Shown here: in pieces, positions 1 to 64,000 of the stretch | How positions within the stretch are numbered: position 1 is the first letter of the stretch | Layout: each line of letters starts with the position of its first letter | NCBI GenBank assembly: GCA_011390955.1 | Contig: JAABRM010000001.1 | Span: 46,694 to 110,693, forward strand | Direction of reading: 5' to 3' | DNA length: 64,000 bases | Source: Oscillatoriales cyanobacterium | GTDB taxonomy: Bacteria; Cyanobacteriota; Cyanobacteriia; Cyanobacteriales; Laspinemataceae | Notes under the pieces: model-generated | Databases searched by the model: none | What the model was told of the DNA's origin: nothing | What the model saw: the letters and a program-made list of their open reading frames with translations, nothing else | Position numbers and translations under genes: made by a program

Positions 1-888
1 GGATCGACTGCCTTGGTTGCGGTGGTGGCGATCGCCCTGGGTTTAAGGTTAGCAGGGGCGATCGCGGCTCAGATGAACCAAGAAGCCACGGCAGTCGCGG
101 CTTCAGCCCTGGAAATCGCTGCCACAATCGAAGCACAAGCCCGTATTTCAAGCTTACAAGCATCCTCAGTCCATGAAACTACTACCACAGTCGATGAGTT
201 AAATGCCTCAGCGCGAAAAATGTCGGAACAAGCGGAAAGTTCTGCCCAGAGTGCCAGTGCTGTAGCGGAACTAACTGCCCGAGGAAGCCATGCGATCGAG
301 CAAAGTTTACAAGAGATGACCATCTTGCAGCAAAAAGTAGGGGCGATCGCCGCCCAAATTCAAGAATTAAATCAGCAAGCCAGTCAGATTCGCCAAATCA
401 TCAGTTTGGTCAGCGATTTTGCCAGTCAAACTAATATGTTAGCCCTGAACGCATCGGTGGAAGCAGTGCGGGCGGGAGAACAAGGGAAAGGCTTTGGGGT
501 TGTAGCTAATTATATTCGCCAACTAGCGGATCAAAGTCGGGCATCCAGTCAACAAATCGATCGATTGATTAGTGAGATTCAAAGTAAGATTCAAGCAACC
601 GTAACGGTGTCACAAGAAGGGCAAAAAATTGTCGCCAATAGCGTAGAAATTTCGGAAAATACAGCAGCAGCGTTTACACAAGTTAGGAATTCTATGAATA
701 ACATGGTTGTGAATTCTCAGCAAATTTCCTTAGCAGCCAGCCAGCAAACTCAGGCGATCGAGCAGATTGTTCAAGCTATGCAAAATCTGAATATTGCCGC
801 CAAAGAAAGCGCTGACGGCATCGCCCAAGTTCAATTGGCTACCCAACAGTTAAGTCATTCGGCAGAAAATTTACAAAACATGATTTAG
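1..888 (+). CDS. methyl-accepting chemotaxis protein, C-terminal portion (5' end truncated by window edge)
   Basis: Frame is open back to position 1. Highly conserved MCP signalling-domain signature '...NMLALNASVEAVRAGEQGKGFGVVANYIRQLADQS...' with an Ala/Gln-rich coiled-coil context. Confidence 0.85.
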   Translation, partial: GSTALVAVVAIALGLRLAGAIAAQMNQEATAVAASALEIAATIEAQARISSLQASSVHETTTTVDELNASARKMSEQAESSAQSASAVAELTARGSHAIEQSLQEMTILQQKVGAIAAQIQELNQQASQIRQIISLVSDFASQTNMLALNASVEAVRAGEQGKGFGVVANYIRQLADQSRASSQQIDRLISEIQSKIQATVTVSQEGQKIVANSVEISENTAAAFTQVRNSMNNMVVNSQQISLAASQQTQAIEQIVQAMQNLNIAAKESADGIAQVQLATQQLSHSAENLQNMI

Positions 889-917
889 TAGGCATTGCAT
901 TGCCCACCAAATCTTTA

Positions 918-1140
918 TAGCACCTTGCGGAGTTATGAAGTACAAAAAAACTTGTCATTCCCGCGCGGGAATACCGAAAAACTCTGTAATCGAATAAAAA
1001 CCGCCATATAAGTAGGCGAACATAATTAATTGCACTTTTCGTTCCCCACCGTAAATCCTTGGATTCCCGCCTTCGCGGGAATGACAGTTTTTCTCCCGAT
1101 CTGGTCTGCATTTATTTCTGCCCACCTACTTAGTGCTTGC
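918..1140. repeat. composite MITE-like dispersed repeat, copy 1
   Basis: Left module 'agttatgaagtacaaaaaaacttgtcattcccgcgcgggaat' and inverted right module 'ggattcccgccttcgcgggaatgacag...tttatttctgcccacctactta'. The same modules recur at 15062-15550, 32440-32575 and 57095-57500. Confidence 0.65.
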
Positions 1141-1156
1141 CTAAAATTTACCCTAA

Positions 1157-2812
1157 ATGAGCAGCAAATTACCCAAAATGGCTATTTTATCTTCAACTTA
1201 TTCTCTTGATGCCAATCTCTTGAATACCGACCCAATTAAATGCCCGAATTGCGGTCAATTCCACCCTGGTCAATTGGCTTCTCATGGCCATGACGTTTGG
1301 GCAGATATGCCCAATGACCCCATAGAATTGACCAACGATTTAATTAAAATGGGGCTTTATTCCTCGGAAGTTTTGGATTTAGCCACAACTCTGACGGAAA
1401 ATCAGTTAAAGGTTTCTTTTTGCCAATTTTTCCGCAATCGCCTCGATTTGTCGCCAAACGAATTCGCCATCAATTCATCCCTTGATGGGGTCGATCGCCT
1501 TTGTTTAGAAGTGATTCAAACAGCGGGAGGCATAGAGGCAGCATTTGCCGCTGCTTTTGGCGATCGCCAAGGGGAACTATTTCAAGATACCATCAAAACC
1601 GGAAACTTTAATCGGCGGCAATTTTTAGCAAGAGTTCTCACGGTAGCTTCCTTAATCATGCTCACCAATTGCCAAAAAGACCAAACCGCAGATTTAACAT
1701 CCGATTCTCCCAATAATTTAGCACAAAAATTAGAGAAACCCGCGATAAAAATCGGGTTTATGCCGGTGACTTGTGCCACGCCAATTATTATGTCACAGCC
1801 TTTAGGTTTTTATGAGAAATATGGTTTAAAAGTAGAATTGGTGAAAATGCAGAATTGGGCACAAGTCAGGGATTCCGCGATCGCAGGGGAACTGGATGCC
1901 TACCATATGCTATCCCCCATGCCTTTGGCCATTAGCTTGGGTTTAGGTTCTCCCAGATTTCCCATTAAATTGGCCAGCATTGAAAATACTAACGGTAATG
2001 CCCTGACTGTGGCGATTAAACATAAAAATAAAGTCAAAAGTGCCGCAGAATTGAAAGGATTTACCATCGCCATTCCTCTTATTTATTCAATACAAAATCT
2101 TTTATTGCGCTACTATCTCGCCGCTGGCGGATTAAACCCCGATCGAGATGTCAAATTGGTGGTTTTACCCCCAGCAGATATGATAATAAAACTGGCTAAT
2201 GGGGAAATTGACGCGATGATTGTGGCCGAACCTTTTAATCAAAAAGCGGTGGCGGAAAAACTGGGTTTTATTCATATTCTGAGTTCGGAAATTTGGCCGG
2301 GACATCCCTGTTGTTGTTTAGCCACAGGGCAGCCTTGGATTTCCCAATATCCCAATACTTTTCGGGCATTAAATAAGGCAATTATTGATGGCTGTAATTA
2401 TGCCAGTCAATCGCAACATCGCGCTGAAATTGCCCGCGCGATCGCTGCCCCAGAATATTTGAATCAACCAGAGTCTTTAGTGAAAGCAGTGCTCACCGGC
2501 AGCTTTGAAGATGGTCTAGGGAATATACACAATGTGCGCGATCGCATTGACTTTGACCCTTATCCTTGGAAAAGCTTTTCTTACTGGATCGCCACCCAAT
2601 TTCAACGCTGGAACCTGATGCCATCAAACGTAGACCATGAAGCCATTGCTGATGAAGTATTTCTCACCGGGTTAGCTAGGCATCTCGCGAAACAATTAGG
2701 TCAAAATCCCCCTACGGTGATTCTGCGGAAAGAACAGTTAAAATACGATCGCTTTGACCCCACTGACCCGGAAGCTTATCTGCAACAACAGATTAAAAAA
2801 TTTGGTTTTTAG
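1157..2812 (+). CDS. NrtA/CmpA/SsuA-family ABC-type substrate-binding-domain protein with ~150-aa N-terminal extension (CxxC...HxH) and an internal Tat-like RRQFLA motif plus hydrophobic segment
   Basis: Residues ~190-551 match the NrtA-like periplasmic binding fold ('KIGFMPVTCATPIIMSQPLGFYEKYGLKVELVKMQNWAQVRDS', 'EIDAMIVAEPFNQKA'). 'FNRRQFLARVLTVASLIMLTNC' resembles a Tat signal/lipobox but lies ~150 aa from the ORF start. No in-frame ATG/GTG/TTG lies immediately before it. Confidence 0.7.
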   Translation: MSSKLPKMAILSSTYSLDANLLNTDPIKCPNCGQFHPGQLASHGHDVWADMPNDPIELTNDLIKMGLYSSEVLDLATTLTENQLKVSFCQFFRNRLDLSPNEFAINSSLDGVDRLCLEVIQTAGGIEAAFAAAFGDRQGELFQDTIKTGNFNRRQFLARVLTVASLIMLTNCQKDQTADLTSDSPNNLAQKLEKPAIKIGFMPVTCATPIIMSQPLGFYEKYGLKVELVKMQNWAQVRDSAIAGELDAYHMLSPMPLAISLGLGSPRFPIKLASIENTNGNALTVAIKHKNKVKSAAELKGFTIAIPLIYSIQNLLLRYYLAAGGLNPDRDVKLVVLPPADMIIKLANGEIDAMIVAEPFNQKAVAEKLGFIHILSSEIWPGHPCCCLATGQPWISQYPNTFRALNKAIIDGCNYASQSQHRAEIARAIAAPEYLNQPESLVKAVLTGSFEDGLGNIHNVRDRIDFDPYPWKSFSYWIATQFQRWNLMPSNVDHEAIADEVFLTGLARHLAKQLGQNPPTVILRKEQLKYDRFDPTDPEAYLQQQIKKFGF

Positions 2813-2814
2813 TT

Positions 2815-3030
2815 ATTAGTTGTTTGTTGTTGGTTGTTGGTTGTTGGTTGTTGGTTGTTTGTTGCCCCCCCTTGAAGGGGGGGTTGGGGGGGGTGTTGTT
2901 AGTTATTGGTTATTGGTTATTAGCCGGATCCTATGTATTACAAATAACAAACAACAAATAACAAACAACAAATAACAAACAACAAACAACAAACAACAAA
3001 CAACAAACAACAAACAACAAACAACAAATC
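2815..3030. repeat. STRR-like heptanucleotide tandem arrays arranged as a large inverted repeat (TTGTTGG arm ... CAACAAA arm) around a C7-TTGAA-G7 hairpin
   Basis: Direct reading: 'ttgttggttgttggttgttgg...ttgcccccccttgaaggggggg...caaataacaaacaacaaataacaaacaac...'. It starts 3 nt after the stop of the upstream gene. Confidence 0.85.
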
Positions 3031-3472
3031 TTAATACTTTGGGCAAATTTTTAACATTTATTCATATAAATATATATTGAAATTAGTTGAAAATTCTGGG
3101 CAAGTGAATTACAATATATACAATCATACCAGCAAAAATCGACCCCGCATTGCTTATATGCCAAGACATTTGGCAGTTTTGTCCATAAAAAATTAGCTCA
3201 GTAATCGCTGAAATTTCTAAAAAAGTCACCTCAGATTATTTCATAAACTCAGATTTTTTTTAAGATTTTATACAAAAACTTGAGTCAGGACTCTCGAAAA
3301 TGTAACCAAAAATAATGTTTTGGTAAAAAATGTTGCATTTTGTACCTGATAAATCAGATAATGTGTAATTATAAAAAAATAGTTAAGGAAATGGTTCCGC
3401 TGGATTTCTCTGTATTGCAGCGATATTCCAGCGATCGCAAAACAACCCGATGCTCCAAATCCTTGATCCAAG

Positions 3473-3718
3473 ATGAGGAGCCTTTTAGAGGAGGTAAGTA
3501 TGAGTCCCAGCACGCTGCGCCATCTTTGGCACTTAATTGAAAAAACTCAGGGCAGTATCTTATTATCGATGGATGATAAGGGTTTGGTGCAATGGTTGAT
3601 TTCGCAATTTCAGCAAGAACAAGCGCTCGACCCTCAAGAAACGAATTATATTCAAAATTACCTGAACTCTAGACTTTTGCTAATTCGGGACTTGGCTCAA
3701 GAACGGGTGGCTACATAA
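3473..3718 (+). CDS. hypothetical small protein (weak call)
   Basis: 81-codon ORF in an otherwise gene-free AT-rich 1.3-kb region; no recognisable motif. Confidence 0.2.
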   Translation: MRSLLEEVSMSPSTLRHLWHLIEKTQGSILLSMDDKGLVQWLISQFQQEQALDPQETNYIQNYLNSRLLLIRDLAQERVAT

Positions 3719-4362
3719 GTCATTTGAGCGATTTTGCTGTAGTTATTTGGGTGACTGGACTTGCTTCAAGTGATTTCAGTCCAGTCAGTCTAAACTCTGC
3801 ATTAAAACAAAATTAAAACCAAATTGCCACAAAAGCGATCGCGTTTATTTGAACATTAATTGAGCCGTAATTGAGCATGATTTGACCCGTAATTGAGTAT
3901 TATTTGAGTATTAATACCATTGACAAAAAGTTATGCAATAGTAGGGGCGCAATGCTTGCGCCCAAATAAACCTGGGAATTACAGCAGTAATTTTTAAAAT
4001 TCGTATAATTAAATGGCTTGAGAGAGAGTCATTGTTTTTGTTGATGAATTATCATCAGATAAAAAAATGAATGAAAAAAAAGTTAATCATTTTGCGAGTT
4101 AATTGAAAGTCAATTGAGTCAGGGGGCTGGTTTTGGGATAAATTTCCCCGGAATTTGCGGTTTGGGGTCTTTGGCAACGGGCGACAAAGATGATATGATA
4201 TATCTTGCCGATCGCTCCCAGATCGGGTCTGATGATTAGTTGTAAAATTAAAACAACTACATCACCATACCCCTAAAAATAACCCGATGATTCACTGAAA
4301 TCAAGGTGGGAAATTAGGGGCCTTGTTCTGTAGGTCAGATATCGGTTACGACAACAACTTCT

Positions 4363-6774
4363 ATGTTGTTGGAGGTGAAATTGAATCCCAAAGAAGACTC
4401 TGTACTAAATTCTACTGCTGCATCTGAACGATCGCGATCTGACCATGATGGGATCCTTAACCAGTCATGGCCAGAGGTATTTTATGCGTATTTCCCGGCG
4501 ATCGCCTTGACCCTTGATGCCGCAGGATTTGTCCGTTGGGCGAATCAATGGGCAGAACAATCCCTGGGTTATCTTCAAGGGGAATTAATTGGCAAATCTT
4601 TTGCGGAGATGCTGGAAGCATCAGAATGGGATTTACTGGTAGAAGAAATCAAGATTGATTCGGATCCAGTCGGTATAGTGAAAACTTGGGATACTTGTCT
4701 GAAAAAGAAAGATGGCAGTTTTTGTTGTCTGAGACTGACCCTGCGCTCCCTCGCCGCTAATGCAGAATTATTCCCCGATCGCCCCTCATCCCAATTAGTG
4801 AATTCTCCACTGATTATTTTGGTAGTGGGACAGACAATTACCCCACAGAAACATGAGAGTTTATGGGCAGAAAAATTACAGCGATCGCTGGCATTGTTGC
4901 AAGGGTTTATCGCATCCAGTCCCAATGGGATTATGCTCGAAGATAGTGATGGAGAAATTATCGCCTGCAACGAGCGATTTCGCCAACTCTGGGGACTGTC
5001 CAGGGGAGAGACAAATCGGTCATCCCAGTCTGAACTTGAGGCGATCGCCCAGCAATTAAAAAATCCCGCAGCTTTTCAAGCGCAACTTCAGCAATTTTCG
5101 GCAAAATCTGATGCCTTCGGCGATCGATTGCTGGAATTAAAAGATGGTCGCATTTTTGAATTTTCCACCCAACCGCAACGCTGGCAAAACCAAATTGTAG
5201 GCCGAATTTGGGTTTTCCAAGATATTACGGAGCGATCGCAGACTCAAGCCACCCTCAAATTCACCCAATCATCCATCGCTCGCAGTGCGGAAGCCGCCTT
5301 TTGGTTATCCGCTGATGGTCGTTTCTGCTATGTCAACGATGCCGCTTGCCGTTCCTTGGGATATCCTCGGGAACAGTTACTAGAAATGACGATTTTTGAC
5401 ATTAACCCAGATTTGTCAGAAACCGACTGGCAACAACAATGGCAAGATTTAAAACAACGGGGTTCTTTTCATTTAAAATCTCATCAACTGTCAGGAAAAG
5501 GGACAACCACTCCCTTAGAAGTCACCGTAAATTATGTCGAGTTTAAAGGAGAAGCTTATGGCTGTTCTTTTATTCATCAGCTTTCCCAAGCGAAAGAAAC
5601 AGATTTAATCCGGCGCCAAGAACAAGAACGACAGAAACTCCTGGGACAAATTGCCACAAAAATTCGCCAATCCCTGAATGCTCAAGAAATTTTGCAAACT
5701 ACGGTGGATGAAGTTCGGCAATTGTTAAATACTGACCGGGTATTGGTTTTCCGCTTTAATCCCGATTGGACTGGGCAAGTGATCGTAGAATCCGTGGGAG
5801 CGGATTCTTTGGCTATTTTAAACGAAAAAATTCACGACCCATGCTTTGAAGCCCGCTATATTCTCCCGTATCAAGAAGGAAGAGTTAAAGCAACTGAAGA
5901 TATCTATACGGCGAATCTAACTCAATGTCATCTAGATTTATTATCGCGATTTCACGTTAGAGCAAATTTAGTGGTGCCGATTCTCTTTAATCAAGAAATT
6001 AAACATCAAGAAATTCAACAGCTATCTGATGAGGAAACGGAAAGTTTACCCGATGAAGGATTAGGGGAAGATATACCAAAAGTAGAGCATTCTAAGTTAT
6101 GGGGTCTGTTGGTTGCCCATCAATGTCGTAGTCCTCGGCAGTGGCAATTGTGGGAAATGAATTTACTGCAACAATTGGGAGTTCATGTGGCGATCGCGAT
6201 TCAACAATCCACCTTATTTGAACAACTCCAAGCCACGAACAAAGAGTTAGAACGTCTTGCCAGTTATGACGGTCTGACCCAAGTGGCTAATCGTCGTTTA
6301 TTTGATAATTTCTTACAGAAAGAATGGCGGCGAATGCTCCGAGAAGAATCTTGGTTATCCTTGATTCTGTGTGATATTGATTACTTTAAACCTTACAATG
6401 ACACCTACGGCCATTTAGCTGGGGATAGTTGTTTGCAACAAGTGGCAGCAGCGATTAGTTCTGTGGTCAAACGTCCCGCTGATTTAGTCGCCCGTTATGG
6501 GGGGGAAGAGTTTGCGATTATTCTACCGAATACCCACTTATCTGGTGCGGTAAAAGTTGGGGAAAAAATTTGCGCCCAAATCAATCAGTTGAAAATTCCT
6601 CACCAGGGATCTTTAGTGTCTCATCAAATTACCCTCAGTTTAGGAATTGCCAGTATTTTTCCTCATCCCGATGAATCACCCAAAATTTTGATTAATGCCG
6701 CAGATCGGGCATTATATCGAGCCAAAGAACAAGGACGCGATCGCATCTGCACCAACAAAGTTTCTTGCTTTTAA
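4363..6774 (+). CDS. sensory diguanylate cyclase, PAS-PAS-PAS-GAF-GGDEF
   Basis: C-terminal GGDEF domain with intact '[12 protein letters not shown]' active-site motif and '[14 protein letters not shown]' linker. Upstream GAF-like segment ('[19 protein letters not shown]'...'[17 protein letters not shown]') and several PAS-like blocks. Confidence 0.85.
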
Positions 6775-6988
6775 AGAAATCTCCTGATTGTTGGTCTACA
6801 ATCTGCCTGCGCGATCGGGTGGACTTTAGGGTAGGCTAGATGGCGGATCCGAACCCGCCGATTTCCCTCTGATTTCACGCAACCGGATCTAACTTAGTAC
6901 CATTCATCCAGAACAATTAACTCTCTAGGGATATCTTTATAAGGACAGTCTAAATATAAGTCTAAATGTAGTGGGGAGTGAAAAACCG

Positions 6989-8080
6989 ATGAGATTCTCT
7001 TGGCGTTGGTTATTAAGTTTTGGATTCATGGGATTATCCGTAGCGGTTTGCCTTTTGCAGCCTGCCTTATTAGTCAATAGTGCCAGCAATCCTCCATCCT
7101 ATCAGGCACAATCAGTTAATCCCGGAACCTTTAACCCTTCTGGTAAATTTGCCCTGGTCAAAACCCTGGACGATTCAGAACAAGGGCATATCTCTAGAGT
7201 CAACGACCTGGCGATTAGTCCCGATGGCAAAGTCCTCATTAGTGCCAGTCGAGATAAAACCATTAAACTCTGGAATCTAGAAACCGCAAGCTTAATTACC
7301 ACCTTGTCCCAAGATGCTAAAGAAATTTACTCCGTGGCGATTTCTCCCGACGGGCAAACCTTGGCTAGTGGCAGTGCGGACGAAACCATCAAGATTTGGC
7401 GACTGAACCTCAGCCAACTGGCCATCAATTCCCAGATTCCCGTCGCCTCGTTAGAATTCACCAAAAAAGCCCATGACTTTGGGGTGAGTGCAGTGGCGAT
7501 CTCTCCCGATGGCCAAACCATTGCTACTGCCAGCCCAGATAGGAGGATTAAATTATGGAACCTCGCCACTCTCGAAGAAAAAGAAGAGCTTAAAGGCCAT
7601 AACAGCTTTGTTTGGGACGTAGCATTTAGTCCCGATGGTCGCACCTTGGCCAGTGCTAGTTACGATCAAACCGTCAGAATTTGGAACTTAGGCAGAGGGT
7701 TTCGCAAACGTGAACTGAAAGGTCACGAGTCTCCAGTCCTCTGTGTGGCTTTCAGTCCTGATGGTCTTATGTTGGCCAGTGCCAGCAGCAATGGCACGAT
7801 TAAATTGTGGAATCCCCGGACAGGTCAAGTGATTAGTACCCTGGCAAGGCATACTTCTACGGTGATGTCCCTGCAATTTAGCCCCGATGGACAATATTTA
7901 GCTAGTGGGGGTGCAGACAATGTGGTGAAAATTTGGAATCCGATCAACGGTGCTGTCCTGGAAACCCTCCGAGGACATATTAATCCAGTGACAGCAGTCG
8001 CTTTTACCCCCGATGGTAAGACGTTGGTCAGTGGCAGTGCCGATCGCACGATTAAAATTTGGCAGCGTCGCGAAAATTAG
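6989..8080 (+). CDS. secreted WD40-repeat protein (7 WD repeats)
   Basis: ATG at 6989 preceded by GGAG at ~11 nt; the ORF caller's GTG at 6971 is less likely. N-terminal signal peptide 'MRFSWRWLLSFGFMGLSVAVCLLQ'. Repeated '...SPDG(Q/K)TLASGSxDxTIKLWN' WD40 units. Confidence 0.8.
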   Translation: MRFSWRWLLSFGFMGLSVAVCLLQPALLVNSASNPPSYQAQSVNPGTFNPSGKFALVKTLDDSEQGHISRVNDLAISPDGKVLISASRDKTIKLWNLETASLITTLSQDAKEIYSVAISPDGQTLASGSADETIKIWRLNLSQLAINSQIPVASLEFTKKAHDFGVSAVAISPDGQTIATASPDRRIKLWNLATLEEKEELKGHNSFVWDVAFSPDGRTLASASYDQTVRIWNLGRGFRKRELKGHESPVLCVAFSPDGLMLASASSNGTIKLWNPRTGQVISTLARHTSTVMSLQFSPDGQYLASGGADNVVKIWNPINGAVLETLRGHINPVTAVAFTPDGKTLVSGSADRTIKIWQRREN

Positions 8081-8084
8081 GCAT

Positions 8085-8143
8085 TTGTTGTTGGTTGTTG
8101 GTTGCTGGTTGTTGGTTATTGGTTGTTTGTTGTTGGTGATTTG
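8085..8143. repeat. STRR-like TTGTTGG array (left arm)
   Basis: 'tttgttgttggttgttggttgctggttgttggttattggttgtttgttgttgg'. Pairs with the CAACAAA arm at 8411-8503. Confidence 0.8.
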
Positions 8144-8179
8144 GAAGTCCTGAATGCAAACAACAGGGAGCCGCCAATC

Positions 8180-8330
8180 GAGCGTCTTGTGCGTCTTGTG
8201 CGTCTTGTGCGTCTTGTGCGGGGGAGCGGCGGTTCGGCTTCGCTCACCGACCGAGGAGCAGAGGAGCAGAGGAGCAGAGGAGCAGAGGAGCAGAGGAGCA
8301 GAGGAGCAGAGGAGCAGAGGAGCAGAGGAG
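8180..8330. repeat. two adjacent 9-mer tandem arrays: (GCGTCTTGT)x4 and (GAGGAGCAG)x~9
   Basis: Direct reading. A second (GAGGAGCAG)n + 'gagagagtgaa...ttttcacttttcact' block occurs at 57305-57400. Confidence 0.85.
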
Positions 8331-8410
8331 AGAGTGAATAGTGATACCTATTTTCACTTTTCACTTGTACGGGCGAATGCGAGAACGCCCCTACGAATGC
8401 ATCACTTTCC

Positions 8411-8503
8411 CCAACCAACAACCAACAGCAAACAACAACTAACAACAAACAACAACCAACAAACAACAACCAACAACAAACAACCAACAAACAACAAACA
8501 ACA
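8411..8503. repeat. STRR-like CAACAAA/CCAACAA array (right arm)
   Basis: 'ccaaccaacaaccaacagcaaacaacaactaacaacaaacaacaacc...'. Confidence 0.8.
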
Positions 8504-8513
8504 GGAAAAAACT

Positions 8514-9317
8514 ATGACCAATTCATACACAGAAAGCGATCGCGAATGGTGGGCGCAACAATGGGTCGATTTATTAAATTCTTATCGGTTTAAAAAGCGC
8601 TTAGAACGAGGGCGTCGCTATGCGATCGAAGGAAATGTGCGATCCATTGACTTTTCCGAGCAAAAAATCATCGCAAAAGTTCAAGGCACTGAAGCTGAAC
8701 CTTATGAACTTTCTCTATGGCTGGATCGGTTTACCGCAGAAGATTGGCAATATGTAGTCCAAAGTTTATCGGAAAAAGCGATATTTTCCGCTAAGTTATT
8801 AGCCGGAGAAATGCCCGCCAATATTGAGGATGTTTTTGCAGCCAATGGGCTCAGACTATTTCCCTTTAAATTATCGGAAATTCATTCCCGCTGTAGTTGT
8901 CCCGATAAGGCTAATCCCTGTAAACATATTGCAGCGGTCTATTATTTGTTGGGCGATCGCTTCAGTGAAGACCCCTTTTTATTATTTCAATTGCGCGGTC
9001 GCAGTCAAGCAGAACTGATTGCTAACCTCCGGGAAATTCGCGGAACCGAAGCATCAGAAACCACAGCGGAAACGGATAATATACCGGAAAAAACTCCGGT
9101 AATTTTTGCAAAATCTCCCCTTAATTTAGAAGATTTTTGGCAATACGATCGACAGTTAGATTCTGGGTTAGTCGTGATTGCCCCACCCCCAAGTAGTGAA
9201 ACTATTTTAGATGTGCTCGGACCGATTGGATCCCCCGTCGTGACTGAGTATTTGCAAAGCGTTTATCCGCTGATTAGTCAACAGGCAATTCTGACCGGAT
9301 TAAATCGTGATGACTAA
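8514..9317 (+). CDS. SWIM zinc-finger domain protein
   Basis: ATG at 8514 with upstream 'aggaaaaaact'. SWIM CxCxnCxH motif 'CSCPDKANPCKHIAAV'. The caller's longer ORF (8154) only adds translation of the repeat arrays. Confidence 0.7.
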   Translation: MTNSYTESDREWWAQQWVDLLNSYRFKKRLERGRRYAIEGNVRSIDFSEQKIIAKVQGTEAEPYELSLWLDRFTAEDWQYVVQSLSEKAIFSAKLLAGEMPANIEDVFAANGLRLFPFKLSEIHSRCSCPDKANPCKHIAAVYYLLGDRFSEDPFLLFQLRGRSQAELIANLREIRGTEASETTAETDNIPEKTPVIFAKSPLNLEDFWQYDRQLDSGLVVIAPPPSSETILDVLGPIGSPVVTEYLQSVYPLISQQAILTGLNRDD

Positions 9318-9523
9318 CTCTTGTGACGCAGCGAAATAACTCAGGGAACCCAAAATAAACCAAATTCCTACAGTGGGTATTGCTCACCGTAGGAATTTGG
9401 CTGCTTAATTTTTGGCTGTTTAATTACTGATTAGACAATTCTGGCATAATTTTTGCCGAAAAGTCACCCTAACAAAACCATTACAATGGCTAAAACCTTT
9501 ACTATATAAAGCTTTGACATTAA

Positions 9524-9596
9524 AGCCGATGACGGGAGTCGAACCCGTGGCCATTCGATTACGAATCGAATGCTCTGGCCTCTGAGCTACACCGGC
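9524..9596 (-). tRNA. tRNA-Thr (anticodon CGU)
   Basis: Reverse complement reads 'GCCGGTGTAGCTCAGAGGCCAGAGCATTCGATTCGTAATCGAATGGCCACGGGTTCGACTCCCGTCATCGGCT'. It has a 7-bp acceptor stem, D-arm GCTC/GAGC, anticodon loop TTCGTAA (anticodon CGT) and T-arm 'ACGGGTTCGACTCCCGT'. Confidence 0.85.
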
Positions 9597-9823
9597 AATG
9601 AACACATACACCGATTATAGCAGAGGTGCGGAAATTTGCATAGAGGTGAAGCAGAAAAATTATCGGCAGTTGATTCCCCCTGCCTGGGGTGACGGCCAGG
9701 GGTGTCAAATTCCGCAGCTTTTGTCAATAATATAGATTGAGGTTGACTTGGCCGAATCATTCAGCCAAATCATCAAGCCCAACCATTACGCCAAACCATT
9801 AAGGATTCTCAAGGATTGTCATT

Positions 9824-10783
9824 ATGCCGACTTATACTGGAATTTCGAGTGAAGCATTTCGCCATCCCCTCGATCGCGAAGCGGAGGAAGCTTTACGCAG
9901 TTTACCGGGATTTGAACTCCTAGCCAGCAAATTTGTAGAATTTATCTATGAACGGCCTCAATTTGTCTATCACATGGGCAACAGTATCCAAGTTGGCCCG
10001 CGTCAGTATCCCACTTTGTACGGAATTTTTCGGGAATGTGTCAGGGATTTAGATGTTTATCCAGAACCGACTCTGTTTGTCAGCCAAAATCCGGTGGTGA
10101 ATGCCTATTCTCTGGGTAAAGAACATCCATATATTGTGATGAATACGGGGCTGTTAGATATTCTCAATGAAACAGAACTTCGCTCGGTGATTGCCCATGA
10201 ACTTGGCCATATTAAATGCGAACATACTATTTTAATTCAAATGGCAATTTGGGCGATTAACTTTGCTTCAACTTTAGGAGAAATGACGATGGGCTTAGGC
10301 AATTTAATCGGCAGCGGCTTGATTTTCGCGTTTTATGAATGGCGACGAAAAGCAGAATTATCGGCAGATCGCGCTTCCCTGTTGGTGATGGATGATTTAA
10401 ATCCAGTGATGTATAGCATGATGAAAATTGCCGGGGGAAGTGGCAATTTTAGCCATGAATGTCACTTAGATGAATTTATTAAACAGTCGGAAAATTATCA
10501 GGAACTTGATGATGATAATCTGAATCAGTTGTATAAGTTTTTACTGTACAACGGGGCACAAGGTATGATGTTAAGTCATCCGTTTCCCGTGGAACGCCTC
10601 AGCTATTTACGAGAATGGGCAGTTTCACGAGAATATCAACAAATTAGAGCGGGGAATTATGCTCGGGCAGGGGCACAAGGTTCGGTGCCGGTGCGGTCTG
10701 AATCCTCATCGGATGAAGCGGAAAAGTTGCGGCGGCAAATTGAGGAGTTGCAACAACAAATCGATCGCATTAAGTCCAAGTAA
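9824..10783 (+). CDS. M48-family zinc metallopeptidase with C-terminal coiled coil
   Basis: HEXXH motif in 'VIAHELGHIKCEH'. Overall Ste24/HtpX-like layout. C-terminal 'EKLRRQIEELQQQIDRIKSK'. Confidence 0.75.
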   Translation: MPTYTGISSEAFRHPLDREAEEALRSLPGFELLASKFVEFIYERPQFVYHMGNSIQVGPRQYPTLYGIFRECVRDLDVYPEPTLFVSQNPVVNAYSLGKEHPYIVMNTGLLDILNETELRSVIAHELGHIKCEHTILIQMAIWAINFASTLGEMTMGLGNLIGSGLIFAFYEWRRKAELSADRASLLVMDDLNPVMYSMMKIAGGSGNFSHECHLDEFIKQSENYQELDDDNLNQLYKFLLYNGAQGMMLSHPFPVERLSYLREWAVSREYQQIRAGNYARAGAQGSVPVRSESSSDEAEKLRRQIEELQQQIDRIKSK

Positions 10784-10796
10784 TTCAAATTAGTTT

Positions 10797-12164
10797 ATGT
10801 CTAAATACGGCTACCTCTATCGCTTGGTAGGGGCGATCGCCATTTCCTCTGCTATTGTATCCCTGACCCTGGGGACGGTAATGAGATCGCACGAAAATGG
10901 GCGATCGACGAAACCACTCAACCTGTTGGCTGTCTCCAGACCGGCAGATCCGTTTCGAGAAGCGATCGGTCAAGCAACCAGGGCGGCAACTCTGGCTCAA
11001 AGCGCCTTCAGTCCCGCAGACTGGAACAAGGTAGCAATGGCTTGGATCGAGGCAGTGGCTTGGATGCAAACTGTTCCGCCCAATAGTCCTAAGCGGGTAT
11101 TTGCGGAGAAAAAAGTCGCGGAATATTTACAAAATTTCACCTTTGCCCAACGACGGGCAGCGGGAAATTTTGGCCTATCTTATCCCACTTTTAACAGTGA
11201 AATCCTCGATAGACAACTGGAATTGTATTTGTCTTATATTGCCGCAGTGGGCATTCCTGATGTGGCGATAATTGGCAGTTCCCGGGCGTTGCAAGGGATC
11301 GATCCCAGTGTTTTACAGCAAGCCTTGGCTGCCCAGGGTTATCCGGGGTTAAGAATTTTTAACTTTGGCGTCAATGGTGCGACGGCTCAAGTAGTCAATT
11401 TTATGTTGAGCCAATTGTTAACCCCCAACCAACTGCCTCGGATGATTATTTGGGCAGATGGTTTGCGAGCATTTAACAATGGTCGAGTCGATCGCACCTA
11501 CAACGAAATTCTCAATTCTCCGGGCTATCGACTCTTAAGGTCTGGCACTCGCCCCACTTTGGGGTCGCAATTGCCCGCTACCGCCATCAGTGAAGGGACT
11601 TTTCAGAACCAACAGCTTTATAGTTATCACCCCGTGGCTAATTATGCCACCTCAGACCCAAGAGTTTATCGCTTAGTCGGGGAAATTGTTCCGGGAATTT
11701 TAGCCCAAGGGCTCCAGGGAACTTCTCTGTTTGAAGCCATTGATGCCAATGGTTTTAGGGCTGTCTCTACTCGATTTAATCCCTCGGTTTATTATCAACA
11801 AAATCCGCGAGTATCGGGAAATTATGATGGGGACTATGCCCAGTTTCAACTCGGAGGGAGTCAAGAGGCGGCATTGCGATCGGCGGTCGCCCTCACCAAA
11901 GCCCGGAAAATTCCCTTGTTGGTGGTCAACTTGCCCGTGACCAATGACTACCTGGACAGCACCCGCAGTAATCGCCAACAACAATTTCGCCAGTATATGC
12001 AGAATCAGGCGCGATCGCTTGGTTTTGTCTGGCGGGACTATTCTCAAGGAAATCTCAGCCGCAATGATTATTTTGAAGACCCCAGTCACCTCAACCGCTT
12101 TGGCGCAGCGGCAGTAGCGCGGCAACTGGCGGGGGATCAAGCGCTGCGCTGGCCGAGACGGTGA
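10797..12164 (+). CDS. hypothetical membrane-anchored exported protein (possible SGNH/GDSL-like fold, uncertain)
   Basis: N-terminal hydrophobic anchor 'LVGAIAISSAIVSLTLGTV'. Blocks 'AIIGSSRALQGID' and 'NFGVNGATA' are loosely reminiscent of SGNH hydrolase blocks. No firm family assignment. Confidence 0.45.
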   Translation: MSKYGYLYRLVGAIAISSAIVSLTLGTVMRSHENGRSTKPLNLLAVSRPADPFREAIGQATRAATLAQSAFSPADWNKVAMAWIEAVAWMQTVPPNSPKRVFAEKKVAEYLQNFTFAQRRAAGNFGLSYPTFNSEILDRQLELYLSYIAAVGIPDVAIIGSSRALQGIDPSVLQQALAAQGYPGLRIFNFGVNGATAQVVNFMLSQLLTPNQLPRMIIWADGLRAFNNGRVDRTYNEILNSPGYRLLRSGTRPTLGSQLPATAISEGTFQNQQLYSYHPVANYATSDPRVYRLVGEIVPGILAQGLQGTSLFEAIDANGFRAVSTRFNPSVYYQQNPRVSGNYDGDYAQFQLGGSQEAALRSAVALTKARKIPLLVVNLPVTNDYLDSTRSNRQQQFRQYMQNQARSLGFVWRDYSQGNLSRNDYFEDPSHLNRFGAAAVARQLAGDQALRWPRR

Positions 12165-12512
12165 CAGTGGTGTCTCCTGGGTCGGTTTAGTGCATGATTG
12201 TAAAAAGTTTGTATCAATGGCAACCGATGTGGAACAATTCACCATAAAGTAAATTAAGTCAGGGTCATCTTTTATCCGTGGTGGTTGTCTCCAATGAGGA
12301 ATAATCATCCCATTGATGCAGTAAACGACGGTAAAATGTCCTGGACAATTCCCGGATTGACCGCCCATAGCCCAGTTTCTCCGAACCATTTTTTCTCTGT
12401 AAAAATTCGGACAAATATTCAGACAGGGTATTGGGATCGGATATTGAGACTAGATCGCTCACAACATCATGGGCAGCATATTGGTGCAAAATAATACATT
12501 AAAGCTTTTAAC

Positions 12513-12565
12513 TGACCGTTAGCCGTTAGCCGTCAAACGTTAACCGTTAACCGTTAACCGTCAAC
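12513..12565. repeat. hexanucleotide tandem array (CCGTTA/ACCGTT variants)
   Basis: 'ccgttagccgttagccgtcaaacgttaaccgttaaccgttaaccgtcaacggtcaacc'. Confidence 0.7.
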
Positions 12566-12642
12566 GGTCAACCAATAAAGCTTTCTCAGGCGATGACAAA
12601 TTTGATTGGAAATATTCGATTGGAAATAGGAGTATAAACCTT

Positions 12643-13344
12643 ATGGTCGTCTCCACGGGGCAACAAGCAGCTACCCAACTCACGCATTCTCTCCGAGCCA
12701 AACATCCGAAAAAGCATAATCATTACGGGTTTAAGGACTTTTTTCATTTTGATTCTACCCAAGGCACCATTACCGACTGGAATAACGCTCGGAATATTCT
12801 GACCAGTGAAGATTTTATCATTGGTTTAGTGGAAGGATTAGAAGAAGAAGTCGGCCCAGCTTCTTCGGTGATTATGTACACCATTGGCGAAGAATGGGGC
12901 AACAAAGATGCTGCTTTTTTTAAAGAATGGTTTGAAAAAGAATATGAGCGAGAAGTGCGCCAGACTAATTTAATGTTTCTATTAGAAACTTGGTGGTGGC
13001 CTTTTACTTCTCAAGGCTGGGGACGATGGGAAGTCGATTTGAGCGATCGCAAACATGGGTTTATGTTCATTAACTTATTTGATTCTGCCGTAGCTCGCAC
13101 CCTGGGAGACGTGGGCAAACCCGTTTGTTATATCTACGCGGGATTATTTGCCGGTTTCTTTAGTTGCTTAGTGAAAAAACCCCTAAGCTGCATTGAATTG
13201 CAATGCTACTCAATGGGAGAAACTTACTGTAAATTTCTCATCGGCAACAAAGACCGGATTGATGCGGCAGCTTTTTGGCAAAATGAAGGAGCCACCGCTA
13301 ATGATATTCAACGACGAATGCAGTCCGGGGATCGACTAAAATGA
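12643..13344 (+). CDS. V4R (4-vinyl-reductase-like) domain protein, paralog 1
   Basis: C-terminal V4R cysteine signature 'CYIYAGLFAGFFSCLVKKPLSCIELQCYSMGETYCKF'. Paralogous to 14289-14957 ('IIGLVEGLEEEVG' vs 'IDAIYSGLEKETG'). Confidence 0.7.
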   Translation: MVVSTGQQAATQLTHSLRAKHPKKHNHYGFKDFFHFDSTQGTITDWNNARNILTSEDFIIGLVEGLEEEVGPASSVIMYTIGEEWGNKDAAFFKEWFEKEYEREVRQTNLMFLLETWWWPFTSQGWGRWEVDLSDRKHGFMFINLFDSAVARTLGDVGKPVCYIYAGLFAGFFSCLVKKPLSCIELQCYSMGETYCKFLIGNKDRIDAAAFWQNEGATANDIQRRMQSGDRLK

Positions 13345-13616
13345 ACCAGGCAAAGACTTTACTAAAACTATCAGTCGATCGGTTTTTTAGCCAATGCAAC
13401 TGGACTGGTCAACCCCTAGCAATTCTGGAAAATGCCGATCTAGAAACTGTTCCCGAAATTCGCCTGAGTTTATTAGTCAGCGAATATTTCCGCTTACTTC
13501 CCTGGGAAGGAACTCCGATCGTTGGTTCTCTGCCAAAAGTATCGGCTAATGTTGATTTGCTAGAAACCGATCCCCTTGATGATGTCACCCTTGAGGATCT
13601 CCTCGACTCTTTTTAG
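13341..13616 (+). CDS. hypothetical acidic small protein, translationally coupled (ATGA overlap) to the upstream V4R gene
   Basis: Start overlaps the previous stop by 4 nt. No known motif. Confidence 0.4.
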   Translation: MNQAKTLLKLSVDRFFSQCNWTGQPLAILENADLETVPEIRLSLLVSEYFRLLPWEGTPIVGSLPKVSANVDLLETDPLDDVTLEDLLDSF

Positions 13617-13617
13617 A

Positions 13618-13695
13618 GAGTAGGGTGGGCAATATCTTGCCCACCCTACGAATTGCTACAGTAGTAGGGTGGGCAAGATATTGCCCACCCTACAG
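13618..13695. repeat. two tandem perfect palindromes of the GTAGGG...CCCTAC family (terminator-like hairpins)
   Basis: 'gtagggtgggcaatatcttgcccaccctac' and 'gtagggtgggcaagatattgcccaccctac'. They lie immediately after the stop at 13616. Confidence 0.75.
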
Positions 13696-13750
13696 ATAGC
13701 TACAGATAGTTGAAATACTATTTATCCACATCTACCTAAGAATTAACGCT

Positions 13751-14227
13751 ATGCACCCAGAGCTTTTGAGCCTACTAGAAACGGCTGAACAGCGCTACCT
13801 AGAACCGAAAGAGATTGAACTTTATCGTCGCCATGCGGCCTCTTTAAATCGACGCTTACAAGCCTATGAAATGCTGCGAGAACAAGAAACAAAAATTTTT
13901 CAAGCGATCGCCGATAGACTGGTGAATGCATTACCAAATGAAAGCCAAGAAAATTTAGAACGGTGTTTGAAATATTGGCTGTTAATTGTGCGCTATAGTG
14001 CCACAGCGATGCTAATCAACGATCTTTCTTATTTACAAAACCGTTTGCAGGAATGGGTTAAGGGTTTACTAGAAACTTATGAAACCTATCAAATTGATGT
14101 GCAGGTTTATGACTTACTGATGCAGGAATTAAAAAATTACCTATCTCAAGACGATGTGCGGTTATTAGATCCGGTTCTCCAAAAAGCTAAGGATTTAATT
14201 ATCTCTAAGCAACCCGGCAATTCCTGA
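13751..14227 (+). CDS. phycobiliprotein-family (globin-fold, allophycocyanin-like 'Apl'-type) protein, orphan
   Basis: Region 'ERCLKYWLLIVRYSATAMLINDLSYLQNRLQEW' parallels the phycobiliprotein core '[29 protein letters not shown]'; the Cys sits at the chromophore-attachment position followed by the aromatic/LRIVxY block. No partner subunit, linker or lyase genes nearby. Confidence 0.6.
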   Translation: MHPELLSLLETAEQRYLEPKEIELYRRHAASLNRRLQAYEMLREQETKIFQAIADRLVNALPNESQENLERCLKYWLLIVRYSATAMLINDLSYLQNRLQEWVKGLLETYETYQIDVQVYDLLMQELKNYLSQDDVRLLDPVLQKAKDLIISKQPGNS

Positions 14228-14288
14228 AAAGTTAAGCAGAAAAATTGATTCAGTTTCAGCTAATTAAATATGAGGAATAGGAAGCAAA

Positions 14289-14957
14289 ATGATCTCAATT
14301 ACCAATTTGTTGGAAGATAACGATAAACTTTCAGGAAATTATTTTTCCTCGGATGTTTATGTGAAGGGGGATTTAGAGTTAGGACTATTAGAAAATCGTC
14401 GGGGCGATCGCCTCTTGGCTTTACCGGATACCCTGATTGATGCCATTTACAGCGGTTTGGAAAAAGAAACCGGATCTGCCACCCGTTTAGTGCTGTTTAA
14501 TTGTGGTAAATGGTGGGGCAAGAATTTATATGTCCGTTTTTGCGAAGAAATCCAAGATTACTATAATAAATCAATTGCAGAAATGGACATGATTTCGTTT
14601 GTCCAATGTTTACAACAATTTTGGAAAACTCATGGCTGGGGATTATTTGAATTTGACCAAACTTATTATCAACAAGGATTTTTGGTCTTTAAAATTACTA
14701 ATTCTTCTTTTGCCAAGAAAACCGAGAACTGGTCTGGTCCTGCTTGTTTTTTAGAAGCGGGGATTTTAACTAGCTATTTTAGTCAACTCACCGGACGAGA
14801 ACTTACCTGCGTGCAAACCACTTGTGAATCCCTTGGGGCTGATTGTAATCGGTTTATTTTGGGTTTGCCCGACCGTCTGGAACCAGTGGAAGGTTGGGTT
14901 ACAGAAGGTCTAAACCATGACACGATTATGCATCGATTGTCTGAAACCCAAAATTAA
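14289..14957 (+). CDS. V4R (4-vinyl-reductase-like) domain protein, paralog 2
   Basis: V4R signature 'CFLEAGILTSYFSQLTGRELTCVQTTCESLGADCNRF'. Confidence 0.7.
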   Translation: MISITNLLEDNDKLSGNYFSSDVYVKGDLELGLLENRRGDRLLALPDTLIDAIYSGLEKETGSATRLVLFNCGKWWGKNLYVRFCEEIQDYYNKSIAEMDMISFVQCLQQFWKTHGWGLFEFDQTYYQQGFLVFKITNSSFAKKTENWSGPACFLEAGILTSYFSQLTGRELTCVQTTCESLGADCNRFILGLPDRLEPVEGWVTEGLNHDTIMHRLSETQN

Positions 14958-15061
14958 AGATGTTTGACCTGAATTTACTTGGTAAAACTGGGGGCGGCGA
15001 TGCCACGAAGCGGTTCCGGAAAGGGAATCGCAAATCAGATCGATTTGCCCCCAGTTTTATG

Positions 15062-15550
15062 TCTGATTTTATAGCACTTGTCAGAGTTATGAAGTACAAA
15101 AAAACCTGTCATTCCCGCCTTCGCGGGAATCCAGAAAACCTCTGTAATCCAGATAATAACCGCTATACAGCCTATTCAGAAATAATCCGATCCAATCTCT
15201 ATAGCACTTGTCATAGTTATGAAGTACAAAAAAACCTGTCATTCCCGCCTTCGCGGGAATCCAGAAAACCTCTGTAATCCAGATAATAACCGCTATACAG
15301 CCTATTCAGAAATAATCCGATCCAATCTCTATAGCACTTGTCATAGTTATGAAGTACAAAAAAACCTGTCATTCCCGCCTTCGCGGGAATCCAGAAAACC
15401 TCTGTACTTCATCCAGATAAGTAGGTGAAAATAATTAATTGCACTTTTCGTTTTCCGCCAATAGGCTTTGGATTCCCGCCTTCGCGGGAATGACAGCCTT
15501 TCTTCTCGTGGGGTCTGTAGTGCATTTATTTCTGCCCACCTACTTAATAA
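15062..15550. repeat. MITE-like composite repeat; left module triplicated as a ~130-bp tandem unit, followed by inverted right module
   Basis: Three near-identical units 'agcacttgtcatagttatgaagtacaaaaaaacctgtcattcccgccttcgcgggaatccagaaaacctctgtaatccagataataaccgctatacagcctattcagaaataatccgatccaatctctat'. These are followed by 'ggattcccgccttcgcgggaatgacagcc...tttatttctgcccacctactta'. Confidence 0.8.
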
Positions 15551-15618
15551 CCGCTATATGTTTTATTTTATGTCTGATTAATCCTTTCCCCCGTCACCCA
15601 CAAACAGAAACCCGGTTT

Positions 15619-17709
15619 CTAGGCAAAATGCCAAATTTTGACCGTTCTGTCCCAACTGCCACTGACCAAAGTTTGACCATCAGGACTAAAGGCTAAAGAG
15701 TTTACAGTTCCTAAATGGTTGAGAGTTTGTAGTAGTTCTCCGGTGTGATAATTCCAGATTCTAATGGTGTTATCTTGGCCCCCACTGGCGAGAGTTTGGC
15801 GATCGGGACTGAAGGCTAAACAAGATACATAACCTTCATGGTCAGTGAGGCTTTTTTCTAGTTTGCCGGTTTCCAGATTCCATAAATAAATTGGTTGGTC
15901 AGAACCACCGCTGGCAATGATTTTGTCATCGGGACTAATGGCGATCGCCCAAATAATGCCTTTAGACTGATCGAACCAAGAGGCTAATGACCCAAAAAAA
16001 TCATCGGGGCGGTTTAATGTTCGCAGTCTTTTTTCTGCCCGCCAATTCCAAATCATAATCGCACTATCGGCGCCGCCACTGACCAAAATTCGACCATCAG
16101 AACTAAAGGCGATCGCGGTAACTTCCCAGCCATGTCCTTTTAAAGTATATGCAACTTTGCCTCGATCTATTTGCCAAATTCTAATCGCCGTATCCACAGC
16201 GGTAAAACCAATATGTCCACTAGCAAGATATTGTTGGTCACGACTAAATGCCAAACTCCCTACCCGCAGATTGACTAATGAAGCGCCCAGAGATTTTTGC
16301 AGCTTTCTCGTATTTAAATCCCACAGCTTAATTGTGCCATCATTAAATTCGTGATTGCTGGAACTAGCTAATATTTTCCCATCGGGACTAAACGCCAGCG
16401 CAATAATCGCGCTATGGTGTCCGGTGAGGGTTTCTAGGATTTCTCCGGTTGCCGCATTCCATAGTTTAATTGTATTATCTTGACTGCCACTGGCGATGGT
16501 TTTTCCATCAGGACTCATGGCTACGCAAATAATCGGTTGCGTATGTCCAGTTAAGATATGTTTGATTTTCCAAGCGGGAGGCGGTAAAAAGTCTTTCCAG
16601 CTTGGGGGTTTAACGGCAGGATTTTGGCAAATTACCGGCAACCAACTCACCCCCGGATATTTTTTATCCCAGGCATCTTCGAGTTTTTTGCGGGCTAATA
16701 ATACTGAGGTATAAAAAGATTGGTTGCTGGCAAAGGCAGTGAGGAAATCCCTTAAAAAATCCTGGGCTACTTGGTCTGGTATGCGATCGCGCATGACAAT
16801 TATCTGGGGAAACTGTAAGTCTTCCAATTCATTGGCTAATCCCAAACCGTTGCAAGAGTTAAAAAAGGCAATTTTTAAGCCATTTTGAATCGCAGTTTTT
16901 AGAGCATTTTTAAATTCGGGAATCGCCAGATTATCTTGGGCATTAAGCTTAATCCAACCAGTTGCTCGATCGAAATTGCTGTTGCTATGGCCATCAAAAA
17001 ATAAAATATCCCAGCCTTGTGGTTGCCAAAGCATATCCCGGAATGTTTCCGGTGTTGGTTCGATTAACGACACAATTTCGGCATCGTTTAAATGGAGTTT
17101 AATTAAATCTAAGTCAGGGGAACTATTGCCGTCAGGGTATTTTTCTAACCCGGTGCGATCGCCCACCACCACCAAAATTCTCACTCGGTCATGTTTGGTC
17201 TTTTCTCTCCGGGGAGGTGGGGTAAACTCTGGGGTACTCAGGGCAATTTCTACGGGAACCGAAGCATCGGCAAAAAATCTCCAAACGTGCCAAGGGAGGA
17301 GACGAAGTTGCGGGTTTTTGGTTTGAATAATCACCCTAACTTCATTCGTCCCCATTAAATTGCGATTTAATTCATCCCGGATTTTTAGCCAGTCTTCATG
17401 CCCAGAATTCAGCCATCCATTTAACTTTTGAATAAATTGACTTTTCCACTCCACAGCAGGAGTAGCCATAGGACTTTCTGGTTCGTCCTCAAATTGAGAA
17501 CGTTTCATTCCCGGAAGATTCTGATATCCTCTTTGCCAATAGTTATAAAGTTGCCAAAGCGTCGGATTTGTGTCATCTTCTGGCGGCAGTTTACCTTGCA
17601 CTTGGATTTCGCTTCCCGTAGCATCATCATCATCCTGAATTCGCAGCAAAGCCGGAAATCCTGGCTGAAAATTGCCCTCGAATAGGGTTAAGATAACTCG
17701 CTTTCCCAT
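15619..17709 (-). CDS. caspase-like (CHAT/metacaspase-type His-Cys dyad) domain fused to C-terminal WD40 repeats
   Basis: His/Cys dyad context 'ILFFDGHSNSN' ... 'IAFFNSCNGLG'. C-terminal ~8 WD40 units ('AFSPDGKILASSS...TIKLWD'). Confidence 0.8.
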   Translation of the reverse strand: MGKRVILTLFEGNFQPGFPALLRIQDDDDATGSEIQVQGKLPPEDDTNPTLWQLYNYWQRGYQNLPGMKRSQFEDEPESPMATPAVEWKSQFIQKLNGWLNSGHEDWLKIRDELNRNLMGTNEVRVIIQTKNPQLRLLPWHVWRFFADASVPVEIALSTPEFTPPPRREKTKHDRVRILVVVGDRTGLEKYPDGNSSPDLDLIKLHLNDAEIVSLIEPTPETFRDMLWQPQGWDILFFDGHSNSNFDRATGWIKLNAQDNLAIPEFKNALKTAIQNGLKIAFFNSCNGLGLANELEDLQFPQIIVMRDRIPDQVAQDFLRDFLTAFASNQSFYTSVLLARKKLEDAWDKKYPGVSWLPVICQNPAVKPPSWKDFLPPPAWKIKHILTGHTQPIICVAMSPDGKTIASGSQDNTIKLWNAATGEILETLTGHHSAIIALAFSPDGKILASSSNHEFNDGTIKLWDLNTRKLQKSLGASLVNLRVGSLAFSRDQQYLASGHIGFTAVDTAIRIWQIDRGKVAYTLKGHGWEVTAIAFSSDGRILVSGGADSAIMIWNWRAEKRLRTLNRPDDFFGSLASWFDQSKGIIWAIAISPDDKIIASGGSDQPIYLWNLETGKLEKSLTDHEGYVSCLAFSPDRQTLASGGQDNTIRIWNYHTGELLQTLNHLGTVNSLAFSPDGQTLVSGSWDRTVKIWHFA

Positions 17710-17732
17710 TGATATCTCCGATGATTACCAAT

Positions 17733-17868
17733 TCTGTAAGGTGGGCAAAATTTGCCCACCCTACTATTATTAATCGATCTTGTAAATCTTGTAAGGTGGG
17801 CAAAATTTGCCCACCCTACTATTATTAATCGATCTTGTAAGGTGGGCAAAATTTGCCCACCCTACGAT
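17733..17868. repeat. three tandem perfect palindromes (GTAAGGTGGGCAAAATTTGCCCACCCTAC) with ~45-bp period, GTAGGG...CCCTAC family
   Basis: Direct reading. They occupy the whole intergenic space between two co-oriented minus-strand genes. Confidence 0.8.
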
Positions 17869-17875
17869 TAGAAGG

Positions 17876-19036
17876 TTAGATCACAAAATTTTCTGTGATG
17901 CTTACCTCTCCTAATGATAATCGAATACTGAATTGTTCTCCGACCGAACCGCTAAAACCTTGGAGTTCTAAGAAATTGGGATTCGTGGGTTGTGCTTGTC
18001 TGAAAGTATTACCGGATCGATCGAACACGATAACTTGAAGATTTTCAGGCAAATCATTCTCCTCATCGATCGCTTCTATGCGAATTCGGATACTGACTTT
18101 CTGCTCGTTTTTCGGGCGAAATGCTACCAGTAAAGCAACCGTAAAAGATTGCGTTTCGCTGACTAAATCGATCGCTTTTGCCATTTCAATTCCCGCTTGG
18201 GGATGACTGGGATTAATTTTCCCCAAACTTAAAGCCGCTTGCCAAAGAGTTTCGCTATCTTCACTGGTTGCGAGTAAGTCACTCAAAGCGGCGATCGCTT
18301 CAGGAGAGTTTACCCCAATGTCCCCTAATTCCGTGGCAATTTGCCGCCGAGTTATTTCGTCATTGGTGGTTTGCAACCGTTGGATCAGAGGGGCGATCGC
18401 TTCTATTTCATAGGGTGACATAGCACCCTTGTGAGCACCCGTTGCCAGTACCAGTTGTGGTTGCTGCCAATAAGGTTCAAAAATCTCATCTCGGAGATTT
18501 TGCAGCCATTGTCGCCAATTTATCGGCGCTGTTGCGGACTGGAGGCGGACAGCCAAAATTGGCACACCCAATATTTCTGTTAATTGCTTTGTTTTGAACA
18601 AATACTCAATTCGTTCAAATGCTTCTAGGCAACTTTCCAAGACCAGAACAACACTTCCTGGCTCGATTTTTTTCAGGGCAATGAAAGGATTGCCTAAAAG
18701 TTCATTTGCTAACTCAATTAAAGCTTCTGCTTTTTGCCGATCTACTTCGTTGAGTGTAGCACTTAAAAGTAATAACCAGGTGCTTTCCGCAGTCTGAGTA
18801 GTCGGAGTATCTATTGTATTGTCCACAACCTCTTCCCAGTTAACTCCTACTGCCTGACAAATTGCCTTAAATACTTCCTCTTGAATTCTTTTTCCTTGCC
18901 GAAAACGCCGCAAAGTTGCTGGTGAAGTTTGAGCCGCATCAACCCAAGCTACAGCATCCGCGTTCCAGCCTTTCTTTCTTCTAGCTAAATCGACTTTTGC
19001 CAAGCCTTCTTTTGTTGCTTTTAGTGTAATTGCCAT
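17876..19036 (-). CDS. alpha-helical N-terminal adaptor-like domain + HEAT (PBS-lyase-type) repeats + C-terminal domain shared with ORF 39003-39617
   Basis: N-terminus 'TLKATKEGLAKVDLARRKKGWN...ATLRRFRQG...FKAICQAVGVNWEEV' is homologous to the N-terminus of STAND ORF 22452-23810 ('TLKASELGLSKIQQARKDSGRN...ATWRRFLTG...FKAFCQVLGFDWREI'). Mid-region has HEAT-like 'ELGDIGVNSPEAIAALSDLLATSEDSETLWQAALSLGKI'. The C-terminal ~70 aa resemble the C-terminus of 39003-39617. Confidence 0.6.
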   Translation of the reverse strand: MAITLKATKEGLAKVDLARRKKGWNADAVAWVDAAQTSPATLRRFRQGKRIQEEVFKAICQAVGVNWEEVVDNTIDTPTTQTAESTWLLLLSATLNEVDRQKAEALIELANELLGNPFIALKKIEPGSVVLVLESCLEAFERIEYLFKTKQLTEILGVPILAVRLQSATAPINWRQWLQNLRDEIFEPYWQQPQLVLATGAHKGAMSPYEIEAIAPLIQRLQTTNDEITRRQIATELGDIGVNSPEAIAALSDLLATSEDSETLWQAALSLGKINPSHPQAGIEMAKAIDLVSETQSFTVALLVAFRPKNEQKVSIRIRIEAIDEENDLPENLQVIVFDRSGNTFRQAQPTNPNFLELQGFSGSVGEQFSIRLSLGEVSITENFVI

Positions 19037-19606
19037 TATTACCTCAAATTTAGTTGTCAGTCGATCTCAGTTTGATCTCAGTTTGATCTCAGTTGGGCGA
19101 TCGCTCATAAAGATGAGCCTATTTAAACCTTTTCTATACAGCACCATTAAGGTGTGGAGAAAAGTTAGCGCTAACTCCCTTTCTCCTCAGCAGTCAATCA
19201 ATGACCTTGAGGCAGAAACGAGCTATGAAAACTCAATTTTTTACTTCCCCAGTCCTCGTTGTAATTATACTACTGGTCGAGTCCATTTCCTCAGTTTCTT
19301 TGGCAGCCAATTCCCAGTTAAGCCAAAAAGCTGCTATGACCTTGACTGACTCGGAAATTATCGCCAACCAAGACGGCGATCGCACTTCAGAGTCGGATCA
19401 ATGCGACCCAGAGCAAATAAATTGTAACAAAGTATAATCAACCCGCCTTGTTTTCTAATTCCCCTTACGGCTGAAAAAACGCCTTGGGGAATTCTTGAAC
19501 CAATCTAAAAATTTTCCCCCATTCCCACCCTTATTGCCAAGGGGGTTGGGGGAATATTGTGCATAACTCTCGATATATTCATTTCAATTGTGATTGATAC
19601 AATGCT

Positions 19607-19633
19607 GTAGGGGCGCAATGCTTGCGCCCCTAC
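19607..19633. repeat. palindrome GTAGGGGCGCAATGCTTGCGCCCCTAC (GTAGGG...CCCTAC family)
   Basis: Perfect 27-bp palindrome. A near-copy with a degenerate right end is at 3941-3963. Confidence 0.75.
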
Positions 19634-19834
19634 TTGTATTAATTTTAATTCAAACAACTATAAATCATATTTTATTACCCCGATCGAAGCACTTGTGCTG
19701 TATTTATATTTTTGCTTAACAATAATTATTATATTTAAAAATATAATAATTATAATTTTTGCTAAAATACCTTTATTTGGTATATAATTAAACTAAGCAA
19801 ATAACTGCCGAAATTTATCATAAAAATAACTGGC

Positions 19835-20761
19835 ATGACTCGCGAAATCCATGACCAATTTGCTAAAGACTATCTCTCAGAATTACTATCTCATCTCGGA
19901 GAAGTCGAAACCAGCCGGGAAGTCACATCAGAAGTGCGACAAGTGGATGTTTATTTTATCCCCGCTGCCACGCCAAAGGACATCGATCCCAAACTCTTAG
20001 GGTTACTCGCGCCTATGGCCAAAACCGCTGGTTTATTTGAGCCATTTCGCAATCCTCCGACCCCGGTAGAAATCTCTAATTGTTTGGTAAAACTCTTTGG
20101 CGTTCAGGGGGAACAACGCCGCCAAGCCCGTCGGGAAAATGTCAGCCAAACTCAACTTGAATCACCGCGTTTGTGGATTTTATCCCCTTCCATTTCAACG
20201 CCAATTCTGCGCGGGTTTGGGGCGAAACCAGGCGAGTCAGAGGAATGGCCACCGGGAATCTATTTTCTGCCAAAATTTTTTTATACGGGACTGGTGGCAA
20301 TTCATCAGCTACCCGTGACCCCAGAAACTCTCTGGTTGCGGGTTTTGGGTCGGGGAGAAGTCCAAAAAGCGGCGATCGATGAGTTGGTAGCTTTGCCAGA
20401 AGCCAATCCTTTACGGCGTTATCTGCTGGAAATCTTGGCCTCCTGGCGGATCAATGTGGAATTAAGTCAAAATTTAGATGAGCAAGAAAAACAGGAGTTG
20501 ACTATGAACTTATCACCGGCATATTTACGTTGGCGAGAAGAAACTTTTCTTGAAGGTCGTCAAAAAGGTCTTCAAGAAGGTCTTCAAGAAGAACGCCGTT
20601 CAATGATAGAAAATTTCCTGCGAGTTCGCTTTGGAGAAGTGGATGAGCAATTGTCTCAGATTATTGAGTCAATGTTAGGATTGCCTACGGCAGAATTGAC
20701 CGTAATGTTGCTGAATTTTTCCCGGTCTGAGTTGTTAGAAAGATTTGGCCAAAATCGTTAA
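19835..20761 (+). CDS. Rpn/YhgA-like (PD-(D/E)XK) recombination-promoting nuclease / putative transposase family protein
   Basis: N-terminal 'IHDQFAKDYLSELL' matches the family-typical 'HDxxFKxxL' start. The size and C-terminal helical region fit the DUF4351-type tail seen in cyanobacterial members. Confidence 0.65.
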   Translation: MTREIHDQFAKDYLSELLSHLGEVETSREVTSEVRQVDVYFIPAATPKDIDPKLLGLLAPMAKTAGLFEPFRNPPTPVEISNCLVKLFGVQGEQRRQARRENVSQTQLESPRLWILSPSISTPILRGFGAKPGESEEWPPGIYFLPKFFYTGLVAIHQLPVTPETLWLRVLGRGEVQKAAIDELVALPEANPLRRYLLEILASWRINVELSQNLDEQEKQELTMNLSPAYLRWREETFLEGRQKGLQEGLQEERRSMIENFLRVRFGEVDEQLSQIIESMLGLPTAELTVMLLNFSRSELLERFGQNR

Positions 20762-20765
20762 TTAT

Positions 20766-20796
20766 GTAGGGACATGGGCTTTCGCCGTGTCCCTAC
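20766..20796. terminator. hairpin GTAGGGACA-N13-TGTCCCTAC between convergent genes (GTAGGG...CCCTAC family)
   Basis: 'gtagggacatgggctttcgccgtgtccctac' lies 5 nt after the stop at 20761 and upstream of the stop of the minus-strand kinase gene. Confidence 0.5.
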
Positions 20797-20845
20797 AAGG
20801 CAATGCCGTGTCTTTGGTCAAGTCATACCAAAAATATCTGAATAA

Positions 20846-22483
20846 TTAATCCTGGTAGGCTTGGCGTCCTTTTTCTTTTAACCAATGATCTAATTCTGGT
20901 AAGCTGATAGAATCTATGGGACATTTTTCTAATGCGTCTTTTGTCCCAGAAGCGTCTCTCAAACGTTCCATTACTGGTGCGAGAATACAATAAGCTTCTG
21001 GCCGATCGCTGCTAATTGCGATCGCTTCTTCCAGGTATTCCTCCGCATTTTCGTATTGTTCCAGACAGAGTTGTGCTCTACCCAGGTTGGTCAGCAAGCC
21101 ATATTTTCCCGCATATTTTGTAGCGATTTTTAAACCCTCTAAAAATAGGAAAGCTGCCCTCTGACAATCTTGCTTTCCTTGCTCTAGCAGATAGAGGCGT
21201 CCCAGGTTATTATAGGCTGAGGGGTTTTTATATTTAATCGCTTGCTCATATTCCCGAATCGCTGAAGCAATATCGTTTTGGTCTTCATAAAGGGAGCCAA
21301 GATTATAATAAGCTTGGCCGTAATCTGACTTTAGTAATATCGCTATTTGATAGGAATTTTTAGCCCGGTTAAACTGTTGACTTCTGTGATATATAATTCC
21401 CCGTTGATTCATCTCAATAGCCAGTTTATTTGACGCAAAATACCAGCCGATCGCCAATGCCGTTAGTAATAATATTACAGAAGCGATCGCTTTCTGGCCT
21501 TTAAGAAGTTTTTCTGTTATTATATCCTTAAATGGGATAACTTTGCCTGCGGGATCGCCAGATTCTAAATATTCTAAACCTGCTAAAGATTCTAAATCAT
21601 TTAACCGGGATAAAATAACTTCGTTACTGGAGGGACGTTCCCTGGGAAACAAAGCCATCATCTCATCCAGTAAATCTGCCAATTTATCGGGAATTTCCGA
21701 TGCGCGATCGCGCCAAATTAAATCCCCGTTCGTTTCATTTTCTGGTAAATTAATCGGCACAATTCCCGTCAGCAAATGCACCATTGTCCGACCGAGGGCA
21801 AAGAAATCTGATTGAGGCACCGCTTTGCCATTCATTTGCTCAATTGGAGTATAACCTTGTGGGGACATTAATCTCGTATGTTCCGCATCTTCTCCTAACT
21901 TTACCAGATAAGTATTGTTAATTTGCCTAACTCCTCCAAAGTCAATTAAAACCAGCTTGCCGTCCGGTTTCACCATAATATTTTCTGGCTTAATATCCCG
22001 GTGAAAGTAATGATTTTGGTGCAGTTTTTGCAATATTTCCAGCAGTTGTTTTAACCAGTCAATTGCCAATGATGAGGCAATCGGTTGATTATCTCTTTGC
22101 TTTAACCAGGTTAATAAATTTTCCCCGGCAATTTTTTCCATCACCAAACAGTGAATGGTTTCCCGGTCGGCTTCAATGGTAAAATATCCGTCTGGTTCGA
22201 CTTTGGGAATGCCGGGATGATTCAGGTGGCTTAAAACTTTTGCTTCCCGTTGAAACAGCGCGATCGCCTTGTCTTTTTCTGATGGGGGAAAGTTCTCTAA
22301 ATTGAGAACTTTGAGAACTTTAATAAATTTAACTTTATGGCAAGACTTTTCATCCCGGACAGCAAAAACTTCGCCAAAGCCTCCTGACCCAAGCTTTTCC
22401 ACAATTCTATAGCGGTTTTGCACCAGCATACCGATAGATAACATAAGCAACTCACTGGAATATGTGCTTAAATTGGTTAACAA
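20846..22483 (-). CDS. Ser/Thr protein kinase - transmembrane segment - TPR repeats
   Basis: Hanks kinase motifs 'LGSGGFGEVF', 'YFHRDIKPENIMV', 'DFG'. TM 'AIASVILLLTALAIGWYF'. C-terminal TPR-like 'AYYNLGSLYEDQNDIASAIREYEQAIKY...AYNNLGRLYLL'. The first ATG (22483) overlaps the upstream gene by 32 nt; in-frame ATGs at 22444/22429 are alternatives. Confidence 0.85.
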   Translation of the reverse strand: MLTNLSTYSSELLMLSIGMLVQNRYRIVEKLGSGGFGEVFAVRDEKSCHKVKFIKVLKVLNLENFPPSEKDKAIALFQREAKVLSHLNHPGIPKVEPDGYFTIEADRETIHCLVMEKIAGENLLTWLKQRDNQPIASSLAIDWLKQLLEILQKLHQNHYFHRDIKPENIMVKPDGKLVLIDFGGVRQINNTYLVKLGEDAEHTRLMSPQGYTPIEQMNGKAVPQSDFFALGRTMVHLLTGIVPINLPENETNGDLIWRDRASEIPDKLADLLDEMMALFPRERPSSNEVILSRLNDLESLAGLEYLESGDPAGKVIPFKDIITEKLLKGQKAIASVILLLTALAIGWYFASNKLAIEMNQRGIIYHRSQQFNRAKNSYQIAILLKSDYGQAYYNLGSLYEDQNDIASAIREYEQAIKYKNPSAYNNLGRLYLLEQGKQDCQRAAFLFLEGLKIATKYAGKYGLLTNLGRAQLCLEQYENAEEYLEEAIAISSDRPEAYCILAPVMERLRDASGTKDALEKCPIDSISLPELDHWLKEKGRQAYQD

Positions 22484-23810
22484 TATACTTCATTACCACG
22501 GGCTGAAGGGTAAACATCACTGGATCGGAGTCGCTGGTTTTTTCCGTAATTTTTTCAATCAGCGATCGCCTTGCTAAAGACTCCAAAACTTCGATAATTT
22601 GCGAGTGAGAAACCGCTGGGGAAATTTTCTCCCGCATTTGGGAAATAGTTACCGGAGATTCAGCGGTAGCGATGCGATAAAGTACCTTTTTTTCTATGTC
22701 GGAAAGTCGCTCAAACTGCCGGTCTAAAACCTCACTCAATTGTCCCACAAATATAGTATTTTGTTGGATAAATTCCGAACTTTTGCCATTAAATAATTCT
22801 AAAACAGTATCAGCGACAATTTTTAACGCCAACGGGTTGCCTCGATAGCGTTGAATCAGACGATCCCATTCCGGTTCTTCGACTAATCCTTGTTCTTGCA
22901 AAAGTTGTCGGGCTGCCCTTTTTTGCAGTCCCGATATTTTTAAACAACGCACCGGACGCTTACGACCTTCTAGCTTGACAATTTCACGGGGTTTTTCGTG
23001 ACTGGTGATGACAAAGCAGCTTTTATGTATGGATGCACCAATTTGGTAGAATAATTTGGCATAATCTTCATACCCTGGACGATATTTTCCCGCCAGGTCG
23101 TTATTACTAAAAAGGGATTCCAAGCCATCAAGAATAATTAAACAGCGCTGGGAATTGCACAGTTCAACTAAGCGGACGATATTACTTTCTAAGGTATCTG
23201 GTAATGCTTTTTTCGCCTGAGAATTCGGGATTGATTTAATCAGGTTGGGGATAAATTTGTCTGGAGGCGGGGCATATTGCAGACTGCGCCAGATGACGAT
23301 TTGAAACCGATATTTTAGCTGTTTGGCTAATTGGATGGCCAGGGTGGTTTTGCCAATTCCCCCCATACCCAAAATTGCGATTAAGCGGCAGTTTTCTTCG
23401 CCAATCCATTCGCTCATTTGTGTCAATTCTAAGGTGCGATCGTAAAAAACAGTCACCTCTGGGCAGCTATCCCAATCAATGTATTGACCGTCGCTGAGGT
23501 CTTCCAGGTCGGCGTCGGGGCGATCGGCAATTTCCCGCCAGTCGAAGCCCAAAACTTGACAAAAAGCTTTAAACGCCGGGGCAGCCACCGAATATCCGGT
23601 TAAAAAACGTCTCCAGGTGGCCTCGGAACAGCCCTCAGCGTAGGACCCACCAGATGCCCACTCTGACTCTGGACACAAAATCTCACTGGCAGCCACAAGC
23701 CATTCACTGTCATCGCGGTTTCGCCCGCTGTCCTTTCGCGCCTGCTGAATTTTGCTTAATCCCAGTTCAGAGGCTTTGAGAGTGTCCATGCTACCCCAAT
23801 ATCCTTGCAA
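22452..23810 (-). CDS. STAND NTPase (NB-ARC/AP-ATPase type) with N-terminal alpha-helical adaptor domain and no C-terminal repeat sensor
   Basis: Walker A 'GMGGIGKTTLA'. Walker B region 'CLIILDGLESL'. N-terminal domain is homologous to that of 17876-19036. The protein ends ~200 aa after the NTPase core without WD40/TPR repeats. Confidence 0.8.
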   Translation of the reverse strand: MQGYWGSMDTLKASELGLSKIQQARKDSGRNRDDSEWLVAASEILCPESEWASGGSYAEGCSEATWRRFLTGYSVAAPAFKAFCQVLGFDWREIADRPDADLEDLSDGQYIDWDSCPEVTVFYDRTLELTQMSEWIGEENCRLIAILGMGGIGKTTLAIQLAKQLKYRFQIVIWRSLQYAPPPDKFIPNLIKSIPNSQAKKALPDTLESNIVRLVELCNSQRCLIILDGLESLFSNNDLAGKYRPGYEDYAKLFYQIGASIHKSCFVITSHEKPREIVKLEGRKRPVRCLKISGLQKRAARQLLQEQGLVEEPEWDRLIQRYRGNPLALKIVADTVLELFNGKSSEFIQQNTIFVGQLSEVLDRQFERLSDIEKKVLYRIATAESPVTISQMREKISPAVSHSQIIEVLESLARRSLIEKITEKTSDSDPVMFTLQPVVMKYIVNQFKHIFQ

Positions 23811-24053
23811 GTTTCAAGGTCAATTTTAGATCGGTTTGGGGATTCGGATGAATCTCAACTAGGAAGATTTACTGTTTCATTCCCACCCGAAAGTCGAGTC
23901 CCGTGGTCTCCAAAGGTGAATCGATGGGAAAAAACTGCCAAAGGTTAAGGGTGGTTGATGCCATAAACTTAGAGTGGGCTTTTATCCTACCCTAAGTCTA
24001 TGGATCGAGGATCTAAGTGTTAATAAGTGTTAATTTTCCTGTTGGAATCCAGA

Positions 24054-24830
24054 TTAACCCCGAGATCGATAGCCACCAAATACGGTTAATTGATAATATT
24101 TCCAAGGCACCATCACTGGCAGAAAGCCAACGTTTTTCAGCATTGCCACCTGATCTAATAAATCTCCCATTTGCTGTTCATGGGAATATCCTTCGGGTTT
24201 TGTCGGGGCAATTTGCTCTTGAAGTTTGCTCAAAGTTGTTCCCTGACTCACCGCCCATTGTTCGCGAGTTTTTTGATAACCTTCCACCAGGTTGGGTGAA
24301 TCGGGTAACACCAGATCCCCATTCCAAAAACAACCGTTTGGCTGTAAATTTTCGCGAATCCATTGAAATACTTTTTCTTTCATCGGATCGGTTAAATGAT
24401 GAATAGCCAAAGATGAGAGACAAACATCAAACCCATTTTTGTCCGCCAAAGGTGCATTCAGGTTCGCTAAATTGCCAAAATCGGCTTTAATCCAATGGAC
24501 TTGTTCTCCATAGCCAAATTGGTCGATTTTAGCACTGGCAAAATCTAGCATCCGAGGAGAATAATCCACGGCGACAATTTCAATATTGGGAAACCGACTG
24601 AGGATTTTGCCGGTGAGTTCACCAGTCCCACAACCCAGTTCTAATAACTGTCGAGTATTCGGAGGAATGCAATCCACCATTAGATCGAGCATTTCATCAT
24701 AACGGGGCAATAGTTGTCGAATGTTGCGATCGTAGTCAGCCTGATTTAGGAAAAGTTCTCCAGGAAATATCTCTACCATAATTTTAAATTCCCTCAAAAT
24801 TGATTGGAGAATTGCATTTTGATTTATCAA
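24054..24830 (-). CDS. class I SAM-dependent methyltransferase
   Basis: Motif I 'LLELGCGTGELT'; Rossmann-fold layout. Confidence 0.8.
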   Translation of the reverse strand: MINQNAILQSILREFKIMVEIFPGELFLNQADYDRNIRQLLPRYDEMLDLMVDCIPPNTRQLLELGCGTGELTGKILSRFPNIEIVAVDYSPRMLDFASAKIDQFGYGEQVHWIKADFGNLANLNAPLADKNGFDVCLSSLAIHHLTDPMKEKVFQWIRENLQPNGCFWNGDLVLPDSPNLVEGYQKTREQWAVSQGTTLSKLQEQIAPTKPEGYSHEQQMGDLLDQVAMLKNVGFLPVMVPWKYYQLTVFGGYRSRG

Positions 24831-25123
24831 GTTAAACCAAAATTATCTTACCTGATTAATCCACCGTTTACTCAAAATCTCCGGAGTTTTTTTAAATCCT
24901 TAGTAAAAATTTAATTGATTGCCACTATTATTGGATAGTTGAGGCAGGGAGAATCTCATATTTGTTAAGAAAGACTCTTTTGGGAAAAGGGTGGGGAAGG
25001 TGGGGAGGGTCGGGAAGCAATATCACCCCATATCCCCTATTTGCCCTATCTTCCTCCACCGACGGGGGATCCGATCGCGGGCGATCGCACAGTCGGAACT
25101 TCATTGGCTAGAATTTATCTAGG

Positions 25124-26596
25124 GTGTTATCGTTTTTCTGTGGCTCATTCTGTGACTCATTAAATAACTGTGGTTTTCCTGATGCTATGCAGCCTAAAAA
25201 AATGTCAATATCTTGCTTATTCAAAGCAAAATTATCTCAAAAAATTGTCTTTTGGGTATTTCTTAGTTTGATCGCCATTGAAGCTTTAATTTTAATTCCT
25301 TCAGTGCAACGACGAGAAGAAGAATTACTAGATCAATTAAGCGAGGTATCATCAGCAAAAGTAAATTGGCTAATTGAAACTTATCCGATGATTTCAAATC
25401 AAGAATTTATAGTGCAATTACGCCGACTAAAAGTTGAAACGATGTTTGGCAAAATTATCGGCGGAATTCTCTATGATAGTCAGGGAAAAACTCTCCATCA
25501 ATTTGGCGAAATACCCTCCCTTGATTGGGAACAGGTAATGAGCGATCGCCTCAAACTCAAGGAGTCGCATCTAGACCGATATGATATTGCCTGGAAATTA
25601 GAACAAATTCCGGGAAACTACATATTAATTCTGCGCCATGACTTATCTTTAATTGGCATAGAATTATGGGCATATAAAGCTAGAATAACTGGATTAGTAG
25701 TATTAATTTCTATCGTCGTAACTTCCACCACTATGTTTGTCTTAGGAAAAACGGTAATTTTACCTGTATTGCAACTGCGCGATGACATCCTAGGGGCAGG
25801 AGAAGCCCTGAGTCAAGACTTACCCGCCCCAAACTTTTATTCTTGTTCCGTGCAAAGAACTGATGAATTAGGAGAAGTCATGCAAGCGTTTAAGCAAATG
25901 TTTGAAAGAGTCCATCAAGAAATTGCCGATCGCAAACAAGCGGAAGAAATGTTACGAGGCGAACAGCAAAAATCGGAAACTTTACTCTTAAATATTTTAC
26001 CCATTGCGATCGCCGAAAAATTAAAAAATGGAGAAAATCACATTGCCGAGGGATTTGCAGAAGTGACGATTTTATTTGCAGATATTGTCGGATTTACCCA
26101 ACTTTCCCAACAAATATCCCCGGCTGATTTAGTCCAATTATTAAACCATATTTTTTCTGCCTTCGATCGCTTAAGCGAAAAACATCAATTAGAAAAAATA
26201 AAAACCATTGGGGATGCGTATATGGTAGTGGGAGGTTTGCCCGTTCCCAGACCGGATCACGCCGAAGCGATCGCAGCAATGGCCCTGGATATGCAAGGTG
26301 CGATCGCCGATTTTAATGCCCGAAATAAATCGGATTTAACCATCAGAATTGGCATCAATACCGGGGCGGCGATCGCTGGAGTCATTGGCACCAAAAAATT
26401 TATCTATGACCTATGGGGTGATGCGGTCAATACTGCCTCTCGCATGGAGTCCCACGGCATTCCTGGAGAAATTCAGGTGACAGAATCTACCTACAATCTG
26501 CTGAAACACAAATATTCTTTCCAGCCACGGGGAAAAATTCATATTAAAGGCAAAGGAGAAATGATGACCTATTTACTGAAAAAATCAGATGGTTAG
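25124..26596 (+). CDS. membrane-anchored class III adenylate/guanylate cyclase (CHD domain)
   Basis: CHD motifs 'VTILFADIVGFTQLS' ... 'KIKTIGDAYMVVGGLP' ... 'IRIGINTGAAIAGVIGTKKFIYDLWGDAVNTASRMES'. Two N-terminal hydrophobic segments. Start may be the ATG at ~25187 ('MQPKKMS'). Confidence 0.8.
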   Translation: MLSFFCGSFCDSLNNCGFPDAMQPKKMSISCLFKAKLSQKIVFWVFLSLIAIEALILIPSVQRREEELLDQLSEVSSAKVNWLIETYPMISNQEFIVQLRRLKVETMFGKIIGGILYDSQGKTLHQFGEIPSLDWEQVMSDRLKLKESHLDRYDIAWKLEQIPGNYILILRHDLSLIGIELWAYKARITGLVVLISIVVTSTTMFVLGKTVILPVLQLRDDILGAGEALSQDLPAPNFYSCSVQRTDELGEVMQAFKQMFERVHQEIADRKQAEEMLRGEQQKSETLLLNILPIAIAEKLKNGENHIAEGFAEVTILFADIVGFTQLSQQISPADLVQLLNHIFSAFDRLSEKHQLEKIKTIGDAYMVVGGLPVPRPDHAEAIAAMALDMQGAIADFNARNKSDLTIRIGINTGAAIAGVIGTKKFIYDLWGDAVNTASRMESHGIPGEIQVTESTYNLLKHKYSFQPRGKIHIKGKGEMMTYLLKKSDG

Positions 26597-26705
26597 ACTA
26601 ATTTTGACCTTTTTAGAGATAGAATAATAGTCAGTAGACCGCTAACAGTGGCCGATTGACCGTGAAAGCAAAAAAATAGAGAAATTTCTAAAAGCGCTCT
26701 CAAGT

Positions 26706-28334
26706 ATGAATAACTCCCCAAACTACCCTTCAGGCCCAGTTCCCCTGGACTCTCCATTTTATATTCCCCGTCCCCCGGTTGAAGAACTCGTCTACGAAGA
26801 AATCGGCAAACCCGGTGCGCTGATTCGGATTAAAGGGGCGAAGGAAATGGGCAAATCTTCCTTAATGTTAAGAATTGTGGACTATGCCAAAAACCTAGGA
26901 TACCAGATTGTTGCCATAGATTTTCAACAATTTGATGCCGATTGTCTGAATAATTTAGATCGATTTCTCCGCAGCTTTTGCCTGCAAGTGACTAAACAGT
27001 TAAACCTCGAACCTAACCTTGATGAATATTGGGATGAGGATATCGGCAGTAAGATCAGTTGTAGCCTTTATTTTCGCTGGCATATCCTGGAAAATCTCAC
27101 TTCTCCCCTGGTCTTGGTACTTAATGAAGTCAACGAATTATTTGAATATCCCCAACTCACCCAAGATTTTTTGCCCTTACTGCGATCGTGGTATGAAGAA
27201 GCCAAACAAGTCCCAATTTGGCGATCGCTTAGATTAATCGTCGTCTATACCACCGAAGTTTATGTTCCCCTAAAAATTACCCAATCACCTTTTAACATTG
27301 GTTTACCTGTACAATTAGCGGATTTTACCGCCGAACAAGTAGAAGAGTTGGCAAAATTACATCAATTAGAGTGGAATGAGTCGCACACTGAAAAATTAAT
27401 GGCAATAGTAGGAGGTCATCCGATCTTAGTCCGATTAGCATTATATCACTTGGCCACTCACCCAAAAGAAACCCTGGAAAACCTGCTAAACTCCGCTGCC
27501 AGCGATACAGGCATTTACACAGACCATTTGCAGCGGCTTTCTCGTACTCTGGAAGAAGACCCCGAATTAAAAATAGTGTTCCAAAACTTGATTTTGGGGA
27601 ATAAGTCATTAGAGTTACCGCAAAATTTATCCTATAAATTAGAAAGTTTAGGATTAGTCAATTTGACAAACAAGCAAGTCAAAATCAGCCAGGAATTGTA
27701 TCAAAAATATTTTTGGCAAAAAATTCAAGCAGAAATCGACTTACCGGGAATAAAAGACGCCAAATTTCCGGCTAACATTATGACAAGTTTAGCAAAAGAA
27801 TATCAAAAACTAAAACAACTGGCCGAATTAGACGAACTCACACAATTAGCCAATCGAAGAAGCTTTGAAAAAAAACTCCAAGATTACTGGAACCAGTTGT
27901 CTGACACCCAAGAACCTTTATCCCTAATTATCGGTGAAATTGACTTTTTCAAGGTTTACAAAAGTTACTACGGAGAGAAACAAGCCAACCATTGCTTGCA
28001 GGAAGTAGCCCAGGCATTTATTCAGCCAAGTAAAAGTGAGCACACCCTGGTTGCGCGTTATGGGGATGCTCAATTTGCCGTAATTTTACCGAGAATCGAT
28101 AAATCCGCAGCAGTTGAAATTGCTAAAAATATCCAAGCCCAAGTGCAAGGGTTAAAAATTGAACTGAATATTCCTGATTATTCCGGTTTTCCTGATTCAG
28201 TCGTCACCGTCAGTTTAGGCTTAACCACGATGATGGTGACGGCAAATAGCGCTCTAGATGAGTTAATTTCCCGCACTGGACAAGCATTAAAATCTGCCCA
28301 AATCATTGGCGGAAATTATCTTAAATCTGTTTAA
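26706..28334 (+). CDS. 'AAA-like' (PF14516-type) N-terminal ATPase domain fused to a degenerate GGDEF domain
   Basis: N-terminus 'GALIRIKGAKEMGKSSLMLR' (P-loop-like) resembles the N-terminus of 28755-32321. C-terminal GGDEF fold 'LDELTQLANRRSFEK' but active site reads 'RYGDAQFAVILP' instead of GG(D/E)EF, so it is predicted catalytically inactive. Confidence 0.75.
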   Translation: MNNSPNYPSGPVPLDSPFYIPRPPVEELVYEEIGKPGALIRIKGAKEMGKSSLMLRIVDYAKNLGYQIVAIDFQQFDADCLNNLDRFLRSFCLQVTKQLNLEPNLDEYWDEDIGSKISCSLYFRWHILENLTSPLVLVLNEVNELFEYPQLTQDFLPLLRSWYEEAKQVPIWRSLRLIVVYTTEVYVPLKITQSPFNIGLPVQLADFTAEQVEELAKLHQLEWNESHTEKLMAIVGGHPILVRLALYHLATHPKETLENLLNSAASDTGIYTDHLQRLSRTLEEDPELKIVFQNLILGNKSLELPQNLSYKLESLGLVNLTNKQVKISQELYQKYFWQKIQAEIDLPGIKDAKFPANIMTSLAKEYQKLKQLAELDELTQLANRRSFEKKLQDYWNQLSDTQEPLSLIIGEIDFFKVYKSYYGEKQANHCLQEVAQAFIQPSKSEHTLVARYGDAQFAVILPRIDKSAAVEIAKNIQAQVQGLKIELNIPDYSGFPDSVVTVSLGLTTMMVTANSALDELISRTGQALKSAQIIGGNYLKSV

Positions 28335-28345
28335 TTGATTCAATC

Positions 28346-28380
28346 AAAACGCAACAATTGCGTTTCTATATTTTTCCATT
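28346..28380 (+). terminator. putative rho-independent terminator
   Basis: 'aacgcaacaattgcgtt' hairpin followed by 'tctatatttttcc', 12 nt after the stop at 28334. Confidence 0.45.
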
Positions 28381-28735
28381 CTATTCCCTGTTCCTGATTC
28401 CCTGTTCCTGATTCCCTATTCCCTATTCCCCGTTCCCTTTCCCTATTCCCTATTCCCCGTTCCCTATTCCCTATTCCCTATTCCCTATTCCCCGTTCCCC
28501 GTTCCCTTATGACTTACGCAATGACTCTATATATGGGGTATTGGTGCGTTACGCTTCGCTAACGCACCCTACAAATAGCATTTATGCGTAAGTCCTGTCC
28601 CTATTCCCCGTTCCCCGTTCCCCGTTCCCCGTTCCCTATTCCCTATTCCCTATTCCCTATTCCCTATTCCTTATTCCTTATTCCCTATTCCCTATTCCCT
28701 ATTCCCTATTCCCTATTCCCTATTCCCTATTCCAT
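28377..28735. repeat. STRR-like TTCCCTA/TTCCCCG heptamer array interrupted by an ~90-bp inverted-repeat-flanked insert
   Basis: Arrays 28377-28500 and 28597-28735. Insert 'gacttacgcaatgac...ggtgcgttacgcttcgctaacgcacc...atttatgcgtaagtc' has 10-11-bp terminal inverted repeats and an internal hairpin. Confidence 0.8.
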
Positions 28736-28754
28736 AGCCAAAACCAAATAAACT

Positions 28755-31700
28755 ATGAGTCAATACTCTTACCAAGTCGGGGGAAGTTTAGCTAGTGATG
28801 CCCCCACTTATGTGCAACGTTGCGCCGATCGCCAACTTTATCAAGGTTTAATTAATGGGGAATTTTGCTATGTGTTTAATTCCCGACAAATGGGTAAATC
28901 TTCTTTGCTGGTACAGACAAGAAAACGGTTAGAAGAACTGGGATATCTCTGCACTACCATTGACTTGACTAAAATTGGTAGTGAAAATATCACCCCTGTC
29001 CAGTGGTATAAAGGGATGATGACTGAGTTATGGCAAGGATTCAATTTAATTGGCAAAGTGCGCTTCAAAAATTGGTGGCAAGAAGTTGAAGATATGTCCT
29101 TGTCCCAAAAATTAAGTCAATTTATTGAGTCAGTAATTTTCCCGAATGTTGCGGCAGAAAAAATTTTTATTTTTGTCGATGAAATTGACACAATTCTGGG
29201 GTTAGATTTTTCCGTTGATGATTTTTTTGCCCTGATTCGGTTTTGCTATAATCAACGGGCGGTTAATTCGGAATATCAGCGGCTCAGTTTTGCTTTATTT
29301 GGCGTTGCTACCCCTAGCGATCTAATTAAAGATAAAAGCCGAACACCTTTTAATATTGGCACTGCCATAGATTTAGGTGGATTTGAACCGGAACAAGTTC
29401 AGCCACTCTTGAGAGGATTAGAGGAAAATGTCAGTCATCCCGAAATTGTTTTAAAAGAAATCTTAGCCTGGACTAATGGCCAACCATTTCTGACGCAAAA
29501 ATTGTGTCATTTAGTGATTCGGGAATTTAAAGTTATGAAAAATGATGTAAAAATTCCCCCAGGCATGGAAGCTTTTTGGGTAGAAAGTTTAGTCAAAAGT
29601 AAAGTAATTAACCATTGGGATGCTCAAGATGAACCGGAACATTTAAGAACTATTCGCGATCGCCTCTTACGCAACCAAAAACGAGCCGGTAGATTATTGG
29701 GAATTTATCAGCAGGTATTACAATATGATGCCCTCAACCATGATGCCCTCAACCCACCCTTAGCCAAAAAAGATGCTGAGGGAATTTCCTGTGATGATAG
29801 CTTAGAACAAATTGAATTAATTTTATCAGGATTAGTCGTCAAAAAACAGGGATATTTGCAAATAAAAAACCGCATTTATGGCGAAGTATTTAACTTAGAA
29901 TGGGTAGAAAAACAACTCTCCGGTCTGCGACCTTATTCCCAAACCTTTGATGCTTGGGTCGCTGCCGGACAAACGGATCGATCTCGACTTTTACGCGGTC
30001 AAGCCCTCAAAGATGCTCAACTTTGGGTCCAAGGCAAAAGTTTAAGCGATTTAGATTATCAATTTTTTGCCAAAAGTGAAGAATTGGATCGCCAAGAAAT
30101 GCAAATAGCCTTAGAAGCAGCCAGAACCCAAGAAGTAGAAGCCCGACTTGCTGAAGAACAAAAAAGGCTCAAACAAGAACAAAAAACCGCAAAATTGCAA
30201 CGGTTATTCTTAGGGGTTGTTACATTTGCTTTCGCCATATCTTCGGGAATTGGCTTATTTGCTTTCTGGCAATATCGACAGGCAAGAATCAGTGAAATTA
30301 TGGCTTTGGCTTCATCTTCTAAGGGCTTGTTTGCCTCCAATAAGCACTTAGAAGCGATGATCGCGGCAATTAAAGCCCAACGGGGCATCGACTCTCTGGG
30401 TAAAGTCGATCCCAAAATCGCCACTCAAGTGGAAACTGCCTTAACCCAAGCGATTTATGGCACGAACGAATATAATCAGCTTGTGGATCATCAAGGCAGT
30501 GTTTTGAGCGTGGATATTAGCTTAAATGGCCAGTTAATTGCTACGGCTAGTAACGATAAAACCGTGAAAATTTGGCAGCAAAATGGCAAATTATGGAAAA
30601 CCCTGCCACATTCAGCCACGGTGCATCGAGTTGCCTTTAGTCCAGACAACAAATCCCTCGTTTCTGGGAGTTTAGATGGGACGGTTAAGCTGTGGAATGT
30701 GGAAGGGAAACTGTTACAAGATATTCAGGGACATAATGCCCCAGTTTGGGGAGTTGCTTTTAGCCCCAATGGGCAAATGTTTGCTTCGGCAAGTGGCGAT
30801 CGCACCGTAAAAATTTGGCGCACCGACGGCACATTGTTAACCACTTTAACCGGACATCAACAAGCAGTTTGGAATGTTGCTTTCGACCCTGAAAGTCAAA
30901 TTGTCGCTTCTGCTGGAGTCGATCGCACCGTCAAACTTTGGCAGATTGACGGTAAGTTACTCAAAAACCTAGAAGGACATCAGGGAGCAGTTTGGGATGT
31001 CGCGTTTTGCCAGAAAACTAACTTACTCGTATCGGTTAGTTCCGACAAAACCGCAAAACTGTGGCAAAAAGATGGCACTTTGGTCAGAACTCTTCCGGGG
31101 GAAGATGTCATCATCGGCGTTGATTGTAGCGAGAACGGCGAATACATTGCCACCAGTGGCAAAGATAATGTGGTCGCACTGTGGAAACCCGATGGCACTT
31201 TTGCCAGAAACTTAAGAAAACATGACGCGGTGATTCGGGATGTGGCCTTAAGAACTGATGGCTTGATGGCCGCTTCTGCCAGTGATGATGGCACGGTGAA
31301 ACTATGGCAACGGAATATCTATTTATTAATTCCGCTTTATGGCCATGAGGATACGATTTGGGATTTGACCGCGAGTCCCGATGGGAAATTCATCGCCTCT
31401 GTGGGAGATAATAGTCTCCGACTCTGGGAAGCCAATGGCAAGTTGTGGCAGCAAATCGAGAGTTCAGACCAAGGAATTCGGGCTGTGGCTTTTAGTCCAG
31501 ATTCACAGATCGTCGCCATGAGCAAGAATGCTCAAATCGAGCTTTGGGATGTCAAAAATACTCAGAAATCCCCTACAGAACCGAGAAGAGTATTGACGGG
31601 ACATCAGGCTGCCGTATATGCGATCGCCGTCAGTCCCGACGGTCAAACCATCGCCTCTGGTGGTGACGACAAAACCATTAAACTTTGGCATCTGGACGGA

Positions 31701-32321
31701 AAACTACGCCAAAGTATTGTCGCCCATGATGAAAGAATTTGGAAAATAGCCTTTACCCCAGACGGTCAAGCGATCGCCTCTGCCAGTGAAGATGGCACCG
31801 TGAAATTATGGCAAACCGATGGCACACTTTTGGCCACATTGAATCATCAAGGGGGTGCGGTTTGGGGCGTCGCCATCAGTCCCCAAGGGGATTTGATTGC
31901 CTCTAGCAGTCGGGATGACACCGTAAAACTCTGGAAATTAGATGGCACCCTAATGAAAACCATTCCCGGGCAGAGTAAAGGCATCACCAGAGTCGCCTGG
32001 AGTCCCGATGGTCAAACCATTGCCACTGGAGGTGTGGACAATACGGTGAAACTGTGGAACCGGCAAGGAGAATTACTCGCAACTTTGCCCGGACATACCG
32101 GCATGGTGGTCAGCGTTGCCTTTACCCCCGATCGTGAATTTGTGGTTTCTGGGAGCGACGATCGCAGCGTGATTATTTGGGATTTAGCAAAAATTCATAC
32201 CCTGAAAAAACTGACTTATGCCTGCGACTGGGTACGGGATTATTTGCAGAACAATCCTCTGGTGGAAGCAAAAGACCGAAACCTTTGTGATGGGGTGAAA
32301 AGCGATGGGGTGAAAAAATAG
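28755..32321 (+). CDS. 'AAA-like' (PF14516-type) N-terminal ATPase domain - coiled coil - TM segment - ~14 WD40 repeats
   Basis: N-terminus '[28 protein letters not shown]'. Coiled-coil '[24 protein letters not shown]'. TM '[22 protein letters not shown]'. Long array of 'SPDGQxIASxSxDxTVKLW' units. Confidence 0.85.
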
Positions 32322-32439
32322 AGCAACGTCCTACAGAGTCAAGAAACCGGGTTTCTTGACTCTGGTAAATGTTAGATCAAATTTTAGGCAGAAACCCGGT
32401 TTCTCTGTCCCAGGAAAAACCTGGAAAAATGTAGCCTAT

Positions 32440-32575
32440 TTTACTGTTTATAGCGGTTTTTATTGGATGAAGTACAGAGGTTTTCTGGATTCTTTTTCTG
32501 GATTCCCGCCTGCGCGGGAATGACAGGTTTTTTTGTCCTTCATCACTCCGAAAAGTGCTATAAAAACCCATCGTT
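32440..32575. repeat. MITE-like repeat fragment (inverted orientation of left module)
   Basis: 'ggatgaagtacagaggttttctggattc...ggattcccgcctgcgcgggaatgacaggttttttt'. Flanked by a 'gaaaccgggtttct' palindrome at 32345-32405. Confidence 0.55.
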
Positions 32576-32788
32576 TTTTTGATGGTTAAGATAGGGATTT
32601 CAAATAGAAAGCCAAACTTCAGACTGAAGTTTGGCTTTCTGAGTATATATATTTTGATGGCTAGGGTCTTTATCTGGGCTGACCCCATTTCAACTAAATA
32701 TATGTTGGCATAACTTTGGCCAAATTGCCAATACCTTAATAATTTCTTTATAATCTCGCCAAAGTAGCATGGTAAAAGGTTATAGCCG

Positions 32789-33307
32789 CTACTTATGGGT
32801 GAGTGTCGCCCCCAAAACTTGGGAAAACCAAACTTCAAAAGAGCGTAAGCGAGCCATGCTCAAACCGCGATCCGGATCGACTAAAGGTTCTACCAAAATC
32901 GTAAACATTCCTAACCGATTGCCTGCGAGAACATCGGTAAAAAGGCGATCGCCTACCATCGCTAATTGTTCCACGGGCAACTGCATTTGCTCCACCGCTT
33001 GTCTTAACTTCCGACGGGATGGTTTAGCTGCCCCAGCAATATAAGGCAAATTCAGGGCATCCCCGATGCGGGCAATCCGGGCTGAAATCACATTATTACT
33101 AACCAACCATAAACTAGCCACTTGGCGAATTTCATTCACCCATTGTTGTAACTCATCGGAGATATGATCTTGACTAATGGGTACGAGGGTTTCATCAACA
33201 TCTAAAACCAATCCTTTGAGATGATGTTGCTGAATTAATTCTGGAGTTATCGTCAAAACTGAACTGCCTAAAACGAGATCCGGTTCTAAAAGTTTGCCCC
33301 AAGACAT
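32789..33307 (-). CDS. HAD-IIIA family phosphatase (YqeG-like)
   Basis: DxDxT motif 'LVLDVDETLV'. 'MVGDRLFTDVLAGNRLG' motif III/IV region. Confidence 0.75.
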   Translation of the reverse strand: MSWGKLLEPDLVLGSSVLTITPELIQQHHLKGLVLDVDETLVPISQDHISDELQQWVNEIRQVASLWLVSNNVISARIARIGDALNLPYIAGAAKPSRRKLRQAVEQMQLPVEQLAMVGDRLFTDVLAGNRLGMFTILVEPLVDPDRGLSMARLRSFEVWFSQVLGATLTHK

Positions 33308-33398
33308 GGCATTTTACTCTAAAATATTAAGAATTAATAAAGTGTGAAGTTTGGTGATTGCAAATCTAACTTCACACTCAATGGTTTGCCAAAAATAA

Positions 33399-34511
33399 CT
33401 ATTGTCGCGCCGCATCTCGGCGATCGTGAATTTCGTCTTGCGCTCTTTGATGTTCTTCAAAGGTACGACTAAATACATGAGTGCCATCATAGCGAGCCAC
33501 AAAATACAAATATTCAGTTTTTTGCGGATTTAAACTCGCTTCTAAACTCGCCAATCCGGGGGAGCCAATGGGAGTTGGAGGTAAGCCCAAATTGAGATAA
33601 GTATTATAAGGAGAAGGCGTCTCAACTTGTTTCCAAGTTAAAGGGCGATCGGGAGTTTGTGTCACCCCTAATCCATATTCAACGGTTGGGTCAGCACCCA
33701 GACGCATTCCTTCTGCCAACCGTCTAGCAAATACCCCAGCAATCAACGGACGTTCTTCACCAATCACCGCTTCTCTTTCCACAATACTGGCCAGAGTCAC
33801 CCAATCTTTTAAACTGTAATTAGTTTGGGCTTTTCCGGCTTCATAAACTGGCAGGGCTAATCGTTCAAACTGCCCCAGCATTTGGCGGACAACTGCTTGT
33901 GGGCTGATTCGATCGCTATTCAGATGATAAGTATCTGGAAATAAAAATCCTTCTAAGTGAGGGATATCTTTGGGTAGCCAGGGAAAGTCATTCCTAGGAA
34001 TTTCTGACGCGGCAGCCATGAATTCTTCAGCGCTGAAAAACCCGATGGACTCAAAATGATCCGCCATCTTTTTGAGTGTCCAACCTTCCCGGATCGTATA
34101 GCCATCTTGCACCACAGATCCTTGCCAAATTTTGGTCGCGATCGCATCCAAATTTTCCGTTTGGTAAAACTCATAAGCCCCGGCTTGGAATCCGCCATTG
34201 GGTTCGCGGAAAGTTTGCCAGCGAGTCCATACTTTCCATGCGGTTTCCGACCGAATCAAACCGTTTTGGGCTAAAGTTTGGCCGATTTGCTGTCCCGGAG
34301 TTCCTGGCGCAATTTCTAAATAGATCGGTTCGGGTTTTGACTCTTCATCTGCGTCTTGTGTAAACACTGACATAGTTGGGGCACTAGCGTTCGTCCACCA
34401 TGCCCAAGCTTGCAATCCCGCCACGCCGATAAATCCGGTAGAAACCAGGAAAAAAAATAACACCTTTGTGATGATATTAGTGGTTTTTATTTTGGGTTTG
34501 CTTTTCAGCAC
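33399..34511 (-). CDS. mltG: endolytic murein transglycosylase MltG (YceG family)
   Basis: N-terminal TM, 'YTIREGWTLKKMADHFE', and C-terminal 'YLYFVARYDGTHVFSRTFEEH' typical of the YceG/MltG fold. Confidence 0.8.
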   Translation of the reverse strand: MLKSKPKIKTTNIITKVLFFFLVSTGFIGVAGLQAWAWWTNASAPTMSVFTQDADEESKPEPIYLEIAPGTPGQQIGQTLAQNGLIRSETAWKVWTRWQTFREPNGGFQAGAYEFYQTENLDAIATKIWQGSVVQDGYTIREGWTLKKMADHFESIGFFSAEEFMAAASEIPRNDFPWLPKDIPHLEGFLFPDTYHLNSDRISPQAVVRQMLGQFERLALPVYEAGKAQTNYSLKDWVTLASIVEREAVIGEERPLIAGVFARRLAEGMRLGADPTVEYGLGVTQTPDRPLTWKQVETPSPYNTYLNLGLPPTPIGSPGLASLEASLNPQKTEYLYFVARYDGTHVFSRTFEEHQRAQDEIHDRRDAARQ

Positions 34512-34572
34512 TGTTTCTCCCCCTAATTACTTGTCATCAACTGAATATTTCTGACCCCGATTCCGCTCGAAC

Positions 34573-35169
34573 TTAATTCATTTCACTGAATAAGTGTTCT
34601 TCGATCATGCCTTCCAAACTCGGTAACATCGGTTCCAGTTTTTCTAACTCTTCATCAGAGAGTAATTGCGGTTCGCCATTTTCATCCAATCGAGCCAAAA
34701 TAAAAAATGGATCGAGTGGGGTATAAATGGCATACTCCTGCTCTTCATTATAAAAACTTGCTAACAGTTGTAATTCCTCATACCCTTCTTCTTCTTCATC
34801 TTCCTCAGACTCCAGTTCATCCTCTAATTCCGGGAGTTCGCCACTCACGGTGAGGGTGACAGCGGTCTGTTTCAGGGTGAGATTTTGTTCTTCTAGCACC
34901 GCTTTGGCGGTTTCAAAAATTTCATCAATCTCATCAGGGTCTTCGATCGCAATTGGTTCTTCGTCTTCGTCGTCTTCTGCCCAAGAAAAAATTTCTACCG
35001 GGGCATCGACCGGCAAAAGTAACACATAATTTTCATCGTTTAATTCAAACGAATGCTCAATATAACAAACGAGCGATCGCCCGAATTCATCAGTTACAGT
35101 CACAGATTTCGCGGGAAAAATGCCATTTTCTTGGGGGAATTCTGATTGGGTCATAACCTTATAGAACAA
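34573..35169 (-). CDS. DUF1292-like acidic protein
   Basis: 'DENYVLLLPVDAPVEIFSWAEDDEDEEPIAIEDPDEIDEIFETAKAVLEEQN' resembles the DUF1292 family (YrzB-like). It sits between ruvX and mltG, as in Firmicutes. Confidence 0.55.
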   Translation of the reverse strand: MFYKVMTQSEFPQENGIFPAKSVTVTDEFGRSLVCYIEHSFELNDENYVLLLPVDAPVEIFSWAEDDEDEEPIAIEDPDEIDEIFETAKAVLEEQNLTLKQTAVTLTVSGELPELEDELESEEDEEEEGYEELQLLASFYNEEQEYAIYTPLDPFFILARLDENGEPQLLSDEELEKLEPMLPSLEGMIEEHLFSEMN

Positions 35170-35357
35170 TTGAATATATTAGCAATTAGTGCTGATTACT
35201 CGCACTGATTAATCTGTCACTCTTTAGACCATAGTCTGGCGATGAATAACCCATGCTAAAATATCTTGGGTCATATAGTGGCCTAATCTAAAGACACATC
35301 CAGAATATCACGGCCTTGGAAAATCTGGCCTAGTGTGAAAAATTAATTATTTACCAT

Positions 35358-35440
35358 TATTTGTTATTTGTTGTTGGTTGTTGGTTATTTGTTATTTCTT
35401 ATTTCTTATTTGTTGGTTGGTTGTTGTTGGTTGGTGGTTG
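35358..35440. repeat. STRR-like TTGTTGG/TTATTTG array (single arm)
   Basis: 'ttgttatttgttgttggttgttggttatttgttatttcttatttcttatttgttggttggttgttgttgg'. It overlaps the 3' tail of the ruvX ORF. Confidence 0.75.
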
Positions 35441-35911
35441 AGGCAATGGGGTTCCTTTTTCCTCCCCCTGGCTGAGGGCTGATGGCTTTTGCCGTCGGTC
35501 ATCTAACCATTGCTGCAAAATCAGGGCGGCGGCTTTGCGATCGATCAGCCCCTTGTTTCGGGAAGGGGAAATATTTTCCGCCTTGAGCATTTCTTCCGCC
35601 TGAAAAGAAGTTAAGCGCTCGTCCACATACTCCACAGGTAACTGTAAAGCCGTAGAGAGCGCTTGAGCAAATTTGAGGGTCTGTCGAGCTTGCGGCCCAA
35701 CGGTGCCATCCATCGAATAAGGTAAACCGACGACGAGCACTTGAACCTCGCGATCGCGGATAATTGCTTCTAGGTTGGCGACCACCTGGGCAAAAGATTT
35801 GCGGTAGATCGTCTCCAACCCTGTAGCAATCAAACCCGTGCCATCACAACCAGCGACACCAATTCGCTTTCTACCGAGATCCAAACCTAAAGCAGAGATT
35901 TTTCTTGTCAC
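35399..35911 (-). CDS. ruvX: Holliday-junction resolvase-like RuvX/YqgF
   Basis: 'ISALGLDLGRKRIGVAGCDGTGLIATGLETI' matches the YqgF N-terminal motif. Start proposed at GTG 35911 (the caller's ATG 35992 adds 27 non-conserved residues). The C-terminal 'QPPTNNNQPTNKK' tail is translated from the STRR array, so the true stop is uncertain. Confidence 0.7.
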   Translation of the reverse strand: MTRKISALGLDLGRKRIGVAGCDGTGLIATGLETIYRKSFAQVVANLEAIIRDREVQVLVVGLPYSMDGTVGPQARQTLKFAQALSTALQLPVEYVDERLTSFQAEEMLKAENISPSRNKGLIDRKAAALILQQWLDDRRQKPSALSQGEEKGTPLPQPPTNNNQPTNKK

Positions 35912-36025
35912 CGTTGACCGTTGAAACCTTGAAAATGAACAATAAATATGCAACCCACGGTGTTCCCTGGTAAACCCCATAAACCTAGTCATCCCCAGGG
36001 AATTGACTGTGAAAGAACCGGAAAA

Positions 36026-37246
36026 TTAACCTTCGTCACCGGAAGAACATGGACGAGAATCTTCCATATTCGGTCGGGAATGCTCTGGGGGACGACAGGG
36101 GGCAGCGGGTTCTATTTTGGGCTCCCACCAAGTAATCCGACTGGGAATTGGTTTGCGGACTGGGGCTAGACCGGGCAGCATATCCGTCAGTTGCAAAGCA
36201 TCCAAAGAAACCCGTTTAGATTCTCGGAGTTTATGCCAGACCGAACGGGACATCAACATCGTATGTTCAATGCGTTCTGCCCGGATTTGTTCTAAATACT
36301 CTTCCCGTTCCGGTTGATAATCTGCGGAAGCCAGTTGGAGTGACTGCGGGGGCAAATCTTTGGCAATGCGGGCCATTTGGGAGAGAATTTCTGGATACAG
36401 CCAAGTATAAGCGGGATGAACGGTTAATTGAGCTTTGTGGGCAAAAGAGCCATCTTTACATAAGCGGAGTTGGAAATGACCGATCGCGGCTTTCCGCTGA
36501 GGTTCAAACACATAACCACTCACAACTTCGGTGCGATCGAGCCATTGGCGGATTCCTTGCAGGATTGCTTGGAAAAAACTGGTTTGAAAATCACTTTTAT
36601 GGCGTTCAAACACTTGACGCACCAAAGGGGGCATCGCCGCGATATCCAGTTGACAGAGTAAGTGAGCATCCGCATTGCTCACCGGCAACAAGTTCGGTAA
36701 GTCCGGTTCCCGTTGGGTTAACTGGGACAACAACTCAGGGGCGATCGCCCAATAAGTCATCTGGGCTAAAGGTTGAAACCCATTATGCCGATACAAGGCC
36801 AAAGCATCCTTATCATTCACATTAACTTCCAACAGCCACATCCGGGCTTCCCAAATCGCTTCTAAGCAATGGCGCAACAACATCGAACCAATCAATAAAT
36901 GGTCGGCGCCCGGATCCACCACCACCCGCTCTACCCGCCAAGTGCTGCGGGTACTATTAAACGGCGCAATCTGAATTAACCCCAAAATTTGATTATCTCG
37001 TTCAGCCACCCGCGCACATAATAGGTGCTGCAAAGGATTGGGGAAGAAACTGAATAACCTAAGTAACCCATACCAAGCCCGAATCGGTTGGAATTGCCGG
37101 TGAATATCCAGAGAACATTTTTCAATCGAGCAACTAGGAGTTTCTAGCTCAATGCCGATGTTGAGCAAATGTTCTACCGCTTCGAGATCCCTTTGTTGTA
37201 AAGGGCGAATGGTGACATTTCGATTTCGGTGAAGACTGACACTCAT
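36026..37246 (-). CDS. tandem GNAT-family N-acetyltransferase-like protein
   Basis: Two regions with GNAT-like layout: 'ILGLIQIAPFNSTRSTWRVERVVVDPGADHLLIGSMLLRHCLE' and 'AIGHFQLRLCKDGSFAHKAQLTVHPAYTWLYPEILSQMARIA'. Confidence 0.5.
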   Translation of the reverse strand: MSVSLHRNRNVTIRPLQQRDLEAVEHLLNIGIELETPSCSIEKCSLDIHRQFQPIRAWYGLLRLFSFFPNPLQHLLCARVAERDNQILGLIQIAPFNSTRSTWRVERVVVDPGADHLLIGSMLLRHCLEAIWEARMWLLEVNVNDKDALALYRHNGFQPLAQMTYWAIAPELLSQLTQREPDLPNLLPVSNADAHLLCQLDIAAMPPLVRQVFERHKSDFQTSFFQAILQGIRQWLDRTEVVSGYVFEPQRKAAIGHFQLRLCKDGSFAHKAQLTVHPAYTWLYPEILSQMARIAKDLPPQSLQLASADYQPEREEYLEQIRAERIEHTMLMSRSVWHKLRESKRVSLDALQLTDMLPGLAPVRKPIPSRITWWEPKIEPAAPCRPPEHSRPNMEDSRPCSSGDEG

Positions 37247-37446
37247 ATTGATTAAATGATAAAGGTAAGATTTTAGGGGGCGATCGCCGCCGCACGGAAT
37301 CCTATTCGGAGACAGGATGAGTGCGGCTGGCTGATTTTCCCTCCGAGAAAATTTTTGCTTCCCTTACAGGGTTTGGGGTTAGACCATGCCTAACCCCGAT
37401 CGGCTTGGTTCAAGACGTGATACGGAAAGCGAAATCCTTAGACTAA

Positions 37447-38628
37447 TTAAGCCGTCTGGCGAATTAACACAACCGGAGTTTGTTCGTTACCATTGCCAGC
37501 CGGGTTATTTCTTAAAGCAGCTACTAAAAAGTCAGAGGAAATATCAGAGGTTGCTGCCAATATCTTAACTGCTTTCAAGTCATTCACATCGACGATCGCC
37601 GCCGAAATGCCAGTTTCTCGTTTAATTCGATCCACCACTTGCTGGGGATTTTCCGGGCCGAGGACAATAAATTGATCGTAAGGGGGCAAAGTGCCGGTGA
37701 CATCATCGATTAAACGGGCTTGTTCCCCAGCTAACTGGTAAAAAGCGCCGCGATAACCAAAAACCCTGGCGATCGCCCCGCCGACAAAGGCCAAAAATAC
37801 CCGCACCGGGCCGACCACATCCACCAAAGACTGTAACCCACAAGCGGTGGCTAAACTGGAAGTAGGCAAGAAAAAATAACACAATCGTTTAGCCACAAAT
37901 CCGGGCTTGACGAAGCTAGGATCTCGCCACCGCCCTTGGATAATCGCCACGGGAGTTTCCCCAATGGCCACAATATCTCCCGGTTTAGCATGAGGCTGGA
38001 CATATCGCTTCACCACCTCCACCAGATCGTCGGAATTGGCCAGCAAATGGGTTTTCACCGGCAACACCTGACCCTTGGCTTCGGGAACATCTCGCCACCC
38101 CGGATTTTCTGCCGGATTGGGAAACTTTAACGGCACAATAATATGTTTAACCTTGGGAATGCGTCCTTCGGGGCCATAAGTCAGGTAATTAACTTTTACC
38201 CAAGCAGTTTGCAAGTCGCTGAGATTTTCCCCTTGAATATCAATCGTAACTTGCATTTGCGTGGTTTTACGCACTTTGACAATATAGGCATCCCAATAGC
38301 CATCCGCCCGGGCTGGGGTATCTGCATGCATGGATTTGACGTGAGTCTGAGTCTGAATTTTCGTCAAACTGCCTTCAGACAGTAACGTCACCTCCGCAGA
38401 CACTTGGGGCAGCATGATTTCCAAGTTGGGCGTCAGGTTGCGAAACTCCACGACCCCCACTAATTGCCAATGCTGGGGAGACAAGGTTTCTTGTTGCCAC
38501 TTGCCGGTAGTCAGTTCTAAATCGTTCCCCGGACGGCGGCGGTATTGTAACTCTAGGGACACACCAGCGACACCGATCGCGAGGGCTGCCGCACCTAATC
38601 CCAGTCCAATTGTTTCTGCGATCGCCAC
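37447..38628 (-). CDS. membrane-anchored protein with C-terminal CofE-like (F420-0:gamma-glutamyl ligase family) domain
   Basis: N-terminal TM 'IGLGLGAAALAIGVAGV'. C-terminal 'AKPGDIVAIGETPVAIIQGRWRD' and 'TLPPYDQFIVLGPENPQQVVDRIKRETGISAAIVDVNDL' parallel CofE 'EDGDVLVVCSTVISKAEGR' / 'LLPPLDPDGSAEKLRRRILELTGKRVGVIITDTNGR'. Confidence 0.5.
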   Translation of the reverse strand: MAIAETIGLGLGAAALAIGVAGVSLELQYRRRPGNDLELTTGKWQQETLSPQHWQLVGVVEFRNLTPNLEIMLPQVSAEVTLLSEGSLTKIQTQTHVKSMHADTPARADGYWDAYIVKVRKTTQMQVTIDIQGENLSDLQTAWVKVNYLTYGPEGRIPKVKHIIVPLKFPNPAENPGWRDVPEAKGQVLPVKTHLLANSDDLVEVVKRYVQPHAKPGDIVAIGETPVAIIQGRWRDPSFVKPGFVAKRLCYFFLPTSSLATACGLQSLVDVVGPVRVFLAFVGGAIARVFGYRGAFYQLAGEQARLIDDVTGTLPPYDQFIVLGPENPQQVVDRIKRETGISAAIVDVNDLKAVKILAATSDISSDFLVAALRNNPAGNGNEQTPVVLIRQTA

Positions 38629-38702
38629 AAATCCTCCAAAAATAAACTCAAAATTACATAATGAGTTTATTATGCTTAGATCCCAAGTGGATTTCCGAAA
38701 TA

Positions 38703-39002
38703 TTCGTTATTTGTTGTTGGTTGTTGGTTATTCGTTATTTGTTCTTGGTTGTTTGTTCTTTGTTGTTCGTTGTTCGTTGGTTGTTCGTTGGTTGTTGTTC
38801 GTTGGTTGTTGTTCGTTGGTTGTTCAACAATCAACAATCAACAATCAACCACCAACAAAGAACAAACCACCGATCGCTTACCACCAACAAACAACAAACA
38901 ACAAACAACAAACAACAAAGAACAAAGAACAAAGAACAAACAACAAACAACTTGCCAACAAACAACAAACAACAAACAACAAACAACAAACAACAATCAA
39001 CC
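38703..39002. repeat. large STRR-like inverted array (TTGTTGG/TTGTTCG arm then CAACAAA/CAAAGAA arm)
   Basis: Direct reading. It fills the entire 370-bp intergenic region between two minus-strand genes. Confidence 0.85.
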
Positions 39003-39617
39003 TTACATTAAGAAATTTTGTGTCATCGTCACGTTGCCAGAGGTCAATTCCACGGTAAACTCTTCTCCCCGTTCAACCGTAAACTCTAATTGAATCACCT
39101 CACTGGTCGGATGGGCGGTCGCGCAGCCGCGAACATCCCCCAAAGGAGAAAGCACAGTCATCAGCAGATTTTCTGGTAAATAATGTAAATCCGTCCCATG
39201 AACTTGTAAAAGAATGCTGGTTTTGGTGGAAGATTCGTTTTTCAGAGTGACAATTAGGGCGACTGGGGATTCTAAATAAATCAACTTGGTGCGTTTTACT
39301 CCAGCAGTTTGTAACGCAATCTGGGTTTCTGCTGAAGTTCCTGTGGGGGCAAAAATATCCTCAATAGAATGCCAATCAGGTTCAAATACATCGTGGAACC
39401 ACTGCCGCAGTCTGACGGGCAATTCGGTGAAATCCTCCCCCCAATTTTCTAGCCAATCGCTTTCAACATCTTCAACATAAAGATTGACATAATCAAAGCC
39501 AGAGTTAATTCTTTCTTGCTGTAATTTCTCTGCATCTTCTAGTAAATGCCAAATTCTTTCAAGCCGGTCTTTATTGCTCAGATTGCTAGTAGTTATGCTC
39601 ATGGATGGCTTTTTCAA
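39003..39617 (-). CDS. hypothetical protein sharing a C-terminal domain with 17876-19036
   Basis: C-terminus 'TVERGEEFTVELTSGNVTMTQNFLM' vs 'SVGEQFSIRLSLGEVSITENFVI'. Confidence 0.5.
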   Translation of the reverse strand: MKKPSMSITTSNLSNKDRLERIWHLLEDAEKLQQERINSGFDYVNLYVEDVESDWLENWGEDFTELPVRLRQWFHDVFEPDWHSIEDIFAPTGTSAETQIALQTAGVKRTKLIYLESPVALIVTLKNESSTKTSILLQVHGTDLHYLPENLLMTVLSPLGDVRGCATAHPTSEVIQLEFTVERGEEFTVELTSGNVTMTQNFLM

Positions 39618-39661
39618 CAGTTAGAATGTTTGAGAATGTTTTTATTTTTTTGTATTTCAAT

Positions 39662-40360
39662 TCACTTGCCAAAAGTGAATTTTAAGTAATTTTTGTTGGG
39701 CAAATTTTTACTATTATATAAAACCAAATTGACAACTTGAACAATGAACTCCTCCTGACTGGGATTAAAACTAACAAATAACCCGCGTTCTATATTCCAC
39801 TGTCGTAAAGTATATTCCCATTTATCATATTTAATTTGAGAATATTCATCAGCTAACGTGGTAATTTGAACACAGAGAGGCAGACCTTTCTCACTGCTGA
39901 CAATCACATCAGTGGCCATAGAAAAATCAGCGATATAACGATGCACAACGTTCCCGTGACGTTGTTGAATTTGCTCCGCGATCGCTTTAATCAATTCAGT
40001 ATCCGTGGGATTAAACTCTCCCGATCTTAATTTTTGTTTCCAAATATAAAATTTTTGATCGCGATCGCGAAACCAGGTGGGAAATAGATATTCATACCAA
40101 TATCTTACCGTAGGAGTAAGCTGATCTAAAAAACATTGTCTTTCATCGGGACTAAGGACTTCCAACTCCAACCAAATTTCTGCATCTTTAATCAGTTCTA
40201 AGAGAAATCCCATTAAAAATTTTTTTTGCAGCAGGGAACCGGACTTGATGTCTTTAATCCAGCGCCAGATTTCCTCTAGCCGTTTAGCGAGAACTGGCTC
40301 GACGACCGAGGCTAGTGTAATCAGTTGTTTGAGTCTCGGTTCGATCTCCCTCGCGTGCAA
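39662..40360 (-). CDS. hypothetical protein
   Basis: 232-codon ORF with no recognised motif. Confidence 0.45.
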   Translation of the reverse strand: MHAREIEPRLKQLITLASVVEPVLAKRLEEIWRWIKDIKSGSLLQKKFLMGFLLELIKDAEIWLELEVLSPDERQCFLDQLTPTVRYWYEYLFPTWFRDRDQKFYIWKQKLRSGEFNPTDTELIKAIAEQIQQRHGNVVHRYIADFSMATDVIVSSEKGLPLCVQITTLADEYSQIKYDKWEYTLRQWNIERGLFVSFNPSQEEFIVQVVNLVLYNSKNLPNKNYLKFTFGK

Positions 40361-40776
40361 ACCATATCCCCCTGAAAATAGACAAGTTTTTTTCCTGTCA
40401 AGCTTGTATCATATTACACTTTTGTGGCCTTAAAGTAATTTTCCCTCAAGGGAATCGACCATGTACCAAAATTTAAGCAAAAATTAATCAAGCATTAATT
40501 TTTATCAAGCAAAGAGGGCGATCGCCCTTTTGCTCAAAGGCTAGAGATCCAGAAAATCAGCCAAGTCAGGCAGCAAGGGAATGGGGACAATGGCACAGTT
40601 TAGGATCGTCGCGATCGGTTTAACTGCCGATGAATGGGAGAGGATGGATAAATCGAGAACTCCGGCACAACTAACAAGGAACTAGACGCGATCGCCCGCG
40701 CAGATGTTGCTTTTGAGCAGCGTAAATCCATCAGCCACCGCGATCGCATCTATGGCATAAATCGCATCGGCTGTAA

Positions 40777-42567
40777 TTATTTCTGGCCCTTCTTCATTTT
40801 AAAATAATCTTCCATCACTTGCAGTGCCTTTGGTGCCGCAAAACCGCCACCACCGCCGCCAGAATTTTCCCCAAAAACCACCACCACAATTTCGGGTTTG
40901 TCATAAGGGACATAGCCGCCATACCAAGCATGGGATAGACGGGGCGGATCTTCAGCCGTACCAGTCTTGCCAGCATTTGGGGGAATCGTTTTCACATTCA
41001 TCACCTGACCTGTTCCCGATGTCACCACCCGTCGCAAACCAGATTGCAAAACGTTGAGGGCTTCCTTGCTTAATCCAATCGATCGCCGATTTTTTTTCGC
41101 TTCGGGATTATCCTTGAGCAAGTGAGGTTGCACCAGATAGCCGCCATTGGCAGGAACTGCATTCATCAGGGCTACTTGCAGAGGGGTAGCCAAGAGAAAC
41201 CCTTGACCAATGGACATATTCACCGTATCTCCCTCAAACCACTCTTCGTTTCTGTACTTGCGTTTCCAGGCATCATCAGCCACCAGTCCGGGGTCTTCTT
41301 CAGCAGCCAACTCAATGCCGGTCTTGGAGCCAAAGCTAAACCGTCTCGTCCATTCAATTAAAGTTGGGCCACCGATAGTCATGCCCACTTGATAAAAGAA
41401 AGTATCGCTACTCCAAGCCATCGCGCCATCAAATCCTAATGGGCCAAATCCAGCTAGGTTCCAATCCCAAAACTGGATGCCGCCAGCGACAATGTACGGA
41501 TAAGTGGGTAGTACCGTATAAGGATCGAACTTACCCGACTTGAGCGCCGCGACAGTGGTAATAATTTTAAAGGTACTAGCCGGGGGAAAGCCTCGCAAAG
41601 CCCGGTTGACAAACGGGTGATCCGATCCTTGGACTTGTTGCCAAATTTCTTCAGTGACAGGCTGGGAAAAGACATTGGGGTCATAGACCGGGCGGCTGAC
41701 CATTGCTAAAATCGCGCCATCGTTCGGATCCATGACTACAATCGCTCCCTGGGTATCGCCCAGAGCTTTTTCGGCGGCTCTTTGGATATCCAGGTCAATG
41801 GTCAAAGTTATATCTTGACCAGCTTGGGCGGGTTCTTCCCCCAAATACTTCATAATTTGGCCCGTACTATCAACTTCTACTTGCTGCCCACCCCATTTAC
41901 CACGCAATTTGTTTTCTAAACCGGCTTCAATTCCTAACTGACCAATAATGTCACCGAGACGATATCCTTTGGGTTTGAGTTGTGCTAAAGAAGTTTCATC
42001 CACTTCGCCGGTATAGCCTAAAACATGAGCCGCCAGAGTGCCGTTGGGATAGTAACGCAAGGCTTCATACTCTACGTCTACTCCGGGTAATTCATTACTG
42101 AATTCGCCAATTAAGGTGGCTTGTTCCGCTGTCAAACCCCGGGCGATGCGGATTTGCTGCGTAGACTCATAGCCATTTTCCGCTCTTTCGATCTGCCTGG
42201 ATAACTCAGCTTCAGGAATATTGAGGATTTCCGAGATGCGTTTTAGAATCGGCTTCCAATCGTCTGAGGTATGGGATCTTGGCCAAACAAATAACGCTTT
42301 AGATAGGCGAGATGTGGCCATAATTCTGCCTTTTCGGTCAAAGATGTTGCCTCTGGCTGGTTGTTTGGCAATCAGCCGAATTCGGTTTTCATCGGCGACG
42401 GATCGAAAGCGATCGCCTTCGATTAGTTGCAGATAGGCTAAACGCCAGACAATGCCACCAAACAGCATTAAACTTATCAGTCCCATCATCACAAAAGACT
42501 GATAATGTTGTCCGACGGTACGAAGTTTAGATTTCTGACGATCTGAGTAAGACTGCATCAAGGTCAT
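40777..42567 (-). CDS. mrdA: penicillin-binding protein 2 (peptidoglycan D,D-transpeptidase)
   Basis: N-terminal TM, SxxK 'ASTFKIITT', and 'KTGTAE' motif. Confidence 0.85.
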   Translation of the reverse strand: MTLMQSYSDRQKSKLRTVGQHYQSFVMMGLISLMLFGGIVWRLAYLQLIEGDRFRSVADENRIRLIAKQPARGNIFDRKGRIMATSRLSKALFVWPRSHTSDDWKPILKRISEILNIPEAELSRQIERAENGYESTQQIRIARGLTAEQATLIGEFSNELPGVDVEYEALRYYPNGTLAAHVLGYTGEVDETSLAQLKPKGYRLGDIIGQLGIEAGLENKLRGKWGGQQVEVDSTGQIMKYLGEEPAQAGQDITLTIDLDIQRAAEKALGDTQGAIVVMDPNDGAILAMVSRPVYDPNVFSQPVTEEIWQQVQGSDHPFVNRALRGFPPASTFKIITTVAALKSGKFDPYTVLPTYPYIVAGGIQFWDWNLAGFGPLGFDGAMAWSSDTFFYQVGMTIGGPTLIEWTRRFSFGSKTGIELAAEEDPGLVADDAWKRKYRNEEWFEGDTVNMSIGQGFLLATPLQVALMNAVPANGGYLVQPHLLKDNPEAKKNRRSIGLSKEALNVLQSGLRRVVTSGTGQVMNVKTIPPNAGKTGTAEDPPRLSHAWYGGYVPYDKPEIVVVVFGENSGGGGGGFAAPKALQVMEDYFKMKKGQK

Positions 42568-42710
42568 AATTATGGCTATTTGCGGGAATTATTGCATATC
42601 TGTTATGCAACCCCACTTCACTATGAGGACGGGGTTTCTGAATCGGCGATCGGTACAATCTAGTCAATTATAAGTTATAAAGCAATCAGGCTAACTCAAA
42701 CATTACAGGG

Positions 42711-43862
42711 GTGACAATGGGCGGACGTGCCATGAGTTTTTCAACTGCTGCTACACAACCATCAGACATCACCGGGCAAGACACGCCCTTGGACGTGGAA
42801 TTGCGAAAAGTTTTTAAGGTGTTTGATGGGAATACCGTTGTCCGGGCTGTAGACCTGGATATTCATCGAGGAGAGTTTTTTAGTATTCTGGGGTCTTCTG
42901 GCTGCGGGAAAACCACAACCCTGCGTTTAATTGCCGGGTTTGAAACGCCTTCCGCTGGAGAGGTACTCATTCGGGGCAAGTCAATGACCCAAGTGCCGCC
43001 CTATCAAAGACCTGTGAATACCGTATTTCAAAGCTATGCCCTGTTTAATCACATGAGCGTAGCGGAAAATATTGCTTTTGGATTACGAATTAAACGCTTG
43101 GGCAAAGCGGAAATTGAAGACCGGGTTCGGCAAGCGCTGAAATTAGTCAAGATGGAAGAATTTGCGAACCGGGTTCCCACTTCACTCTCAGGGGGTCAAC
43201 AGCAACGAGTCGCTTTAGCCAGAGCACTGGTAAACCGACCTGCGGTGATTTTACTGGATGAACCCCTGGGCGCTTTGGATTTGAAGCTGCGGAAAGAGAT
43301 GCAAGTGGAGTTATCCAATTTACATAAAGACTTAGGCTTAACTTTTGTGATGGTGACGCACGATCAACAAGAAGCCCTGAGTCTTTCCGATCGCATTGCG
43401 GTGATGCGTCAAGGTCGGGTTGAGCAAATTGGTTCACCGACGGAAATCTATGAACGACCCAAAACAACTTTTGTGGCGGATTTTATCGGCGATACTAATT
43501 TGCTGGAAGGGCGGATCGAAAGTGCCGAGCGCACCAATTTACAAATCCGCACCAATAGCAACCTGAAAATCGGGGTACAAACCCCAGAACCCTGGAGTAA
43601 TTCGGGAACTCAGGTTGCCGTGAGCGTGCGACCGGAACGGATTCAATTGAGTCTGTATGAACCGGAAAACCAAATCAATTGTTTTGAAGCCCGCCTGGAA
43701 CATATTATGTATCTGGGAACCCATGTGCATTATGTGGTGAAGTTAACTTCAGGGGATCGGCTAACAATTATGCAACCGAACACCCTGGGTAGCTTGCCAG
43801 AATTACACACGCGGATTTATGTTCACTGGTCGCCAACGAACTGTATCGCGATCGCCCAGTAG
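42711..43862 (+). CDS. potA: spermidine/putrescine ABC transporter ATP-binding protein
   Basis: Walker A 'GSSGCGKTT'. Signature 'LSGGQQQRVALARAL'. Walker B 'ILLDEPLGALD'. C-terminal TOBE-like region. Confidence 0.85.
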   Translation: MTMGGRAMSFSTAATQPSDITGQDTPLDVELRKVFKVFDGNTVVRAVDLDIHRGEFFSILGSSGCGKTTTLRLIAGFETPSAGEVLIRGKSMTQVPPYQRPVNTVFQSYALFNHMSVAENIAFGLRIKRLGKAEIEDRVRQALKLVKMEEFANRVPTSLSGGQQQRVALARALVNRPAVILLDEPLGALDLKLRKEMQVELSNLHKDLGLTFVMVTHDQQEALSLSDRIAVMRQGRVEQIGSPTEIYERPKTTFVADFIGDTNLLEGRIESAERTNLQIRTNSNLKIGVQTPEPWSNSGTQVAVSVRPERIQLSLYEPENQINCFEARLEHIMYLGTHVHYVVKLTSGDRLTIMQPNTLGSLPELHTRIYVHWSPTNCIAIAQ

Positions 43863-43924
43863 GGGCGAGCAAGGGAATCGCCCGGAGATTCGAGAATTGC
43901 CCCTAACATACCAGAAAGCAAATC

Positions 43925-44356
43925 TTGCGGATGTTTCAAGACCCAACTATGACAATCAAAGGCTTAAATCAATTGCTGGCTGAGTTGGAATCACACTGCC
44001 CGAAACAGGCGATCCTGACCTTTTTGGGCAGTGATGGTCAACCCTTCGTGATTAACCTGTATCGCCAAGGCAACCAAGTCCAATATGGAGAGGAACCATA
44101 CAGCCAAGAATTATTTCTCAGGCAAATTCAGATCCAATGCGATCCTGTGGCATCGATCATATTGCGTTCCTTTACCCCCGAGATCGATCCGATCACCCAA
44201 CTGCCCATCAAAGAACTGCGGGGATATGTACTTCAACGCCAGGGGAATCTCCTGGAGTTTGAAAAAATTTCTCCAGAAACGATGTTTGCCTGTCAAAATA
44301 CTGATGCTCAAACTGGTGAACCACTGGCTTTAGAACAATCAGTACGCTACTGTTGA
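43925..44356 (+). CDS. hypothetical protein embedded between potA and potD
   Basis: 143-codon ORF with no motif recognised. Confidence 0.4.
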   Translation: MRMFQDPTMTIKGLNQLLAELESHCPKQAILTFLGSDGQPFVINLYRQGNQVQYGEEPYSQELFLRQIQIQCDPVASIILRSFTPEIDPITQLPIKELRGYVLQRQGNLLEFEKISPETMFACQNTDAQTGEPLALEQSVRYC

Positions 44357-44491
44357 TTCAAACCAATCATGGTCAGATTCTACGGGTAGACATCACGGGT
44401 AGAAATTAAATTTTCCCCGTATCCCCCAATGGGAGTTCGTGCCTCCTCCGACATCACTCCGACGAAATCACATAGAACACCTCGCATCTAT

Positions 44492-45613
44492 ATGACTCAA
44501 ACTCGACGCCAATTTTTACAAAGTTCTGCGGCTGCGCTTTCTGGTCTAGCGCTGTCTGGTTGTGGGTGGACTCTAGGGGGTAATCCCTTTGATGACAGCG
44601 GGGATGATGACACAGGACCGCCGATGACCCAGACCTCCGCCAGCGATCTCTATATCTACACTTGGGCCGATTACACTGACTCAGAGTTAATCGAAACCTT
44701 TAGAAAACAAACCGGCATCAAAGTCATTGTGGATATTTTTGACTCCAATGAAGCAATGTTGGCTAAGGTTCAAGCGGGCGGTGGCGGAGCCTACAGTATT
44801 ATTTATCCCTCGGATTCTTGGGTCAAACGGATGGTGGATTTGAGACTGCTACAACCCCTTGACCACTCTCGTCTGAAGGGGATCGAGAATCTATTTGAGA
44901 AGTTTCAAAATCCTGACTACGATCCGGGAAATCGTTACAGTTTACCCTTCACTTGGGGAACCACTGGCTTAATTTATAATGCCGAAAAACTTTCATCTGC
45001 CCCCACCGATTGGGATTACCTCTGGGAACAGCAAAAAAAATTATCTCGGCAAGTGACATTAATCAACGATCCGCGAGAAGTGATCGGGGCTTCCCTGCGA
45101 TCGCTGGGTTACTCCTACAATTCCGAAAACCCCGCAGAAATACAAGCAGCTTATGAAAAATTGCTAGACCTCAAAGATACACTGGCAACATTTACCACTG
45201 ATGGTTGGCGAGATTTAATATTAGCCGGAGACTTAACAATGGCAATGGGTTATTCTTTTGACGCCCTAAATGTAGCCAATGAAAACCCAAATTTAAAATA
45301 TCTGGTGCCTCAAAGTGGTACTTCTTTGTGGATAGATACAATGGTTATTCCCGCCGGGGCGCCGAATGTAGCCGGGGCTTACAAATGGTTAAACTTCATG
45401 TTGCAACCAGAAGTAACTGTCTCGCTCTGTGAGCGACTTTATTTTGCCACACCCAACAAGAAAGCATTCAATCAATTACCCCAAAAGTTGCAAGAAAATC
45501 CGACTTTATTCCCCCCTGAGTATGTCCTGGTAAAGTGTGAATCAATTATGCCTTTAAGTATAGAAAAAGAGAAAAAATATGCCCGATATTGGGTTAAACT
45601 AAAGAGCAGTTAA
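44492..45613 (+). CDS. potD: spermidine/putrescine ABC transporter substrate-binding lipoprotein
   Basis: Start chosen at ATG 44492 so that the Tat/lipobox signal 'MTQTRRQFLQSSAAALSGLALSGC' is N-terminal. PotD-like body. Confidence 0.8.
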   Translation: MTQTRRQFLQSSAAALSGLALSGCGWTLGGNPFDDSGDDDTGPPMTQTSASDLYIYTWADYTDSELIETFRKQTGIKVIVDIFDSNEAMLAKVQAGGGGAYSIIYPSDSWVKRMVDLRLLQPLDHSRLKGIENLFEKFQNPDYDPGNRYSLPFTWGTTGLIYNAEKLSSAPTDWDYLWEQQKKLSRQVTLINDPREVIGASLRSLGYSYNSENPAEIQAAYEKLLDLKDTLATFTTDGWRDLILAGDLTMAMGYSFDALNVANENPNLKYLVPQSGTSLWIDTMVIPAGAPNVAGAYKWLNFMLQPEVTVSLCERLYFATPNKKAFNQLPQKLQENPTLFPPEYVLVKCESIMPLSIEKEKKYARYWVKLKSS

Positions 45614-45736
45614 TTTGTGATTTTAATTGATTACAGATGTAAAAAAATACCTAAATTTAAACCACTAAAAATTATTAATTCAAGTAGATTAATTGTTATA
45701 AACACTCCCCAAAAATAGCCAAAATTTCTGATATTT

Positions 45737-46750
45737 GTGAGGATTTATCTGAAGAAATATCCTAAACTCTCACAGTCATTAATTCACCCTGGAAAAATTA
45801 CTCATGTCATTATGACTCCACCTTCTACTGTATCGACCAATAAGCCCAAACCAGAATCAGCCTTAAATCATCGTTGGCAACCGAATTGGCTTGGCCCTTT
45901 GGCATTGCTTGGCCCATCAGGAGTTTGGTTAGTGTTATTGTTGGTGCTGCCCACCTTGGTGATTTTTCAACTAAGTTTGGTGCCGGAAATCCAACCAGGG
46001 GAAAAAGTGATTCCCTCCGGGCTGGATAATTATTGTCGAGTCTTGGGATTCGATCGCTGTCAATGGGCTAATTTCGATCCGGTTTATTTACAAGTGATTG
46101 GCCGATCGCTCATGCTGGCATCTGGCACCACCAGCATTTGTTTGATCCTCGGATTTCCTGTGGCTTACTGGTTGGCCCTGCAAACTCCCAAACGGTGGCA
46201 AAATTTACTGTTATTAGGTTTTGTTTTGCCTTTGTGGACTTCTTCCCTGCTGCGGTCTTATGCCTGGAAAACCATTTTGCGGCCTACTGGGGTACTGAAT
46301 AGCATTATCGCCACCGTGGGACTACCCCCGACGGATTTGTTGCACTCTACGTCAGCGGTACTGATTGGCATGAGTTACAGCTTTTTGCCTTATATGGTAC
46401 TGATTCTTTATGCTTCTTTGGAAAAACTCGATCGCCGTTTGTTGGAAGCGGCGGCGGATTTGGGCGCTAATCCCGTGGAAGTCTTTTTGAAAGTAACCGT
46501 GCCCCAAACCCTGCCGGGAATTGCAGCGGGTTGTTTGCTGGTGTTTATCAGCGGTCTGGGGGATTTTGTCGATCCCGAACTTCTCGGTGGTGCCTCCAGC
46601 ATGACGGTATCTCGGTTAATTTACGATCAATTTTTGGGGGCAGCGCGGGATTGGGGCTTTGGTTCGGCCCTGAGTATGGTGTTAATTACGGCGGTGAGTA
46701 TTGCGATCGCGTTGATGATTCGCTTTGGTGATGCCAGTCCGAAAAAGTAA
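45737..46750 (+). CDS. potB: spermidine/putrescine ABC transporter permease
   Basis: Six hydrophobic segments. EAA-like loop 'LEAAADLGANPVEVFLKVTVPQTLPGI'. True start possibly downstream of 45737. Confidence 0.8.
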   Translation: MRIYLKKYPKLSQSLIHPGKITHVIMTPPSTVSTNKPKPESALNHRWQPNWLGPLALLGPSGVWLVLLLVLPTLVIFQLSLVPEIQPGEKVIPSGLDNYCRVLGFDRCQWANFDPVYLQVIGRSLMLASGTTSICLILGFPVAYWLALQTPKRWQNLLLLGFVLPLWTSSLLRSYAWKTILRPTGVLNSIIATVGLPPTDLLHSTSAVLIGMSYSFLPYMVLILYASLEKLDRRLLEAAADLGANPVEVFLKVTVPQTLPGIAAGCLLVFISGLGDFVDPELLGGASSMTVSRLIYDQFLGAARDWGFGSALSMVLITAVSIAIALMIRFGDASPKK

Positions 46751-46751
46751 T

Positions 46752-47075
46752 TCTTTGTTATTTGTTATTTGTTGATTGTTGATTGTTATTTGTTGATTGT
46801 TGATTGTTGATGGTTGATTGTTGATTGTTGATTGTTGATGGTTGATTGTTGATTGTTGATTGTTGATTGTTGATTGTTGATTGTTGATTGTTGATTGTTG
46901 AACAACGAACAACTAACAACCAACAACTAACAACCAACCAACAACGAAAGAATCCCTACCCAAAGAATCCCTACCCAACAACTAACAACCAACCAACAAG
47001 AACCAACAACCAACCAACAACAACCAACAAACAACCAACAACAACCAACAAACAACCAACAACAAACAACAAATC
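46752..47075. repeat. large STRR-like inverted array (TTGTTGA/TTGTTAT arm then CAACAAC/CCAACAA arm) inside the pot operon
   Basis: Starts 2 nt after the potB stop and ends 33 nt before the potC start. Confidence 0.85.
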
Positions 47076-47107
47076 CTATAATAATTGATTAATTGGAATA
47101 GATTTCA

Positions 47108-47953
47108 ATGATAGACACCAAAATTTCACAGGAGGACATCCCGGTAGATATGTTAAAAGGTAAGCAAAAATTGCGAATTTCTTGGTCGGTGATGTTTGCC
47201 GGGGCGATGTTCTTTTTTATGTATTTGCCTATTTTGGTTTTGACCTTTTATAGTTTCAATGAATCTCGCTATAGTGCTGCTTGGGGTGGCTTTACTTTCA
47301 AATGGTATCTGAATTTATTTCAAGATGAGTCAATTTTGCTGGCACTCCGCAATAGTTTGATGGTGGGATTCTTAGCGATCGCGGTTTCGGCGGTGTTAGG
47401 AACTTTGATGGCTGTGGGTTTAGCTCGCTATAATTTTTTCGGCAAAACTTTATATAAAGGAATTTCTTACTTGCCTTTAATTATCCCCGATATTGCGATC
47501 GCGGTGGCTACCCTGGTATTTTTAGCCGCTGTCCAAATTACCCTAAGTTTGTGGACAATTATTGCCGCCCATATCGTCTTTTGTCTCGCTTATATTGCCC
47601 TAGTAGTTTCCACTCGATTAGCGGATTTAGACCCTCACTTAGAAGAAGCAGCTTTGGACTTAGGCGCCAGCCCAGTGCAAGCTTTTCTGCAAGTTTTATT
47701 ACCCCAGTTAATGCCCGGAATTGTATCCGGTTGTCTGTTGGCATTTGTCCTGAGTTTGGATGATTTTTTAATCGCCAGTTTTACCGCAGGCAGCGGCGCA
47801 GTGACTTTGCCAATGGAAATATTTGGCCGCATTCGTACCGGGGTAAAACCGGATATTAATGCTTTAAGTGTGATGTTAATTATCTTCTCTGGATCTATCG
47901 CCTTTTTCGGGGAATTTCTCCGCTCTCAGGGAGAAACAAAAACCGCTAAATAA
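47108..47953 (+). CDS. potC: spermidine/putrescine ABC transporter permease
   Basis: EAA loop 'LEEAALDLGASPVQAFLQVLLPQLMPGI'; six TM segments. Confidence 0.85.
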   Translation: MIDTKISQEDIPVDMLKGKQKLRISWSVMFAGAMFFFMYLPILVLTFYSFNESRYSAAWGGFTFKWYLNLFQDESILLALRNSLMVGFLAIAVSAVLGTLMAVGLARYNFFGKTLYKGISYLPLIIPDIAIAVATLVFLAAVQITLSLWTIIAAHIVFCLAYIALVVSTRLADLDPHLEEAALDLGASPVQAFLQVLLPQLMPGIVSGCLLAFVLSLDDFLIASFTAGSGAVTLPMEIFGRIRTGVKPDINALSVMLIIFSGSIAFFGEFLRSQGETKTAK

Positions 47954-47971
47954 TCCTGAATTTTATCCGCA

Positions 47972-48010
47972 AAAACCCCGGTTTTTTTTAGAAAAGCCGG
48001 GGTTATTTTA
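47972..48010 (+). terminator. putative rho-independent terminator of the pot operon
   Basis: 'aaccccgg-ttttttttagaaaag-ccggggtt' hairpin followed by 'atttta'. Confidence 0.5.
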
Positions 48011-48044
48011 CTGCGCTTTTCTGTTGATTAAACCACAAATTTTT

Positions 48045-48222
48045 GTAGGGGCGAAGCATTCCGGCAGATAGCTTATTGCTGAAACGATTAATTTGACTAC
48101 CGGAATGCTTCGCCCTTACTGCGGTCATGCTTGACCCTTTGTAAGGGAAGGGCGAAGCATGACCGCAGATGATTTATTGCTGAAACTATTAATTTGACTG
48201 CGGTCATGCTTCGCCCCTACAG
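48045..48222. repeat. composite nested palindromic element (GTAGGGGCG...CGCCCCTAC outer stem; inner hairpins with compensatory stem variants and a shared loop)
   Basis: Hairpin 1 'GCGAAGCATTCCGG-[cagatagcttattgctgaaacgattaatttgacta]-CCGGAATGCTTCGC'. Hairpin 3 'GGCGAAGCATGACCGC-[agatgatttattgctgaaactattaatttgac]-TGCGGTCATGCTTCGCC'. Alternative hairpin 2 'GCGGTCATGCTT-N20-AAGCATGACCGC' shares a strand with hairpin 3. Confidence 0.7.
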
Positions 48223-48230
48223 TTGTCTAT

Positions 48231-49619
48231 CTACTGATTTTTCACATACTGTTTAAATAAGCCTTGCACGATAAATAGGGACGCACCATTATTATCGCTG
48301 ATTTTTTCGATTAAACCCCGTTTCCGCAAAGACTGGATCGCGGTCAAAAAGTCAGCATCCGGTAGTAGGGGCGAATGGCCATTCGCCCCTACGGGTTTCT
48401 GGAAAATATCGGCGGCTTCTTGGTTGACTAACCACCCCATGACTATTTTTTCAGGTTCAGATAACCGTTGATAATATTCTTGTAATCTGGGTTCTAAGTC
48501 TCCGAGAAATAACGTAGGATAAGATAAGAAGCGATCGACGCTGCGGTTAAATAAGTCGTCAATGGTAGCCGCAACAATATTTAACCAGGACGGGTTGCCG
48601 CTATAAAGTTGGATCAGTTCCCCCCATTTATGCCGATCCTTTAAGTCTTTATTGGTCAGTATTTCCGTTGCCGCTTCTCCCAACCCACCCAGTTGTAAGC
48701 TACGGCAATGGCGGTTTTCTCCTTCTAAGGTGGCAATTTCTGTGGGCTTTTCCCAACTGAGGATGAGGAAGCAACTTTTGTGAGGCGATCGCGCCATTTC
48801 TTTGAGAAATTTCCCATAACTTTCGGCTTCTGGCAGATAAGTGCCTGCGAATTTTTCAGGGGCAAACAGTTCTTGGAAGTCATCGAGAATAATCAGACAA
48901 CGATTTAAACGCAAATAGTCGATAAGGGATGATGATTTGGTTTCCTGATTTTGGGAAAAAAACTCAATTAAATTGGTTTGGAAAGATTTTAGGGTGAGAG
49001 TTTCGCTACAGTTGCGCCAAAGGATATAGTCAAAGTTATCTTTAGTTTGTTCTACCAGTTCTCTAGCGAGGGTGGTTTTGCCTATTCCCGGCAAGCCAGA
49101 CATATTTACAAGGCGGATTTTTTCGGCCAAAATCCACTTTTTTAGGGTGGTTATTTCTGCAAGGCGGTTATTATGATGCTCCCATTCCGGGGCTTCGGTT
49201 AAATTGTGGCGTTGTTCTGGTTGTTGGCTAGGGGAATTTGTGGAGGAATTGGCAGAGGGCGATCGGGTTTTTCCTGTGTCGTAATACCTACTATCTCCAC
49301 AAAAGTTTATTTCACCCTGATTAAAATTACTTTGGACAAAGTTTTGAATCTTAGAATTAGAGATATAAAAACGTTCCATTGTAGCGCGGAAGTTTTTCTT
49401 ATCTATTTTTTCGTCTAACTCATCGGATATTAATTTCCATAAACTAGCCGCTACTCGCTTAACATTTGGTTCGCTACAGTGATAATCCTCGGCGATATCT
49501 CTGTATTTTTGACTATCCCAAGCCCCTGCTAAAATTGCCTGTTGCAGATTATTTAAGTGCGCTCCTGTTTTGGCAAATACTAATTTATCAGCCCATGCGA
49601 GGACTTCTTTAACATCCAT
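48231..49619 (-). CDS. STAND NTPase (NB-ARC type) with N-terminal helical domain and no C-terminal repeats
   Basis: Walker A 'MSGLPGIGKTTLAR'. Walker B 'CLIILDDFQELF'. It contains an in-frame perfect palindrome 'gtaggggcgaatggccattcgcccctac' (48365-48392) encoding 'VGANGHSPLL'. Confidence 0.75.
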   Translation of the reverse strand: MDVKEVLAWADKLVFAKTGAHLNNLQQAILAGAWDSQKYRDIAEDYHCSEPNVKRVAASLWKLISDELDEKIDKKNFRATMERFYISNSKIQNFVQSNFNQGEINFCGDSRYYDTGKTRSPSANSSTNSPSQQPEQRHNLTEAPEWEHHNNRLAEITTLKKWILAEKIRLVNMSGLPGIGKTTLARELVEQTKDNFDYILWRNCSETLTLKSFQTNLIEFFSQNQETKSSSLIDYLRLNRCLIILDDFQELFAPEKFAGTYLPEAESYGKFLKEMARSPHKSCFLILSWEKPTEIATLEGENRHCRSLQLGGLGEAATEILTNKDLKDRHKWGELIQLYSGNPSWLNIVAATIDDLFNRSVDRFLSYPTLFLGDLEPRLQEYYQRLSEPEKIVMGWLVNQEAADIFQKPVGANGHSPLLPDADFLTAIQSLRKRGLIEKISDNNGASLFIVQGLFKQYVKNQ

Positions 49620-50033
49620 CAGCGATACATATCTTAGTAAGTTTTAGGCAATTTTACTACCTTTTGCACCCTTTTGCTACCTGTTGCAACTAAACTTTAC
49701 TTTTTTATACCAACGGGGGGCGAAAGAGGATGCTTCCGAAGAGGCGATCGAAGCATCTCCTAGTTATTTTTACGGATTTTTGCTACCTATTGCAACTTTT
49801 TGCTACTTAAATATACTTTTTGCAACCAATCATGGTTTAGGAAGGTCGGTTAAAGTCTATACCAGAATAGACTTTTTTAGACTTTATTAATCAGCAGAAA
49901 TATTTAATAATAAGGTATAAATTTAGCTGAGATTTTATAGGAATTTTCATAGATAAAATTCATCCGAATTATATGAAAAGCCCTATCACCTTAGAAAAAT
50001 ATAATTATTAATGCGGCAGGCCGTATTATCACT

Positions 50034-51281
50034 ATGGAACAGTGGATTAACTTTGATCGGTCGCTCAATCAACGCTTGAACCGAGAGGCTTTAGATCAAC
50101 AACAAAGCAAAGCTAAAAACTTTTCTCTTGAAGGCCATGCTTTAGTTCGAGGTGTAGCCGGGTCTGGCAAGTCACTGGTCTTGAGAAATCGAGTTGAAAA
50201 ACTCATTGATGATGGCTATGATAATATTTTAGTGCTGTGCTATAACCGCTTTATGAACGGTTGGATTGACTCAAAACTAAGAGAAAAAAGGTTAAACTTA
50301 GATATAACCTGTAAAACCTTCCACAGTTGGGCATATCGAATTGGATATGATTATAAATGGGACGATCATCCGGATTCCCGACAAAAAATTATCAACTTAG
50401 TCGAAGAAAACTCAAAACATCGCTATCAAGCAATTTTAATTGACGAAGCGCAGGACTTTTACGACGAATGGTTCCAAGCAATGCTACCAGCAGTCAATCC
50501 AGACACAAATTCTATTTTTTTTGTTTATGATAACACTCAATCAGTTTATGGGCAACCTCATCGGCTTAAAGACAGTTGGACATGGAAATCTCTTGGGTTT
50601 ACAATTCCTGGTGGTCGTTCTCAAATATTTGAGCTTAACTATCGAAACACCCCGGAAATCTTGGAATTAGCTTGGCAATTTATTTTACCTTATTTGTCTA
50701 ATGCTAAGATGAAAATTTCCAAGCGGGCTGAGGCGGGAGGAAACATTGGTCACATAGTCGAACCTGTAAAAAAAACTGCCCGCAGTTCTTCGATTAAACC
50801 AATACTGGTTAAAGGTGATATATCTGCAAGTATTATCGCTAATCAAATTAAGTTGGCATTAAATAGCCATCCAGAATCTTCAGTTGGCGTTTTGCTACAT
50901 CCCAATGAGGATAAAAGTTTTAAGAAAAAAATTAGTGATTGTTTGTGGGATCTAAATATCGATCATCATGCACCAATGCGTTCAATAGAACGAAATAGTA
51001 ACGTTGTAGATAGACCATTTGTCATCATTGATTCCTGGAATGCTCTTAAAGGAGTTGAATTTGATGCAGTGATCATTGCCGGGATAGATAAGGTAAAAGA
51101 TTTACCAGACACCGATGAAGATTTCAAAGAAAAAGCTGGGTTATATACAGCAATGACACGGGCAAGAGATCATCTGATTATGTTATATGATAATGAAACT
51201 CCAGTAGTCAAGCAGATTGAAAAAATTCTAGCATCCCCAGATGTTTTATCTTTCGATATAGATATGAGGCAATCAGCTTAA
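50034..51281 (+). CDS. compact SF1 (UvrD/Rep-like) helicase-core protein, 415 aa
   Basis: Motif I 'GVAGSGKS'. Motif II 'ILIDEAQDF'. Motif VI 'LYTAMTRARDHL'. All core motifs are packed in ~400 aa with no obvious 1B/2B accessory insertions. Confidence 0.7.
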   Translation: MEQWINFDRSLNQRLNREALDQQQSKAKNFSLEGHALVRGVAGSGKSLVLRNRVEKLIDDGYDNILVLCYNRFMNGWIDSKLREKRLNLDITCKTFHSWAYRIGYDYKWDDHPDSRQKIINLVEENSKHRYQAILIDEAQDFYDEWFQAMLPAVNPDTNSIFFVYDNTQSVYGQPHRLKDSWTWKSLGFTIPGGRSQIFELNYRNTPEILELAWQFILPYLSNAKMKISKRAEAGGNIGHIVEPVKKTARSSSIKPILVKGDISASIIANQIKLALNSHPESSVGVLLHPNEDKSFKKKISDCLWDLNIDHHAPMRSIERNSNVVDRPFVIIDSWNALKGVEFDAVIIAGIDKVKDLPDTDEDFKEKAGLYTAMTRARDHLIMLYDNETPVVKQIEKILASPDVLSFDIDMRQSA

Positions 51282-51289
51282 TTTGTTTA

Positions 51290-51510
51290 GTGAAAAGGCG
51301 ATCGCTTTCTTATTTGATAGAAAGGCGATCGCTTTTTTGCTGCGAAAAAGAAACCGGGTTTCTGTTGTGGAAATAACAGTTAACTGTGACAGCACAAAAA
51401 GAAACCCGGTTTCTGTGCGATCGTTTCTGTGGCAAGAAGCGATCGCGCAGCGTTCCTGCGAGGGAATCGCTATTTTATTTAGCAGAAAGGCGCGATCGCG
51501 CTTGTTATCT
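51290..51510. repeat. ~220-bp structured cassette-flanking repeat, copy A
   Basis: Contains paired 'agaaaggcgatcgc' direct repeats. Also contains 'gctgcgaaaaagaaaccgggtttctgttgtggaaataacagttaactgtgacagcacaaaaagaaacccggtttctgtg' with two AGAAACCGGGTTTCT palindromes, and HIP1 sites. Confidence 0.75.
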
Positions 51511-51645
51511 ATTGTCGCAGTTGGGTAGTTGAGTTTATGCTTTTGGTTCAAGTTAATATTTATATGTTAACATGGTATATCAAACACCTACATTATACCC
51601 TTTGATAGTTTGTGTAGGAGCGTGACGAATTCAAAAGAGGTAAAA

Positions 51646-52008
51646 ATGAGATTAAAAGTCAGTGAAAATGGTCTGGTCATTCCGCCATCCTTATTGACGG
51701 GTTTAGAGGAGGTGGAAATTCGCAGAGAAGGAGACGTAATTAGCATCTTCAAAATCAATAATATTATTGAAACCATAGAGACTATTGATATTTCGATAGT
51801 TAAGGGAGAAGAGGCTCAAATTTTGCTGGAAGAGAAACTAAAAAAAATTCAGGAATCGAAAAAAAAGCGATCGCTCGATCCAGCCAAAGTTGATCTAGGG
51901 TCAAGATTTAGCCAGTTGTGTCGAGAAATCCAAGCGTTACACGCAGATAATCCTTTATCTGAAGCGGAGATTGCAGCAGAAATTGATGCGGTGAGGAGAG
52001 GTGAGTGA
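51646..52008 (+). CDS. AbrB/MazE/SpoVT-like type II antitoxin candidate
   Basis: Strong RBS 'aagaggtaaaa' before ATG 51646. N-terminal 'MRLKVSENGLVIPPSLLTGLEEVEIRREGDVISIF' swapped-hairpin-like. Stop overlaps the PIN gene start by 4 nt. Confidence 0.55.
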   Translation: MRLKVSENGLVIPPSLLTGLEEVEIRREGDVISIFKINNIIETIETIDISIVKGEEAQILLEEKLKKIQESKKKRSLDPAKVDLGSRFSQLCREIQALHADNPLSEAEIAAEIDAVRRGE

Positions 52009-52424
52009 AGATTATCATCGATACAAATGTTTTGGTTTCTGCGACCATTGCCGATGGAAAGCCAGAAGATACCATTAATTTTATTATAGGGAGTGATGAA
52101 TGGGAATGGATTGTATCCGACGCAATTCTCCATGAATACCGAGAGGTCTTAAATCGTCGAAAGCTTAAGTTAAGCGAGACGGTTAAACAAAATTGGTTAA
52201 ATATTGTTGAGTTAGCAACCACAAAAATTGATGTAGCAGTTAAGGTAAATTTTCCTAGAGATCGCAAAGATGAAAAATTTTTAGCTTGTGCGGTTGTCGG
52301 TGAGGCTGATTTTTTAATTACAGGCGACCGTGACTTTGAAGAAATGCAAGCACTTTTACCCAACACAATCATTATTTCCGTTGCTATGTTTAAAAAATTG
52401 GCGATCGATGCTGTTGAAAGCTAA
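52005..52424 (+). CDS. PIN-domain toxin candidate (VapC-like)
   Basis: 'MKIIIDTNVLVSA' N-terminal acidic motif. C-terminal 'FLACAVVGEADFLITGDRDF'. Confidence 0.65.
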   Translation: MKIIIDTNVLVSATIADGKPEDTINFIIGSDEWEWIVSDAILHEYREVLNRRKLKLSETVKQNWLNIVELATTKIDVAVKVNFPRDRKDEKFLACAVVGEADFLITGDRDFEEMQALLPNTIIISVAMFKKLAIDAVES

Positions 52425-52464
52425 AAGCCGGGAGGGAGAATTTATTCCCAGTGGTTTTTGCGAA

Positions 52465-52650
52465 ATCGCTCTCTTATTTTCCAGAAAAGCGGTAAGCGGA
52501 GCTATGTCCAAAGGGCTTATCGCCTCTTGGCTGCGAAAAAGAAACCGGGTTTCTGTGTACCCGTTTCTGTGGCAAGAAGCGTTCGCTATGCTGTCAGGCA
52601 AGCACGCTATTTTATTTCCAGAAAAGCGATCGCTATTTTTCTGCTGACTA
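52465..52650. repeat. cassette-flanking repeat, copy B (shorter; lacks the central 'ttgtggaaataacagttaactgtgacagc' segment)
   Basis: 'ggctgcgaaaaagaaaccgggtttctgtgtacccgtttctgtggcaagaagcgttcgc...attttatttccagaaaagcgatcgc'. Confidence 0.7.
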
Positions 52651-52940
52651 ACTTTATAATAAAATAGGAAGATATGGCTCAAACAGGAGAGTAAAAACGA
52701 ACAGCATCTTCAACGAATTAGTCCAGTACAGACAGCAACTTGGTCTACCACCTGCGGGCAGCGAAGCCGACAGATCGACCATAGCGAAATTAGAAATAAA
52801 CGCTCAAATTTTCTTCGGCATTAAATCGAGGTGGAGTTAATTCTATGGCTTGGCAATTAGGCATAGAAGAATTAGAAATTGTTACTCCGAGTGGCACTAA
52901 GACCATAACAGTTAAACCACCAAAAACCAGGAGAGAATAA

Positions 52941-53360
52941 ATGTTTGTATCAGACTTATCAGTGGAAAAATGGGTTGGCAATCAAGATGAAGGGACTTTG
53001 ATTTCCAACCCAACTTGGCAAGAAATAAAATCAGCTATTTGCGAATTAAACGGCAACAGTCAAACTTTAGTAACCTTGGGTGCTGATGAAGAAATGTACA
53101 TGAGTATTGGTGGCGGCGCCGCCGGTAAATATATTGTTAATGTCACTTTCGATGGCATGAATTTTTATAACTTAGTCGATCGCTCCCAACCAGAAAAAAT
53201 GGACCAACTGGCGATCGGCGGACAGTTGGGAAATTATTCAGCTAAACTCTGCGTGGATTTACAAGCCGCTTTGTTAGTCGCTAAAACTTTTGCCCAATCC
53301 GGGAAACTTGAAGAGTCAGTGATTTGGGAAGATTTCCAGTCATTAGCGATGGTGGGATAA
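52941..53360 (+). CDS. hypothetical protein, possibly an Imm1-like polymorphic-toxin immunity protein (orphan)
   Basis: Pattern 'TWQEIKSAICELNGNSQTLVTLGADEEMYMSIGGGAAGKYIVNVTFDG' resembles the Imm1 family layout. Assignment by memory only. Confidence 0.4.
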   Translation: MFVSDLSVEKWVGNQDEGTLISNPTWQEIKSAICELNGNSQTLVTLGADEEMYMSIGGGAAGKYIVNVTFDGMNFYNLVDRSQPEKMDQLAIGGQLGNYSAKLCVDLQAALLVAKTFAQSGKLEESVIWEDFQSLAMVG

Positions 53361-53379
53361 GCGAGTTATTTGATTACCC

Positions 53380-53590
53380 CATTCATGCGATCGCTTTCTT
53401 ATTTGCTAGAAAAGCGATCGCTTATTGGCTGCGAAAAAGAAACCGGGTTTCTGTTGTGGAAATAACAGTTAACTGTGACAGCACAAAAAGAAACCCGGTT
53501 TCTGTGTACCCGTTTCTGTGGCAAGAAGCGTTCGCGCAGCGTTCCTGCGAAGAAATCGCTATTTTATTTCCAGAAAAGCGATCGCGAACA
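53380..53590. repeat. cassette-flanking repeat, copy C (full length, ~95% like copy A)
   Basis: Direct comparison with 51290-51510. Confidence 0.75.
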
Positions 53591-53668
53591 TAGCAAGTAA
53601 ACGTAGGTAGCCGATCGCACCAAAATGGATTATAATCGAATAGCTTAAATCAGTCGAGGTAATGATTA

Positions 53669-53878
53669 ATGAAATTAACAGCAACAGAACAGGGCTTATT
53701 AATTCCTAAAGACATATTAGGAGACAGTCAAGAATTTGAACTTACCCAAGAAAAAGGAAAAATTATTATTACGGTCATCAAAAAATCATCTTCTATTTGG
53801 GATTTAGGTTCAAATCCTGTGGAATGTGATGTAAAAGATGCCGCCATCAACCACGATCGTTATCTGTATAACCAATGA
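53669..53878 (+). CDS. AbrB/SpoVT-like antitoxin candidate
   Basis: 'MKLTATEQGLLIPKDILGDSQEFELTQEKGKIIITVI'. Overlaps the next gene by 4 nt. Confidence 0.5.
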   Translation: MKLTATEQGLLIPKDILGDSQEFELTQEKGKIIITVIKKSSSIWDLGSNPVECDVKDAAINHDRYLYNQ

Positions 53879-54297
53879 AAAACATTTATTTTTTGGATAC
53901 CAGCTATATTTTGGCTCTGGAAATTAAAAATGAAGCGGATCATAAACAAGTCTTACAAAATTGGGTTATTTTAGCACAATCAAAACCCGTTTTAGTAACT
54001 ACAACATACATTTTTGATGAAATTGTCACTTTCTTTAATAGCCGAAACCTTCATCATAAAGCAGTGGAAGTTGGTAATCGCCTCTTGTCAAGTCCCGATA
54101 TAGAGTTAGTAGAGATTAATACAACTTTATTTAATCAGGGCTGGCAATATTTTCAAAAATATCAAGACAAGTCTTATTCCCTCACTGATTGTTTATCATT
54201 TATCGTTATGGAAGAACGAGGGATTATTACGGCTTTAACCTTAGATCATCATTTTATTCAAGCTGGATTTCAAATTTTCCCATCATCACTTAATTAA
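53875..54297 (+). CDS. PIN-domain toxin candidate (VapC-like)
   Basis: 'IYFLDTSYILALE' N-terminal Asp. 'DCLSFIVMEERGIITALTLDHHF' C-terminal acidic motif. Confidence 0.65.
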   Translation: MKNIYFLDTSYILALEIKNEADHKQVLQNWVILAQSKPVLVTTTYIFDEIVTFFNSRNLHHKAVEVGNRLLSSPDIELVEINTTLFNQGWQYFQKYQDKSYSLTDCLSFIVMEERGIITALTLDHHFIQAGFQIFPSSLN

Positions 54298-54299
54298 AA

Positions 54300-54420
54300 A
54301 TACGGTTTAATTTCAGAAAAGCGATCGCTTTTTTATTTCTAGGAAAGCGATCGCTATTTTATTCCCGCATAAAGAAACCGGGTTTCTTTGGTGGAAATAA
54401 CAATTTATCGCCTAATTTAG
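54300..54420. repeat. cassette-flanking repeat, copy D (partial)
   Basis: 'agaaaagcgatcgcttttttatttctaggaaagcgatcgctattttattcccgcataaagaaaccgggtttctttggtggaaataacaa'. Confidence 0.65.
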
Positions 54421-54429
54421 GGAGCGGGT

Positions 54430-55494
54430 TTAGTGATGCAAATTAACTTGACTGATAATTGCTGTAGCCATCAGGTTTAGGGGAACGATCGAATCACTCA
54501 AGCCATTTTCTTCGATCACCGCAGGCATTCCATAAACCACACAAGTGGACTCATGTTCGGTAAAAATTAAACCCCCTTGGGATTTAATCATAGCCGCTCC
54601 CAAGTGGCCGTCAGAACCCATTCCCGTCATTACCACCCCTAAAACGCGATCGCCAAATACCTCGGCAGCGGATTTAAACATCACATCCACACTGGGACGA
54701 TGGATAGTTTCCTGGGGCAGAAAACTCAAACGAGTCGCCACTTGACCATCTGCTTGACGGGCAAACGTCAGATGTTGTCCCGAACGAGCGATATAGACAA
54801 TTCCCGGTCGGAGAATATCCCCATGTTTTGCTTCCACCACTTTAATCGGTGATTGTTGATCGAGGCGCTGGGCATAAAGTTCCGTGTACCCTTCGAGCAT
54901 GTGCATCACGATCGCAATGGGGATGGGAAAATTCTCAGGCAACTTAGGAATCATCTGAGTCAATGCCGCAGGGCCACCAGTGGAAATCCCAATCGCCACT
55001 AACTCGATCGGTGCAGGCGGCTTGTTTGGAGTCATCAATAACGTTGTGGGTTGTGGTGGGGTGGTGGTTGGGTCAACCAAAGGAGGCATAGAAATCTTAG
55101 CGGCGATTTTGACTTTGGCAATCAACTCATCGGTCATGTGTAATAAATCTTCTGATGCCAAGGCGGTCGGTTTGTGGATAAAATCAACTGCTCCCTCCGC
55201 TAATGCCTCGACCACTTGCTGGCTATTCCCCACCGCAATACTAATAATAATAATCGGTAAAGGACGACGCGCCATTTGCTTCCGTAAAAACTCCAAACCA
55301 CCCATGTACGGCATAATTAAGTCTAGAGTCACCACATCAGGCTTCAACTGTGGGATGAGTTCGAGTGCCTCTTGTCCATCAGATGCCGTCCCCACCACTT
55401 CAATAAACGCACTGCGGGATAATATGGCTTTGATCATTTTCCTGACAAACGCCGAATCATCGACAACTAGGACTTTGATTAACCCGACCATCAT
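54430..55494 (-). CDS. cheB: chemotaxis response regulator protein-glutamate methylesterase
   Basis: N-terminal REC domain 'KVLVVDDSAFVRKMI...DVVTLDLIMPYMGG'. C-terminal CheB methylesterase 'GISTGGPAAL', 'VMTGMGSDG'. Confidence 0.85.
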   Translation of the reverse strand: MMVGLIKVLVVDDSAFVRKMIKAILSRSAFIEVVGTASDGQEALELIPQLKPDVVTLDLIMPYMGGLEFLRKQMARRPLPIIIISIAVGNSQQVVEALAEGAVDFIHKPTALASEDLLHMTDELIAKVKIAAKISMPPLVDPTTTPPQPTTLLMTPNKPPAPIELVAIGISTGGPAALTQMIPKLPENFPIPIAIVMHMLEGYTELYAQRLDQQSPIKVVEAKHGDILRPGIVYIARSGQHLTFARQADGQVATRLSFLPQETIHRPSVDVMFKSAAEVFGDRVLGVVMTGMGSDGHLGAAMIKSQGGLIFTEHESTCVVYGMPAVIEENGLSDSIVPLNLMATAIISQVNLHH

Positions 55495-55695
55495 TTTTGA
55501 CTCCGACTCTATTGAGTCCAGTAATTAATAATTTGATCGCACTCGATCGTCGCACTCGATCGGCGATCTCAGTCACGGGACTGATGCATCATTTCTATTA
55601 GTTGGAGGGATTAATCTTCGGAGCAACTTATGAATGACTCCTAGGGCTAATCGACGAGATATTCGGCACCAAAGAAAGAGTCGTCCCTGTGTCAA

Positions 55696-56634
55696 TTAAT
55701 TGCGGTGATTGTTACTATAGTAAATTCTCGCTCCGGCCCAGTGAAGCTTTTCTCGCAAAGTGCGGTAATAAGAATAATTTTCTCGGAGAATAATAAATTG
55801 AGCTTGACATTGGGCGATGCGAACTTCAACGTGCTGTCCCGGCCAAATTGAGGTGCCAAGAACCCCATCAGTCCAAAGTTTGGTGCTTAAGTCGCGATCG
55901 CCTAATGGCCAAATTTTCACCACCGAACCAGGGGGTAATACAATCGGACGACTGGAAAGACTCAAGGGACAAATCGGCGTTACCGCGATCGCCTCCATTC
56001 CCGGATGCATAATCGGGCCATTCGCTGATGCGGTATAGCAGGTAGACCCGCTGGGGGTCGCTACAATTAGACCGTCTCCCTGATATTGATCGACGATTTC
56101 CCCATCCACTTCCATTTCCAAGGTAGAAGTGGGAATGCGATCGCTGGTTGCCGGTTTAACGCACATCTCATTCAACGCCAAAAAAGGCGGATCCTGAGTT
56201 TCCGTGCCACTGACCGGCTTCAAACTGGGATCCAACCCATCCAAGACCCTCGCTTGCAACATCATCCGTTGCTGCACCGCATAGCGATCGTCCATGAGTC
56301 GTTGCCAAACCGTCTCCGTATCTTGAAATGCCTCAGTAGGTTCCGTCAAAAAACCCAGATGGCCGCCCACATTCACCGCTAAAATGGGGATGCGATCGTG
56401 AGACAACTGCCTTGCTGCTGCCAATGCGGTGCCATCCCCTCCTAAAACCACCGCTAAATCTATTTTTTGGGTCGAAGAAGCCAAAAATACTGGATAGGGA
56501 TTATCCTTTGGGCCGCTAGGTCCCATGAGCACTTTACAGCCAAGGGATTCAAGCTGTCGAGCGCATTGTTCGGCGCGACGCTTACTCAGGGGATCGGCAG
56601 CTTTATGGGCAATAATAACTTGTTTAAGTTCCAC
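55696..56634 (-). CDS. nadK: NAD(+) kinase
   Basis: 'VVLGGDGTALAAAR' and 'NEMCV...' motifs of the NAD kinase family. Confidence 0.85.
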   Translation of the reverse strand: MELKQVIIAHKAADPLSKRRAEQCARQLESLGCKVLMGPSGPKDNPYPVFLASSTQKIDLAVVLGGDGTALAAARQLSHDRIPILAVNVGGHLGFLTEPTEAFQDTETVWQRLMDDRYAVQQRMMLQARVLDGLDPSLKPVSGTETQDPPFLALNEMCVKPATSDRIPTSTLEMEVDGEIVDQYQGDGLIVATPSGSTCYTASANGPIMHPGMEAIAVTPICPLSLSSRPIVLPPGSVVKIWPLGDRDLSTKLWTDGVLGTSIWPGQHVEVRIAQCQAQFIILRENYSYYRTLREKLHWAGARIYYSNNHRN

Positions 56635-57094
56635 GATATTTATAGGAGAGAGATGTTTAGAGGGGAGAGGTGAAATTTTGGGTTTTTTACAGATTTTTGA
56701 GCGAGTATTGCGGATATTACGGATGTTAAGGATACTTATGATGAATAATTAGACCAACCATCTCCACCCAGACTGATTGACAAATAAATTTAATTAATTC
56801 CAGATCGTTTAACCAAGATATTGATTGATAATAGTATATAATAGTATATAGCAAAAATTGGTAAATTTTTCAGATTATCAAAATTAATTGTAAGGATCCA
56901 GCTAATTAAAAGTGCATTCGGTGATTTATGGGGGTGCGGTGATGATTTGCTCAAGGGTCTTAAACAGGCGATCGCACGATAGACCAGCAGCCCTGGCGCG
57001 ATCGACGTGCCAAAGTTCTATTTGGGAGCGTGTTTTGTTTTACTGTACTTGCCTCTTGGTGTATCCTTAGTCGCTTGTGTGAGCCGTTTTTCCA

Positions 57095-57500
57095 GATTAT
57101 AGCAATTGTCATAGTTATGAAGTACAAAAAAACCTGTCCCGAACCGCGCCCGCTAGAATCCAGAAAACCTCTGTACTTCCGAAGGGACAATAACCGCTAT
57201 ATGTAAGAGTTTCTCAGATATCCACTCCTCATAAAAAACCTAAGTTTACGGGCAGAAATAAATTCACTACAGACCCCATTAGAGGGAAGAGTAAAGAGTA
57301 AAGAGAAGCAGAGGAGCAGAGGAGCAGAGGAGCAGAGGAGCAGAGGAGAGAGTGAAAGTAAATATCACTATTCACTTTTCACTTTTCACTATTCACTCTC
57401 TTCTCTCTTCTCTCTTTTCTCTCTTCTCTTTTCTTTCTCCTTCCTATATGCGGGAATCCAAGGATTTACGCAGGAGAACGAAAAGTGCAATTAATTAGGA
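57095..57500. repeat. composite repeat block: degenerate MITE-like modules flanking a (GAGGAGCAG)n 9-mer array and a CT-rich microsatellite
   Basis: 'tgtcatagttatgaagtacaaaaaaacctgtcccgaacc...', then 'gcagaggagcagaggagcag...gagagagtgaaagt...ttttcacttttcact...ctcttctctcttctct...', then 'gcgggaatccaaggatttacgcagg...aaagtgcaattaattagg'. Confidence 0.75.
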
Positions 57501-57885
57501 GTTTCTCAGATATCCACTCTTCATGAAAAACCTAAAAAGCACGAATTAAGTTTGATTCAAAAGTCTAAAAAATTTTTGTGAAAACAAATCTTTAGAAAGA
57601 AAAATTAGTAAAATAAAAAAACGCAGATTTCTTCAAAAACTTATTTTTTCGTGACAAGTGCATATCAAACCGACTAAAATGCTTATGGGATAAGATTATT
57701 GAAATAGTTGAGATGTCTAATAATGAGAAGTCAATGCTCTTTGCTGATGCCGCTTTCGCCTCGTATGGAGACATAAACACAATAGCGCCACTGGCAGGGG
57801 TGGCATATCCAGAAATCTGTACCGCAATGTACTATTTTTACTACTTAATCTTGTAGAATAAGTTATCCTGGTTTATCTAAAAGAT

Positions 57886-59565
57886 ATGGTAGATGTCAAT
57901 CAATCGATTATTTTTTCCCCGTGCATTGTCAGTCCAGCAACCCCTTTGGCGGAAGCAATTATGCTTATGACTCAAGCAAAGGGAAATCATTGTCCAGTGA
58001 TGTTATATGAAGAACCAGAAGTAGTTTCACCCGTTAAAAGTCAACCCACCAGTTGCATTTTGGTTGTGGAAAATGAAAGCTTAGTGGGAATTCTCACGGA
58101 GAGAGATTTAGTTAAGTTAGCGGTGAAAACCACAGCTTTTGAAAAAACGACAGTTCGGGATGTAATGACGAGTCCCGTAGTGACACTTTTTTACGGCGAA
58201 TTTAGTGATTTATTTATTGCCTATAATTTGATGCGTCGGCATCGGATTCGGCATTTACCAATTTTAAACGATCGCGGTTATCCTTTGGGATTAGTCACCT
58301 TATCTAGTTTGCGGCAAACTTTAAATCTGGGTTATTTTTTGCGCTTTCGCCAAGTGAATGAAATTATGACCCATCATGTGGTTTGGGCTTTTCCCAATAC
58401 ACCGATTGTGGAGTTAGCCCAGATCATGTCGGTGCATGGAATTAGTTGTATTGTTTTGGTGGAAGATCGCGGGGGAATTCTCATTCCGGTGGGGATTATT
58501 ACCGAACGAGATATTGTGCAATTTCAGGCGATCGCATTAGATTTACAAAAACTGACTGCGGAACAGGTGATGAGTACGCCCTTATTTTGTTTAAAACCCG
58601 AAGATACTCTGGCAACAGTGCATCAAAAAATGGAAGAATTACGCATCAGACGATTAGTAGTCACGGGTAAACAAGGCGAATTATTAGGTCTGGTGACGGA
58701 GAGTAATCTCTCTCAAGTCCTCGATCCCATAGAAATTTACGGAATTTTAGAAATTCTCCAACATCGAGTGACTCAACTGGAAGCGGAAAAAGCTTATTTA
58801 CTGCAAAAACAAGGCATTGAATTACATGAAGCAATTGAAAAAAATCAATTTGAGCTTTATTATCAACCCCAGCTAAATTTAACTACTCAAAAAATTATTG
58901 GGGCTGAAGCTTTGATTCGCTGGCATTCCCCAGAAAGAGGGCTGGTGTCTCCGGCTGAGTTTATTCCGTTGGCGGAAAATACTGGGCTAATTATTCCGTT
59001 AGGGCAATGGATCTTAGAGTCGGTTTGTCAACAGATAATTGCCTGGGAAAAATCTGGGTTAAATCCAGTGCAGATTTCGGTTAATGTATCGAGTAAACAG
59101 TTTCATCAAGCGAATTTAGCTGAAGAAATTTTAGCCACTTTAAAAAAATATCAAGTTAAGCATCAATGGATCAAGTTAGAATTAACGGAGAGTTTGTTGG
59201 TGCAAAATATTGACATCGCTTTAGAGCAGTTTAATATTTTAAAGGCTGCCGGGATCAAAATTGCCATTGATGATTTTGGCACCGGATATGCTTCTTTGGG
59301 CTATTTACAACATTTTCCGTTCGATACGTTGAAAATTGACCGTTGTTTTGTGCAAAATATTCATCAAAATGCCAAAAGTGCCGCGATCGCTACGGCGATT
59401 ATTCGCATGGCTCAACAATTAAACTTTGAAGTGATTGCGGAAGGAGTGGAAACCGCCGCAGAACGAGATTTTCTCTATCAGCATGGTTGCGAATTAATTC
59501 AAGGCTATTTGATTAGTCGCCCTCTGCCTGTGACTGAATTTACTAATCTATTAATATCGGGATGA
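57886..59565 (+). CDS. c-di-GMP phosphodiesterase: four CBS domains + EAL domain
   Basis: CBS pairs ('VRDVMTSPVVTL', 'VNEIMTHHVVWAF', 'AEQVMSTPLFCL'). EAL domain 'ELYYQPQLNL...AEALIRWHSP', 'DDFGTGYASL', 'KIDRCFV'. Confidence 0.8.
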   Translation: MVDVNQSIIFSPCIVSPATPLAEAIMLMTQAKGNHCPVMLYEEPEVVSPVKSQPTSCILVVENESLVGILTERDLVKLAVKTTAFEKTTVRDVMTSPVVTLFYGEFSDLFIAYNLMRRHRIRHLPILNDRGYPLGLVTLSSLRQTLNLGYFLRFRQVNEIMTHHVVWAFPNTPIVELAQIMSVHGISCIVLVEDRGGILIPVGIITERDIVQFQAIALDLQKLTAEQVMSTPLFCLKPEDTLATVHQKMEELRIRRLVVTGKQGELLGLVTESNLSQVLDPIEIYGILEILQHRVTQLEAEKAYLLQKQGIELHEAIEKNQFELYYQPQLNLTTQKIIGAEALIRWHSPERGLVSPAEFIPLAENTGLIIPLGQWILESVCQQIIAWEKSGLNPVQISVNVSSKQFHQANLAEEILATLKKYQVKHQWIKLELTESLLVQNIDIALEQFNILKAAGIKIAIDDFGTGYASLGYLQHFPFDTLKIDRCFVQNIHQNAKSAAIATAIIRMAQQLNFEVIAEGVETAAERDFLYQHGCELIQGYLISRPLPVTEFTNLLISG

Positions 59566-59566
59566 T

Positions 59567-59632
59567 TATTTGTTGGTTGTTAGTTGTTAGTTGTTAGTTG
59601 TTAGTTGTTTGTTGTTTGTTGTTTGTTGTTTT
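59567..59632. repeat. STRR-like array TTGTTAG/TTGTTTG (single arm)
   Basis: 'ttgttggttgttagttgttagttgttagttgttagttgtttgttgtttgttgtttgttg'. Begins 2 nt after the stop. Confidence 0.8.
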
Positions 59633-59784
59633 TACCCGCAAGCATGAGGCTAATTAATCGAAAAAAATAGTCTGGGAAAATAATCTGGTAAATCAAGATA
59701 AAAAAGTCGTTTAAATATGACTATTTTAGAAAAAAATAGTCCCTAGGCGTGAAGTATTATCACCGCTAAATTAAAGATAATTAT

Positions 59785-59988
59785 TTAGTCCGATAAACTC
59801 AGGCGTCCCCGTTTGGCATTATAAATTAAGCGATTAATAATGTCTTGATGTTCCTCACTTAAGGAGTTTTGTAGCAAGGCATTCCGAATCTGGAAGCGAT
59901 CGCAGTGAGTCAACTTACCAGAACTAAGGCTTTGGCCAAAGATTTCTTCTAAGCTAGTGGGGGCTTGATTGTTAAAATATGTCATCAT
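59785..59988 (-). CDS. hypothetical small protein (weak)
   Basis: 67-codon ORF in an intergenic region; no motif. Confidence 0.25.
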   Translation of the reverse strand: MMTYFNNQAPTSLEEIFGQSLSSGKLTHCDRFQIRNALLQNSLSEEHQDIINRLIYNAKRGRLSLSD

Positions 59989-60298
59989 CGGTTTCCGATC
60001 GCAACTCGACTATTTCCAGTATGAATCAAGATCGGCGAGGTTCCGGTGATTTCATGGGGCAGTCACCAGTGATCTATTGCCAGAAAATTTGCGATCGCGA
60101 TCGCTGACACTTGGTTAAATTCCCTTCAAAATTCATTTAGGCAAAATTCACCCATGAGCGATCGGTGATGGTTTTTGTAACATTTCTTAAAGATTTCCCC
60201 AAAAAAACCCAATCTTTGCAGATTGGGGTCATAAAATAATTGTGAATCTAGTTTAGACTTACTATATTTAGTGGCCATGAGCAACCGGGGGATTCGGT

Positions 60299-60670
60299 TT
60301 AAAGGTCATAGATCAGGGCTTCAATGGCACTAGGATTTTCTTCACAGTAGCGATCGAATGGGGTTTTTTGCTTTTGCTCGCGACGGTGACAAGCAGCGGC
60401 TTGCAGTTCTTCCACAATGTCCCAAGCCACGGCACTTTCACGGGAGGTGATACCTTTTTCTTGGCTAATTGCCCGGGCGGCAGCGATCGCGGCTTGAAGA
60501 TTGGCCTCTAGTCTTCTGGTTCTTTCTTGCTCAAAATTCCGTTCTAAGGATTGATCGATCGGAGTAACGCCGACTTCCTGGGGTTTTGTTGCGAGTACCT
60601 GAATCATAACCGACTTTTCTCCTAATAAAAAATAGCTCGGAGTGCGCGGATGAGTCCCATTAGGGAACAC
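60299..60670 (-). CDS. CP12-domain protein (Calvin-cycle regulator family), variant C-terminus
   Basis: CP12 core signature 'AVAWDIVEELQAA'. C-terminal 'CEENPSAIEALIYDL' parallels CP12 'C..NPEA.EC..YD' but with only one Cys of the C-terminal pair. The start may be the internal ATG at 60607. Confidence 0.5.
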   Translation of the reverse strand: MFPNGTHPRTPSYFLLGEKSVMIQVLATKPQEVGVTPIDQSLERNFEQERTRRLEANLQAAIAAARAISQEKGITSRESAVAWDIVEELQAAACHRREQKQKTPFDRYCEENPSAIEALIYDL

Positions 60671-60932
60671 CTGTTTACTTCTTGGTTTTATTGTAGCTTA
60701 CTGAAAAAAAATTCTAGAAATTTTTATAGTAATTTAATATTAGCCTTGGTAAAAAATTATTAAGCACCTAGGGGAGCCTGACTACTGATTTAATCCCTGG
60801 TTAAACTTATGATTTCGTGCCGTTACATCAAAAAGTCCCGGATCTCCAGAGGCGATCGCTTCCGGTAAATTGACTTCATCAAAACTCATTCCATCTGGAT
60901 AAATCGCAGATCGAGGCAATCTTGTCACCAGA

Positions 60933-62066
60933 TCACACAGTAATCGGTGACTCCACATAAATGGTCGGGTCTTGAGTGGTGAATTCAATACCAAATTGTT
61001 TTAACTGCTTGGAAATTGTGGTTGTGGCAATTTCCAGCAAACGCTTTCTCAGTTGAATAGAATTTTCACTCGACCCTAAAATAAAGAAAGTAATTCGGGC
61101 TTGGGTCACTTGTTTTTCATATTCTTCTGAATTTCGCTTCAATATCTCGCTAAAGTTAATTTTAGTGCTCCCTGGATCAATGCCAAACACCGAGTTGGTA
61201 CTTTCTTTAATCACTTGTTGCACCATTGCATAGTCGCGATCGTTGAGAGTTTTCGAGAAATCCATATAAAGCAATACCATGACTTTTTTTGCCCGGGTAA
61301 TATTCTCAACTTCCATGCTCACTAAATTGGAGTTTGGCACGACCATTAAAGTACTTTTGCCCGATAATCTAATTTTAGTCGATCGCAAACCAATTGACTC
61401 AACTCGGCCTAGGTGTCCGTTTTGCCAGCGAATATAATCTCCAGCAATAAACGGGCGGTCTAAATATAACACAATGGTACTCAAAAGCTGCTCTAAAATC
61501 TTCTGCGCCGCAAAGGCTACCGCCAAGCCAGTAATCCCTAAACTAGCCATTAAACCAATCAAATTAATTTTTAAAGTATTGGCATAAATAATCGCGGCAA
61601 AAAATCCAATTAACACATTAGCCAAGGTTTCCACAACTAACAAAAAATCATCACCTTCTCGGCCTAATCGCCTTAATAAATTAATCCCATAAATCCGCAG
61701 CAATTGACTAAATAACCGGGAAATTAACCAGCTAACACTGATAATAATTGCGGGATCGATAAAATAAGTAATAAATTGATAGAAAGCCGGATAAGCTTGC
61801 AACCATACCAAAGACAAAGAAATTAAGATAAAGGTTCCGGCAACTTTTAAAGGGTTTTGCAGGGGTTCAATAAAATGATTATAAATAATCGTCACCTGTT
61901 GGGGAAAAAATCGATTAATACTCCAGCGGACAATACTTGGTGTATATCGGCCAAAAATAAGAGCCAGCAGGAAAAATATCAGAAAAATCATCCAATCAGG
62001 GAGATTTGACAGATTCAGCAACATAGCAATTTCTTGGATTTTTTTGCTAATTTCTAAAAAGTTCAT
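60933..62066 (-). CDS. MscS-family mechanosensitive channel, paralog 1
   Basis: TM3/β-domain block 'GLMASLGITGLAVAFAAQKILEQLLSTIVLYLDRPFIAGDYI...GRVESIGLRSTKIR'. Confidence 0.8.
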   Translation of the reverse strand: MNFLEISKKIQEIAMLLNLSNLPDWMIFLIFFLLALIFGRYTPSIVRWSINRFFPQQVTIIYNHFIEPLQNPLKVAGTFILISLSLVWLQAYPAFYQFITYFIDPAIIISVSWLISRLFSQLLRIYGINLLRRLGREGDDFLLVVETLANVLIGFFAAIIYANTLKINLIGLMASLGITGLAVAFAAQKILEQLLSTIVLYLDRPFIAGDYIRWQNGHLGRVESIGLRSTKIRLSGKSTLMVVPNSNLVSMEVENITRAKKVMVLLYMDFSKTLNDRDYAMVQQVIKESTNSVFGIDPGSTKINFSEILKRNSEEYEKQVTQARITFFILGSSENSIQLRKRLLEIATTTISKQLKQFGIEFTTQDPTIYVESPITV

Positions 62067-62150
62067 AATTGTTTATCTTACTAAAAATCGATCTATCTGC
62101 GCCATTAATCAAAATCAATCACATATTTTTTTTGTCTCCGCCAAAACCTC

Positions 62151-63257
62151 TTAAATAGTAATGGGTGAATCAACATAGATGGTGGGTTCTTCTACTTGAA
62201 AATAGGCTCCATATTCTCGAAGCTTTTGGGCAATATTTTGATTGGCAATATCGAGCAGTTGTCGTCGGAGTTCCATCGAAACTTCCCCGGATCCCAAAAT
62301 AAAAAAGGTAATTTGGACTTGAGTGCTTGAATCACCGGATTCATTCAGGATATTTTTAAAGACAACATCCGTATTTTTAGAGTCTATGCCAAAAATATTA
62401 CTGGTACTTTCTAGAATTACTTGACGAATTAAAGCCCGTTCTTCGTTGATGATAATTTTATCAAAGTCTAAGCAAATTAGTGCCATAACTTTTTTGGCAC
62501 TGGTATAGTTTTCGATGGTAATTTGGGTTAGAGCATTGTTGGGAACAATAATTAAAGTGCCTTTGCCCGTAGCCCGAATTTTGGTGGAACGTAACCCAAT
62601 GGATTCAATTCGACCAAAGGTGCCATCAGGAAGTCCTACATAGTCATCGACAATAAATGGCTTATCTAAATAAAGCACAATTCCACCCAAAATTTGTTCT
62701 AAGGTTTTTTGGGCGGCAAATGCGACCGCTAATCCGCCAATGCCCAAACTGGCAAAGATTCCCAGAATGTTAATTTGGTGAGTTTGAGCAAAACTAATTA
62801 ATGCTAGGAGGATAATAGTCAGGTTGGCTAAAATTTTGCCTAAAATCAGTAGTTCACTATTGGTTTTTCTGCCGGTTTTAATTGCCCGATCGATGATATA
62901 GATATCAAAAAGTCTCTGGAAAATTCCTAACAATAACCAGATTAAGCTTATGGTTAACGTGATTCCGATCGCCAGTTCAATCCAAGGATAAACAAAATTG
63001 TCAACCGAGAAGAAAATGATGGGTAAACTGAATTCTGTGACGAGCAAACTACAGCAAAAGCCAATTAACCGTTGATAAGGCTCAATAATTGCTTGATAGG
63101 ATTCACTGACTTTATTGCTAAACCCTAGCTGAATGATTGGTCTGAGTAAGTTGGGCAGAAAATAGCCGAGGACAAAGGCCAGAAATATGCCAATGCCAAG
63201 TAACGCCAATTCTAAGATAAAATTGACGTTCCCAAAATTTGGTAATGTTTCAGTCAT
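62151..63257 (-). CDS. MscS-family mechanosensitive channel, paralog 2
   Basis: 'GIFASLGIGGLAVAFAAQKTLEQILGGIVLYLDKPFIVDDYV...GRIESIGLRSTKIR'. Clearly paralogous to 60933-62066. Confidence 0.8.
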   Translation of the reverse strand: MTETLPNFGNVNFILELALLGIGIFLAFVLGYFLPNLLRPIIQLGFSNKVSESYQAIIEPYQRLIGFCCSLLVTEFSLPIIFFSVDNFVYPWIELAIGITLTISLIWLLLGIFQRLFDIYIIDRAIKTGRKTNSELLILGKILANLTIILLALISFAQTHQINILGIFASLGIGGLAVAFAAQKTLEQILGGIVLYLDKPFIVDDYVGLPDGTFGRIESIGLRSTKIRATGKGTLIIVPNNALTQITIENYTSAKKVMALICLDFDKIIINEERALIRQVILESTSNIFGIDSKNTDVVFKNILNESGDSSTQVQITFFILGSGEVSMELRRQLLDIANQNIAQKLREYGAYFQVEEPTIYVDSPITI

Positions 63258-63300
63258 GAGAAAAACTCCCTGAATCGATCGTCAAAGCAACTAGAAACTC

Positions 63301-64000
63301 TCAAAGCCAAGTGGTGACAGGGGCTTGGGTTTGAACGAGTAATTTTCCCTGAGAAATTACATACAGTACCGTGGCCCGATCGCGCATTGCCTGAAACCGA
63401 TTTTGGGCATTTAGTACAATTAAATTGGCAGGTTTGCCCACTTCAATGCCATACTGGGTTTCTACTTGCAAAGTTTTCGCCCCGTGTCTGGTAATCATAT
63501 CATAACATGCATCAATCTCGGCGAGTCCGGTCATCAGGCAAACATGAATCGCCATATTCGCTACATCCAGCATATTTCCGGTGCCGAAAATATACCAAGG
63601 GTCTTGAATACAATCATGTCCCAAGGAGACATTTAATCCCGCTTGCCACAGTTCTTTTACCCGTGTAATTCCCCGCCGTTTGGGATAGGTATCGGTGCGA
63701 CCTTGGAGGGTAATATTAATTAAAGGATTAGAGACAAAATTGAGGCGCGATCGCCCCAACATTCCTAATAGCTTATAGGCATAGGCATTATTATAAGAAC
63801 CAAACGCAGTTGTATGACTGGCGGTGACTTTTTCCCCCAAACCCGTTTTAATCGCCCAAGCATTCACCACTTCCAAAAATCGGGACTGGTCATCATCAAT
63901 TTCATCGCAGTGAATATCGATGATTTTCTGATATTTTTCCGCTAAGGTAAAAATCTGCTGAATCGAATTCACCCCATCTTCTCTGGTTAATTCATAATGA
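63301..64000 (-). CDS. amidohydrolase-superfamily protein (cytosine-deaminase-like), N-terminus beyond window
   Basis: 'NVSLGHDCIQDPWYIFGTGNMLDVA' and 'HVCLMTG' blocks resemble the cytosine deaminase/amidohydrolase fold. The reading frame stays open to the window edge. Confidence 0.6.
   Translation of the reverse strand, partial: HYELTREDGVNSIQQIFTLAEKYQKIIDIHCDEIDDDQSRFLEVVNAWAIKTGLGEKVTASHTTAFGSYNNAYAYKLLGMLGRSRLNFVSNPLINITLQGRTDTYPKRRGITRVKELWQAGLNVSLGHDCIQDPWYIFGTGNMLDVANMAIHVCLMTGLAEIDACYDMITRHGAKTLQVETQYGIEVGKPANLIVLNAQNRFQAMRDRATVLYVISQGKLLVQTQAPVTTWL

Follow-up and report, generated by a model that had tools for sequence, protein, structure and literature searches.

The Synechocystis gene cluster slr0144-slr0149 was reportedly published by Wegener in 2008. 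Clusters of this kind are linked to the assembly of PSII and PSI and are thought to have descended from ancestral bilin-biosynthesis clusters that yielded phycobiliproteins. The genes slr0144-slr0149 are transcribed together as one operon (PMC4195498), and interactions among Slr0144-Slr0149 have been validated by AP-MS (PMC9880817). The operon is tied to PSII assembly and repair and is responsive to iron and redox conditions (PMC4853703, PMC9145668), though the neighbouring slr0150-0152 may account for part of the photosystem phenotypes seen in Synechocystis (PMC10151467). Cyanobacterial BBAG clusters, of which slr0144-slr0149 is an example, consist of a BBAG, a pair of V4R proteins (one per clade), and an Fe-S protein, and are described as "quite variable" (PMC10151467). 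They descend from bilin-biosynthesis clusters that predate PcyA and included bilin-binding globins (Rockwell, Martin & Lagarias 2023, PMC10151467). The BBAG-1, -2, and -3 proteins that have been tested, all non-cyanobacterial, bind bilins (PMC10151467). In Acaryochloris, genes named "apcA" are homologues of slr0149, with homologues of slr0144-0148 located alongside (PMC6002478).

The module analysed here lies in a 64-kb window (the whole stretch of DNA examined) and consists of genes for two V4R proteins, V4R-A and V4R-B, that bracket genes for a small protein, S91, and a phycobiliprotein-related globin (table 1). Its identity as the conserved core of the known cyanobacterial V4R/globin cluster (Synechocystis slr0144-slr0149, "pap"/BBAG) is well supported. 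The locus adds no new kind of system, and the comparison narrows the points that can be tested.

Table 1. Positions of the module's genes and intergenic palindromes in the window.
Feature	Position	Strand	Evidence
V4R-A, 233 aa, stand-alone full-length V4R protein, assigned to the Slr0144 type	12643..13344	+	Pfam V4R E = 3.3e-22
S91, 91 aa, small conserved protein, Slr0145 equivalent by position	13341..13616	+	ATGA overlap with V4R-A
Palindrome pair in the S91-globin gap	13619..13705		30-nt perfect palindrome x2, 44-nt period
In-cluster globin "BBAG1", 158 aa, assigned to the Slr0146 type	13751..14227	+	PF00502 37.9 bits
V4R-B, 222 aa, second stand-alone V4R protein, assigned to the Slr0147 type	14289..14957	+	Pfam V4R E = 1.1e-14

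The locus and its described counterparts

An earlier note, made from the letters of this DNA, had read the region as a four-gene module, and four open reading frames on the same strand are indeed present. They form one operon, flanked by genes for an M48 peptidase, a DUF1574 protein, and a WD40 protein. Like slr0144-slr0149, the locus has two paralogous stand-alone V4R proteins around two small genes, one of which encodes a phycobiliprotein-related globin; both lack a heme oxygenase and a bilin reductase, and both are wide but patchy in their distribution across cyanobacteria. The assignment of V4R-A and V4R-B to the Slr0144 and Slr0147 types, and of S91 and the globin to the positions of Slr0145 and Slr0146, is well supported, with the mapping to slr0145 and slr0146 resting on gene order and a bridge through Acaryochloris. 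Synechocystis was not among the protein matches listed.

The bridge is a cluster on plasmid pREC3 of Acaryochloris marina MBIC10699 (NZ_AP026078.1, 265565-268873), where genes for a V4R protein, an unannotated S91 homologue, a "hypothetical protein", a second V4R protein, a 2Fe-2S protein, and an "allophycocyanin" follow one another. The order of V4R, S91, globin, and V4R is identical to that in the window (identities of 64%, 36%, 34%, and 51%, respectively), and the best match of each window protein in the cluster is its positional counterpart. For the globin this is the "hypothetical protein" between the V4R genes (34%) and not the "allophycocyanin" (25%). The two loci also differ. The plasmid adds the 2Fe-2S protein and the CXRD-bearing globin annotated as "allophycocyanin", its S91 homologue has three repeats versus two in S91, and its in-cluster globin lacks a Cys at the attachment position, where the window globin has Cys72.

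Conservation of gene order was checked in 84 related loci from ~80 cyanobacterial species that were picked by similarity to V4R-A, relatives of which occur in 520 species genomes (the genome scan covers the best 80 of 520 loci). The order V4R-A, S91, globin, V4R-B is present in 77 of the 84 loci; the remaining seven are interrupted by contig ends, so that every locus long enough to display the order does so (77 of 77). Recurrence on this scale (77 of 84 loci) goes far beyond what chance would produce. V4R-A, S91 (the small repeat protein), the globin, and V4R-B make up the invariant core. Median identities to the window proteins are 75% for V4R-A (biased upward, as loci were picked by V4R-A), 63% for V4R-B, 41% for the globin, and 33% for S91. 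V4R-A is by far the most constrained component, and its identity of 63-80% across many cyanobacterial orders also points there.

Beyond this core, the window locus is short. It ends after the second V4R gene, and unlike in slr0144-slr0149, genes of the Slr0148 and Slr0149 types and of slr0150-0152 are not adjacent. Among features of cluster membership, V4R proteins of the two clades and an in-cluster globin are present in the window and a 2Fe-2S protein is not: a tblastn search of the 64 kb with a Planktothrix Fe-S protein returned nothing (best E = 3.1). The search for a second globin of the Slr0149 type likewise found none in the window, ferredoxin, TPR, and kinase genes of the slr0150-0152 type are neither adjacent nor elsewhere within it, and it holds no globin, phycobiliprotein, or V4R open reading frame beyond the module's own. 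Since the 2Fe-2S gene and second globin are absent from the 64-kb window, a "complete" complex is not demonstrable for this organism.

The window also has no lyase gene, no gene for an alpha or beta partner, and no linker gene, and the statement to that effect in the earlier note is true of the 64 kb. Its description of the globin as an orphan stands to the extent that the window holds no partner, but does not carry over to related loci, since a 2Fe-2S protein (PF00111) and a second PF00502 globin adjoin the module in 35 of 84. The second globin, located beside the Fe-S gene, retains the Asp that the in-cluster globin has lost.

The V4R proteins and their cysteines

In the Pfam check that the earlier note had called for, both outer proteins scored above the PF02830 cut-off of 31 bits (78.8 for V4R-A and 54.7 for V4R-B), and neither the 233-aa nor the 222-aa protein has a Pfam domain besides V4R. 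They are paralogous, as was proposed (23% identity, E = 3e-29), and the profile of each favours its own paralogue (477 versus 97 bits for V4R-A; 394 versus 107 bits for V4R-B).

The cysteine signature that had been given for the pair, C-x4-G-x8-C-x8-C-x2-C-x3-G-x3-C, fits neither protein, its spacing having been misstated. The spacing is C162-x4-G-x7-C175-x7-C183-x4-C188-x3-G-x3-C196 in V4R-A and C153-x4-G-x15-C174-x4-C179-x3-G-x2-C186 in V4R-B. Residues C162, C183, E185, C188, and C196 of V4R-A are invariant in 84 of 84 sequences, and all of these except C183 align with the zinc-ligand region C...E..C...C of PoxR (5fru) and MopR (5kbe). V4R-B conserves C153, C174, and C179; where V4R-A has the Glu, the window protein has a Gln, and the position of C186 is a Cys in only 45 of 77 sequences. 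The Cys/Glu/Cys/Cys metal ligands of the V4R/XylR-type domain are therefore complete in V4R-A and present in part in V4R-B. In DmpR, three Cys and one Glu hold the zinc (PMC7264223), and going by the alignment, the best reading of the cysteine pattern of the V4R proteins is the Zn site known from sensory domains of the XylR/DmpR/PoxR type. The predicted structure of V4R-A has low confidence (pLDDT of 62); its top 13 fold matches are phenol-sensor domains of the DmpR/PoxR/MopR type (160-215 columns), and a likeness over the whole domain is no more than suggestive. What V4R-A and V4R-B have in common with the sensory (A) domains of DmpR, PoxR, and MopR is the V4R domain and the zinc-ligand pattern C...E..C.......C. 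Unlike those regulators, they stand alone and carry neither an AAA+ nor a DNA-binding output domain, and V4R-A has an extra invariant Cys183 that is absent from the phenol sensors.

Alternatively, these cysteines could work as a switch based on thiols or a metal, like those of archaeal MsvR, in which case the module would sense redox state or metals and signal via protein-protein contact, with the globin as a mere scaffold and without a tetrapyrrole. The V4R part of MsvR is the best NCBIfam match of both V4R proteins (38 bits), but these scores are far under the cut-off of 220 bits. Cysteines modulate the binding of MsvR to DNA (PMC3729527), whereas the two V4R proteins lack any output domain, DNA-binding or otherwise. 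A switch would be in keeping with four invariant Cys in V4R-A, among them the C183 that phenol sensors lack, yet the Cys/Glu pattern fits a structural Zn site. The Synechocystis operon reacts to iron limitation and oxidative stress (PMC4853703) and the wider cluster includes a 2Fe-2S protein, both consistent with redox or metal sensing, but the ancestry of the cluster in heme-oxygenase/FDBR clusters, together with the retained phycobiliprotein fold, points to a tetrapyrrole ligand (PMC10151467). On balance, we consider such a sensor unlikely. Membership in the MsvR family (NF053755) was rejected for the V4R proteins at ~38 bits, with only the V4R part matched and no HTH domain.

The V4R domain was named after BchJ, and the proteins could instead be BchJ-like components of a 4-vinyl (8-vinyl) reductase that acts on chlorophyll precursors, making the module a pigment-biosynthesis set. 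The match to TIGR02019 that would accompany such a role is weak (16.6 bits) and far under the cut-off of 74.3, and Pfam finds no reductase or cofactor-binding domain. Reduction of the 8-vinyl group in cyanobacteria is carried out by BciA/BciB, which also counts against this role, and we regard it as highly improbable. BchJ (TIGR02019) was rejected as a family for these proteins on its score and on the lack of the needed domains.

The in-cluster globin and the proposed function

A profile check places the 158-aa protein in the phycobilisome-protein family, as expected from the earlier note (37.9 bits against a PF00502 cut-off of 22.2). Its AlphaFold model (pLDDT of 90.3) has the full phycobiliprotein fold, and all 50 matches listed in a search of PDB folds are phycobiliproteins (TM of 0.59-0.71 over ~160 columns). 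With light-harvesting phycobiliproteins (ApcA/B/F, CpcA/B) and the Apl class it shares the helical globin-like fold, N-terminal helix pair included, and it resembles these proteins further in having a Cys at the Cys81/82 position, followed by the conserved R-Y. In an alignment with ApcF (7ext_Q3), this residue, Cys72, falls on the Cys of "CLRD". The parallel to the chromophore region that was noticed earlier holds for the Cys at the bilin position and the downstream R-Y and does not hold for the motif itself, which is C72-L-K-Y75 and not C-x-R-D; the essential Asp of CXRD is replaced by Tyr.

Position 72 is a Ser in 53 of 80 orthologues, a Cys in 12, an Ala in seven, and another residue in eight. 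Position 75 is a His in 31, an Asn in 31, and an Asp in one. Among 23 close relatives with at least 72% identity, 21 have the Cys and two have a Ser. Scores against the NCBIfam equivalog models for Apc, Cpc, and Cpe are 12-19 bits, ~10-fold below the cut-offs of 228-279. Relative to light-harvesting phycobiliproteins and the Apl class, the globin has an identity of 15-22%, a C-L-K-Y in place of C-x-R-D, and a Cys that is not conserved in orthologues, and its locus is without an alpha/beta partner, linker, or lyase gene. The label "Apl-type" in the earlier note does not survive the loss of the CXRD Asp, the presence of the Cys in only 12 of 80 orthologues, and the low equivalog scores. The protein appears to be a degenerate, Slr0146-type relative of phycobiliproteins and not an Apl-type bilin carrier.

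Were the globin nonetheless an orphan phycobiliprotein of the Apl type, it would carry a bilin covalently on Cys72, and the V4R proteins would deliver or attach the chromophore. The alignment of Cys72 with the attachment Cys of ApcF, and its presence in 21 of 23 close relatives, are set against an orthologue position that is mostly Ser (53 of 80, and in two of the close relatives) and an Asp that is kept in one of 80 and is a Tyr here. The predicted fold is complete, but the Apc/Cpc/Cpe scores are an order of magnitude short. Bilin binding by the tested non-cyanobacterial BBAGs, and a CXRD retained in some cyanobacterial ones (PMC10151467), speak for it, but the lyase gene and the alpha/beta partner are absent from the window. 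In marine Synechococcus, aplA is located in phycobilisome rod gene regions (PMC6363710), whereas the globin gene here is in a V4R operon. This function is decidedly improbable, and a covalently chromophorylated phycobiliprotein of any kind is unlikely, judging by the residues at the site.

In the likeliest reading, the module's products form a complex that handles a tetrapyrrole and has a link to photosystem biogenesis. The idea of a unit for handling or sensing bilins or tetrapyrroles, put forward in the earlier note, fits in general with Rockwell et al. 2023 (PMC10151467); its Apl-type specifics fail. This complex may be located in the cytoplasm or at the thylakoid, and in it two Zn-stabilised V4R small-ligand pockets and the phycobiliprotein-fold globin would bind or pass on a tetrapyrrole, putatively a bilin or a chlorophyll-related intermediate. 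Because the canonical Cys-x-Arg-Asp site is lost, the globin most likely binds its ligand non-covalently or serves as a structural partner of a second, Asp-retaining globin. The complex would act in the assembly or repair of photosystems, mainly PSII. As an explanation of the whole locus, we favour the core of an slr0144-slr0149-type operon whose products form a tetrapyrrole-handling complex in photosystem assembly and repair, and consider it probable.

The small protein and the intergenic hairpins

The 91-aa open reading frame is a genuine conserved gene, with a homologue in 83 of 84 loci. Its start overlaps the stop of V4R-A (ATGA) in the window and in 66 of 83 loci, and S91 is translationally coupled to V4R-A. 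The coupling may hold the two proteins at a fixed ratio, with S91 probably acting as an adaptor. The motif "SVxxFFxxxNWxGxP" is duplicated within S91, the C-terminal T..D....F does not vary, and no Pfam or NCBIfam entry matches the protein. A profile search recovered 275 homologues, nearly all unnamed or "hypothetical" and one with a JGI label of DUF2249. For at least one record, the PLSDB gene table, itself incomplete, does not list the small protein.

A more specific and rather doubtful proposal, which we offer tentatively, joins these features to those of the globin. The four-gene core would be self-sufficient, and Slr0146-type globins would constitute a distinct subfamily without canonical covalent bilin binding. 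They could be chromophore-less "alpha-like" partners of the Asp-retaining second globin, in a primitive alpha/beta pair akin to phycobiliproteins, or non-covalent carriers of a different tetrapyrrole. The "FFxxxNWxG" repeats of S91 (two or three) would tether the globin to both V4R pockets, and the recurrent stem-loop between S91 and the globin gene would govern how much the two halves of the operon are expressed relative to each other.

The two tandem perfect hairpins that were noticed between the second and third genes (13618-13695) are present, each with a 13-bp stem (13620-13649 and 13664-13693). The palindrome unit is GTAGGGTGGGCAA-N4-TTGCCCACCCTAC (30 nt), and as one copy is the exact reverse complement of the other, two hairpins or one 30-bp stem can form here. 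The fold energy of the 161-nt hairpin region is -75.7 kcal/mol (z = -10.7). Two candidate identities were ruled out: no Rfam family matches at threshold, as a known RNA would, and an intrinsic terminator is contradicted by the lack of a T-run after the hairpins and by a terminator scan that makes no call. Two close relatives (L001 and L002) have one palindrome copy at the same site. Three more copies of the palindrome family are present at 17735-17864 in the window. The hairpins belong to a palindromic repeat that is dispersed and are not specific to the module.

Organization and identity of the cluster

Four ORFs, arranged head-to-tail on the plus strand, encode a V4R-domain protein (V4R-A), a 91-aa protein (S91), a 158-aa globin, and a second V4R-domain protein (V4R-B). 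The earlier note's module of V4R protein, coupled small ORF, globin, and V4R protein was confirmed in its ORFs, in the overlap between the first two genes, and in the assignment of both flanking proteins to Pfam V4R. V4R-A and V4R-B are full-length paralogues (23% identity, E = 3e-29), and domain searches with S91 gave no Pfam or NCBIfam match.

Coordinates of genes and repeats in the window
Feature	Position	Strand	Description
M48 peptidase and DUF1574 genes	9824-12164		upstream of the module
Heptamer tandem repeat	12515-12573		ACCGTTA, 8.4 copies; ~70 nt 5' of V4R-A start codon
Direct repeat	12600-12628		14 nt; after the heptamer array
V4R-A	12643-13344	+	233 aa; Pfam V4R PF02830, 78.8 bits (cut-off 31)
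S91	13341-13616	+	91 aa; ATG in ATGA overlap with V4R-A stop codon
Palindrome, copy 1	13620-13649		30 nt, perfect; S91-globin gap
Palindrome, copy 2	13664-13693		30 nt, perfect; S91-globin gap
In-cluster globin	13751-14227	+	158 aa; Pfam Phycobilisome PF00502, 37.9 bits (cut-off 22.2)
V4R-B	14289-14957	+	222 aa; Pfam V4R PF02830, 54.7 bits (cut-off 31)
130-nt repeat	15070-15406		2.6 units, 99% identity; directly 3' of V4R-B
51-aa ORFs	15087-15242; 15217-15372		identical; made by the 130-nt repeat
Palindrome, tandem copies	17735-17864		three copies; between two minus-strand genes

V4R-A is 63-80% identical to proteins of Laspinema, Planktothrix, Limnospira, Chroococcidiopsis, Thermosynechococcus, Nodosilinea, Prochlorothrix, and others, and with each GTDB species represented by a single genome, its relatives turned up in 520 genomes. 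The best 80 of these 520 loci were taken for the synteny sample, and in total 84 loci were compared (83 fetched plus that of the window). ORFs were called in every locus and classified by profile searches that started from the window proteins and were iterated. The gene order, whose conservation in other cyanobacteria the earlier note had proposed to check, is kept in 77 of the 84 loci, and the other seven end at contig ends. Median identities to the window proteins are 75% for V4R-A (biased upward because loci were picked by V4R-A similarity), 63% for V4R-B, 41% for the globin, and 33% for the small protein.

The small gene has a homologue in 83 of 84 loci, with the ATGA overlap in 66 of the 83. 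S91 carries an internal duplication ('LSVDRFFSQCNWTGQP' and 'LLVSEYFRLLPWEGTP') and an invariant T..D....F motif at its C-terminal end; a profile search found 275 homologues, of which the named ones are 'hypothetical' save for one JGI DUF2249 label. S91 is a real gene. In one Oscillatoriales MAG (L018, 7702-10217), an insert of ~2.5 kb between V4R-A and the small ORF breaks an otherwise universal coupling.

The globin had been considered an orphan, a status that does not survive comparison: 35 of the 84 loci have another PF00502 globin near the module, always adjoining a ~160-aa 2Fe-2S ferredoxin-domain (PF00111) protein. The pair is located on the same strand directly upstream (Fe-S, second globin, then V4R-A) or on the opposite strand downstream; neither gene was found within the 64-kb window. 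Beside this pair, a Planktothrix locus (L047, 11910-14263) encodes a Ser/Thr kinase and carries an ORF of 103 aa, and L014 and L082 have in common a ~270-aa protein ('FLNLPG...', about 5000-5900). By analogy with slr0150-0152, these recurring genes may be further cluster members. The neighbors in the window are unrelated (M48 peptidase, DUF1574, WD40, DUF1822/HEAT, PAS-GAF-GGDEF, kinase, and NB-ARC protein). The M48 peptidase and DUF1574 genes each occur in five to six of 84 loci and together in four; they are confined to the closest relatives (L001, L002, L003, and L005, with only DUF1574 in L003) and are therefore a lineage-specific context outside the module.

In a tblastn search of annotated plasmids, pREC3 of Acaryochloris marina proved to carry the cluster; its gene table in the PLSDB distribution lists a V4R protein, a hypothetical protein, a V4R protein, a 2Fe-2S protein, and an 'allophycocyanin'. 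Missing from that table is an S91 homologue (L084, 6693-7031) that has three 'SVxxFFxxxNWxGxP' repeats and overlaps the first V4R gene. The best pREC3 matches of the window proteins are their positional counterparts (V4R-A 64%, S91 36%, globin 34%, and V4R-B 51% identity), and the window globin is nearer to the 'hypothetical protein' than to the 'allophycocyanin' (25%). The latter label, carried by the second globin, is likely a misannotation, one already noted in the literature (PMC6002478): according to Partensky et al. (PMC6002478), 'apcA' genes of this type in Acaryochloris are homologous to Synechocystis slr0149 and have slr0144-0148 homologues beside them. The cluster described by Rockwell, Martin and Lagarias, of which slr0144-slr0149 is an example, combines a bilin-biosynthesis-associated globin (BBAG) with an Fe-S protein and two V4R proteins that belong to different clades (PMC10151467). 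The V4R proteins Slr0144 and Slr0147 have been recognised as paralogues (bioRxiv 10.1101/2025.11.06.686923). Because of the Acaryochloris match and the literature on slr0144-slr0149, the window locus is identified with good support as the slr0144-0147-type core of this pap/BBAG cluster, in which, by position, the 91-aa gene corresponds to slr0145 and the 158-aa gene to slr0146.

The globin and its bilin site

The profile search that the earlier note had called for places the 158-aa protein in PF00502, above cut-off. Phycobiliproteins were the sole, weak matches in a sequence search of solved structures (best ApcF 7ext_Q3, E = 4e-4). The AlphaFold model is confident (pLDDT 90.3, 90-sequence alignment) and, since phycobiliprotein chains account for 50 of the 50 PDB fold matches listed (~160 columns, TM 0.59-0.71, 14-22% identity), the protein as modelled has a phycobiliprotein fold. 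NCBIfam models for ApcA, ApcB, CpeB, and CpcB scored 12-19 bits against cut-offs of 228-279, which in sequence terms is far from the light-harvesting families. These scores and the C-L-K-Y motif contradict the Apl-type identity first proposed. Among 1.84 billion cluster representatives, a profile search found 256 related clusters, and the fall in score from 309 bits for the globin's own cluster to 141 for the next indicates a fast-evolving family.

The cysteine noticed at the bilin-attachment position does align: Cys72 is opposite the Cys of 'CLRD' in ApcF 7ext_Q3. Yet it is a minority state, and the canonical site is lost. Across 80 in-cluster orthologues (window numbering), position 72 is Ser in 53, Cys in 12, and Ala in seven, and position 75, the canonical Asp, is His in 31, Asn in 31, Gln in nine, Tyr in four, and Asp in one. 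The 35 second globins all have Asp at position 75, with Cys (nine) or Trp (26) at position 72, and that of Acaryochloris has a canonical C-R-R-D. In the hit alignment, nearer relatives have 'LE[RQ][SAC][LI]K[HNQY][WA]', and the canonical 'C-x-R-D' occurs in distant ones only. These residues argue that covalent bilin binding is not the mode of action of the in-cluster family. Binding via Cys72 restricted to certain lineages is possible; within the window's lineage (at least 72% identity), 21 of 23 sequences have Cys and the other two Ser. Cys72 is possibly a relic in a subfamily that has lost the canonical bilin site.

Cysteines of the V4R proteins and a possible function

Cysteine spacing is C162-x4-G-x7-C175-x7-C183-x4-C188-x3-G-x3-C196 in V4R-A and C153-x4-G-x15-C174-x4-C179-x3-G-x2-C186 in V4R-B; the signature first ascribed to both, C-x4-G-x8-C-x8-C-x2-C-x3-G-x3-C, fits neither. 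V4R-A residues C162, E185, C188, and C196 are opposite C...E..C.......C of the PoxR (5fru) and MopR (5kbe) sensory domains. In DmpR, zinc is bound by Cys151, Glu172, Cys177, and Cys185 (PMC7264223), and V4R-A shares the intervals of 26 and 8 residues between the Cys ligands. All 84 V4R-A sequences keep the four aligned residues and, in addition, Cys183. In V4R-B, Gln stands in place of the Glu, and the last Cys varies, being present in 45 of 77 sequences. The structural model of V4R-A has low confidence (pLDDT 62); sensory domains of DmpR, PoxR, and MopR make up all of its 13 best fold matches, aligned over 160-215 columns. Because of the Cys/Glu pattern, the shared spacings, these fold matches, and the absence of an output domain from both proteins in domain searches, the cysteines are best read as a predicted structural metal site beside a small-ligand pocket.

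The cyanobacterial cluster traces back to bilin-biosynthesis clusters of the pre-PcyA type in heterotrophic bacteria, where the BBAGs bind bilins (PMC10151467). In Synechocystis, slr0144-slr0149 is a single transcription unit (PMC4195498) that has been connected with the assembly and repair of PSII and with responses to iron and redox conditions (PMC4853703, PMC9145668). AP-MS has validated interactions between the Slr0144-Slr0149 proteins (PMC9880817). From this descent and these data we tentatively suggest that two Zn-V4R pockets, together with an adaptor and a non-canonical globin, might form a complex that handles a tetrapyrrole during photosystem biogenesis. The earlier note was largely correct in what it observed, and its idea of a V4R-globin tetrapyrrole unit was right in spirit; its errors concern the Apl assignment, the Cys as an attachment site, the description of the globin as an orphan, the spacing in the cysteine signature, and the view of the hairpins as specific to the module. 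Clusters of this kind are already known, and the window locus gives no new handle on their biochemical function.

Hairpins and repeats

Two tandem perfect hairpins are present between the second and third genes, as had been noticed. The two palindromes are exact reverse complements of one another; their region folds at -75.7 kcal/mol (z = -10.7), with neither a T-run after the hairpins nor an Rfam family match. They are not specific to the module. In L001 and L002, the closest genomes, a single copy of the palindrome occupies this position, and three tandem copies of the same hairpin family, TGTAAGGTGGGCAAAATTTGCCCACCCTAC, occur elsewhere in the window; it is therefore a dispersed repeat, duplicated in the operon gap.

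Structures scored against dinucleotide shuffles were considered stable at z < -3, as found in 19 of 57 S91-globin gaps, three of 56 globin-V4R-B gaps, five of 84 regions upstream of V4R-A, and 14 of 76 downstream of V4R-B. Across species (L004-L083), the S91-globin gap is enriched in stable structures with unrelated sequences. The gap may be a tolerated landing site for repeats; alternatively, a stem-loop there may adjust how strongly the two operon halves are expressed relative to each other.

Other repeats flank the operon. The ACCGTTA array looks like a cyanobacterial short tandem repeat, and a similar array, of TGTTAAC, is within the operon of L061. The 130-nt repeat is probably an element that was amplified recently.

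Follow-up and report, generated by a model that had tools for sequence, protein, structure and literature searches.

GTAG-headed hairpins in a cyanobacterial genome region as probable repetitive extragenic palindromes of the RAYT-associated type

RESULTS

Hairpin elements of the window

The DNA analyzed here, referred to as the window, is a 64-kb stretch of the genome of an Oscillatoriales cyanobacterium, 81% of which is coding. When exact, near-exact, truncated, and long copies were all counted, the window contained about 13 hairpin elements at nine loci, in the form of single hairpins, one inverted doublet, one tandem cluster with a BIME-like layout, and long hairpins. The short stem-loops have stems of 9 to 14 bp and loops of 0 to 13 nt, with DNA folds of -10 to -15 kcal/mol (z -4.8 to -7.6). 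On at least one strand of every element, including the minus strand of three GTAAGG copies, GTAG sits directly at the foot of the stem. The elements are as follows.

3941-3963, plus strand: family B copy with unpaired GTAG, GTAG-GGGCGCAA-TGC-TTGCGCCC
13620-13649, no strand assigned: symmetric candidate REP of family A, GTAG-GGTGGGCAA-TATC-TTGCCCACC-CTAC; DNA fold -15 kcal/mol, z -7.6
13650-13663, no strand assigned: linker of 14 nt between two inverted family A copies, GAATTGCTACAGTA
13664-13693, no strand assigned: inverted family A copy with loop GATA, doublet partner of 13620-13649
17736-17764, 17791-17819, and 17837-17865, minus strand: three tandem family A copies, with repeat units of 55 and 46 nt
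19607-19633, no strand assigned: symmetric candidate REP of family B, GTAGGGGCGCAA-TGC-TTGCGCCCCTAC
20766-20796, plus strand: symmetric hairpin of family D, GTAGGGACATGG...CCGTGTCCCTAC, with a T.G wobble on the plus strand
28543-28572, minus strand: candidate REP of canonical form with unpaired GTAG, GTAGGGTGCGTTAGCGAAGCGTAACGCACC; absent from the preliminary description
43859-43884, plus strand: possible degenerate member on weak evidence, GTAG-GGGCGA-GCAAGGGAA-TCGCCC; absent from the preliminary description
48045-48119, plus strand: long hairpin of family E, unit 1, GTAGGGGCGAAGCATTCCGGCAG, a 29-nt loop, and CTACCGGAATGCTTCGCCCTTAC; z -8.7
48119-48220, plus strand: family E unit 2 with a partial arm that overlaps it (pairings 48119-48168 and 48150-48216)
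48365-48392, no strand assigned: perfect 28-nt palindrome of family C, GTAGGGGCGAATGGCCATTCGCCCCTAC

To judge whether such hairpins arise by chance, exact palindromes of the form GTAGGG-N(8-38)-CCCTAC were counted. Five were present in the window (13620-13649, 13664-13693, 19607-19633, 20766-20796, and 48365-48392), compared to 0.02 expected when the sequence was shuffled 100 times with its dinucleotides preserved. Windows simulated with a third-order Markov model had on average 0.6 GTAG-headed hairpins each, versus 17 strand-wise matches in the real sequence, and all elements folded far more stably than their own shuffles (z -4.8 to -13.3). The preliminary description, which rested on a reading of the sequence, had proposed a palindrome family with constant 6-bp termini and different, internally compensated stems, and had named chance recurrence in a HIP1-rich composition as the finding that would overturn it. 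The palindromes are real and nonrandom, the chance frequency being far lower than the one observed; HIP1 (GCGATCGC), with 90 copies in the window, is unrelated to the GTAGGG motif and does not account for them. Constant 6-bp termini are strictly true of the five exact elements only; what is truly invariant is the GTAGG(G) head at the 5' end. Likewise, the differing stems mostly represent several apparent REP families with a common GTAGGG head (TGGGCAA, GCGCAA, GCGAATGG, ACATGG, GCGAAGCA, and TGCGTTAG) rather than free drift within one family, with true compensation confined to the long GCGAAGCA family.

The copies at 13618-13695 had been described as the same sequence twice. There are indeed two, but they are reverse complements (loops TATC and GATA) and not direct repeats. 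Their 30-nt arms are 100% complementary across the 14-nt spacer, and the 74-nt whole folds at -37.4 kcal/mol (z -13.3); this is the only locus in the window at which two inverted REP-like hairpins with a short spacer form one long hairpin, as in a REPIN. The three copies reported at 17733-17868 were also found, with the 5' end GTAAGG instead of GTAGGG on the plus strand; these copies (17736-17865) read GTAAGG...CCCTAC there, and an intact GTAG, with CTTAC as its partner (G.T wobble), is thus present on the minus strand alone. The family membership of 3941-3963 held for its GTAG and GGGCGCAA stem, but this copy lacks the 3' CTAC. GTAG is unpaired at one end at 3941, 28572 (minus strand), and 43859, and it is paired with CTAC in the five exact symmetric copies. 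The locus at 48045-48222, called composite, did resolve into two homologous long hairpins of about 75 nt with an overlapping third pairing (48045-48220). Unit 1 is closed by GTAGGG...CCCTTAC, and a related 74-nt element occurs in another cyanobacterium. Unit 2 has a loop homologous to that of unit 1 and a decayed 5' head, and between the units the inner stem has changed with compensation, from TCCGG/CCGGA to GACCG/CGGTC. With Rfam 15, the whole window gave a sole match at the gathering threshold, a tRNA at 9524-9596, and E-value scans of 13000-21500 and 47900-48500 returned only spurious subthreshold matches to generic miRNA-hairpin models.

Placement relative to genes

Eight of the nine loci are extragenic, for which the binomial probability in a window with this coding density is about 1e-5. 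At five loci an element lies no more than 11 nt from a stop codon, and among loci with called genes on both sides, none falls between divergent genes. The element at 13620-13649 begins 3 nt past the stop codon of the open reading frame (ORF) 13341-13616, and 20766-20796 begins 4 nt past that of ORF 19835-20761, between convergent genes. The array at 17736-17865 ends 10 nt past the stop codon of ORF 17876-19036 (minus strand), family E unit 2 has the 3' end CCCCTAC, with the stop codon of ORF 48231-49619 (minus strand) 10 nt away, and the TAG in the head of 43859-43884 is itself the stop codon of ORF 42711-43862. The gene-context tally of the window bears out the earlier statement that most copies sit immediately 3' of genes or between convergent genes. 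The earlier placement of 48365-48392 within a coding sequence was also confirmed. This copy is in ORF 48231-49619 (minus strand), encoding a STAND NTPase, and is translated as VGANGHSPL. Compared to paralogues, which are only 33% identical, there is a 2-amino-acid length difference at this site, and the SP residues encoded within the palindrome are common to both. Relative to these paralogues, the copy does not look like a simple 28-nt insertion.

Family A in other genomes and turnover between relatives

Other genomes contained family A at more than 96 loci, with Moorena, Phormidium sp. CCY1219, and Tabrizicola among those that had many copies. The 13-nt arm of the family, GTAGGGTGGGCAA, is present not only in Cyanobacteria but also in Alpha-, Beta-, and Gammaproteobacteria. 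Loops of 0 to 2 nt are common in the family, and perfect palindromes of 26 to 28 nt occur. In Moorena and Phormidium the hairpin is embedded in a longer repeat that is itself conserved, CAGGACTTACGCA...hairpin...AGGTAGC. Of 47 copies in other low-GC genomes, 42 were extragenic; 22 of these 42 lie between tandem genes, 7 between convergent genes, 3 between divergent genes, and 10 at locus edges. An all-against-all BLAST of the ORFs around 96 family A loci yielded only generic families as recurrent neighbors and no transposase. When the literature was searched for GTAGGGTGGGCA and GCCCACCCTAC as exact strings, the only matches were to unrelated primers.

Four syntenic loci of 16 to 20 kb from close relatives (L098 to L101; NCBI assemblies GCA_053495055.1, GCA_053495015.1, GCA_053494175.1, and GCA_053490095.1) were compared with the window. 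At site 13620, the comparison shows a single copy versus the inverted doublet. At site 17736, the three copies are replaced in relatives by two decayed copies or by a different, GTAGGGGCG element. At site 20766, the 3' CCCTAC has been lost in the relatives. The element at 19607-19633 is part of an 87-nt segment, carrying extra AT-rich sequence, that is absent from L099 and L100. Apart from this 87-nt indel, neither target-site duplications nor clean empty sites were seen at element borders.

Hairpins beside RAYT genes

No RAYT gene was detected by regular expression and tblastn searches in the 64-kb window, the four syntenic loci, or the 96 family A loci of other genomes, so that for this genome the link to a RAYT is indirect. 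RAYT genes were sought more widely with a bait consensus, which served only to retrieve real database proteins. The proteins obtained contain PF01797 and are named in their sources as, for example, "REP-associated tyrosine transposase"; their identity to E. coli RayT is about 48%, and they share with it the DHLH, WE, and YIHYNP motifs. One of them, P0217 (GCA_053499455.1, same accession series), was considered as the RAYT of the source organism and rejected; since its contig has 50% GC and no HIP1, it probably comes from a different organism.

Cyanobacterial and metagenomic RAYT genes (PF01797; motifs [DN]HLH, FWEH, and YIHYNP) were flanked by hairpins with the GTAGGG head. The minus-strand element at 28543-28572 is identical (30/30) to the REP just downstream of a Kastovskya RAYT gene. 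The REP upstream of an Okeania RAYT is nearly identical to it (GTAGGGTGTGTTAGCGAAGCGTAACGCACC, one substitution), and the REPs flanking a Floridanema RAYT have the same 9-bp stem and differ in the loop alone. REPs on both sides of the RAYT gene, the REPtron layout, were seen in Kovacikia and N. gonorrhoeae, and a GTAG hairpin only upstream was seen in Gloeocapsa. Among 80 metagenomic RAYT loci, 65 had GTAG hairpins in the 1 kb to either side of the gene, usually right before it and, in inverted orientation, right after it; the commonest heads were GTAGGGTGGG (42), GTAGGGTGCG (39), and GTAGGTTGGG (23). The RAYTs that have the GTAGGGTGGG head in their flanks are no more than about 53 to 63% identical. 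A RAYT and its nearest RAYT relative had a common REP head in 34 of 58 cases, versus 10.9 expected by permutation (maximum, 23).

Several of these loci match the elements of the window more specifically. The RAYT of L136 is followed by GTAGGGTGGGCAA-10 nt-TTGCCCACC, which is the family A GGTGGGCAA stem without CTAC. Symmetric copies of the GTAGGG...CCCTAC form, GTAGGGTGGGTCGCCGACCCACCCTAC, lie on both sides of the L113 RAYT, and in L193, a contig that contains HIP1, the RAYT is preceded by a symmetric GTAGGGTGCGTCTCGACGCACCCTAC and followed by an asymmetric copy. GTAGGGGCG... heads adjoin a RAYT in L184, and many RAYT loci carry REPINs that start with GTAGGG and end with CCCTAC. In L014, from a Nostocaceae metagenome-assembled genome, the sequence GAATTGCTACCAGTATT, nearly identical to the window linker GAATTGCTACAGTA, connects a family A hairpin with a GTAGGGTGCG REP of canonical form. 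None of the RAYT loci examined was directly flanked by an exact copy of family A that includes CTAC.

DISCUSSION

Assignment to the GTAG-tagged REPs

The hairpins of the window are real, nonrandom copies of a known bacterial repeat class (REP/REPIN), of which they are an ordinary though tidy example; unusual in this set are the very symmetric shape and a hairpin arm common to several bacterial phyla. From comparison of the sequences, we consider it likely that they belong to the GTAG-tagged superfamily of repetitive extragenic palindromes (REPs), for which mobilization of the RAYT type is proposed. The earlier suggestion of REP/BIME-like elements recognized by a RAYT is supported by the RAYT-flanking hairpins of other genomes, which have the same head, the same stem, and the same symmetric form. 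It also agrees with the extragenic, gene-3', and dimer or tandem organization of GTAG REPs as given in PMC3733652. A REP of this kind is expected to have GTAG (or GTGG) 0 to 2 nt 5' of a fully paired basal stem of at least 6 to 7 bp. In PMC3733652, GTAG REPs, with 24 families that include the cyanobacterial GTAG-12, -15, and -16, are 20- to 40-nt stem-loops with a GTAG head and stems of 6 to 13 bp. They form several families per genome; occur as singletons, dimers, and clusters; have G.T pairs in their stems; are associated with RAYTs; and lie mainly downstream of genes, among tandem or convergent ORFs, with occasional intragenic copies. These features recur in our set, with the RAYT association seen in other genomes. 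A point of difference from the same account is that most copies in the window pair GTAG with a 3' CTAC, whereas the published tag is unpaired at one end.

The doublet at 13620-13693 resembles the REPIN/RAYT system (PMC3116915, PMC5581495) in having inverted REPs with a short spacer in one long hairpin. As in that system, RAYT relatedness tracks the REP head, and the RAYT loci that we retrieved carry GTAGGG/CCCTAC doublets; unlike REPINs, most window copies are single short symmetric hairpins. With the E. coli REP/BIME elements and TnpA-REP (PMC3479197, PMC8266576) they have in common the head GTAGG, clustering, and a recurring linker, but E. coli REPs are imperfect, bulged, and recognized in a strand-specific manner, while the window elements are perfect or nearly so and strand symmetric. 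RAYT subclasses and their motifs have been set out previously (PMC6006769), and the closest relatives of RAYT are the Y1 HuH enzymes of IS200/IS605 (PMC8266576). The subterminal hairpins of IS200/IS605 are similar single-stranded DNA hairpins with a 5' tetranucleotide by the foot; in contrast to IS200/IS605, the window has no transposase gene between paired ends, and its elements, at 26 to 75 nt, have no coding capacity. The small dispersed repeats (SDRs) of heterocyst-forming cyanobacteria, reportedly described by Elhai and colleagues in 2008, are likewise palindromic repeats of very small size in filamentous cyanobacteria. They reportedly have conserved outer parts, variable interiors, and evidence of mobility, as the window elements do; unlike for these, neither a GTAG tag nor a connection to RAYTs reportedly figured in their description.

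Alternative explanations

The closeness to stop codons and, for loci with called genes on both sides, the lack of copies between divergent genes would also be expected if the hairpins were RNA elements selected gene by gene, serving in the 3' untranslated region as Rho-independent terminators or as blocks to 3'-5' exonucleases, with GTAGGG/CCCTAC being simply a good G+C-rich stem base. The T-rich tail at 19607 fits this explanation, as does the non-Watson-Crick pair of the three imperfect elements, at 17736 (all three copies), 20766, and 48045, which reads G.T when the strand taken is the sense strand of the closest gene upstream; PMC3733652 notes that G.T pairs are frequent in REPs and suggests an RNA function for many of them. 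However, a lenient terminator scan was passed by the 19607 hairpin only, and terminator-like sites were not enriched in the region (10 found versus 8.7 expected in shuffles). Since only this one hairpin has even a weak T-rich tail, the hairpins are not canonical terminators, and the family of terminators that the preliminary description offered as an alternative is unsupported in its canonical form. Moreover, the frequent 0- to 2-nt loops and the perfect 26- to 28-nt palindromes make poor RNA hairpin loops, one copy is inside a coding sequence, and no element matched Rfam above threshold. Independent selection would also not yield one and the same 13-nt arm at over 96 loci in different phyla, or set the same heads around RAYT genes. 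We regard an RNA origin as unlikely. Hairpins that have become fixed near stop codons probably also affect mRNA, by 3'-end protection or modulation of translation, as a side effect and not as their origin, and a secondary role at mRNA 3' ends may accompany their identity as REPs.

The elements might instead be MITE- or PATE-like sequences moved by a conventional insertion sequence (IS200/IS605 TnpA/TnpB or IS630 type), in which case GTAGGG...CCCTAC would be terminal inverted repeats with no RAYT association. The 75-nt units at 48045-48220, with 20-bp terminal inverted repeats around an unrelated AT-rich interior, do look MITE-like, and the related 74-nt element in L013 and the nesting of Moorena and Phormidium family A hairpins in a larger repeat (CAGGACTTACGCA...AGGTAGC) point the same way. 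RAYT-like genes flanked by terminal inverted repeats rather than REPs are described as well in PMC3733652. Yet no copy has a target-site duplication, no recurring transposase of any kind lies beside the 96 copies, and the short elements leave room for the hairpin alone. Furthermore, the elements have the same canonical GTAG head as the REPs beside RAYT genes, some of which are identical or nearly identical to them. We consider a conventional insertion sequence quite improbable. It is highly improbable, in our estimation, that the palindromes are operator-like sites for a dimeric double-stranded-DNA-binding protein, nucleoid associated or regulatory, unrelated to transposition. Perfect two-fold symmetry including the ends, very short loops (0 to 4 nt), and extragenic location would suit such a protein, the short loops and perfect palindromes equally well. 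Nevertheless, the interior is wholly different between families, which share the outer 6 bp alone; the half-site spacing runs from 26 to at least 75 nt; the copies are mainly after genes and not in promoter regions; and asymmetric copies without CTAC exist (3941 and 28572).

Proposed mechanism and the symmetric form

For the elements as GTAG-tagged REPs, the mechanism that we infer from published REP/RAYT work, in which TnpA-REP activity needs GTAG and a hairpin on single-stranded DNA (PMC8266576), would be as follows. On single-stranded DNA, each copy would fold into a hairpin with a 5' GTAG at its foot. A RAYT (TnpA-REP), a Y1 HuH transposase of the group-2 or subclass-2.2 type, would bind GTAG and the stem base and would cleave and rejoin nearby, and copies could thereby spread, be duplicated, or be deleted. 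Several stem families would carry the one recognized head, GTAGGG. By this reasoning from sequence, an active RAYT would be expected in this particular genome.

The symmetric GTAGGG...CCCTAC elements are most plausibly viewed as collapsed REPINs. A REPIN, consisting of a REP, a spacer, and an inverted REP, already starts with GTAGGG and ends with CCCTAC. Each REP being a palindrome in its own right, slippage between the repeated arms would reduce the REPIN to a single hairpin with GTAG heads on the two strands; such a collapse is our presumed route to the symmetric form. Since symmetric copies flank RAYTs elsewhere (L113 and L193), the unpaired one-end tag seems not to be a strict requirement in practice. 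Because GTAG is paired with CTAC in most window copies, both strands look like substrates, and this is at odds with the strand-specific recognition described for E. coli. It is conceivable, although rather doubtful, that the symmetric minipalindromes constitute a distinct REP form, the collapsed REPIN, in which either strand is a RAYT substrate and the 3' CTAC possibly serves as a complementary cleavage or target site for the GTAG "guide."

Implications

For annotation, these hairpins should be labeled as REP/REPIN repeats and not as terminators, small RNAs, or chance palindromes. They explain assembly breaks at these sites, and Logan contig L001 ends inside one. They also show where the intergenic regions of closely related strains are prone to rearrangement, and the copies that lie about 10 nt or less from a stop codon may modulate the expression of the upstream gene. 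Very different bacteria have the head GTAGGGTG(G/C)G around their RAYT genes, and this recurring head, along with the strand-symmetric copies, provides a convenient natural test set for substrate recognition and strand choice by group-2 RAYTs. If the symmetric minipalindromes are indeed a distinct REP form, the conservation of the GTAGGGTGGGCAA arm from Cyanobacteria to Proteobacteria, while the RAYTs with the GTAGGGTGGG head are so much less alike, would point to either an ancient, constrained RAYT recognition code or repeated horizontal spread, in contrast to the species-specific REPs that are usually described.

Hairpins in the window

The GTAGGG...CCCTAC hairpins listed in the preliminary description exist beyond chance, since an exact search for GTAGGG-N(8-38)-CCCTAC recovered 5 palindromes versus 0.02 expected from dinucleotide-preserving shuffles. 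Under a third-order Markov control, GTAG-headed hairpins gave 17 strand-wise matches in the real window versus 0.6 per simulated window, and every element folded far better than its own shuffles (z, -4.8 to -13.3).

Exact palindromes and elements added to the preliminary list
13620-13649, exact palindrome, exact-pattern search
13664-13693, exact palindrome, exact-pattern search
19607-19633, exact palindrome, exact-pattern search
20766-20796, exact palindrome, exact-pattern search
48365-48392, exact palindrome, exact-pattern search
28543-28572, minus strand, hairpin with unpaired GTAG (GTAGGGTGCGTTAGCGAAGCGTAACGCACC), newly added
43859-43884, weak candidate element, newly added

Some loci needed correction. 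The two copies reported at 13618-13695 are present but inverted relative to each other; the doublet has TATC in one loop and GATA in the other, 30-nt arms that are 100% complementary, and a 14-nt linker. Three tandem copies were likewise found at 17733-17868 (17736-17865), although the plus strand reads GTAAGG rather than GTAGGG; GTAG is intact on the minus strand, with CTTAC as its partner. The element at 3941-3963 lacks a 3' CTAC, and the "composite" at 48045-48222 consists of two homologous ~75-nt hairpins plus an overlapping third pairing (48045-48220). These long hairpins are termed family E, and the main family (13620, 13664, and 17736-17865) is termed family A. The two family E units and a third element on a retrieved contig (L013) all retain GTAGGGGCGAAGCA...TGCTTCGCCCCTAC, while their inner stems differ and are each mutually compensated; of the internally compensated stems proposed for the elements at large, true within-family cases were seen in family E only.

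Placement and turnover

With 81% of the window coding (greedy ORF set), the extragenic position of 8 of 9 loci has a binomial probability of ~1e-5. The reported placement 3' of genes was borne out, as an element lies no more than 11 nt from a stop codon at five loci (13620, 17865, 20766, 43859, and 48220) and no locus bounded on each side by a called gene occupies a divergent-gene interval. The copy said to lie inside a CDS, 48365-48392, is indeed a perfect 28-nt palindrome in a STAND NTPase ORF (48231-49619, minus strand), where it encodes VGANGHSPL within the C-terminal winged-helix region; paralogues differ in length there by only 2 amino acids, which gives no sign of a simple 28-nt insertion, and conserve the palindrome-encoded SP residues. 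All three imperfect elements have their G.T wobbles on the strand that is sense for the closest gene upstream. This agrees with a secondary RNA-level role, though three cases are too few to serve as evidence.

The comparison covered four syntenic loci in related assemblies (84 to 92% protein identity). At 13620, the site of the window doublet, relatives carry only one hairpin, slightly mismatched and with a 14-nt loop, and the 10-nt duplication that closely follows the doublet is missing from them. At 17736, two decayed copies were found in two relatives, and a third relative has a different element, GTAGGGGCG...CGCCCCTAC, in the same place. The 87-nt segment holding the 19607 hairpin is absent from two relatives, and at 20766 relatives retain the 5' arm with the CCCTAC end lost. 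Such differences mark these sites as hot spots where elements are gained, lost, and replaced, the behaviour expected of mobile or recombinogenic repeats. The only public contig with the exact phycobilisome-family protein (L001, Logan contig SRR29699999_270986, compared with window positions 13665-13750) terminates within the second family A hairpin, suggesting that these repeats break short-read assemblies.

Other repeats

The REP (repetitive extragenic palindrome) at 28543-28572, canonical in that its GTAG is unpaired, lies between inverted motifs ATGACTTACGCA (28511-28522) and TGCGTAAGTCCTG (28585-28597), with long CCCTATT/CCCCGTT heptamer arrays on both sides (28380-28733). TGCGTAAGTCCTG is also found beside family A hairpins at Moorena and Phormidium loci, pointing to a larger composite repeat common to Oscillatoriales-like cyanobacteria. 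An unrelated palindrome family, AGAAACCGGGTTTCT, has ~7 copies (32342-32404, 51349-51414, 53438-53503, and 54371-54389), including two identical 66-nt hairpins within a 183-nt duplicate (51298-51480/53387-53569, 94% identical). STRR-like heptamer arrays (2806-3036, 8074-8523, 38689-39022, and 46737-47098) run from TTGTTGG-type to complementary CCAACAA-type units in opposite orientation around a centre, e.g., GCCCCCCCTTGAAGGGGGGG at 2865-2883, and therefore whole intergenic regions could fold into very long hairpins. A further unclassified family comprises a 130-nt unit present three times in tandem at 15070-15459 (99% and 69% identity, overlapping a small ORF at 14960-15277), with partial dispersed copies at 903-1108, 32499-32541, and 57097-57179 that contain a CCCGCCTTCGCGGGAAT hairpin. 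Tandem octamer AGAGGAGC arrays occur at two distant loci, 8252-8340 and 57302-57350, and the sequence after each array is similar (GAGAGTGAA...CACTTTTCACTT).

RAYT genes and their hairpins

GTAG-tagged REPs form a superfamily, with cyanobacterial families among its members, whose elements are situated chiefly 3' of genes, occur as dimers and clusters, and flank genes for REP-associated tyrosine transposases (RAYTs) (PMC3733652). RAYT proteins retrieved with an approximate consensus query (PF01797, named "REP-associated tyrosine transposase") were ~48% identical to E. coli RayT, and their motifs ([DN]HLH, FWEH, and YIHYNP) match subclass 2.2/Bertels group 2 (PMC6006769).

A REPtron layout, with hairpins on either side of the RAYT, was found in Kovacikia (GTAGGATGCGTTAG...) and N. 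gonorrhoeae (gcaagcGTAGGTCGGATAC...), and Gloeocapsa has a GTAG hairpin upstream only. Kastovskya and Floridanema RAYTs are bordered by GTAGGGTGCGTTAGCG-N-CGTAACGCACC, the downstream Kastovskya copy being identical to window element 28543-28572; the Okeania RAYT is bordered by GTAGGGTGCGAAGCATG...CGCACC hairpins and has upstream a GTAGGGTGTGTTAGCG... REP near-identical to the window type. In one gonococcal locus (L105; NZ_CP119142.1, 2870-3520), the RAYT gene is apparently frameshifted (tblastn match in two pieces) and still bordered by GCAAGC-GTAGGTCGGATAC REPs; family A hairpins of other Neisseriaceae and of several further proteobacterial loci likewise have a GCAAGC/GCTTGC flank around them.

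Flanking GTAG hairpins were present at 65 of 80 metagenomic RAYT loci, usually one just upstream and an inverted one just downstream; across the 80 loci, the commonest heads were GTAGGGTGGG (42), GTAGGGTGCG (39), and GTAGGTTGGG (23). Many loci have REPINs (two inverted REPs plus spacer) beginning GTAGGG and ending CCCTAC. A family A stem, GTAGGGTGGGCAA...TTGCCCACC, directly follows the RAYT gene at L136; symmetric GTAGGGTGGGTCGCCGACCCACCCTAC (GTAG paired with 3' CTAC) lies on both sides at L113; on a HIP1-containing contig, L193, the upstream copy is symmetric and the downstream one asymmetric; and L184 has GTAGGGGCG... heads. REP head is predicted by RAYT relatedness, as the nearest relative has the same head in 34 of 58 cases versus 10.9 by permutation. 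RAYTs sharing GTAGGGTGGG are only 53 to 63% identical, which makes this head either old or recurrent. A Nostocaceae MAG has a family A hairpin next to a canonical GTAGGGTGCG REP, and the linker between the two (GAATTGCTAC...) nearly matches that of the window doublet, an arrangement that ties family A to canonical REPs in BIME-like mosaics.

Identity and origin of the hairpins

The suggestion that the elements are a family of terminators was not supported for intrinsic terminators, since 19607 alone among the hairpins is followed by a T-rich tail and the region showed no enrichment of terminator-like sites. The elements could be placed neither among MITEs nor in Rfam families; an Rfam search of the window returned nothing relevant. 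The REP/BIME-like reading proposed alongside was favoured, as most GTAG REP features are present and hairpins with the same heads, the same stems, and symmetric form flank RAYTs elsewhere. The window hairpins are likely REP/REPIN elements; they differ from known GTAG REPs in that most copies have a paired tag, and the host's cognate RAYT is putative.

The target bound by TnpA-REP is the folded single-stranded hairpin plus its 5' GTAG, which takes the place of the IS200/IS605 "guide"; the enzyme cuts at CT or CA sites close by (PMC8266576). We interpret the window elements as substrates, or substrate relics, of a TnpA-REP-type enzyme, in which the common GTAGGG head would be the recognised part and the differing stems would mark separate families. 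The symmetric shape might most simply represent a collapsed REPIN: when the REPs of a REPIN are palindromic, both arms are present as direct repeats, and slippage deletion between them could leave GTAG-stem-loop-stem-CTAC.

Family A in other bacteria

The window is cyanobacterial in character (43% G+C, 90 HIP1 octamers, and a phycobilisome-family gene). The family A hairpin, defined as GTAGGGTGGGCAA-N0-8-TTGCCCACCCTAC, was found at more than 96 loci in other genomes. The matches listed include Cyanobacteria (Moorena, Phormidium sp. CCY1219, Nostoc, Spirulina, Sphaerothrix, and others), Alphaproteobacteria (Tabrizicola, Rhodobacter, Roseovarius, and Bradyrhizobium), Betaproteobacteria (Rhodocyclaceae, Ramlibacter, Kingella/Neisseriaceae, and Methylotenera), and Gammaproteobacteria (Methylomonas, Methyloprofundus, Thiotrichaceae, and Competibacteraceae). 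Among these matches, neither a recurrent neighbouring protein family nor a RAYT gene was found; in low-GC genomes, 42 of 47 copies lay outside ORFs and only 3 between divergent genes. Also among them, flank motifs recur within groups and loops tend to vary by group: TA predominates in Alphaproteobacteria and makes the 28-nt palindrome perfect, most CAAG/CTTG loops are in Beta- and Gammaproteobacteria, and AACC/GGTT occurs in Moorena. The window elements are mildly unusual in their strand-symmetric form and in a 13-nt arm that is identical across phyla.

What the first reader, a model, noticed from the sequence alone, without database searches (positions are those of the whole stretch)
15619..19036. 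Adaptor-domain/HEAT protein directly upstream of a caspase-like(CHAT)-WD40 protein, separated by three tandem perfect hairpins
The upstream gene (17876-19036) starts with the same ~80-aa helical domain that heads the STAND NTPase at 22452-23810 ('TLKAxxxGLxKxxxARxxxGxN...ATxRRFxxG...FKAxCQxxGxxWxEI'). That is a short N-terminal module of the effector-associated/adaptor type, followed by HEAT repeats. The downstream gene (15619-17709) encodes a His/Cys-dyad caspase-like protease domain fused to WD40 repeats. Adaptor-domain proteins paired with caspase-like effectors are a recurring theme of prokaryotic conflict/NLR-like systems. Here the pair lacks any NTPase. The 166-bp spacer is entirely occupied by three 29-bp perfect palindromes (17733-17868), which could act as an attenuator or protein-binding array controlling read-through into the protease gene.
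Basis: partly seen in the sequence, partly recalled or inferred. Interest (0 to 1): 0.5.

Follow-up and report, generated by a model that had tools for sequence, protein, structure and literature searches.

The report
TRADD-N/caspase gene pair in four-gene cassette
The two genes are a real, conserved pair of a kind already predicted by computation to be a bacterial cell-death or immunity module. They belong to a four-gene cassette that does include an NTPase, and the hairpins between them are an ordinary repeat that multiplied locally in this strain.

Summary

**Gene A (19036..17876, minus strand)** has four parts: an N-terminal helix-turn-helix-like domain, a TRADD-N domain, HEAT repeats, and the C-terminal part of DUF1822.

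**Gene B (17709..15619, minus strand)** has a constant N-terminal alpha+beta module, a CHAT caspase domain with invariant His241 and Cys286, and WD40 repeats.

[quoted passage not shown] (eLife 2021). Their table lists the ortholog WP_017719549.1.

**The claim "lacks any NTPase" is wrong.** In seven distinct loci the order STAND NTPase -> Ser/Thr kinase-TPR -> A -> B is conserved on one strand; an eighth, truncated contig shows the first three genes. The ~8.25-kb cassette sits between unrelated flanks in Planktothricoides raciborskii.

**The shared N-domain is one of several swappable N-terminal modules, two of them recognisable HTH types.** It behaves as an HTH module, not as a required adaptor.

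**The hairpins are not part of the system.**
- They belong to a dispersed "GTAGGG...CCCTAC" class of intergenic palindromes.
- Close relatives have one copy in this spacer.
- More distant orthologs have none.
- This strain amplified it to three copies.

**Verdict:** a new member of a known, experimentally untested kind. Interest is moderate.

The parts
15621..23870 (-). Extent of the conserved cassette: DNA shared with Planktothricoides raciborskii CP159837, where both flanks are unrelated.
   Evidence: blastn: window 23870..19203 and 18643..15621 align to L004 at 88-94% identity. The homology ends at the stop codon of B and about 80 bp upstream of the STAND start. The flanking genes differ.
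22452..23789 (-). Minimal STAND NTPase: N-terminal Xre-like HTH-type domain (about 23511-23789), then an NB-ARC/NACHT NTPase (Walker A GMGGIGKT, Walker B LIILDG). No repeat sensor is fused.
   Evidence: Pfam NB-ARC 39.2 bits, NACHT 35.3 bits. The start at M8 is taken from the orthologs. Motifs checked. Syntenic in all orthologous loci.
20846..22444 (-). Hanks-type Ser/Thr protein kinase fused to TPR repeats, 7 bp downstream of the STAND gene.
   Evidence: Pkinase E 3.3e-32 and several TPR families. HRDIKPEN and DFG motifs are present. Orthologs are 42-91% identical and always lie next to the STAND gene. The kinase domain matches PADLOC PD-T4-6 kinase models.
19835..20761 (+). 308-aa opposite-strand gene of unknown function (weak DUF4351 match), between the two operons. 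Probably a passenger.
   Evidence: DUF4351 scores 20.1 bits, below cutoff. Present in the window, L001 and L004; absent in L006, L008, L009 and L020. No NCBIfam or PADLOC hit.
17876..19036 (-). Gene A. Domains: HTH-like N-domain (18821-19036), TRADD-N (18539-18784, conserved GS motif with S128 at 18653-18655), HEAT repeats (18197-18412), DUF1822 C-terminal beta-sandwich (17879-18190).
   Evidence: Pfam TRADD-like_N 32.2 bits, HEAT_2 40.9 bits, DUF1822 100.9 bits. The AF2 model shows 5 helices, then beta-alpha-beta-beta-alpha-beta, then 4 helices, then 8 strands. Ortholog alignment A1. Ortholog WP_017719549.1 is listed as HTH+TRADD-N+TPRs in Kaur et al. 2021.
17736..17865 (-). Three identical 29-nt near-palindromes (17736-17764, 17791-17819, 17837-17865) in the 166-bp A-B spacer. 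This is a REP-like intergenic hairpin amplified in tandem.
   Evidence: The spacer RNA folds at -82.5 kcal/mol, z -9.7. There is one copy at the orthologous site in L001, L002 and L004, and none in L006, L008, L009 or L020. No U-tract and no Rfam family.
15619..17709 (-). Gene B. Domains: EACC2-type alpha+beta module (17350-17709), CHAT caspase domain (16615-17349; H241 at 16987-16989, C286 at 16852-16854), WD40 beta-propeller (15622-16572).
   Evidence: B is 50% identical over its full length to the Oscillatoria sp. PCC 10802 protein that Kaur et al. label EACC2+CASPASE+BetaPropeller.
19063..19094 (-). 11-nt tandem repeat (AAACTGAGATC on the gene strand, about 3 copies) directly upstream of the ribosome-binding site of A. 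Function unknown.
   Evidence: L001 has 4 copies. The repeat is absent in L004, where the promoter and the 5' end of A are replaced.

Best explanation
**What it is.** Genes A and B are the downstream half of a conserved ~8-kb four-gene cassette of filamentous Oscillatoriales cyanobacteria:
1. HTH-NB-ARC STAND NTPase
2. Ser/Thr kinase-TPR
3. A: HTH-TRADD-N-HEAT-DUF1822
4. B: EACC2-CHAT caspase-WD40

The A-B half is a member of the TRADD-N / EACC2-caspase two-gene systems that Kaur, Iyer, Burroughs and Aravind (2021) predicted to be conflict (immunity or programmed cell death) modules with a transcriptional output.

**Shown here**
- The domain content of the proteins.
- An intact catalytic dyad, Walker motifs and kinase motifs.
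- Strict synteny of the four genes at 42-94% protein identity.
- Movement of the cassette as a unit between unrelated flanks.
- General adjacency of DUF1822 genes and EACC2-CHAT genes.
- Frequent swapping of the N-terminal modules of both A and the NTPase.

**Inferred mechanism**
- The WD40 propeller of B, and/or the TPR-kinase and the NTPase, sense a trigger.
- This activates the CHAT protease.
- A docks on B through its DUF1822/HEAT part.
- The TRADD-N domain acts as a conformational switch. The cassette kinase may phosphorylate its conserved Ser128.
- Cleavage or rearrangement frees the N-terminal HTH, which changes transcription.
- This would resemble CHAT proteases that control sigma factors (Csx29-Csx30-CASP-sigma; DdvA-DdvS).

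**The hairpins.** The three hairpins are not part of this logic. They are a REP-like intergenic palindrome inserted in the A-B spacer of one lineage and triplicated in this strain. At most they modulate the A:B expression ratio through mRNA 3'-end protection or partial termination.
For: **Domains**
-.

**Synteny of all four genes**
- Window, L001, L004/L005, L006/L010, L008, L009 and L020; L011 is partial.

**Cassette boundaries and different flanks**
-.

**The pair is already catalogued**
- Kaur et al. 2021, section 9, and the fig3-data1 row for WP_017719549.1.
- That accession is P0012, the L006 ortholog.

**Family of the B N-module**
- More than 200 homologs have a constant N-module with hypervariable C-termini: CHASE2, GUN4, NACHT, nSTAND1, macro, TPR, pentapeptide and others.

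**Fusions that support linking the NTPase and kinase to the pair**
- EACC2+CASPASE fused to STAND, nSTAND1+BetaPropeller or Pkinase appear in Kaur's tables.
- NACHT and nSTAND1 fusions appear.

**DUF1822 next to the caspase module**
- A DUF1822 gene is directly upstream of the EACC2-CHAT gene in L013-L016.

**N-terminal HTH swapping**
-.

**Precedents for CHAT proteases controlling sigma factors**
- PMC10028731 and PMC11506125.

**Hairpins**
-.
Against: - No experiment exists for any member of this system.
- No protease substrate is known.
- The N-domain of A reaches only sub-threshold HTH scores, and its AF2 model is of low confidence.
- No shared operator-like motif was found upstream of A and the NTPase beyond what shuffled sequence gives.
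- PADLOC has no model for A, the NTPase, or the protease part of B.
- The orthologous group with all four genes is small and confined to Oscillatoriales: about 6 lineages, and only 5 loci among GTDB species representatives. Part of the synteny could therefore be shared ancestry.
- A developmental or signalling role rather than immunity cannot be excluded.
Confidence: 0.7

Rival explanations
1. The shared N-terminal ~75-aa domain is a homotypic adaptor, like an EAD or Death-like domain. It would bridge the STAND NTPase to protein A, which in turn recruits the caspase: an apoptosome-like assembly split over several genes.
For: - The domain heads both A and the NTPase in this locus.
- Across 1.84 billion representatives it has 506 hits. 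It is almost always at residues 1-75.
- It is found mainly on STAND NTPases (36 of 110 scanned) and TRADD-N proteins (23 of 110). This terminal position and these contexts are typical of EADs as described in Kaur et al. 2021, section 12.
- A second cluster, L020, again has matching N-modules on the NTPase and on A, but of another type: LuxR-like, 36% identity, E 3e-18.
- The evidence that it is an HTH is below threshold.
Against: - The two proteins carry different N-modules in 4 of 6 lineages: L004, L006, L008 and L009.
- The 2 of 6 that match is about what random draws from 3-4 module types would give.
- One alternative module passes the Pfam thresholds for DNA-binding HTH families: Sigma70_r4_2 26.8 bits against 25.7, and GerE 24.8 against 23.5. 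Another is pre-annotated as PF26355 HTH_VMAP-M9.
- Kaur et al. label this domain HTH.
- Other proteins with the domain occur with no partner copy nearby (L017, L019).
Confidence: 0.15
2. The hairpin array is a dedicated attenuator or a protein-binding operator array that gates read-through from A into the protease gene B.
For: - The stems are very stable: -82.5 kcal/mol, z -9.7.
- They sit between the stop codon of A and the ribosome-binding site of B.
- A single copy is kept at this site in three related genomes.
- Three of the four stem differences, across the three lineages, are G:U pairs on the mRNA strand.
- Each repeat unit also carries a weak promoter-like match on the gene strand.
Against: - The hairpin is absent from the A-B spacer of the more distant orthologs (L006, L008, L009, L020), which have a conserved 28-nt spacer instead.
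- The copy number of three is specific to this strain.
- The same TGGGCAA-type palindrome lies, also amplified, at 13620 and 13664 between unrelated genes.
- The wider GTAGGG...CCCTAC class lies at 19607, 20766 and 48365, and in other loci, including between convergent genes.
- There is no U-tract, no alternative antiterminator structure, and no Rfam family.
Confidence: 0.1
3. The cassette is an ordinary signalling or developmental regulator set with no role in conflict or cell death. It would combine Ser/Thr kinase signalling, a STAND-type transcription factor like MalT or AfsR, and a HetF-like CHAT protease.
For: - HTH-STAND proteins and Hanks kinases are common regulators in filamentous cyanobacteria (general knowledge).
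- There are no PADLOC hits for A, the NTPase, or the protease part of B.
- In the window, the neighbouring genes are housekeeping or photosynthesis-related.
Against: - The cassette moves between unrelated genomic contexts.
- Its N-terminal modules are swapped even between clusters that are about 90% identical.
- The C-termini of the caspase family are hypervariable.
- Relatives sit next to R-M systems, toxin-antitoxin genes, IS elements and relaxase genes.

These are hallmarks of conflict systems, as argued by Kaur et al..
Confidence: 0.15

Closest known systems
TRADD-N / EACC2-caspase two-gene neighbourhoods (Kaur, Iyer, Burroughs, Aravind, eLife 2021; Fig. 3H and fig3-data1)
   Same: The architecture is the same: HTH+TRADD-N+helical repeats (annotated as DUF1822), followed on the same strand by EACC2+caspase+beta-propeller. 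The ortholog WP_017719549.1 (49% identical to A) is listed with exactly this neighbourhood.
   Different: The published row marks the upstream gene as '??' and does not link the pair to the STAND NTPase and kinase-TPR genes. Here those genes are syntenic in all orthologous loci. The paper links DUF1822 and an ECF sigma factor to TRADD-N-independent versions, whereas here HTH, TRADD-N and the DUF1822 part are fused in one protein.
Type III-E CRISPR Craspase (Cas7-11 / Csx29 TPR-CHAT / Csx30 / CASP-sigma)
   Same: The closest solved fold to B's protease module is Csx29 (7zoq_A, E 4e-12). In both cases a repeat-bearing CHAT protease is encoded next to a protein that controls a DNA-binding output (PMC10028731).
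   Different: There is no Cas7-11 and no crRNA. The sensor is WD40 rather than an RNA-guided complex. The HTH is fused to the presumed partner or substrate rather than being a separate sigma factor. Sequence identity is only about 13%.
[quoted passage not shown]
   Same: Fold match to DdvA (8rot_A, E 3e-7). The theme is a CHAT domain coupled to release of a transcription factor that controls a defence island (PMC11506125).
   Different: DdvA is a membrane protein with an incomplete His-Cys site. B is cytoplasmic, has a complete dyad, and carries WD40 repeats.
Bacterial NLR-like STAND defence proteins (Avs, bNACHT) and the Apaf-1 apoptosome
   Same: The same kinds of parts are present: an NB-ARC/NACHT NTPase, a WD40 or TPR sensor, a caspase and an adaptor-type domain.
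   Different: The parts are split over four proteins. The NTPase is minimal (445 aa, no fused sensor) and carries an HTH rather than an enzymatic effector. PADLOC gives no hit.
REP / REPIN elements (repetitive extragenic palindromes)
   Same: These are short GC-rich palindromes with a GTAG head. They are multi-copy and strictly intergenic, often lie between genes of one operon or between convergent genes, and vary in copy number between strains. In E. coli, REPs stabilise upstream mRNA without terminating transcription, as summarised in PMC12642595.
   Different: The stems are only 14 nt. No associated RAYT transposase was looked for. The number of copies across the genome is unknown. The GTAG-head resemblance is recalled from the REP literature and was not tested here.

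Membership tests
TRADD-N / EACC2-caspase two-gene system (Kaur et al. 2021) | One gene encodes a protein with a bacterial TRADD-N domain placed between other domains. | tested here: met
   PF20694 scores 32.2 bits against a cutoff of 23.7, at aa 104-163. The AF2 model shows beta-alpha-beta-beta-alpha-beta at aa 85-166. The GS motif is conserved (S128). The domain is flanked by the HTH and by HEAT/DUF1822.
TRADD-N / EACC2-caspase two-gene system (Kaur et al. 2021) | The adjacent same-strand gene has a constant N-terminal alpha+beta (EACC2) plus caspase module and a variable C-terminus. | tested here: met
   - More than 200 homologs share the ~370-aa N-module with hypervariable C-termini.
- The model shows 3 strands and 3 helices followed by a caspase fold.
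- B is 50% identical to the protein that the authors label EACC2+CASPASE+BetaPropeller.
- No public EACC2 HMM was available, so the EACC2 label rests on orthology.
TRADD-N / EACC2-caspase two-gene system (Kaur et al. 2021) | The gene pair is conserved across genomes. | tested here: met
   The pair is present in the window, L001, L002, L004, L005, L006, L007, L008, L009, L020 and L021. DUF1822 -> CHAT adjacency holds in L013-L016.
TRADD-N / EACC2-caspase two-gene system (Kaur et al. 2021) | It functions as a counter-invader or cell-death system. | not testable with these tools
   This is only a prediction in the literature. No later paper mentions EACC2.
CHAT / clan CD caspase-like peptidase | A catalytic His-Cys dyad in a caspase-hemoglobinase fold. 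| tested here: met
   H241 (GHS) and C286 (NSC) are invariant in 25 sequences. Foldseek matches Csx29, separase, SAVED-CHAT, gingipain and caspases. Pfam CHAT for the window protein itself is just below cutoff (22.2 against 24), while its homologs carry PF12770.
STAND / NLR-like NTPase defence protein (Avs, bNACHT) | A P-loop STAND NTPase with Walker A and Walker B motifs. | tested here: met
   NB-ARC and NACHT score above their cutoffs. GMGGIGKT and LIILDG are present.
STAND / NLR-like NTPase defence protein (Avs, bNACHT) | Sensor repeats and an effector fused in the same polypeptide, and a match to known defence models. | tested here: not met
   The protein is 445 aa with no repeats. Its N-terminus is HTH-like. 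PADLOC gives no hit.
Xre/Cro-C1-type helix-turn-helix domain (the N-domain of A and of the NTPase) | A significant match to an HTH family or to a solved HTH structure. | tested here: inconclusive
   - HTH_31 E 0.002, HTH_26 E 0.0036, HTH_3 E 0.0068, all below cutoff.
- A profile search against the PDB finds ClgR best, at E 0.36 over 56 aligned residues.
- The AF2 model shows five helices at low confidence.
- Supporting context: in orthologs the position is filled by a GerE/Sigma70_r4 domain scoring above threshold and by a domain pre-annotated as HTH_VMAP-M9.
Intrinsic terminator / attenuator | A GC-rich stem-loop followed by a U-tract; for an attenuator, also alternative structures or a leader peptide. 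| tested here: not met
   The terminator scan reports nothing at 17736-17865. The sequence after each stem on the gene strand is AAGAT... or AGAAT...
REP / REPIN-like dispersed palindromes | Multi-copy intergenic palindromes that share a conserved head and vary in copy number. | tested here: met
   There are 8 GTAGGG...CCCTAC palindromes in the 64-kb window, all intergenic, plus further copies in related loci. Copy number differs between the window and L001 at two sites.
REP / REPIN-like dispersed palindromes | An associated RAYT (Y1 transposase) and hundreds of copies across the genome. | not tested
   The whole genome was not available. No scan for a Y1 transposase was done.

The most novel reading that the evidence does not exclude
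The four genes would form a "disassembled apoptosome":
- a minimal NB-ARC NTPase;
- a TPR-kinase;
- a TRADD-N/DUF1822 adaptor;
- a WD40-caspase.

Together they would act as one signalling machine. In this reading the cassette kinase phosphorylates the universally conserved TRADD-N serine (S128), which is the switch residue that Kaur et al. predicted but for which no modifying enzyme has been proposed. The exchangeable N-terminal HTH modules on the NTPase and on the TRADD-N protein would set which regulon, or which partner, the activated complex addresses.
Probability: 0.12. Interest if true: 0.65.

Novelty: new member of a known kind. Interest (0 to 1): 0.38.

Why it matters
TRADD-N and caspase-like CHAT proteins link bacterial conflict systems to animal cell-death signalling. 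No member of the TRADD-N / EACC2-caspase class has yet been tested experimentally.

This locus offers a compact and sharply bounded four-gene version (~8.25 kb). All catalytic motifs are intact. Natural variants exist that differ only in the N-terminal HTH/TRADD-N cassette, or in the number of hairpins (0, 1 or 3) between A and B.

That makes several questions directly testable:
- What does the caspase cleave?
- Does the HTH bind DNA?
- Do the kinase and the NTPase feed into the TRADD-N switch?

The hairpin array itself is of minor interest. It is an example of a REP-like repeat multiplying locally.

Tried and rejected
1. **Rfam search of 13-25 kb**. Only sub-threshold, miRNA-like hairpin matches were found. 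There is no known RNA family.
2. **Promoter and terminator scan**. No U-tract terminator lies at the hairpins. The weak promoter-like matches inside the repeat units are not above background.
3. **Foldseek with the whole-chain model of A**. Nothing was significant; the model's pLDDT is 64.7.
4. **Profile of the N-domain against PDB sequences**. The best hit is an Xre HTH (ClgR), but at E 0.36, so this is not proof.
5. **NCBIfam on A, B, the N-domains, the 308-aa gene and the 78-aa ORF**. Nothing informative was found.
6. **PADLOC**. Only the generic kinase domain (PD-T4-6 models) and the WD40 repeats match. I rejected this as evidence of membership in a defence system.
7. **Search for a shared operator upstream of A and the NTPase**, in the window, L001 and L020. 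No match exceeded the shuffled controls.
8. **Test for co-variation of the N-modules of A and the NTPase**. They match in 2 of 6 lineages, which is about chance, so an obligatory pairing is rejected.
9. **CRISPR-like reading of the three repeats.** Rejected: the "spacers" are copies of the same sequence, so this is a tandem 55-nt unit.
10. **GTDB genome scan**. It returned only 5 loci, so the census of the orthologous group is small.

Full report
**1. What is in the sequence**

The window comes from a filamentous cyanobacterium. It carries many heptamer STRR-like arrays. Its proteins are about 90% identical to those of Planktothricoides raciborskii.

- Two minus-strand ORFs lie at 17876-19036 (gene A, 386 aa) and 15619-17709 (gene B, 696 aa).
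- They are separated by 166 bp.
- The spacer holds three identical 29-nt near-palindromes, GTAAGGTGGGCAAAATTTGCCCACCCTAC, at 17736, 17791 and 17837. None would be expected by chance.
- Each has 14-nt arms with one mismatch. That mismatch is A:C on the plus strand and G:U on the mRNA strand.
- The three are copies of a 55-nt unit duplicated in tandem.

**2. The proteins**

*Gene A.* Pfam finds three domains:

| Domain | Residues | Score |
|---|---|---|
| TRADD-like_N | aa 104-163 | 32.2 bits (cutoff 23.7) |
| HEAT_2 | aa 214-280 | 40.9 bits (cutoff 27.7) |
| C-terminal 40% of DUF1822 | – | 100.9 bits |

- The first ~75 aa give only sub-threshold HTH hits (HTH_31 E 0.002, HTH_26 E 0.0036).
- An AF2 model is of modest quality (pLDDT 64.7). 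It shows five N-terminal helices, then a beta-alpha-beta-beta-alpha-beta unit at aa 85-166, then four HEAT helices, then an eight-stranded beta-sandwich.

*Gene B.*
- It has strong WD40 repeats.
- Its N-terminal 380 aa score just under the Pfam CHAT cutoff.
- That module belongs to a large family of more than 200 homologs. They share a constant ~370-aa module and have hypervariable C-termini: CHASE2, GUN4, NACHT, nSTAND1, macro, TPR, pentapeptide, FHA and GTPase.
- In 25 aligned members, GHS (H241) and NSC (C286) are invariant.
- The AF2 model (pLDDT 87.7, pTM 0.89) has an N-terminal alpha+beta unit followed by a caspase fold.
- Its best structural matches are Csx29 TPR-CHAT (E 4e-12), separase, SAVED-CHAT, gingipain, the CHAT anti-sigma factor DdvA, and caspases.

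**3. This pair is already catalogued**

[quoted passage not shown] They note links to DUF1822 and to ECF sigma factors.

[quoted passage not shown] PCC 10802 | DUF1822 family protein".

- That accession is P0012, the ortholog of A in locus L006, 49% identical to A.
- Its downstream gene is 50% identical to B over the full length.
- No later paper in the library mentions EACC2.

The class remains a computational prediction.

**4. The pair is half of a four-gene cassette**

In every orthologous locus long enough to show it, the order is STAND NTPase -> Ser/Thr kinase-TPR -> A -> B on one strand. The loci are:

- the window;
- L001 (a metagenome);
- L004/L005 (P. raciborskii);
- L006/L010 (PCC 10802);
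- L008 (Oscillatoria princeps);
- L009 (Oscillatoria sp. Prado101);
- L020 (a metagenome);
- L011 (partial).

Identities to the window proteins, shown here for three of these loci (L001 / L004 / L006):

| Protein | Identity (%) |
|---|---|
| STAND NTPase | 94 / 89 / 45 |
| Kinase-TPR | 91 / 82 / 42 |
| A | 92 / 62 / 49 |
| B | 87 / 92 / 50 |

- The NTPase and the kinase genes are 7 bp apart.
- At the DNA level, the window and P. raciborskii share 23870..19203 and 18643..15621. The homology ends exactly at the stop codon of B, and both flanks are unrelated (gene content). The ~8.25-kb cassette has therefore moved as a unit.
- Kaur's tables and one search also show the same caspase module fused to STAND NTPases, to beta-propellers and to a protein kinase. 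That is independent, fusion-type support for linking the NTPase and the kinase to the pair.

**5. The shared N-domain**

- The similarity between the N-terminus of A and that of the NTPase is real: 36% identity, E 2e-12.
- The domain has 506 hits among 1.84 billion cluster representatives, almost always at residues 1-75.
- Of 110 proteins scanned, 36 are NACHT/NB-ARC NTPases, 23 carry TRADD-N, 17 carry pentapeptide repeats and 16 carry DUF1822.
- Its pattern fits an Xre-type HTH. The best PDB profile hit is the Xre regulator ClgR, but only at E 0.36.

More telling, the N-terminal position of both proteins is exchanged among orthologous clusters:

| Protein | N-terminal module | Loci |
|---|---|---|
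| A | Xre-like | window, L001, L006, L008, L009 |
| A | sigma-r4-like (precomputed PF26355 HTH_VMAP-M9) | L004 |
| A | LuxR-type | L020 |
| NTPase | Xre-like | window, L001, L004 |
| NTPase | LuxR/sigma-r4 (Sigma70_r4_2 and GerE above cutoff) | L008, L009, L020 |
| NTPase | undetected type | L006 |

- The two proteins match in the window/L001 lineage and in L020 (LuxR/LuxR, E 3e-18). They differ in the four other lineages. This is about what chance would give with 3-4 module types.
- In L004, the swapped tract covers the promoter of A plus codons 1-131, inside a cassette that is otherwise about 90% identical. This fits Kaur's remark that TRADD-N sits at the junction between constant and variable parts.

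I conclude that the N-domain is most likely an exchangeable HTH output or targeting module. A homotypic adaptor role is not excluded, but it is not required by the system.

**6. DUF1822 is the constant partner of the caspase module**

In four distant loci chosen through homologs of B (40-45% identity), a DUF1822 gene lies directly upstream on the same strand: L013, L014 and L015, and a neighbouring pair in L016. In one of them a sigma-r4-like gene lies further upstream. This supports docking of the DUF1822/HEAT part of A onto B.

**7. The hairpins**

- The orthologous spacer has one copy of the hairpin in L001, L002 and L004, in 65-66-bp spacers.
- It has none in L006, L008, L009 or L020. Those share a nearly invariant 28-nt spacer that carries the ribosome-binding site of B.
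- The same TGGGCAA-type palindrome lies at 13620 and 13664 in the window, as two copies. L001 has one copy there.
- A wider class, GTAGGG-palindrome-CCCTAC, lies at 19607, 20766 and 48365 and in other loci. All copies are intergenic, and some lie between convergent genes.
- There is no U-tract and no Rfam family.
- The array folds very stably, at -82.5 kcal/mol.

These are REP-like elements, and the triple copy is a strain-specific tandem amplification. A nearby 130-bp element at 15070-15406 is amplified in the same way. By analogy with E. coli REPs (summarised in PMC12642595), the hairpins may protect the 3' end of the A message or damp expression of B. They are not a conserved part of the system.

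**8. Mechanism (inferred)**

Shown: the parts, the intact motifs, the synteny, the mobility of the cassette and the module swapping.

Inferred:
- The WD40 propeller, the TPR-kinase and the NTPase sense a trigger.
- The CHAT protease is activated.
- A, docked through DUF1822/HEAT, switches through TRADD-N and releases or unmasks its HTH, giving a transcriptional response.

This would parallel Csx29-Csx30-CASP-sigma (PMC10028731) and DdvA-DdvS (PMC11506125).

One speculative but testable addition: the cassette kinase may act on the conserved TRADD-N serine (S128), which Kaur et al. predict to be the switch residue.

**9. Verdict**

The conflict-type adaptor-caspase pair is real. The identity of the N-domain, the "no NTPase" claim and the attenuator idea are not supported.
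- Novelty: a new member of a known, computationally defined kind. Two modest additions are the four-gene linkage and the shuffling of HTH modules.
- Interest: 0.38.

Noticed in passing
window 15070-15406 (also 32449-32565): A ~130-bp unit is repeated 2.6 times in tandem just downstream of gene B. It is single-copy at the orthologous site in L001, and another copy lies at 32449-32565. It looks like a MITE-like dispersed element. Together with the hairpins at 13620/13664 and at 17736-17865, this strain shows tandem amplification of small repeats at three neighbouring intergenic sites.
   Followed up: partly
window 13620-13693: Two copies of the same palindrome type (GTAGGGTGGGCAA..TTGCCCACCCTAC) lie between a 91-aa ORF and a phycobilisome-like gene. 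L001 has one copy at the orthologous site (11964-11993).
   Followed up: yes
window 19063-19094: An 11-nt tandem repeat (AAACTGAGATC on the strand of gene A) lies right upstream of the ribosome-binding site of A. The window has 3 copies and L001 has 4. It is absent in L004, where the promoter and 5' end of A are replaced. It could be an operator or just a variable repeat.
   Followed up: partly
window 19201-19437 (+) and 19835-20761 (+): A 78-aa ORF with a hydrophobic, signal-like N-terminus and a 308-aa gene (weak DUF4351 match) lie on the opposite strand between the two operons. Both are conserved in L001 and L004 but absent from the more distant cassettes.
   Followed up: partly
L006 8207-8234, L008 ~11138-11168, L009 ~7315-7345, L020 6447-6474: The distant orthologs share a nearly invariant 28-nt A-B spacer (TGGCCTCAAGGCTTSTGAGGAGATGKCR). 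A CCTCA/TGAGG stem in it overlaps the Shine-Dalgarno sequence of B, which could give translational control of the protease gene.
   Followed up: no
L017 (whole contig), L018 5551-6504 and 7233-11098: Other proteins carrying the same N-domain sit in mobile or defence contexts. A NACHT protein lies next to relaxase/NikA genes (L017). Two paralogous HTH-TRADD-N-pentapeptide genes lie next to a type I restriction-modification system (L018).
   Followed up: no
L014 3303-4972: In Mastigocladopsis repens, the A-like gene upstream of the CHAT gene appears broken into HTH, HEAT and DUF1822 pieces by an IS1-type insertion.
   Followed up: no
window 12643-14957: Two V4R-domain proteins and a phycobilisome-like protein form a small plus-strand cluster downstream of the cassette. 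The cluster is conserved in L001 but not next to the cassette in P. raciborskii.
   Followed up: no
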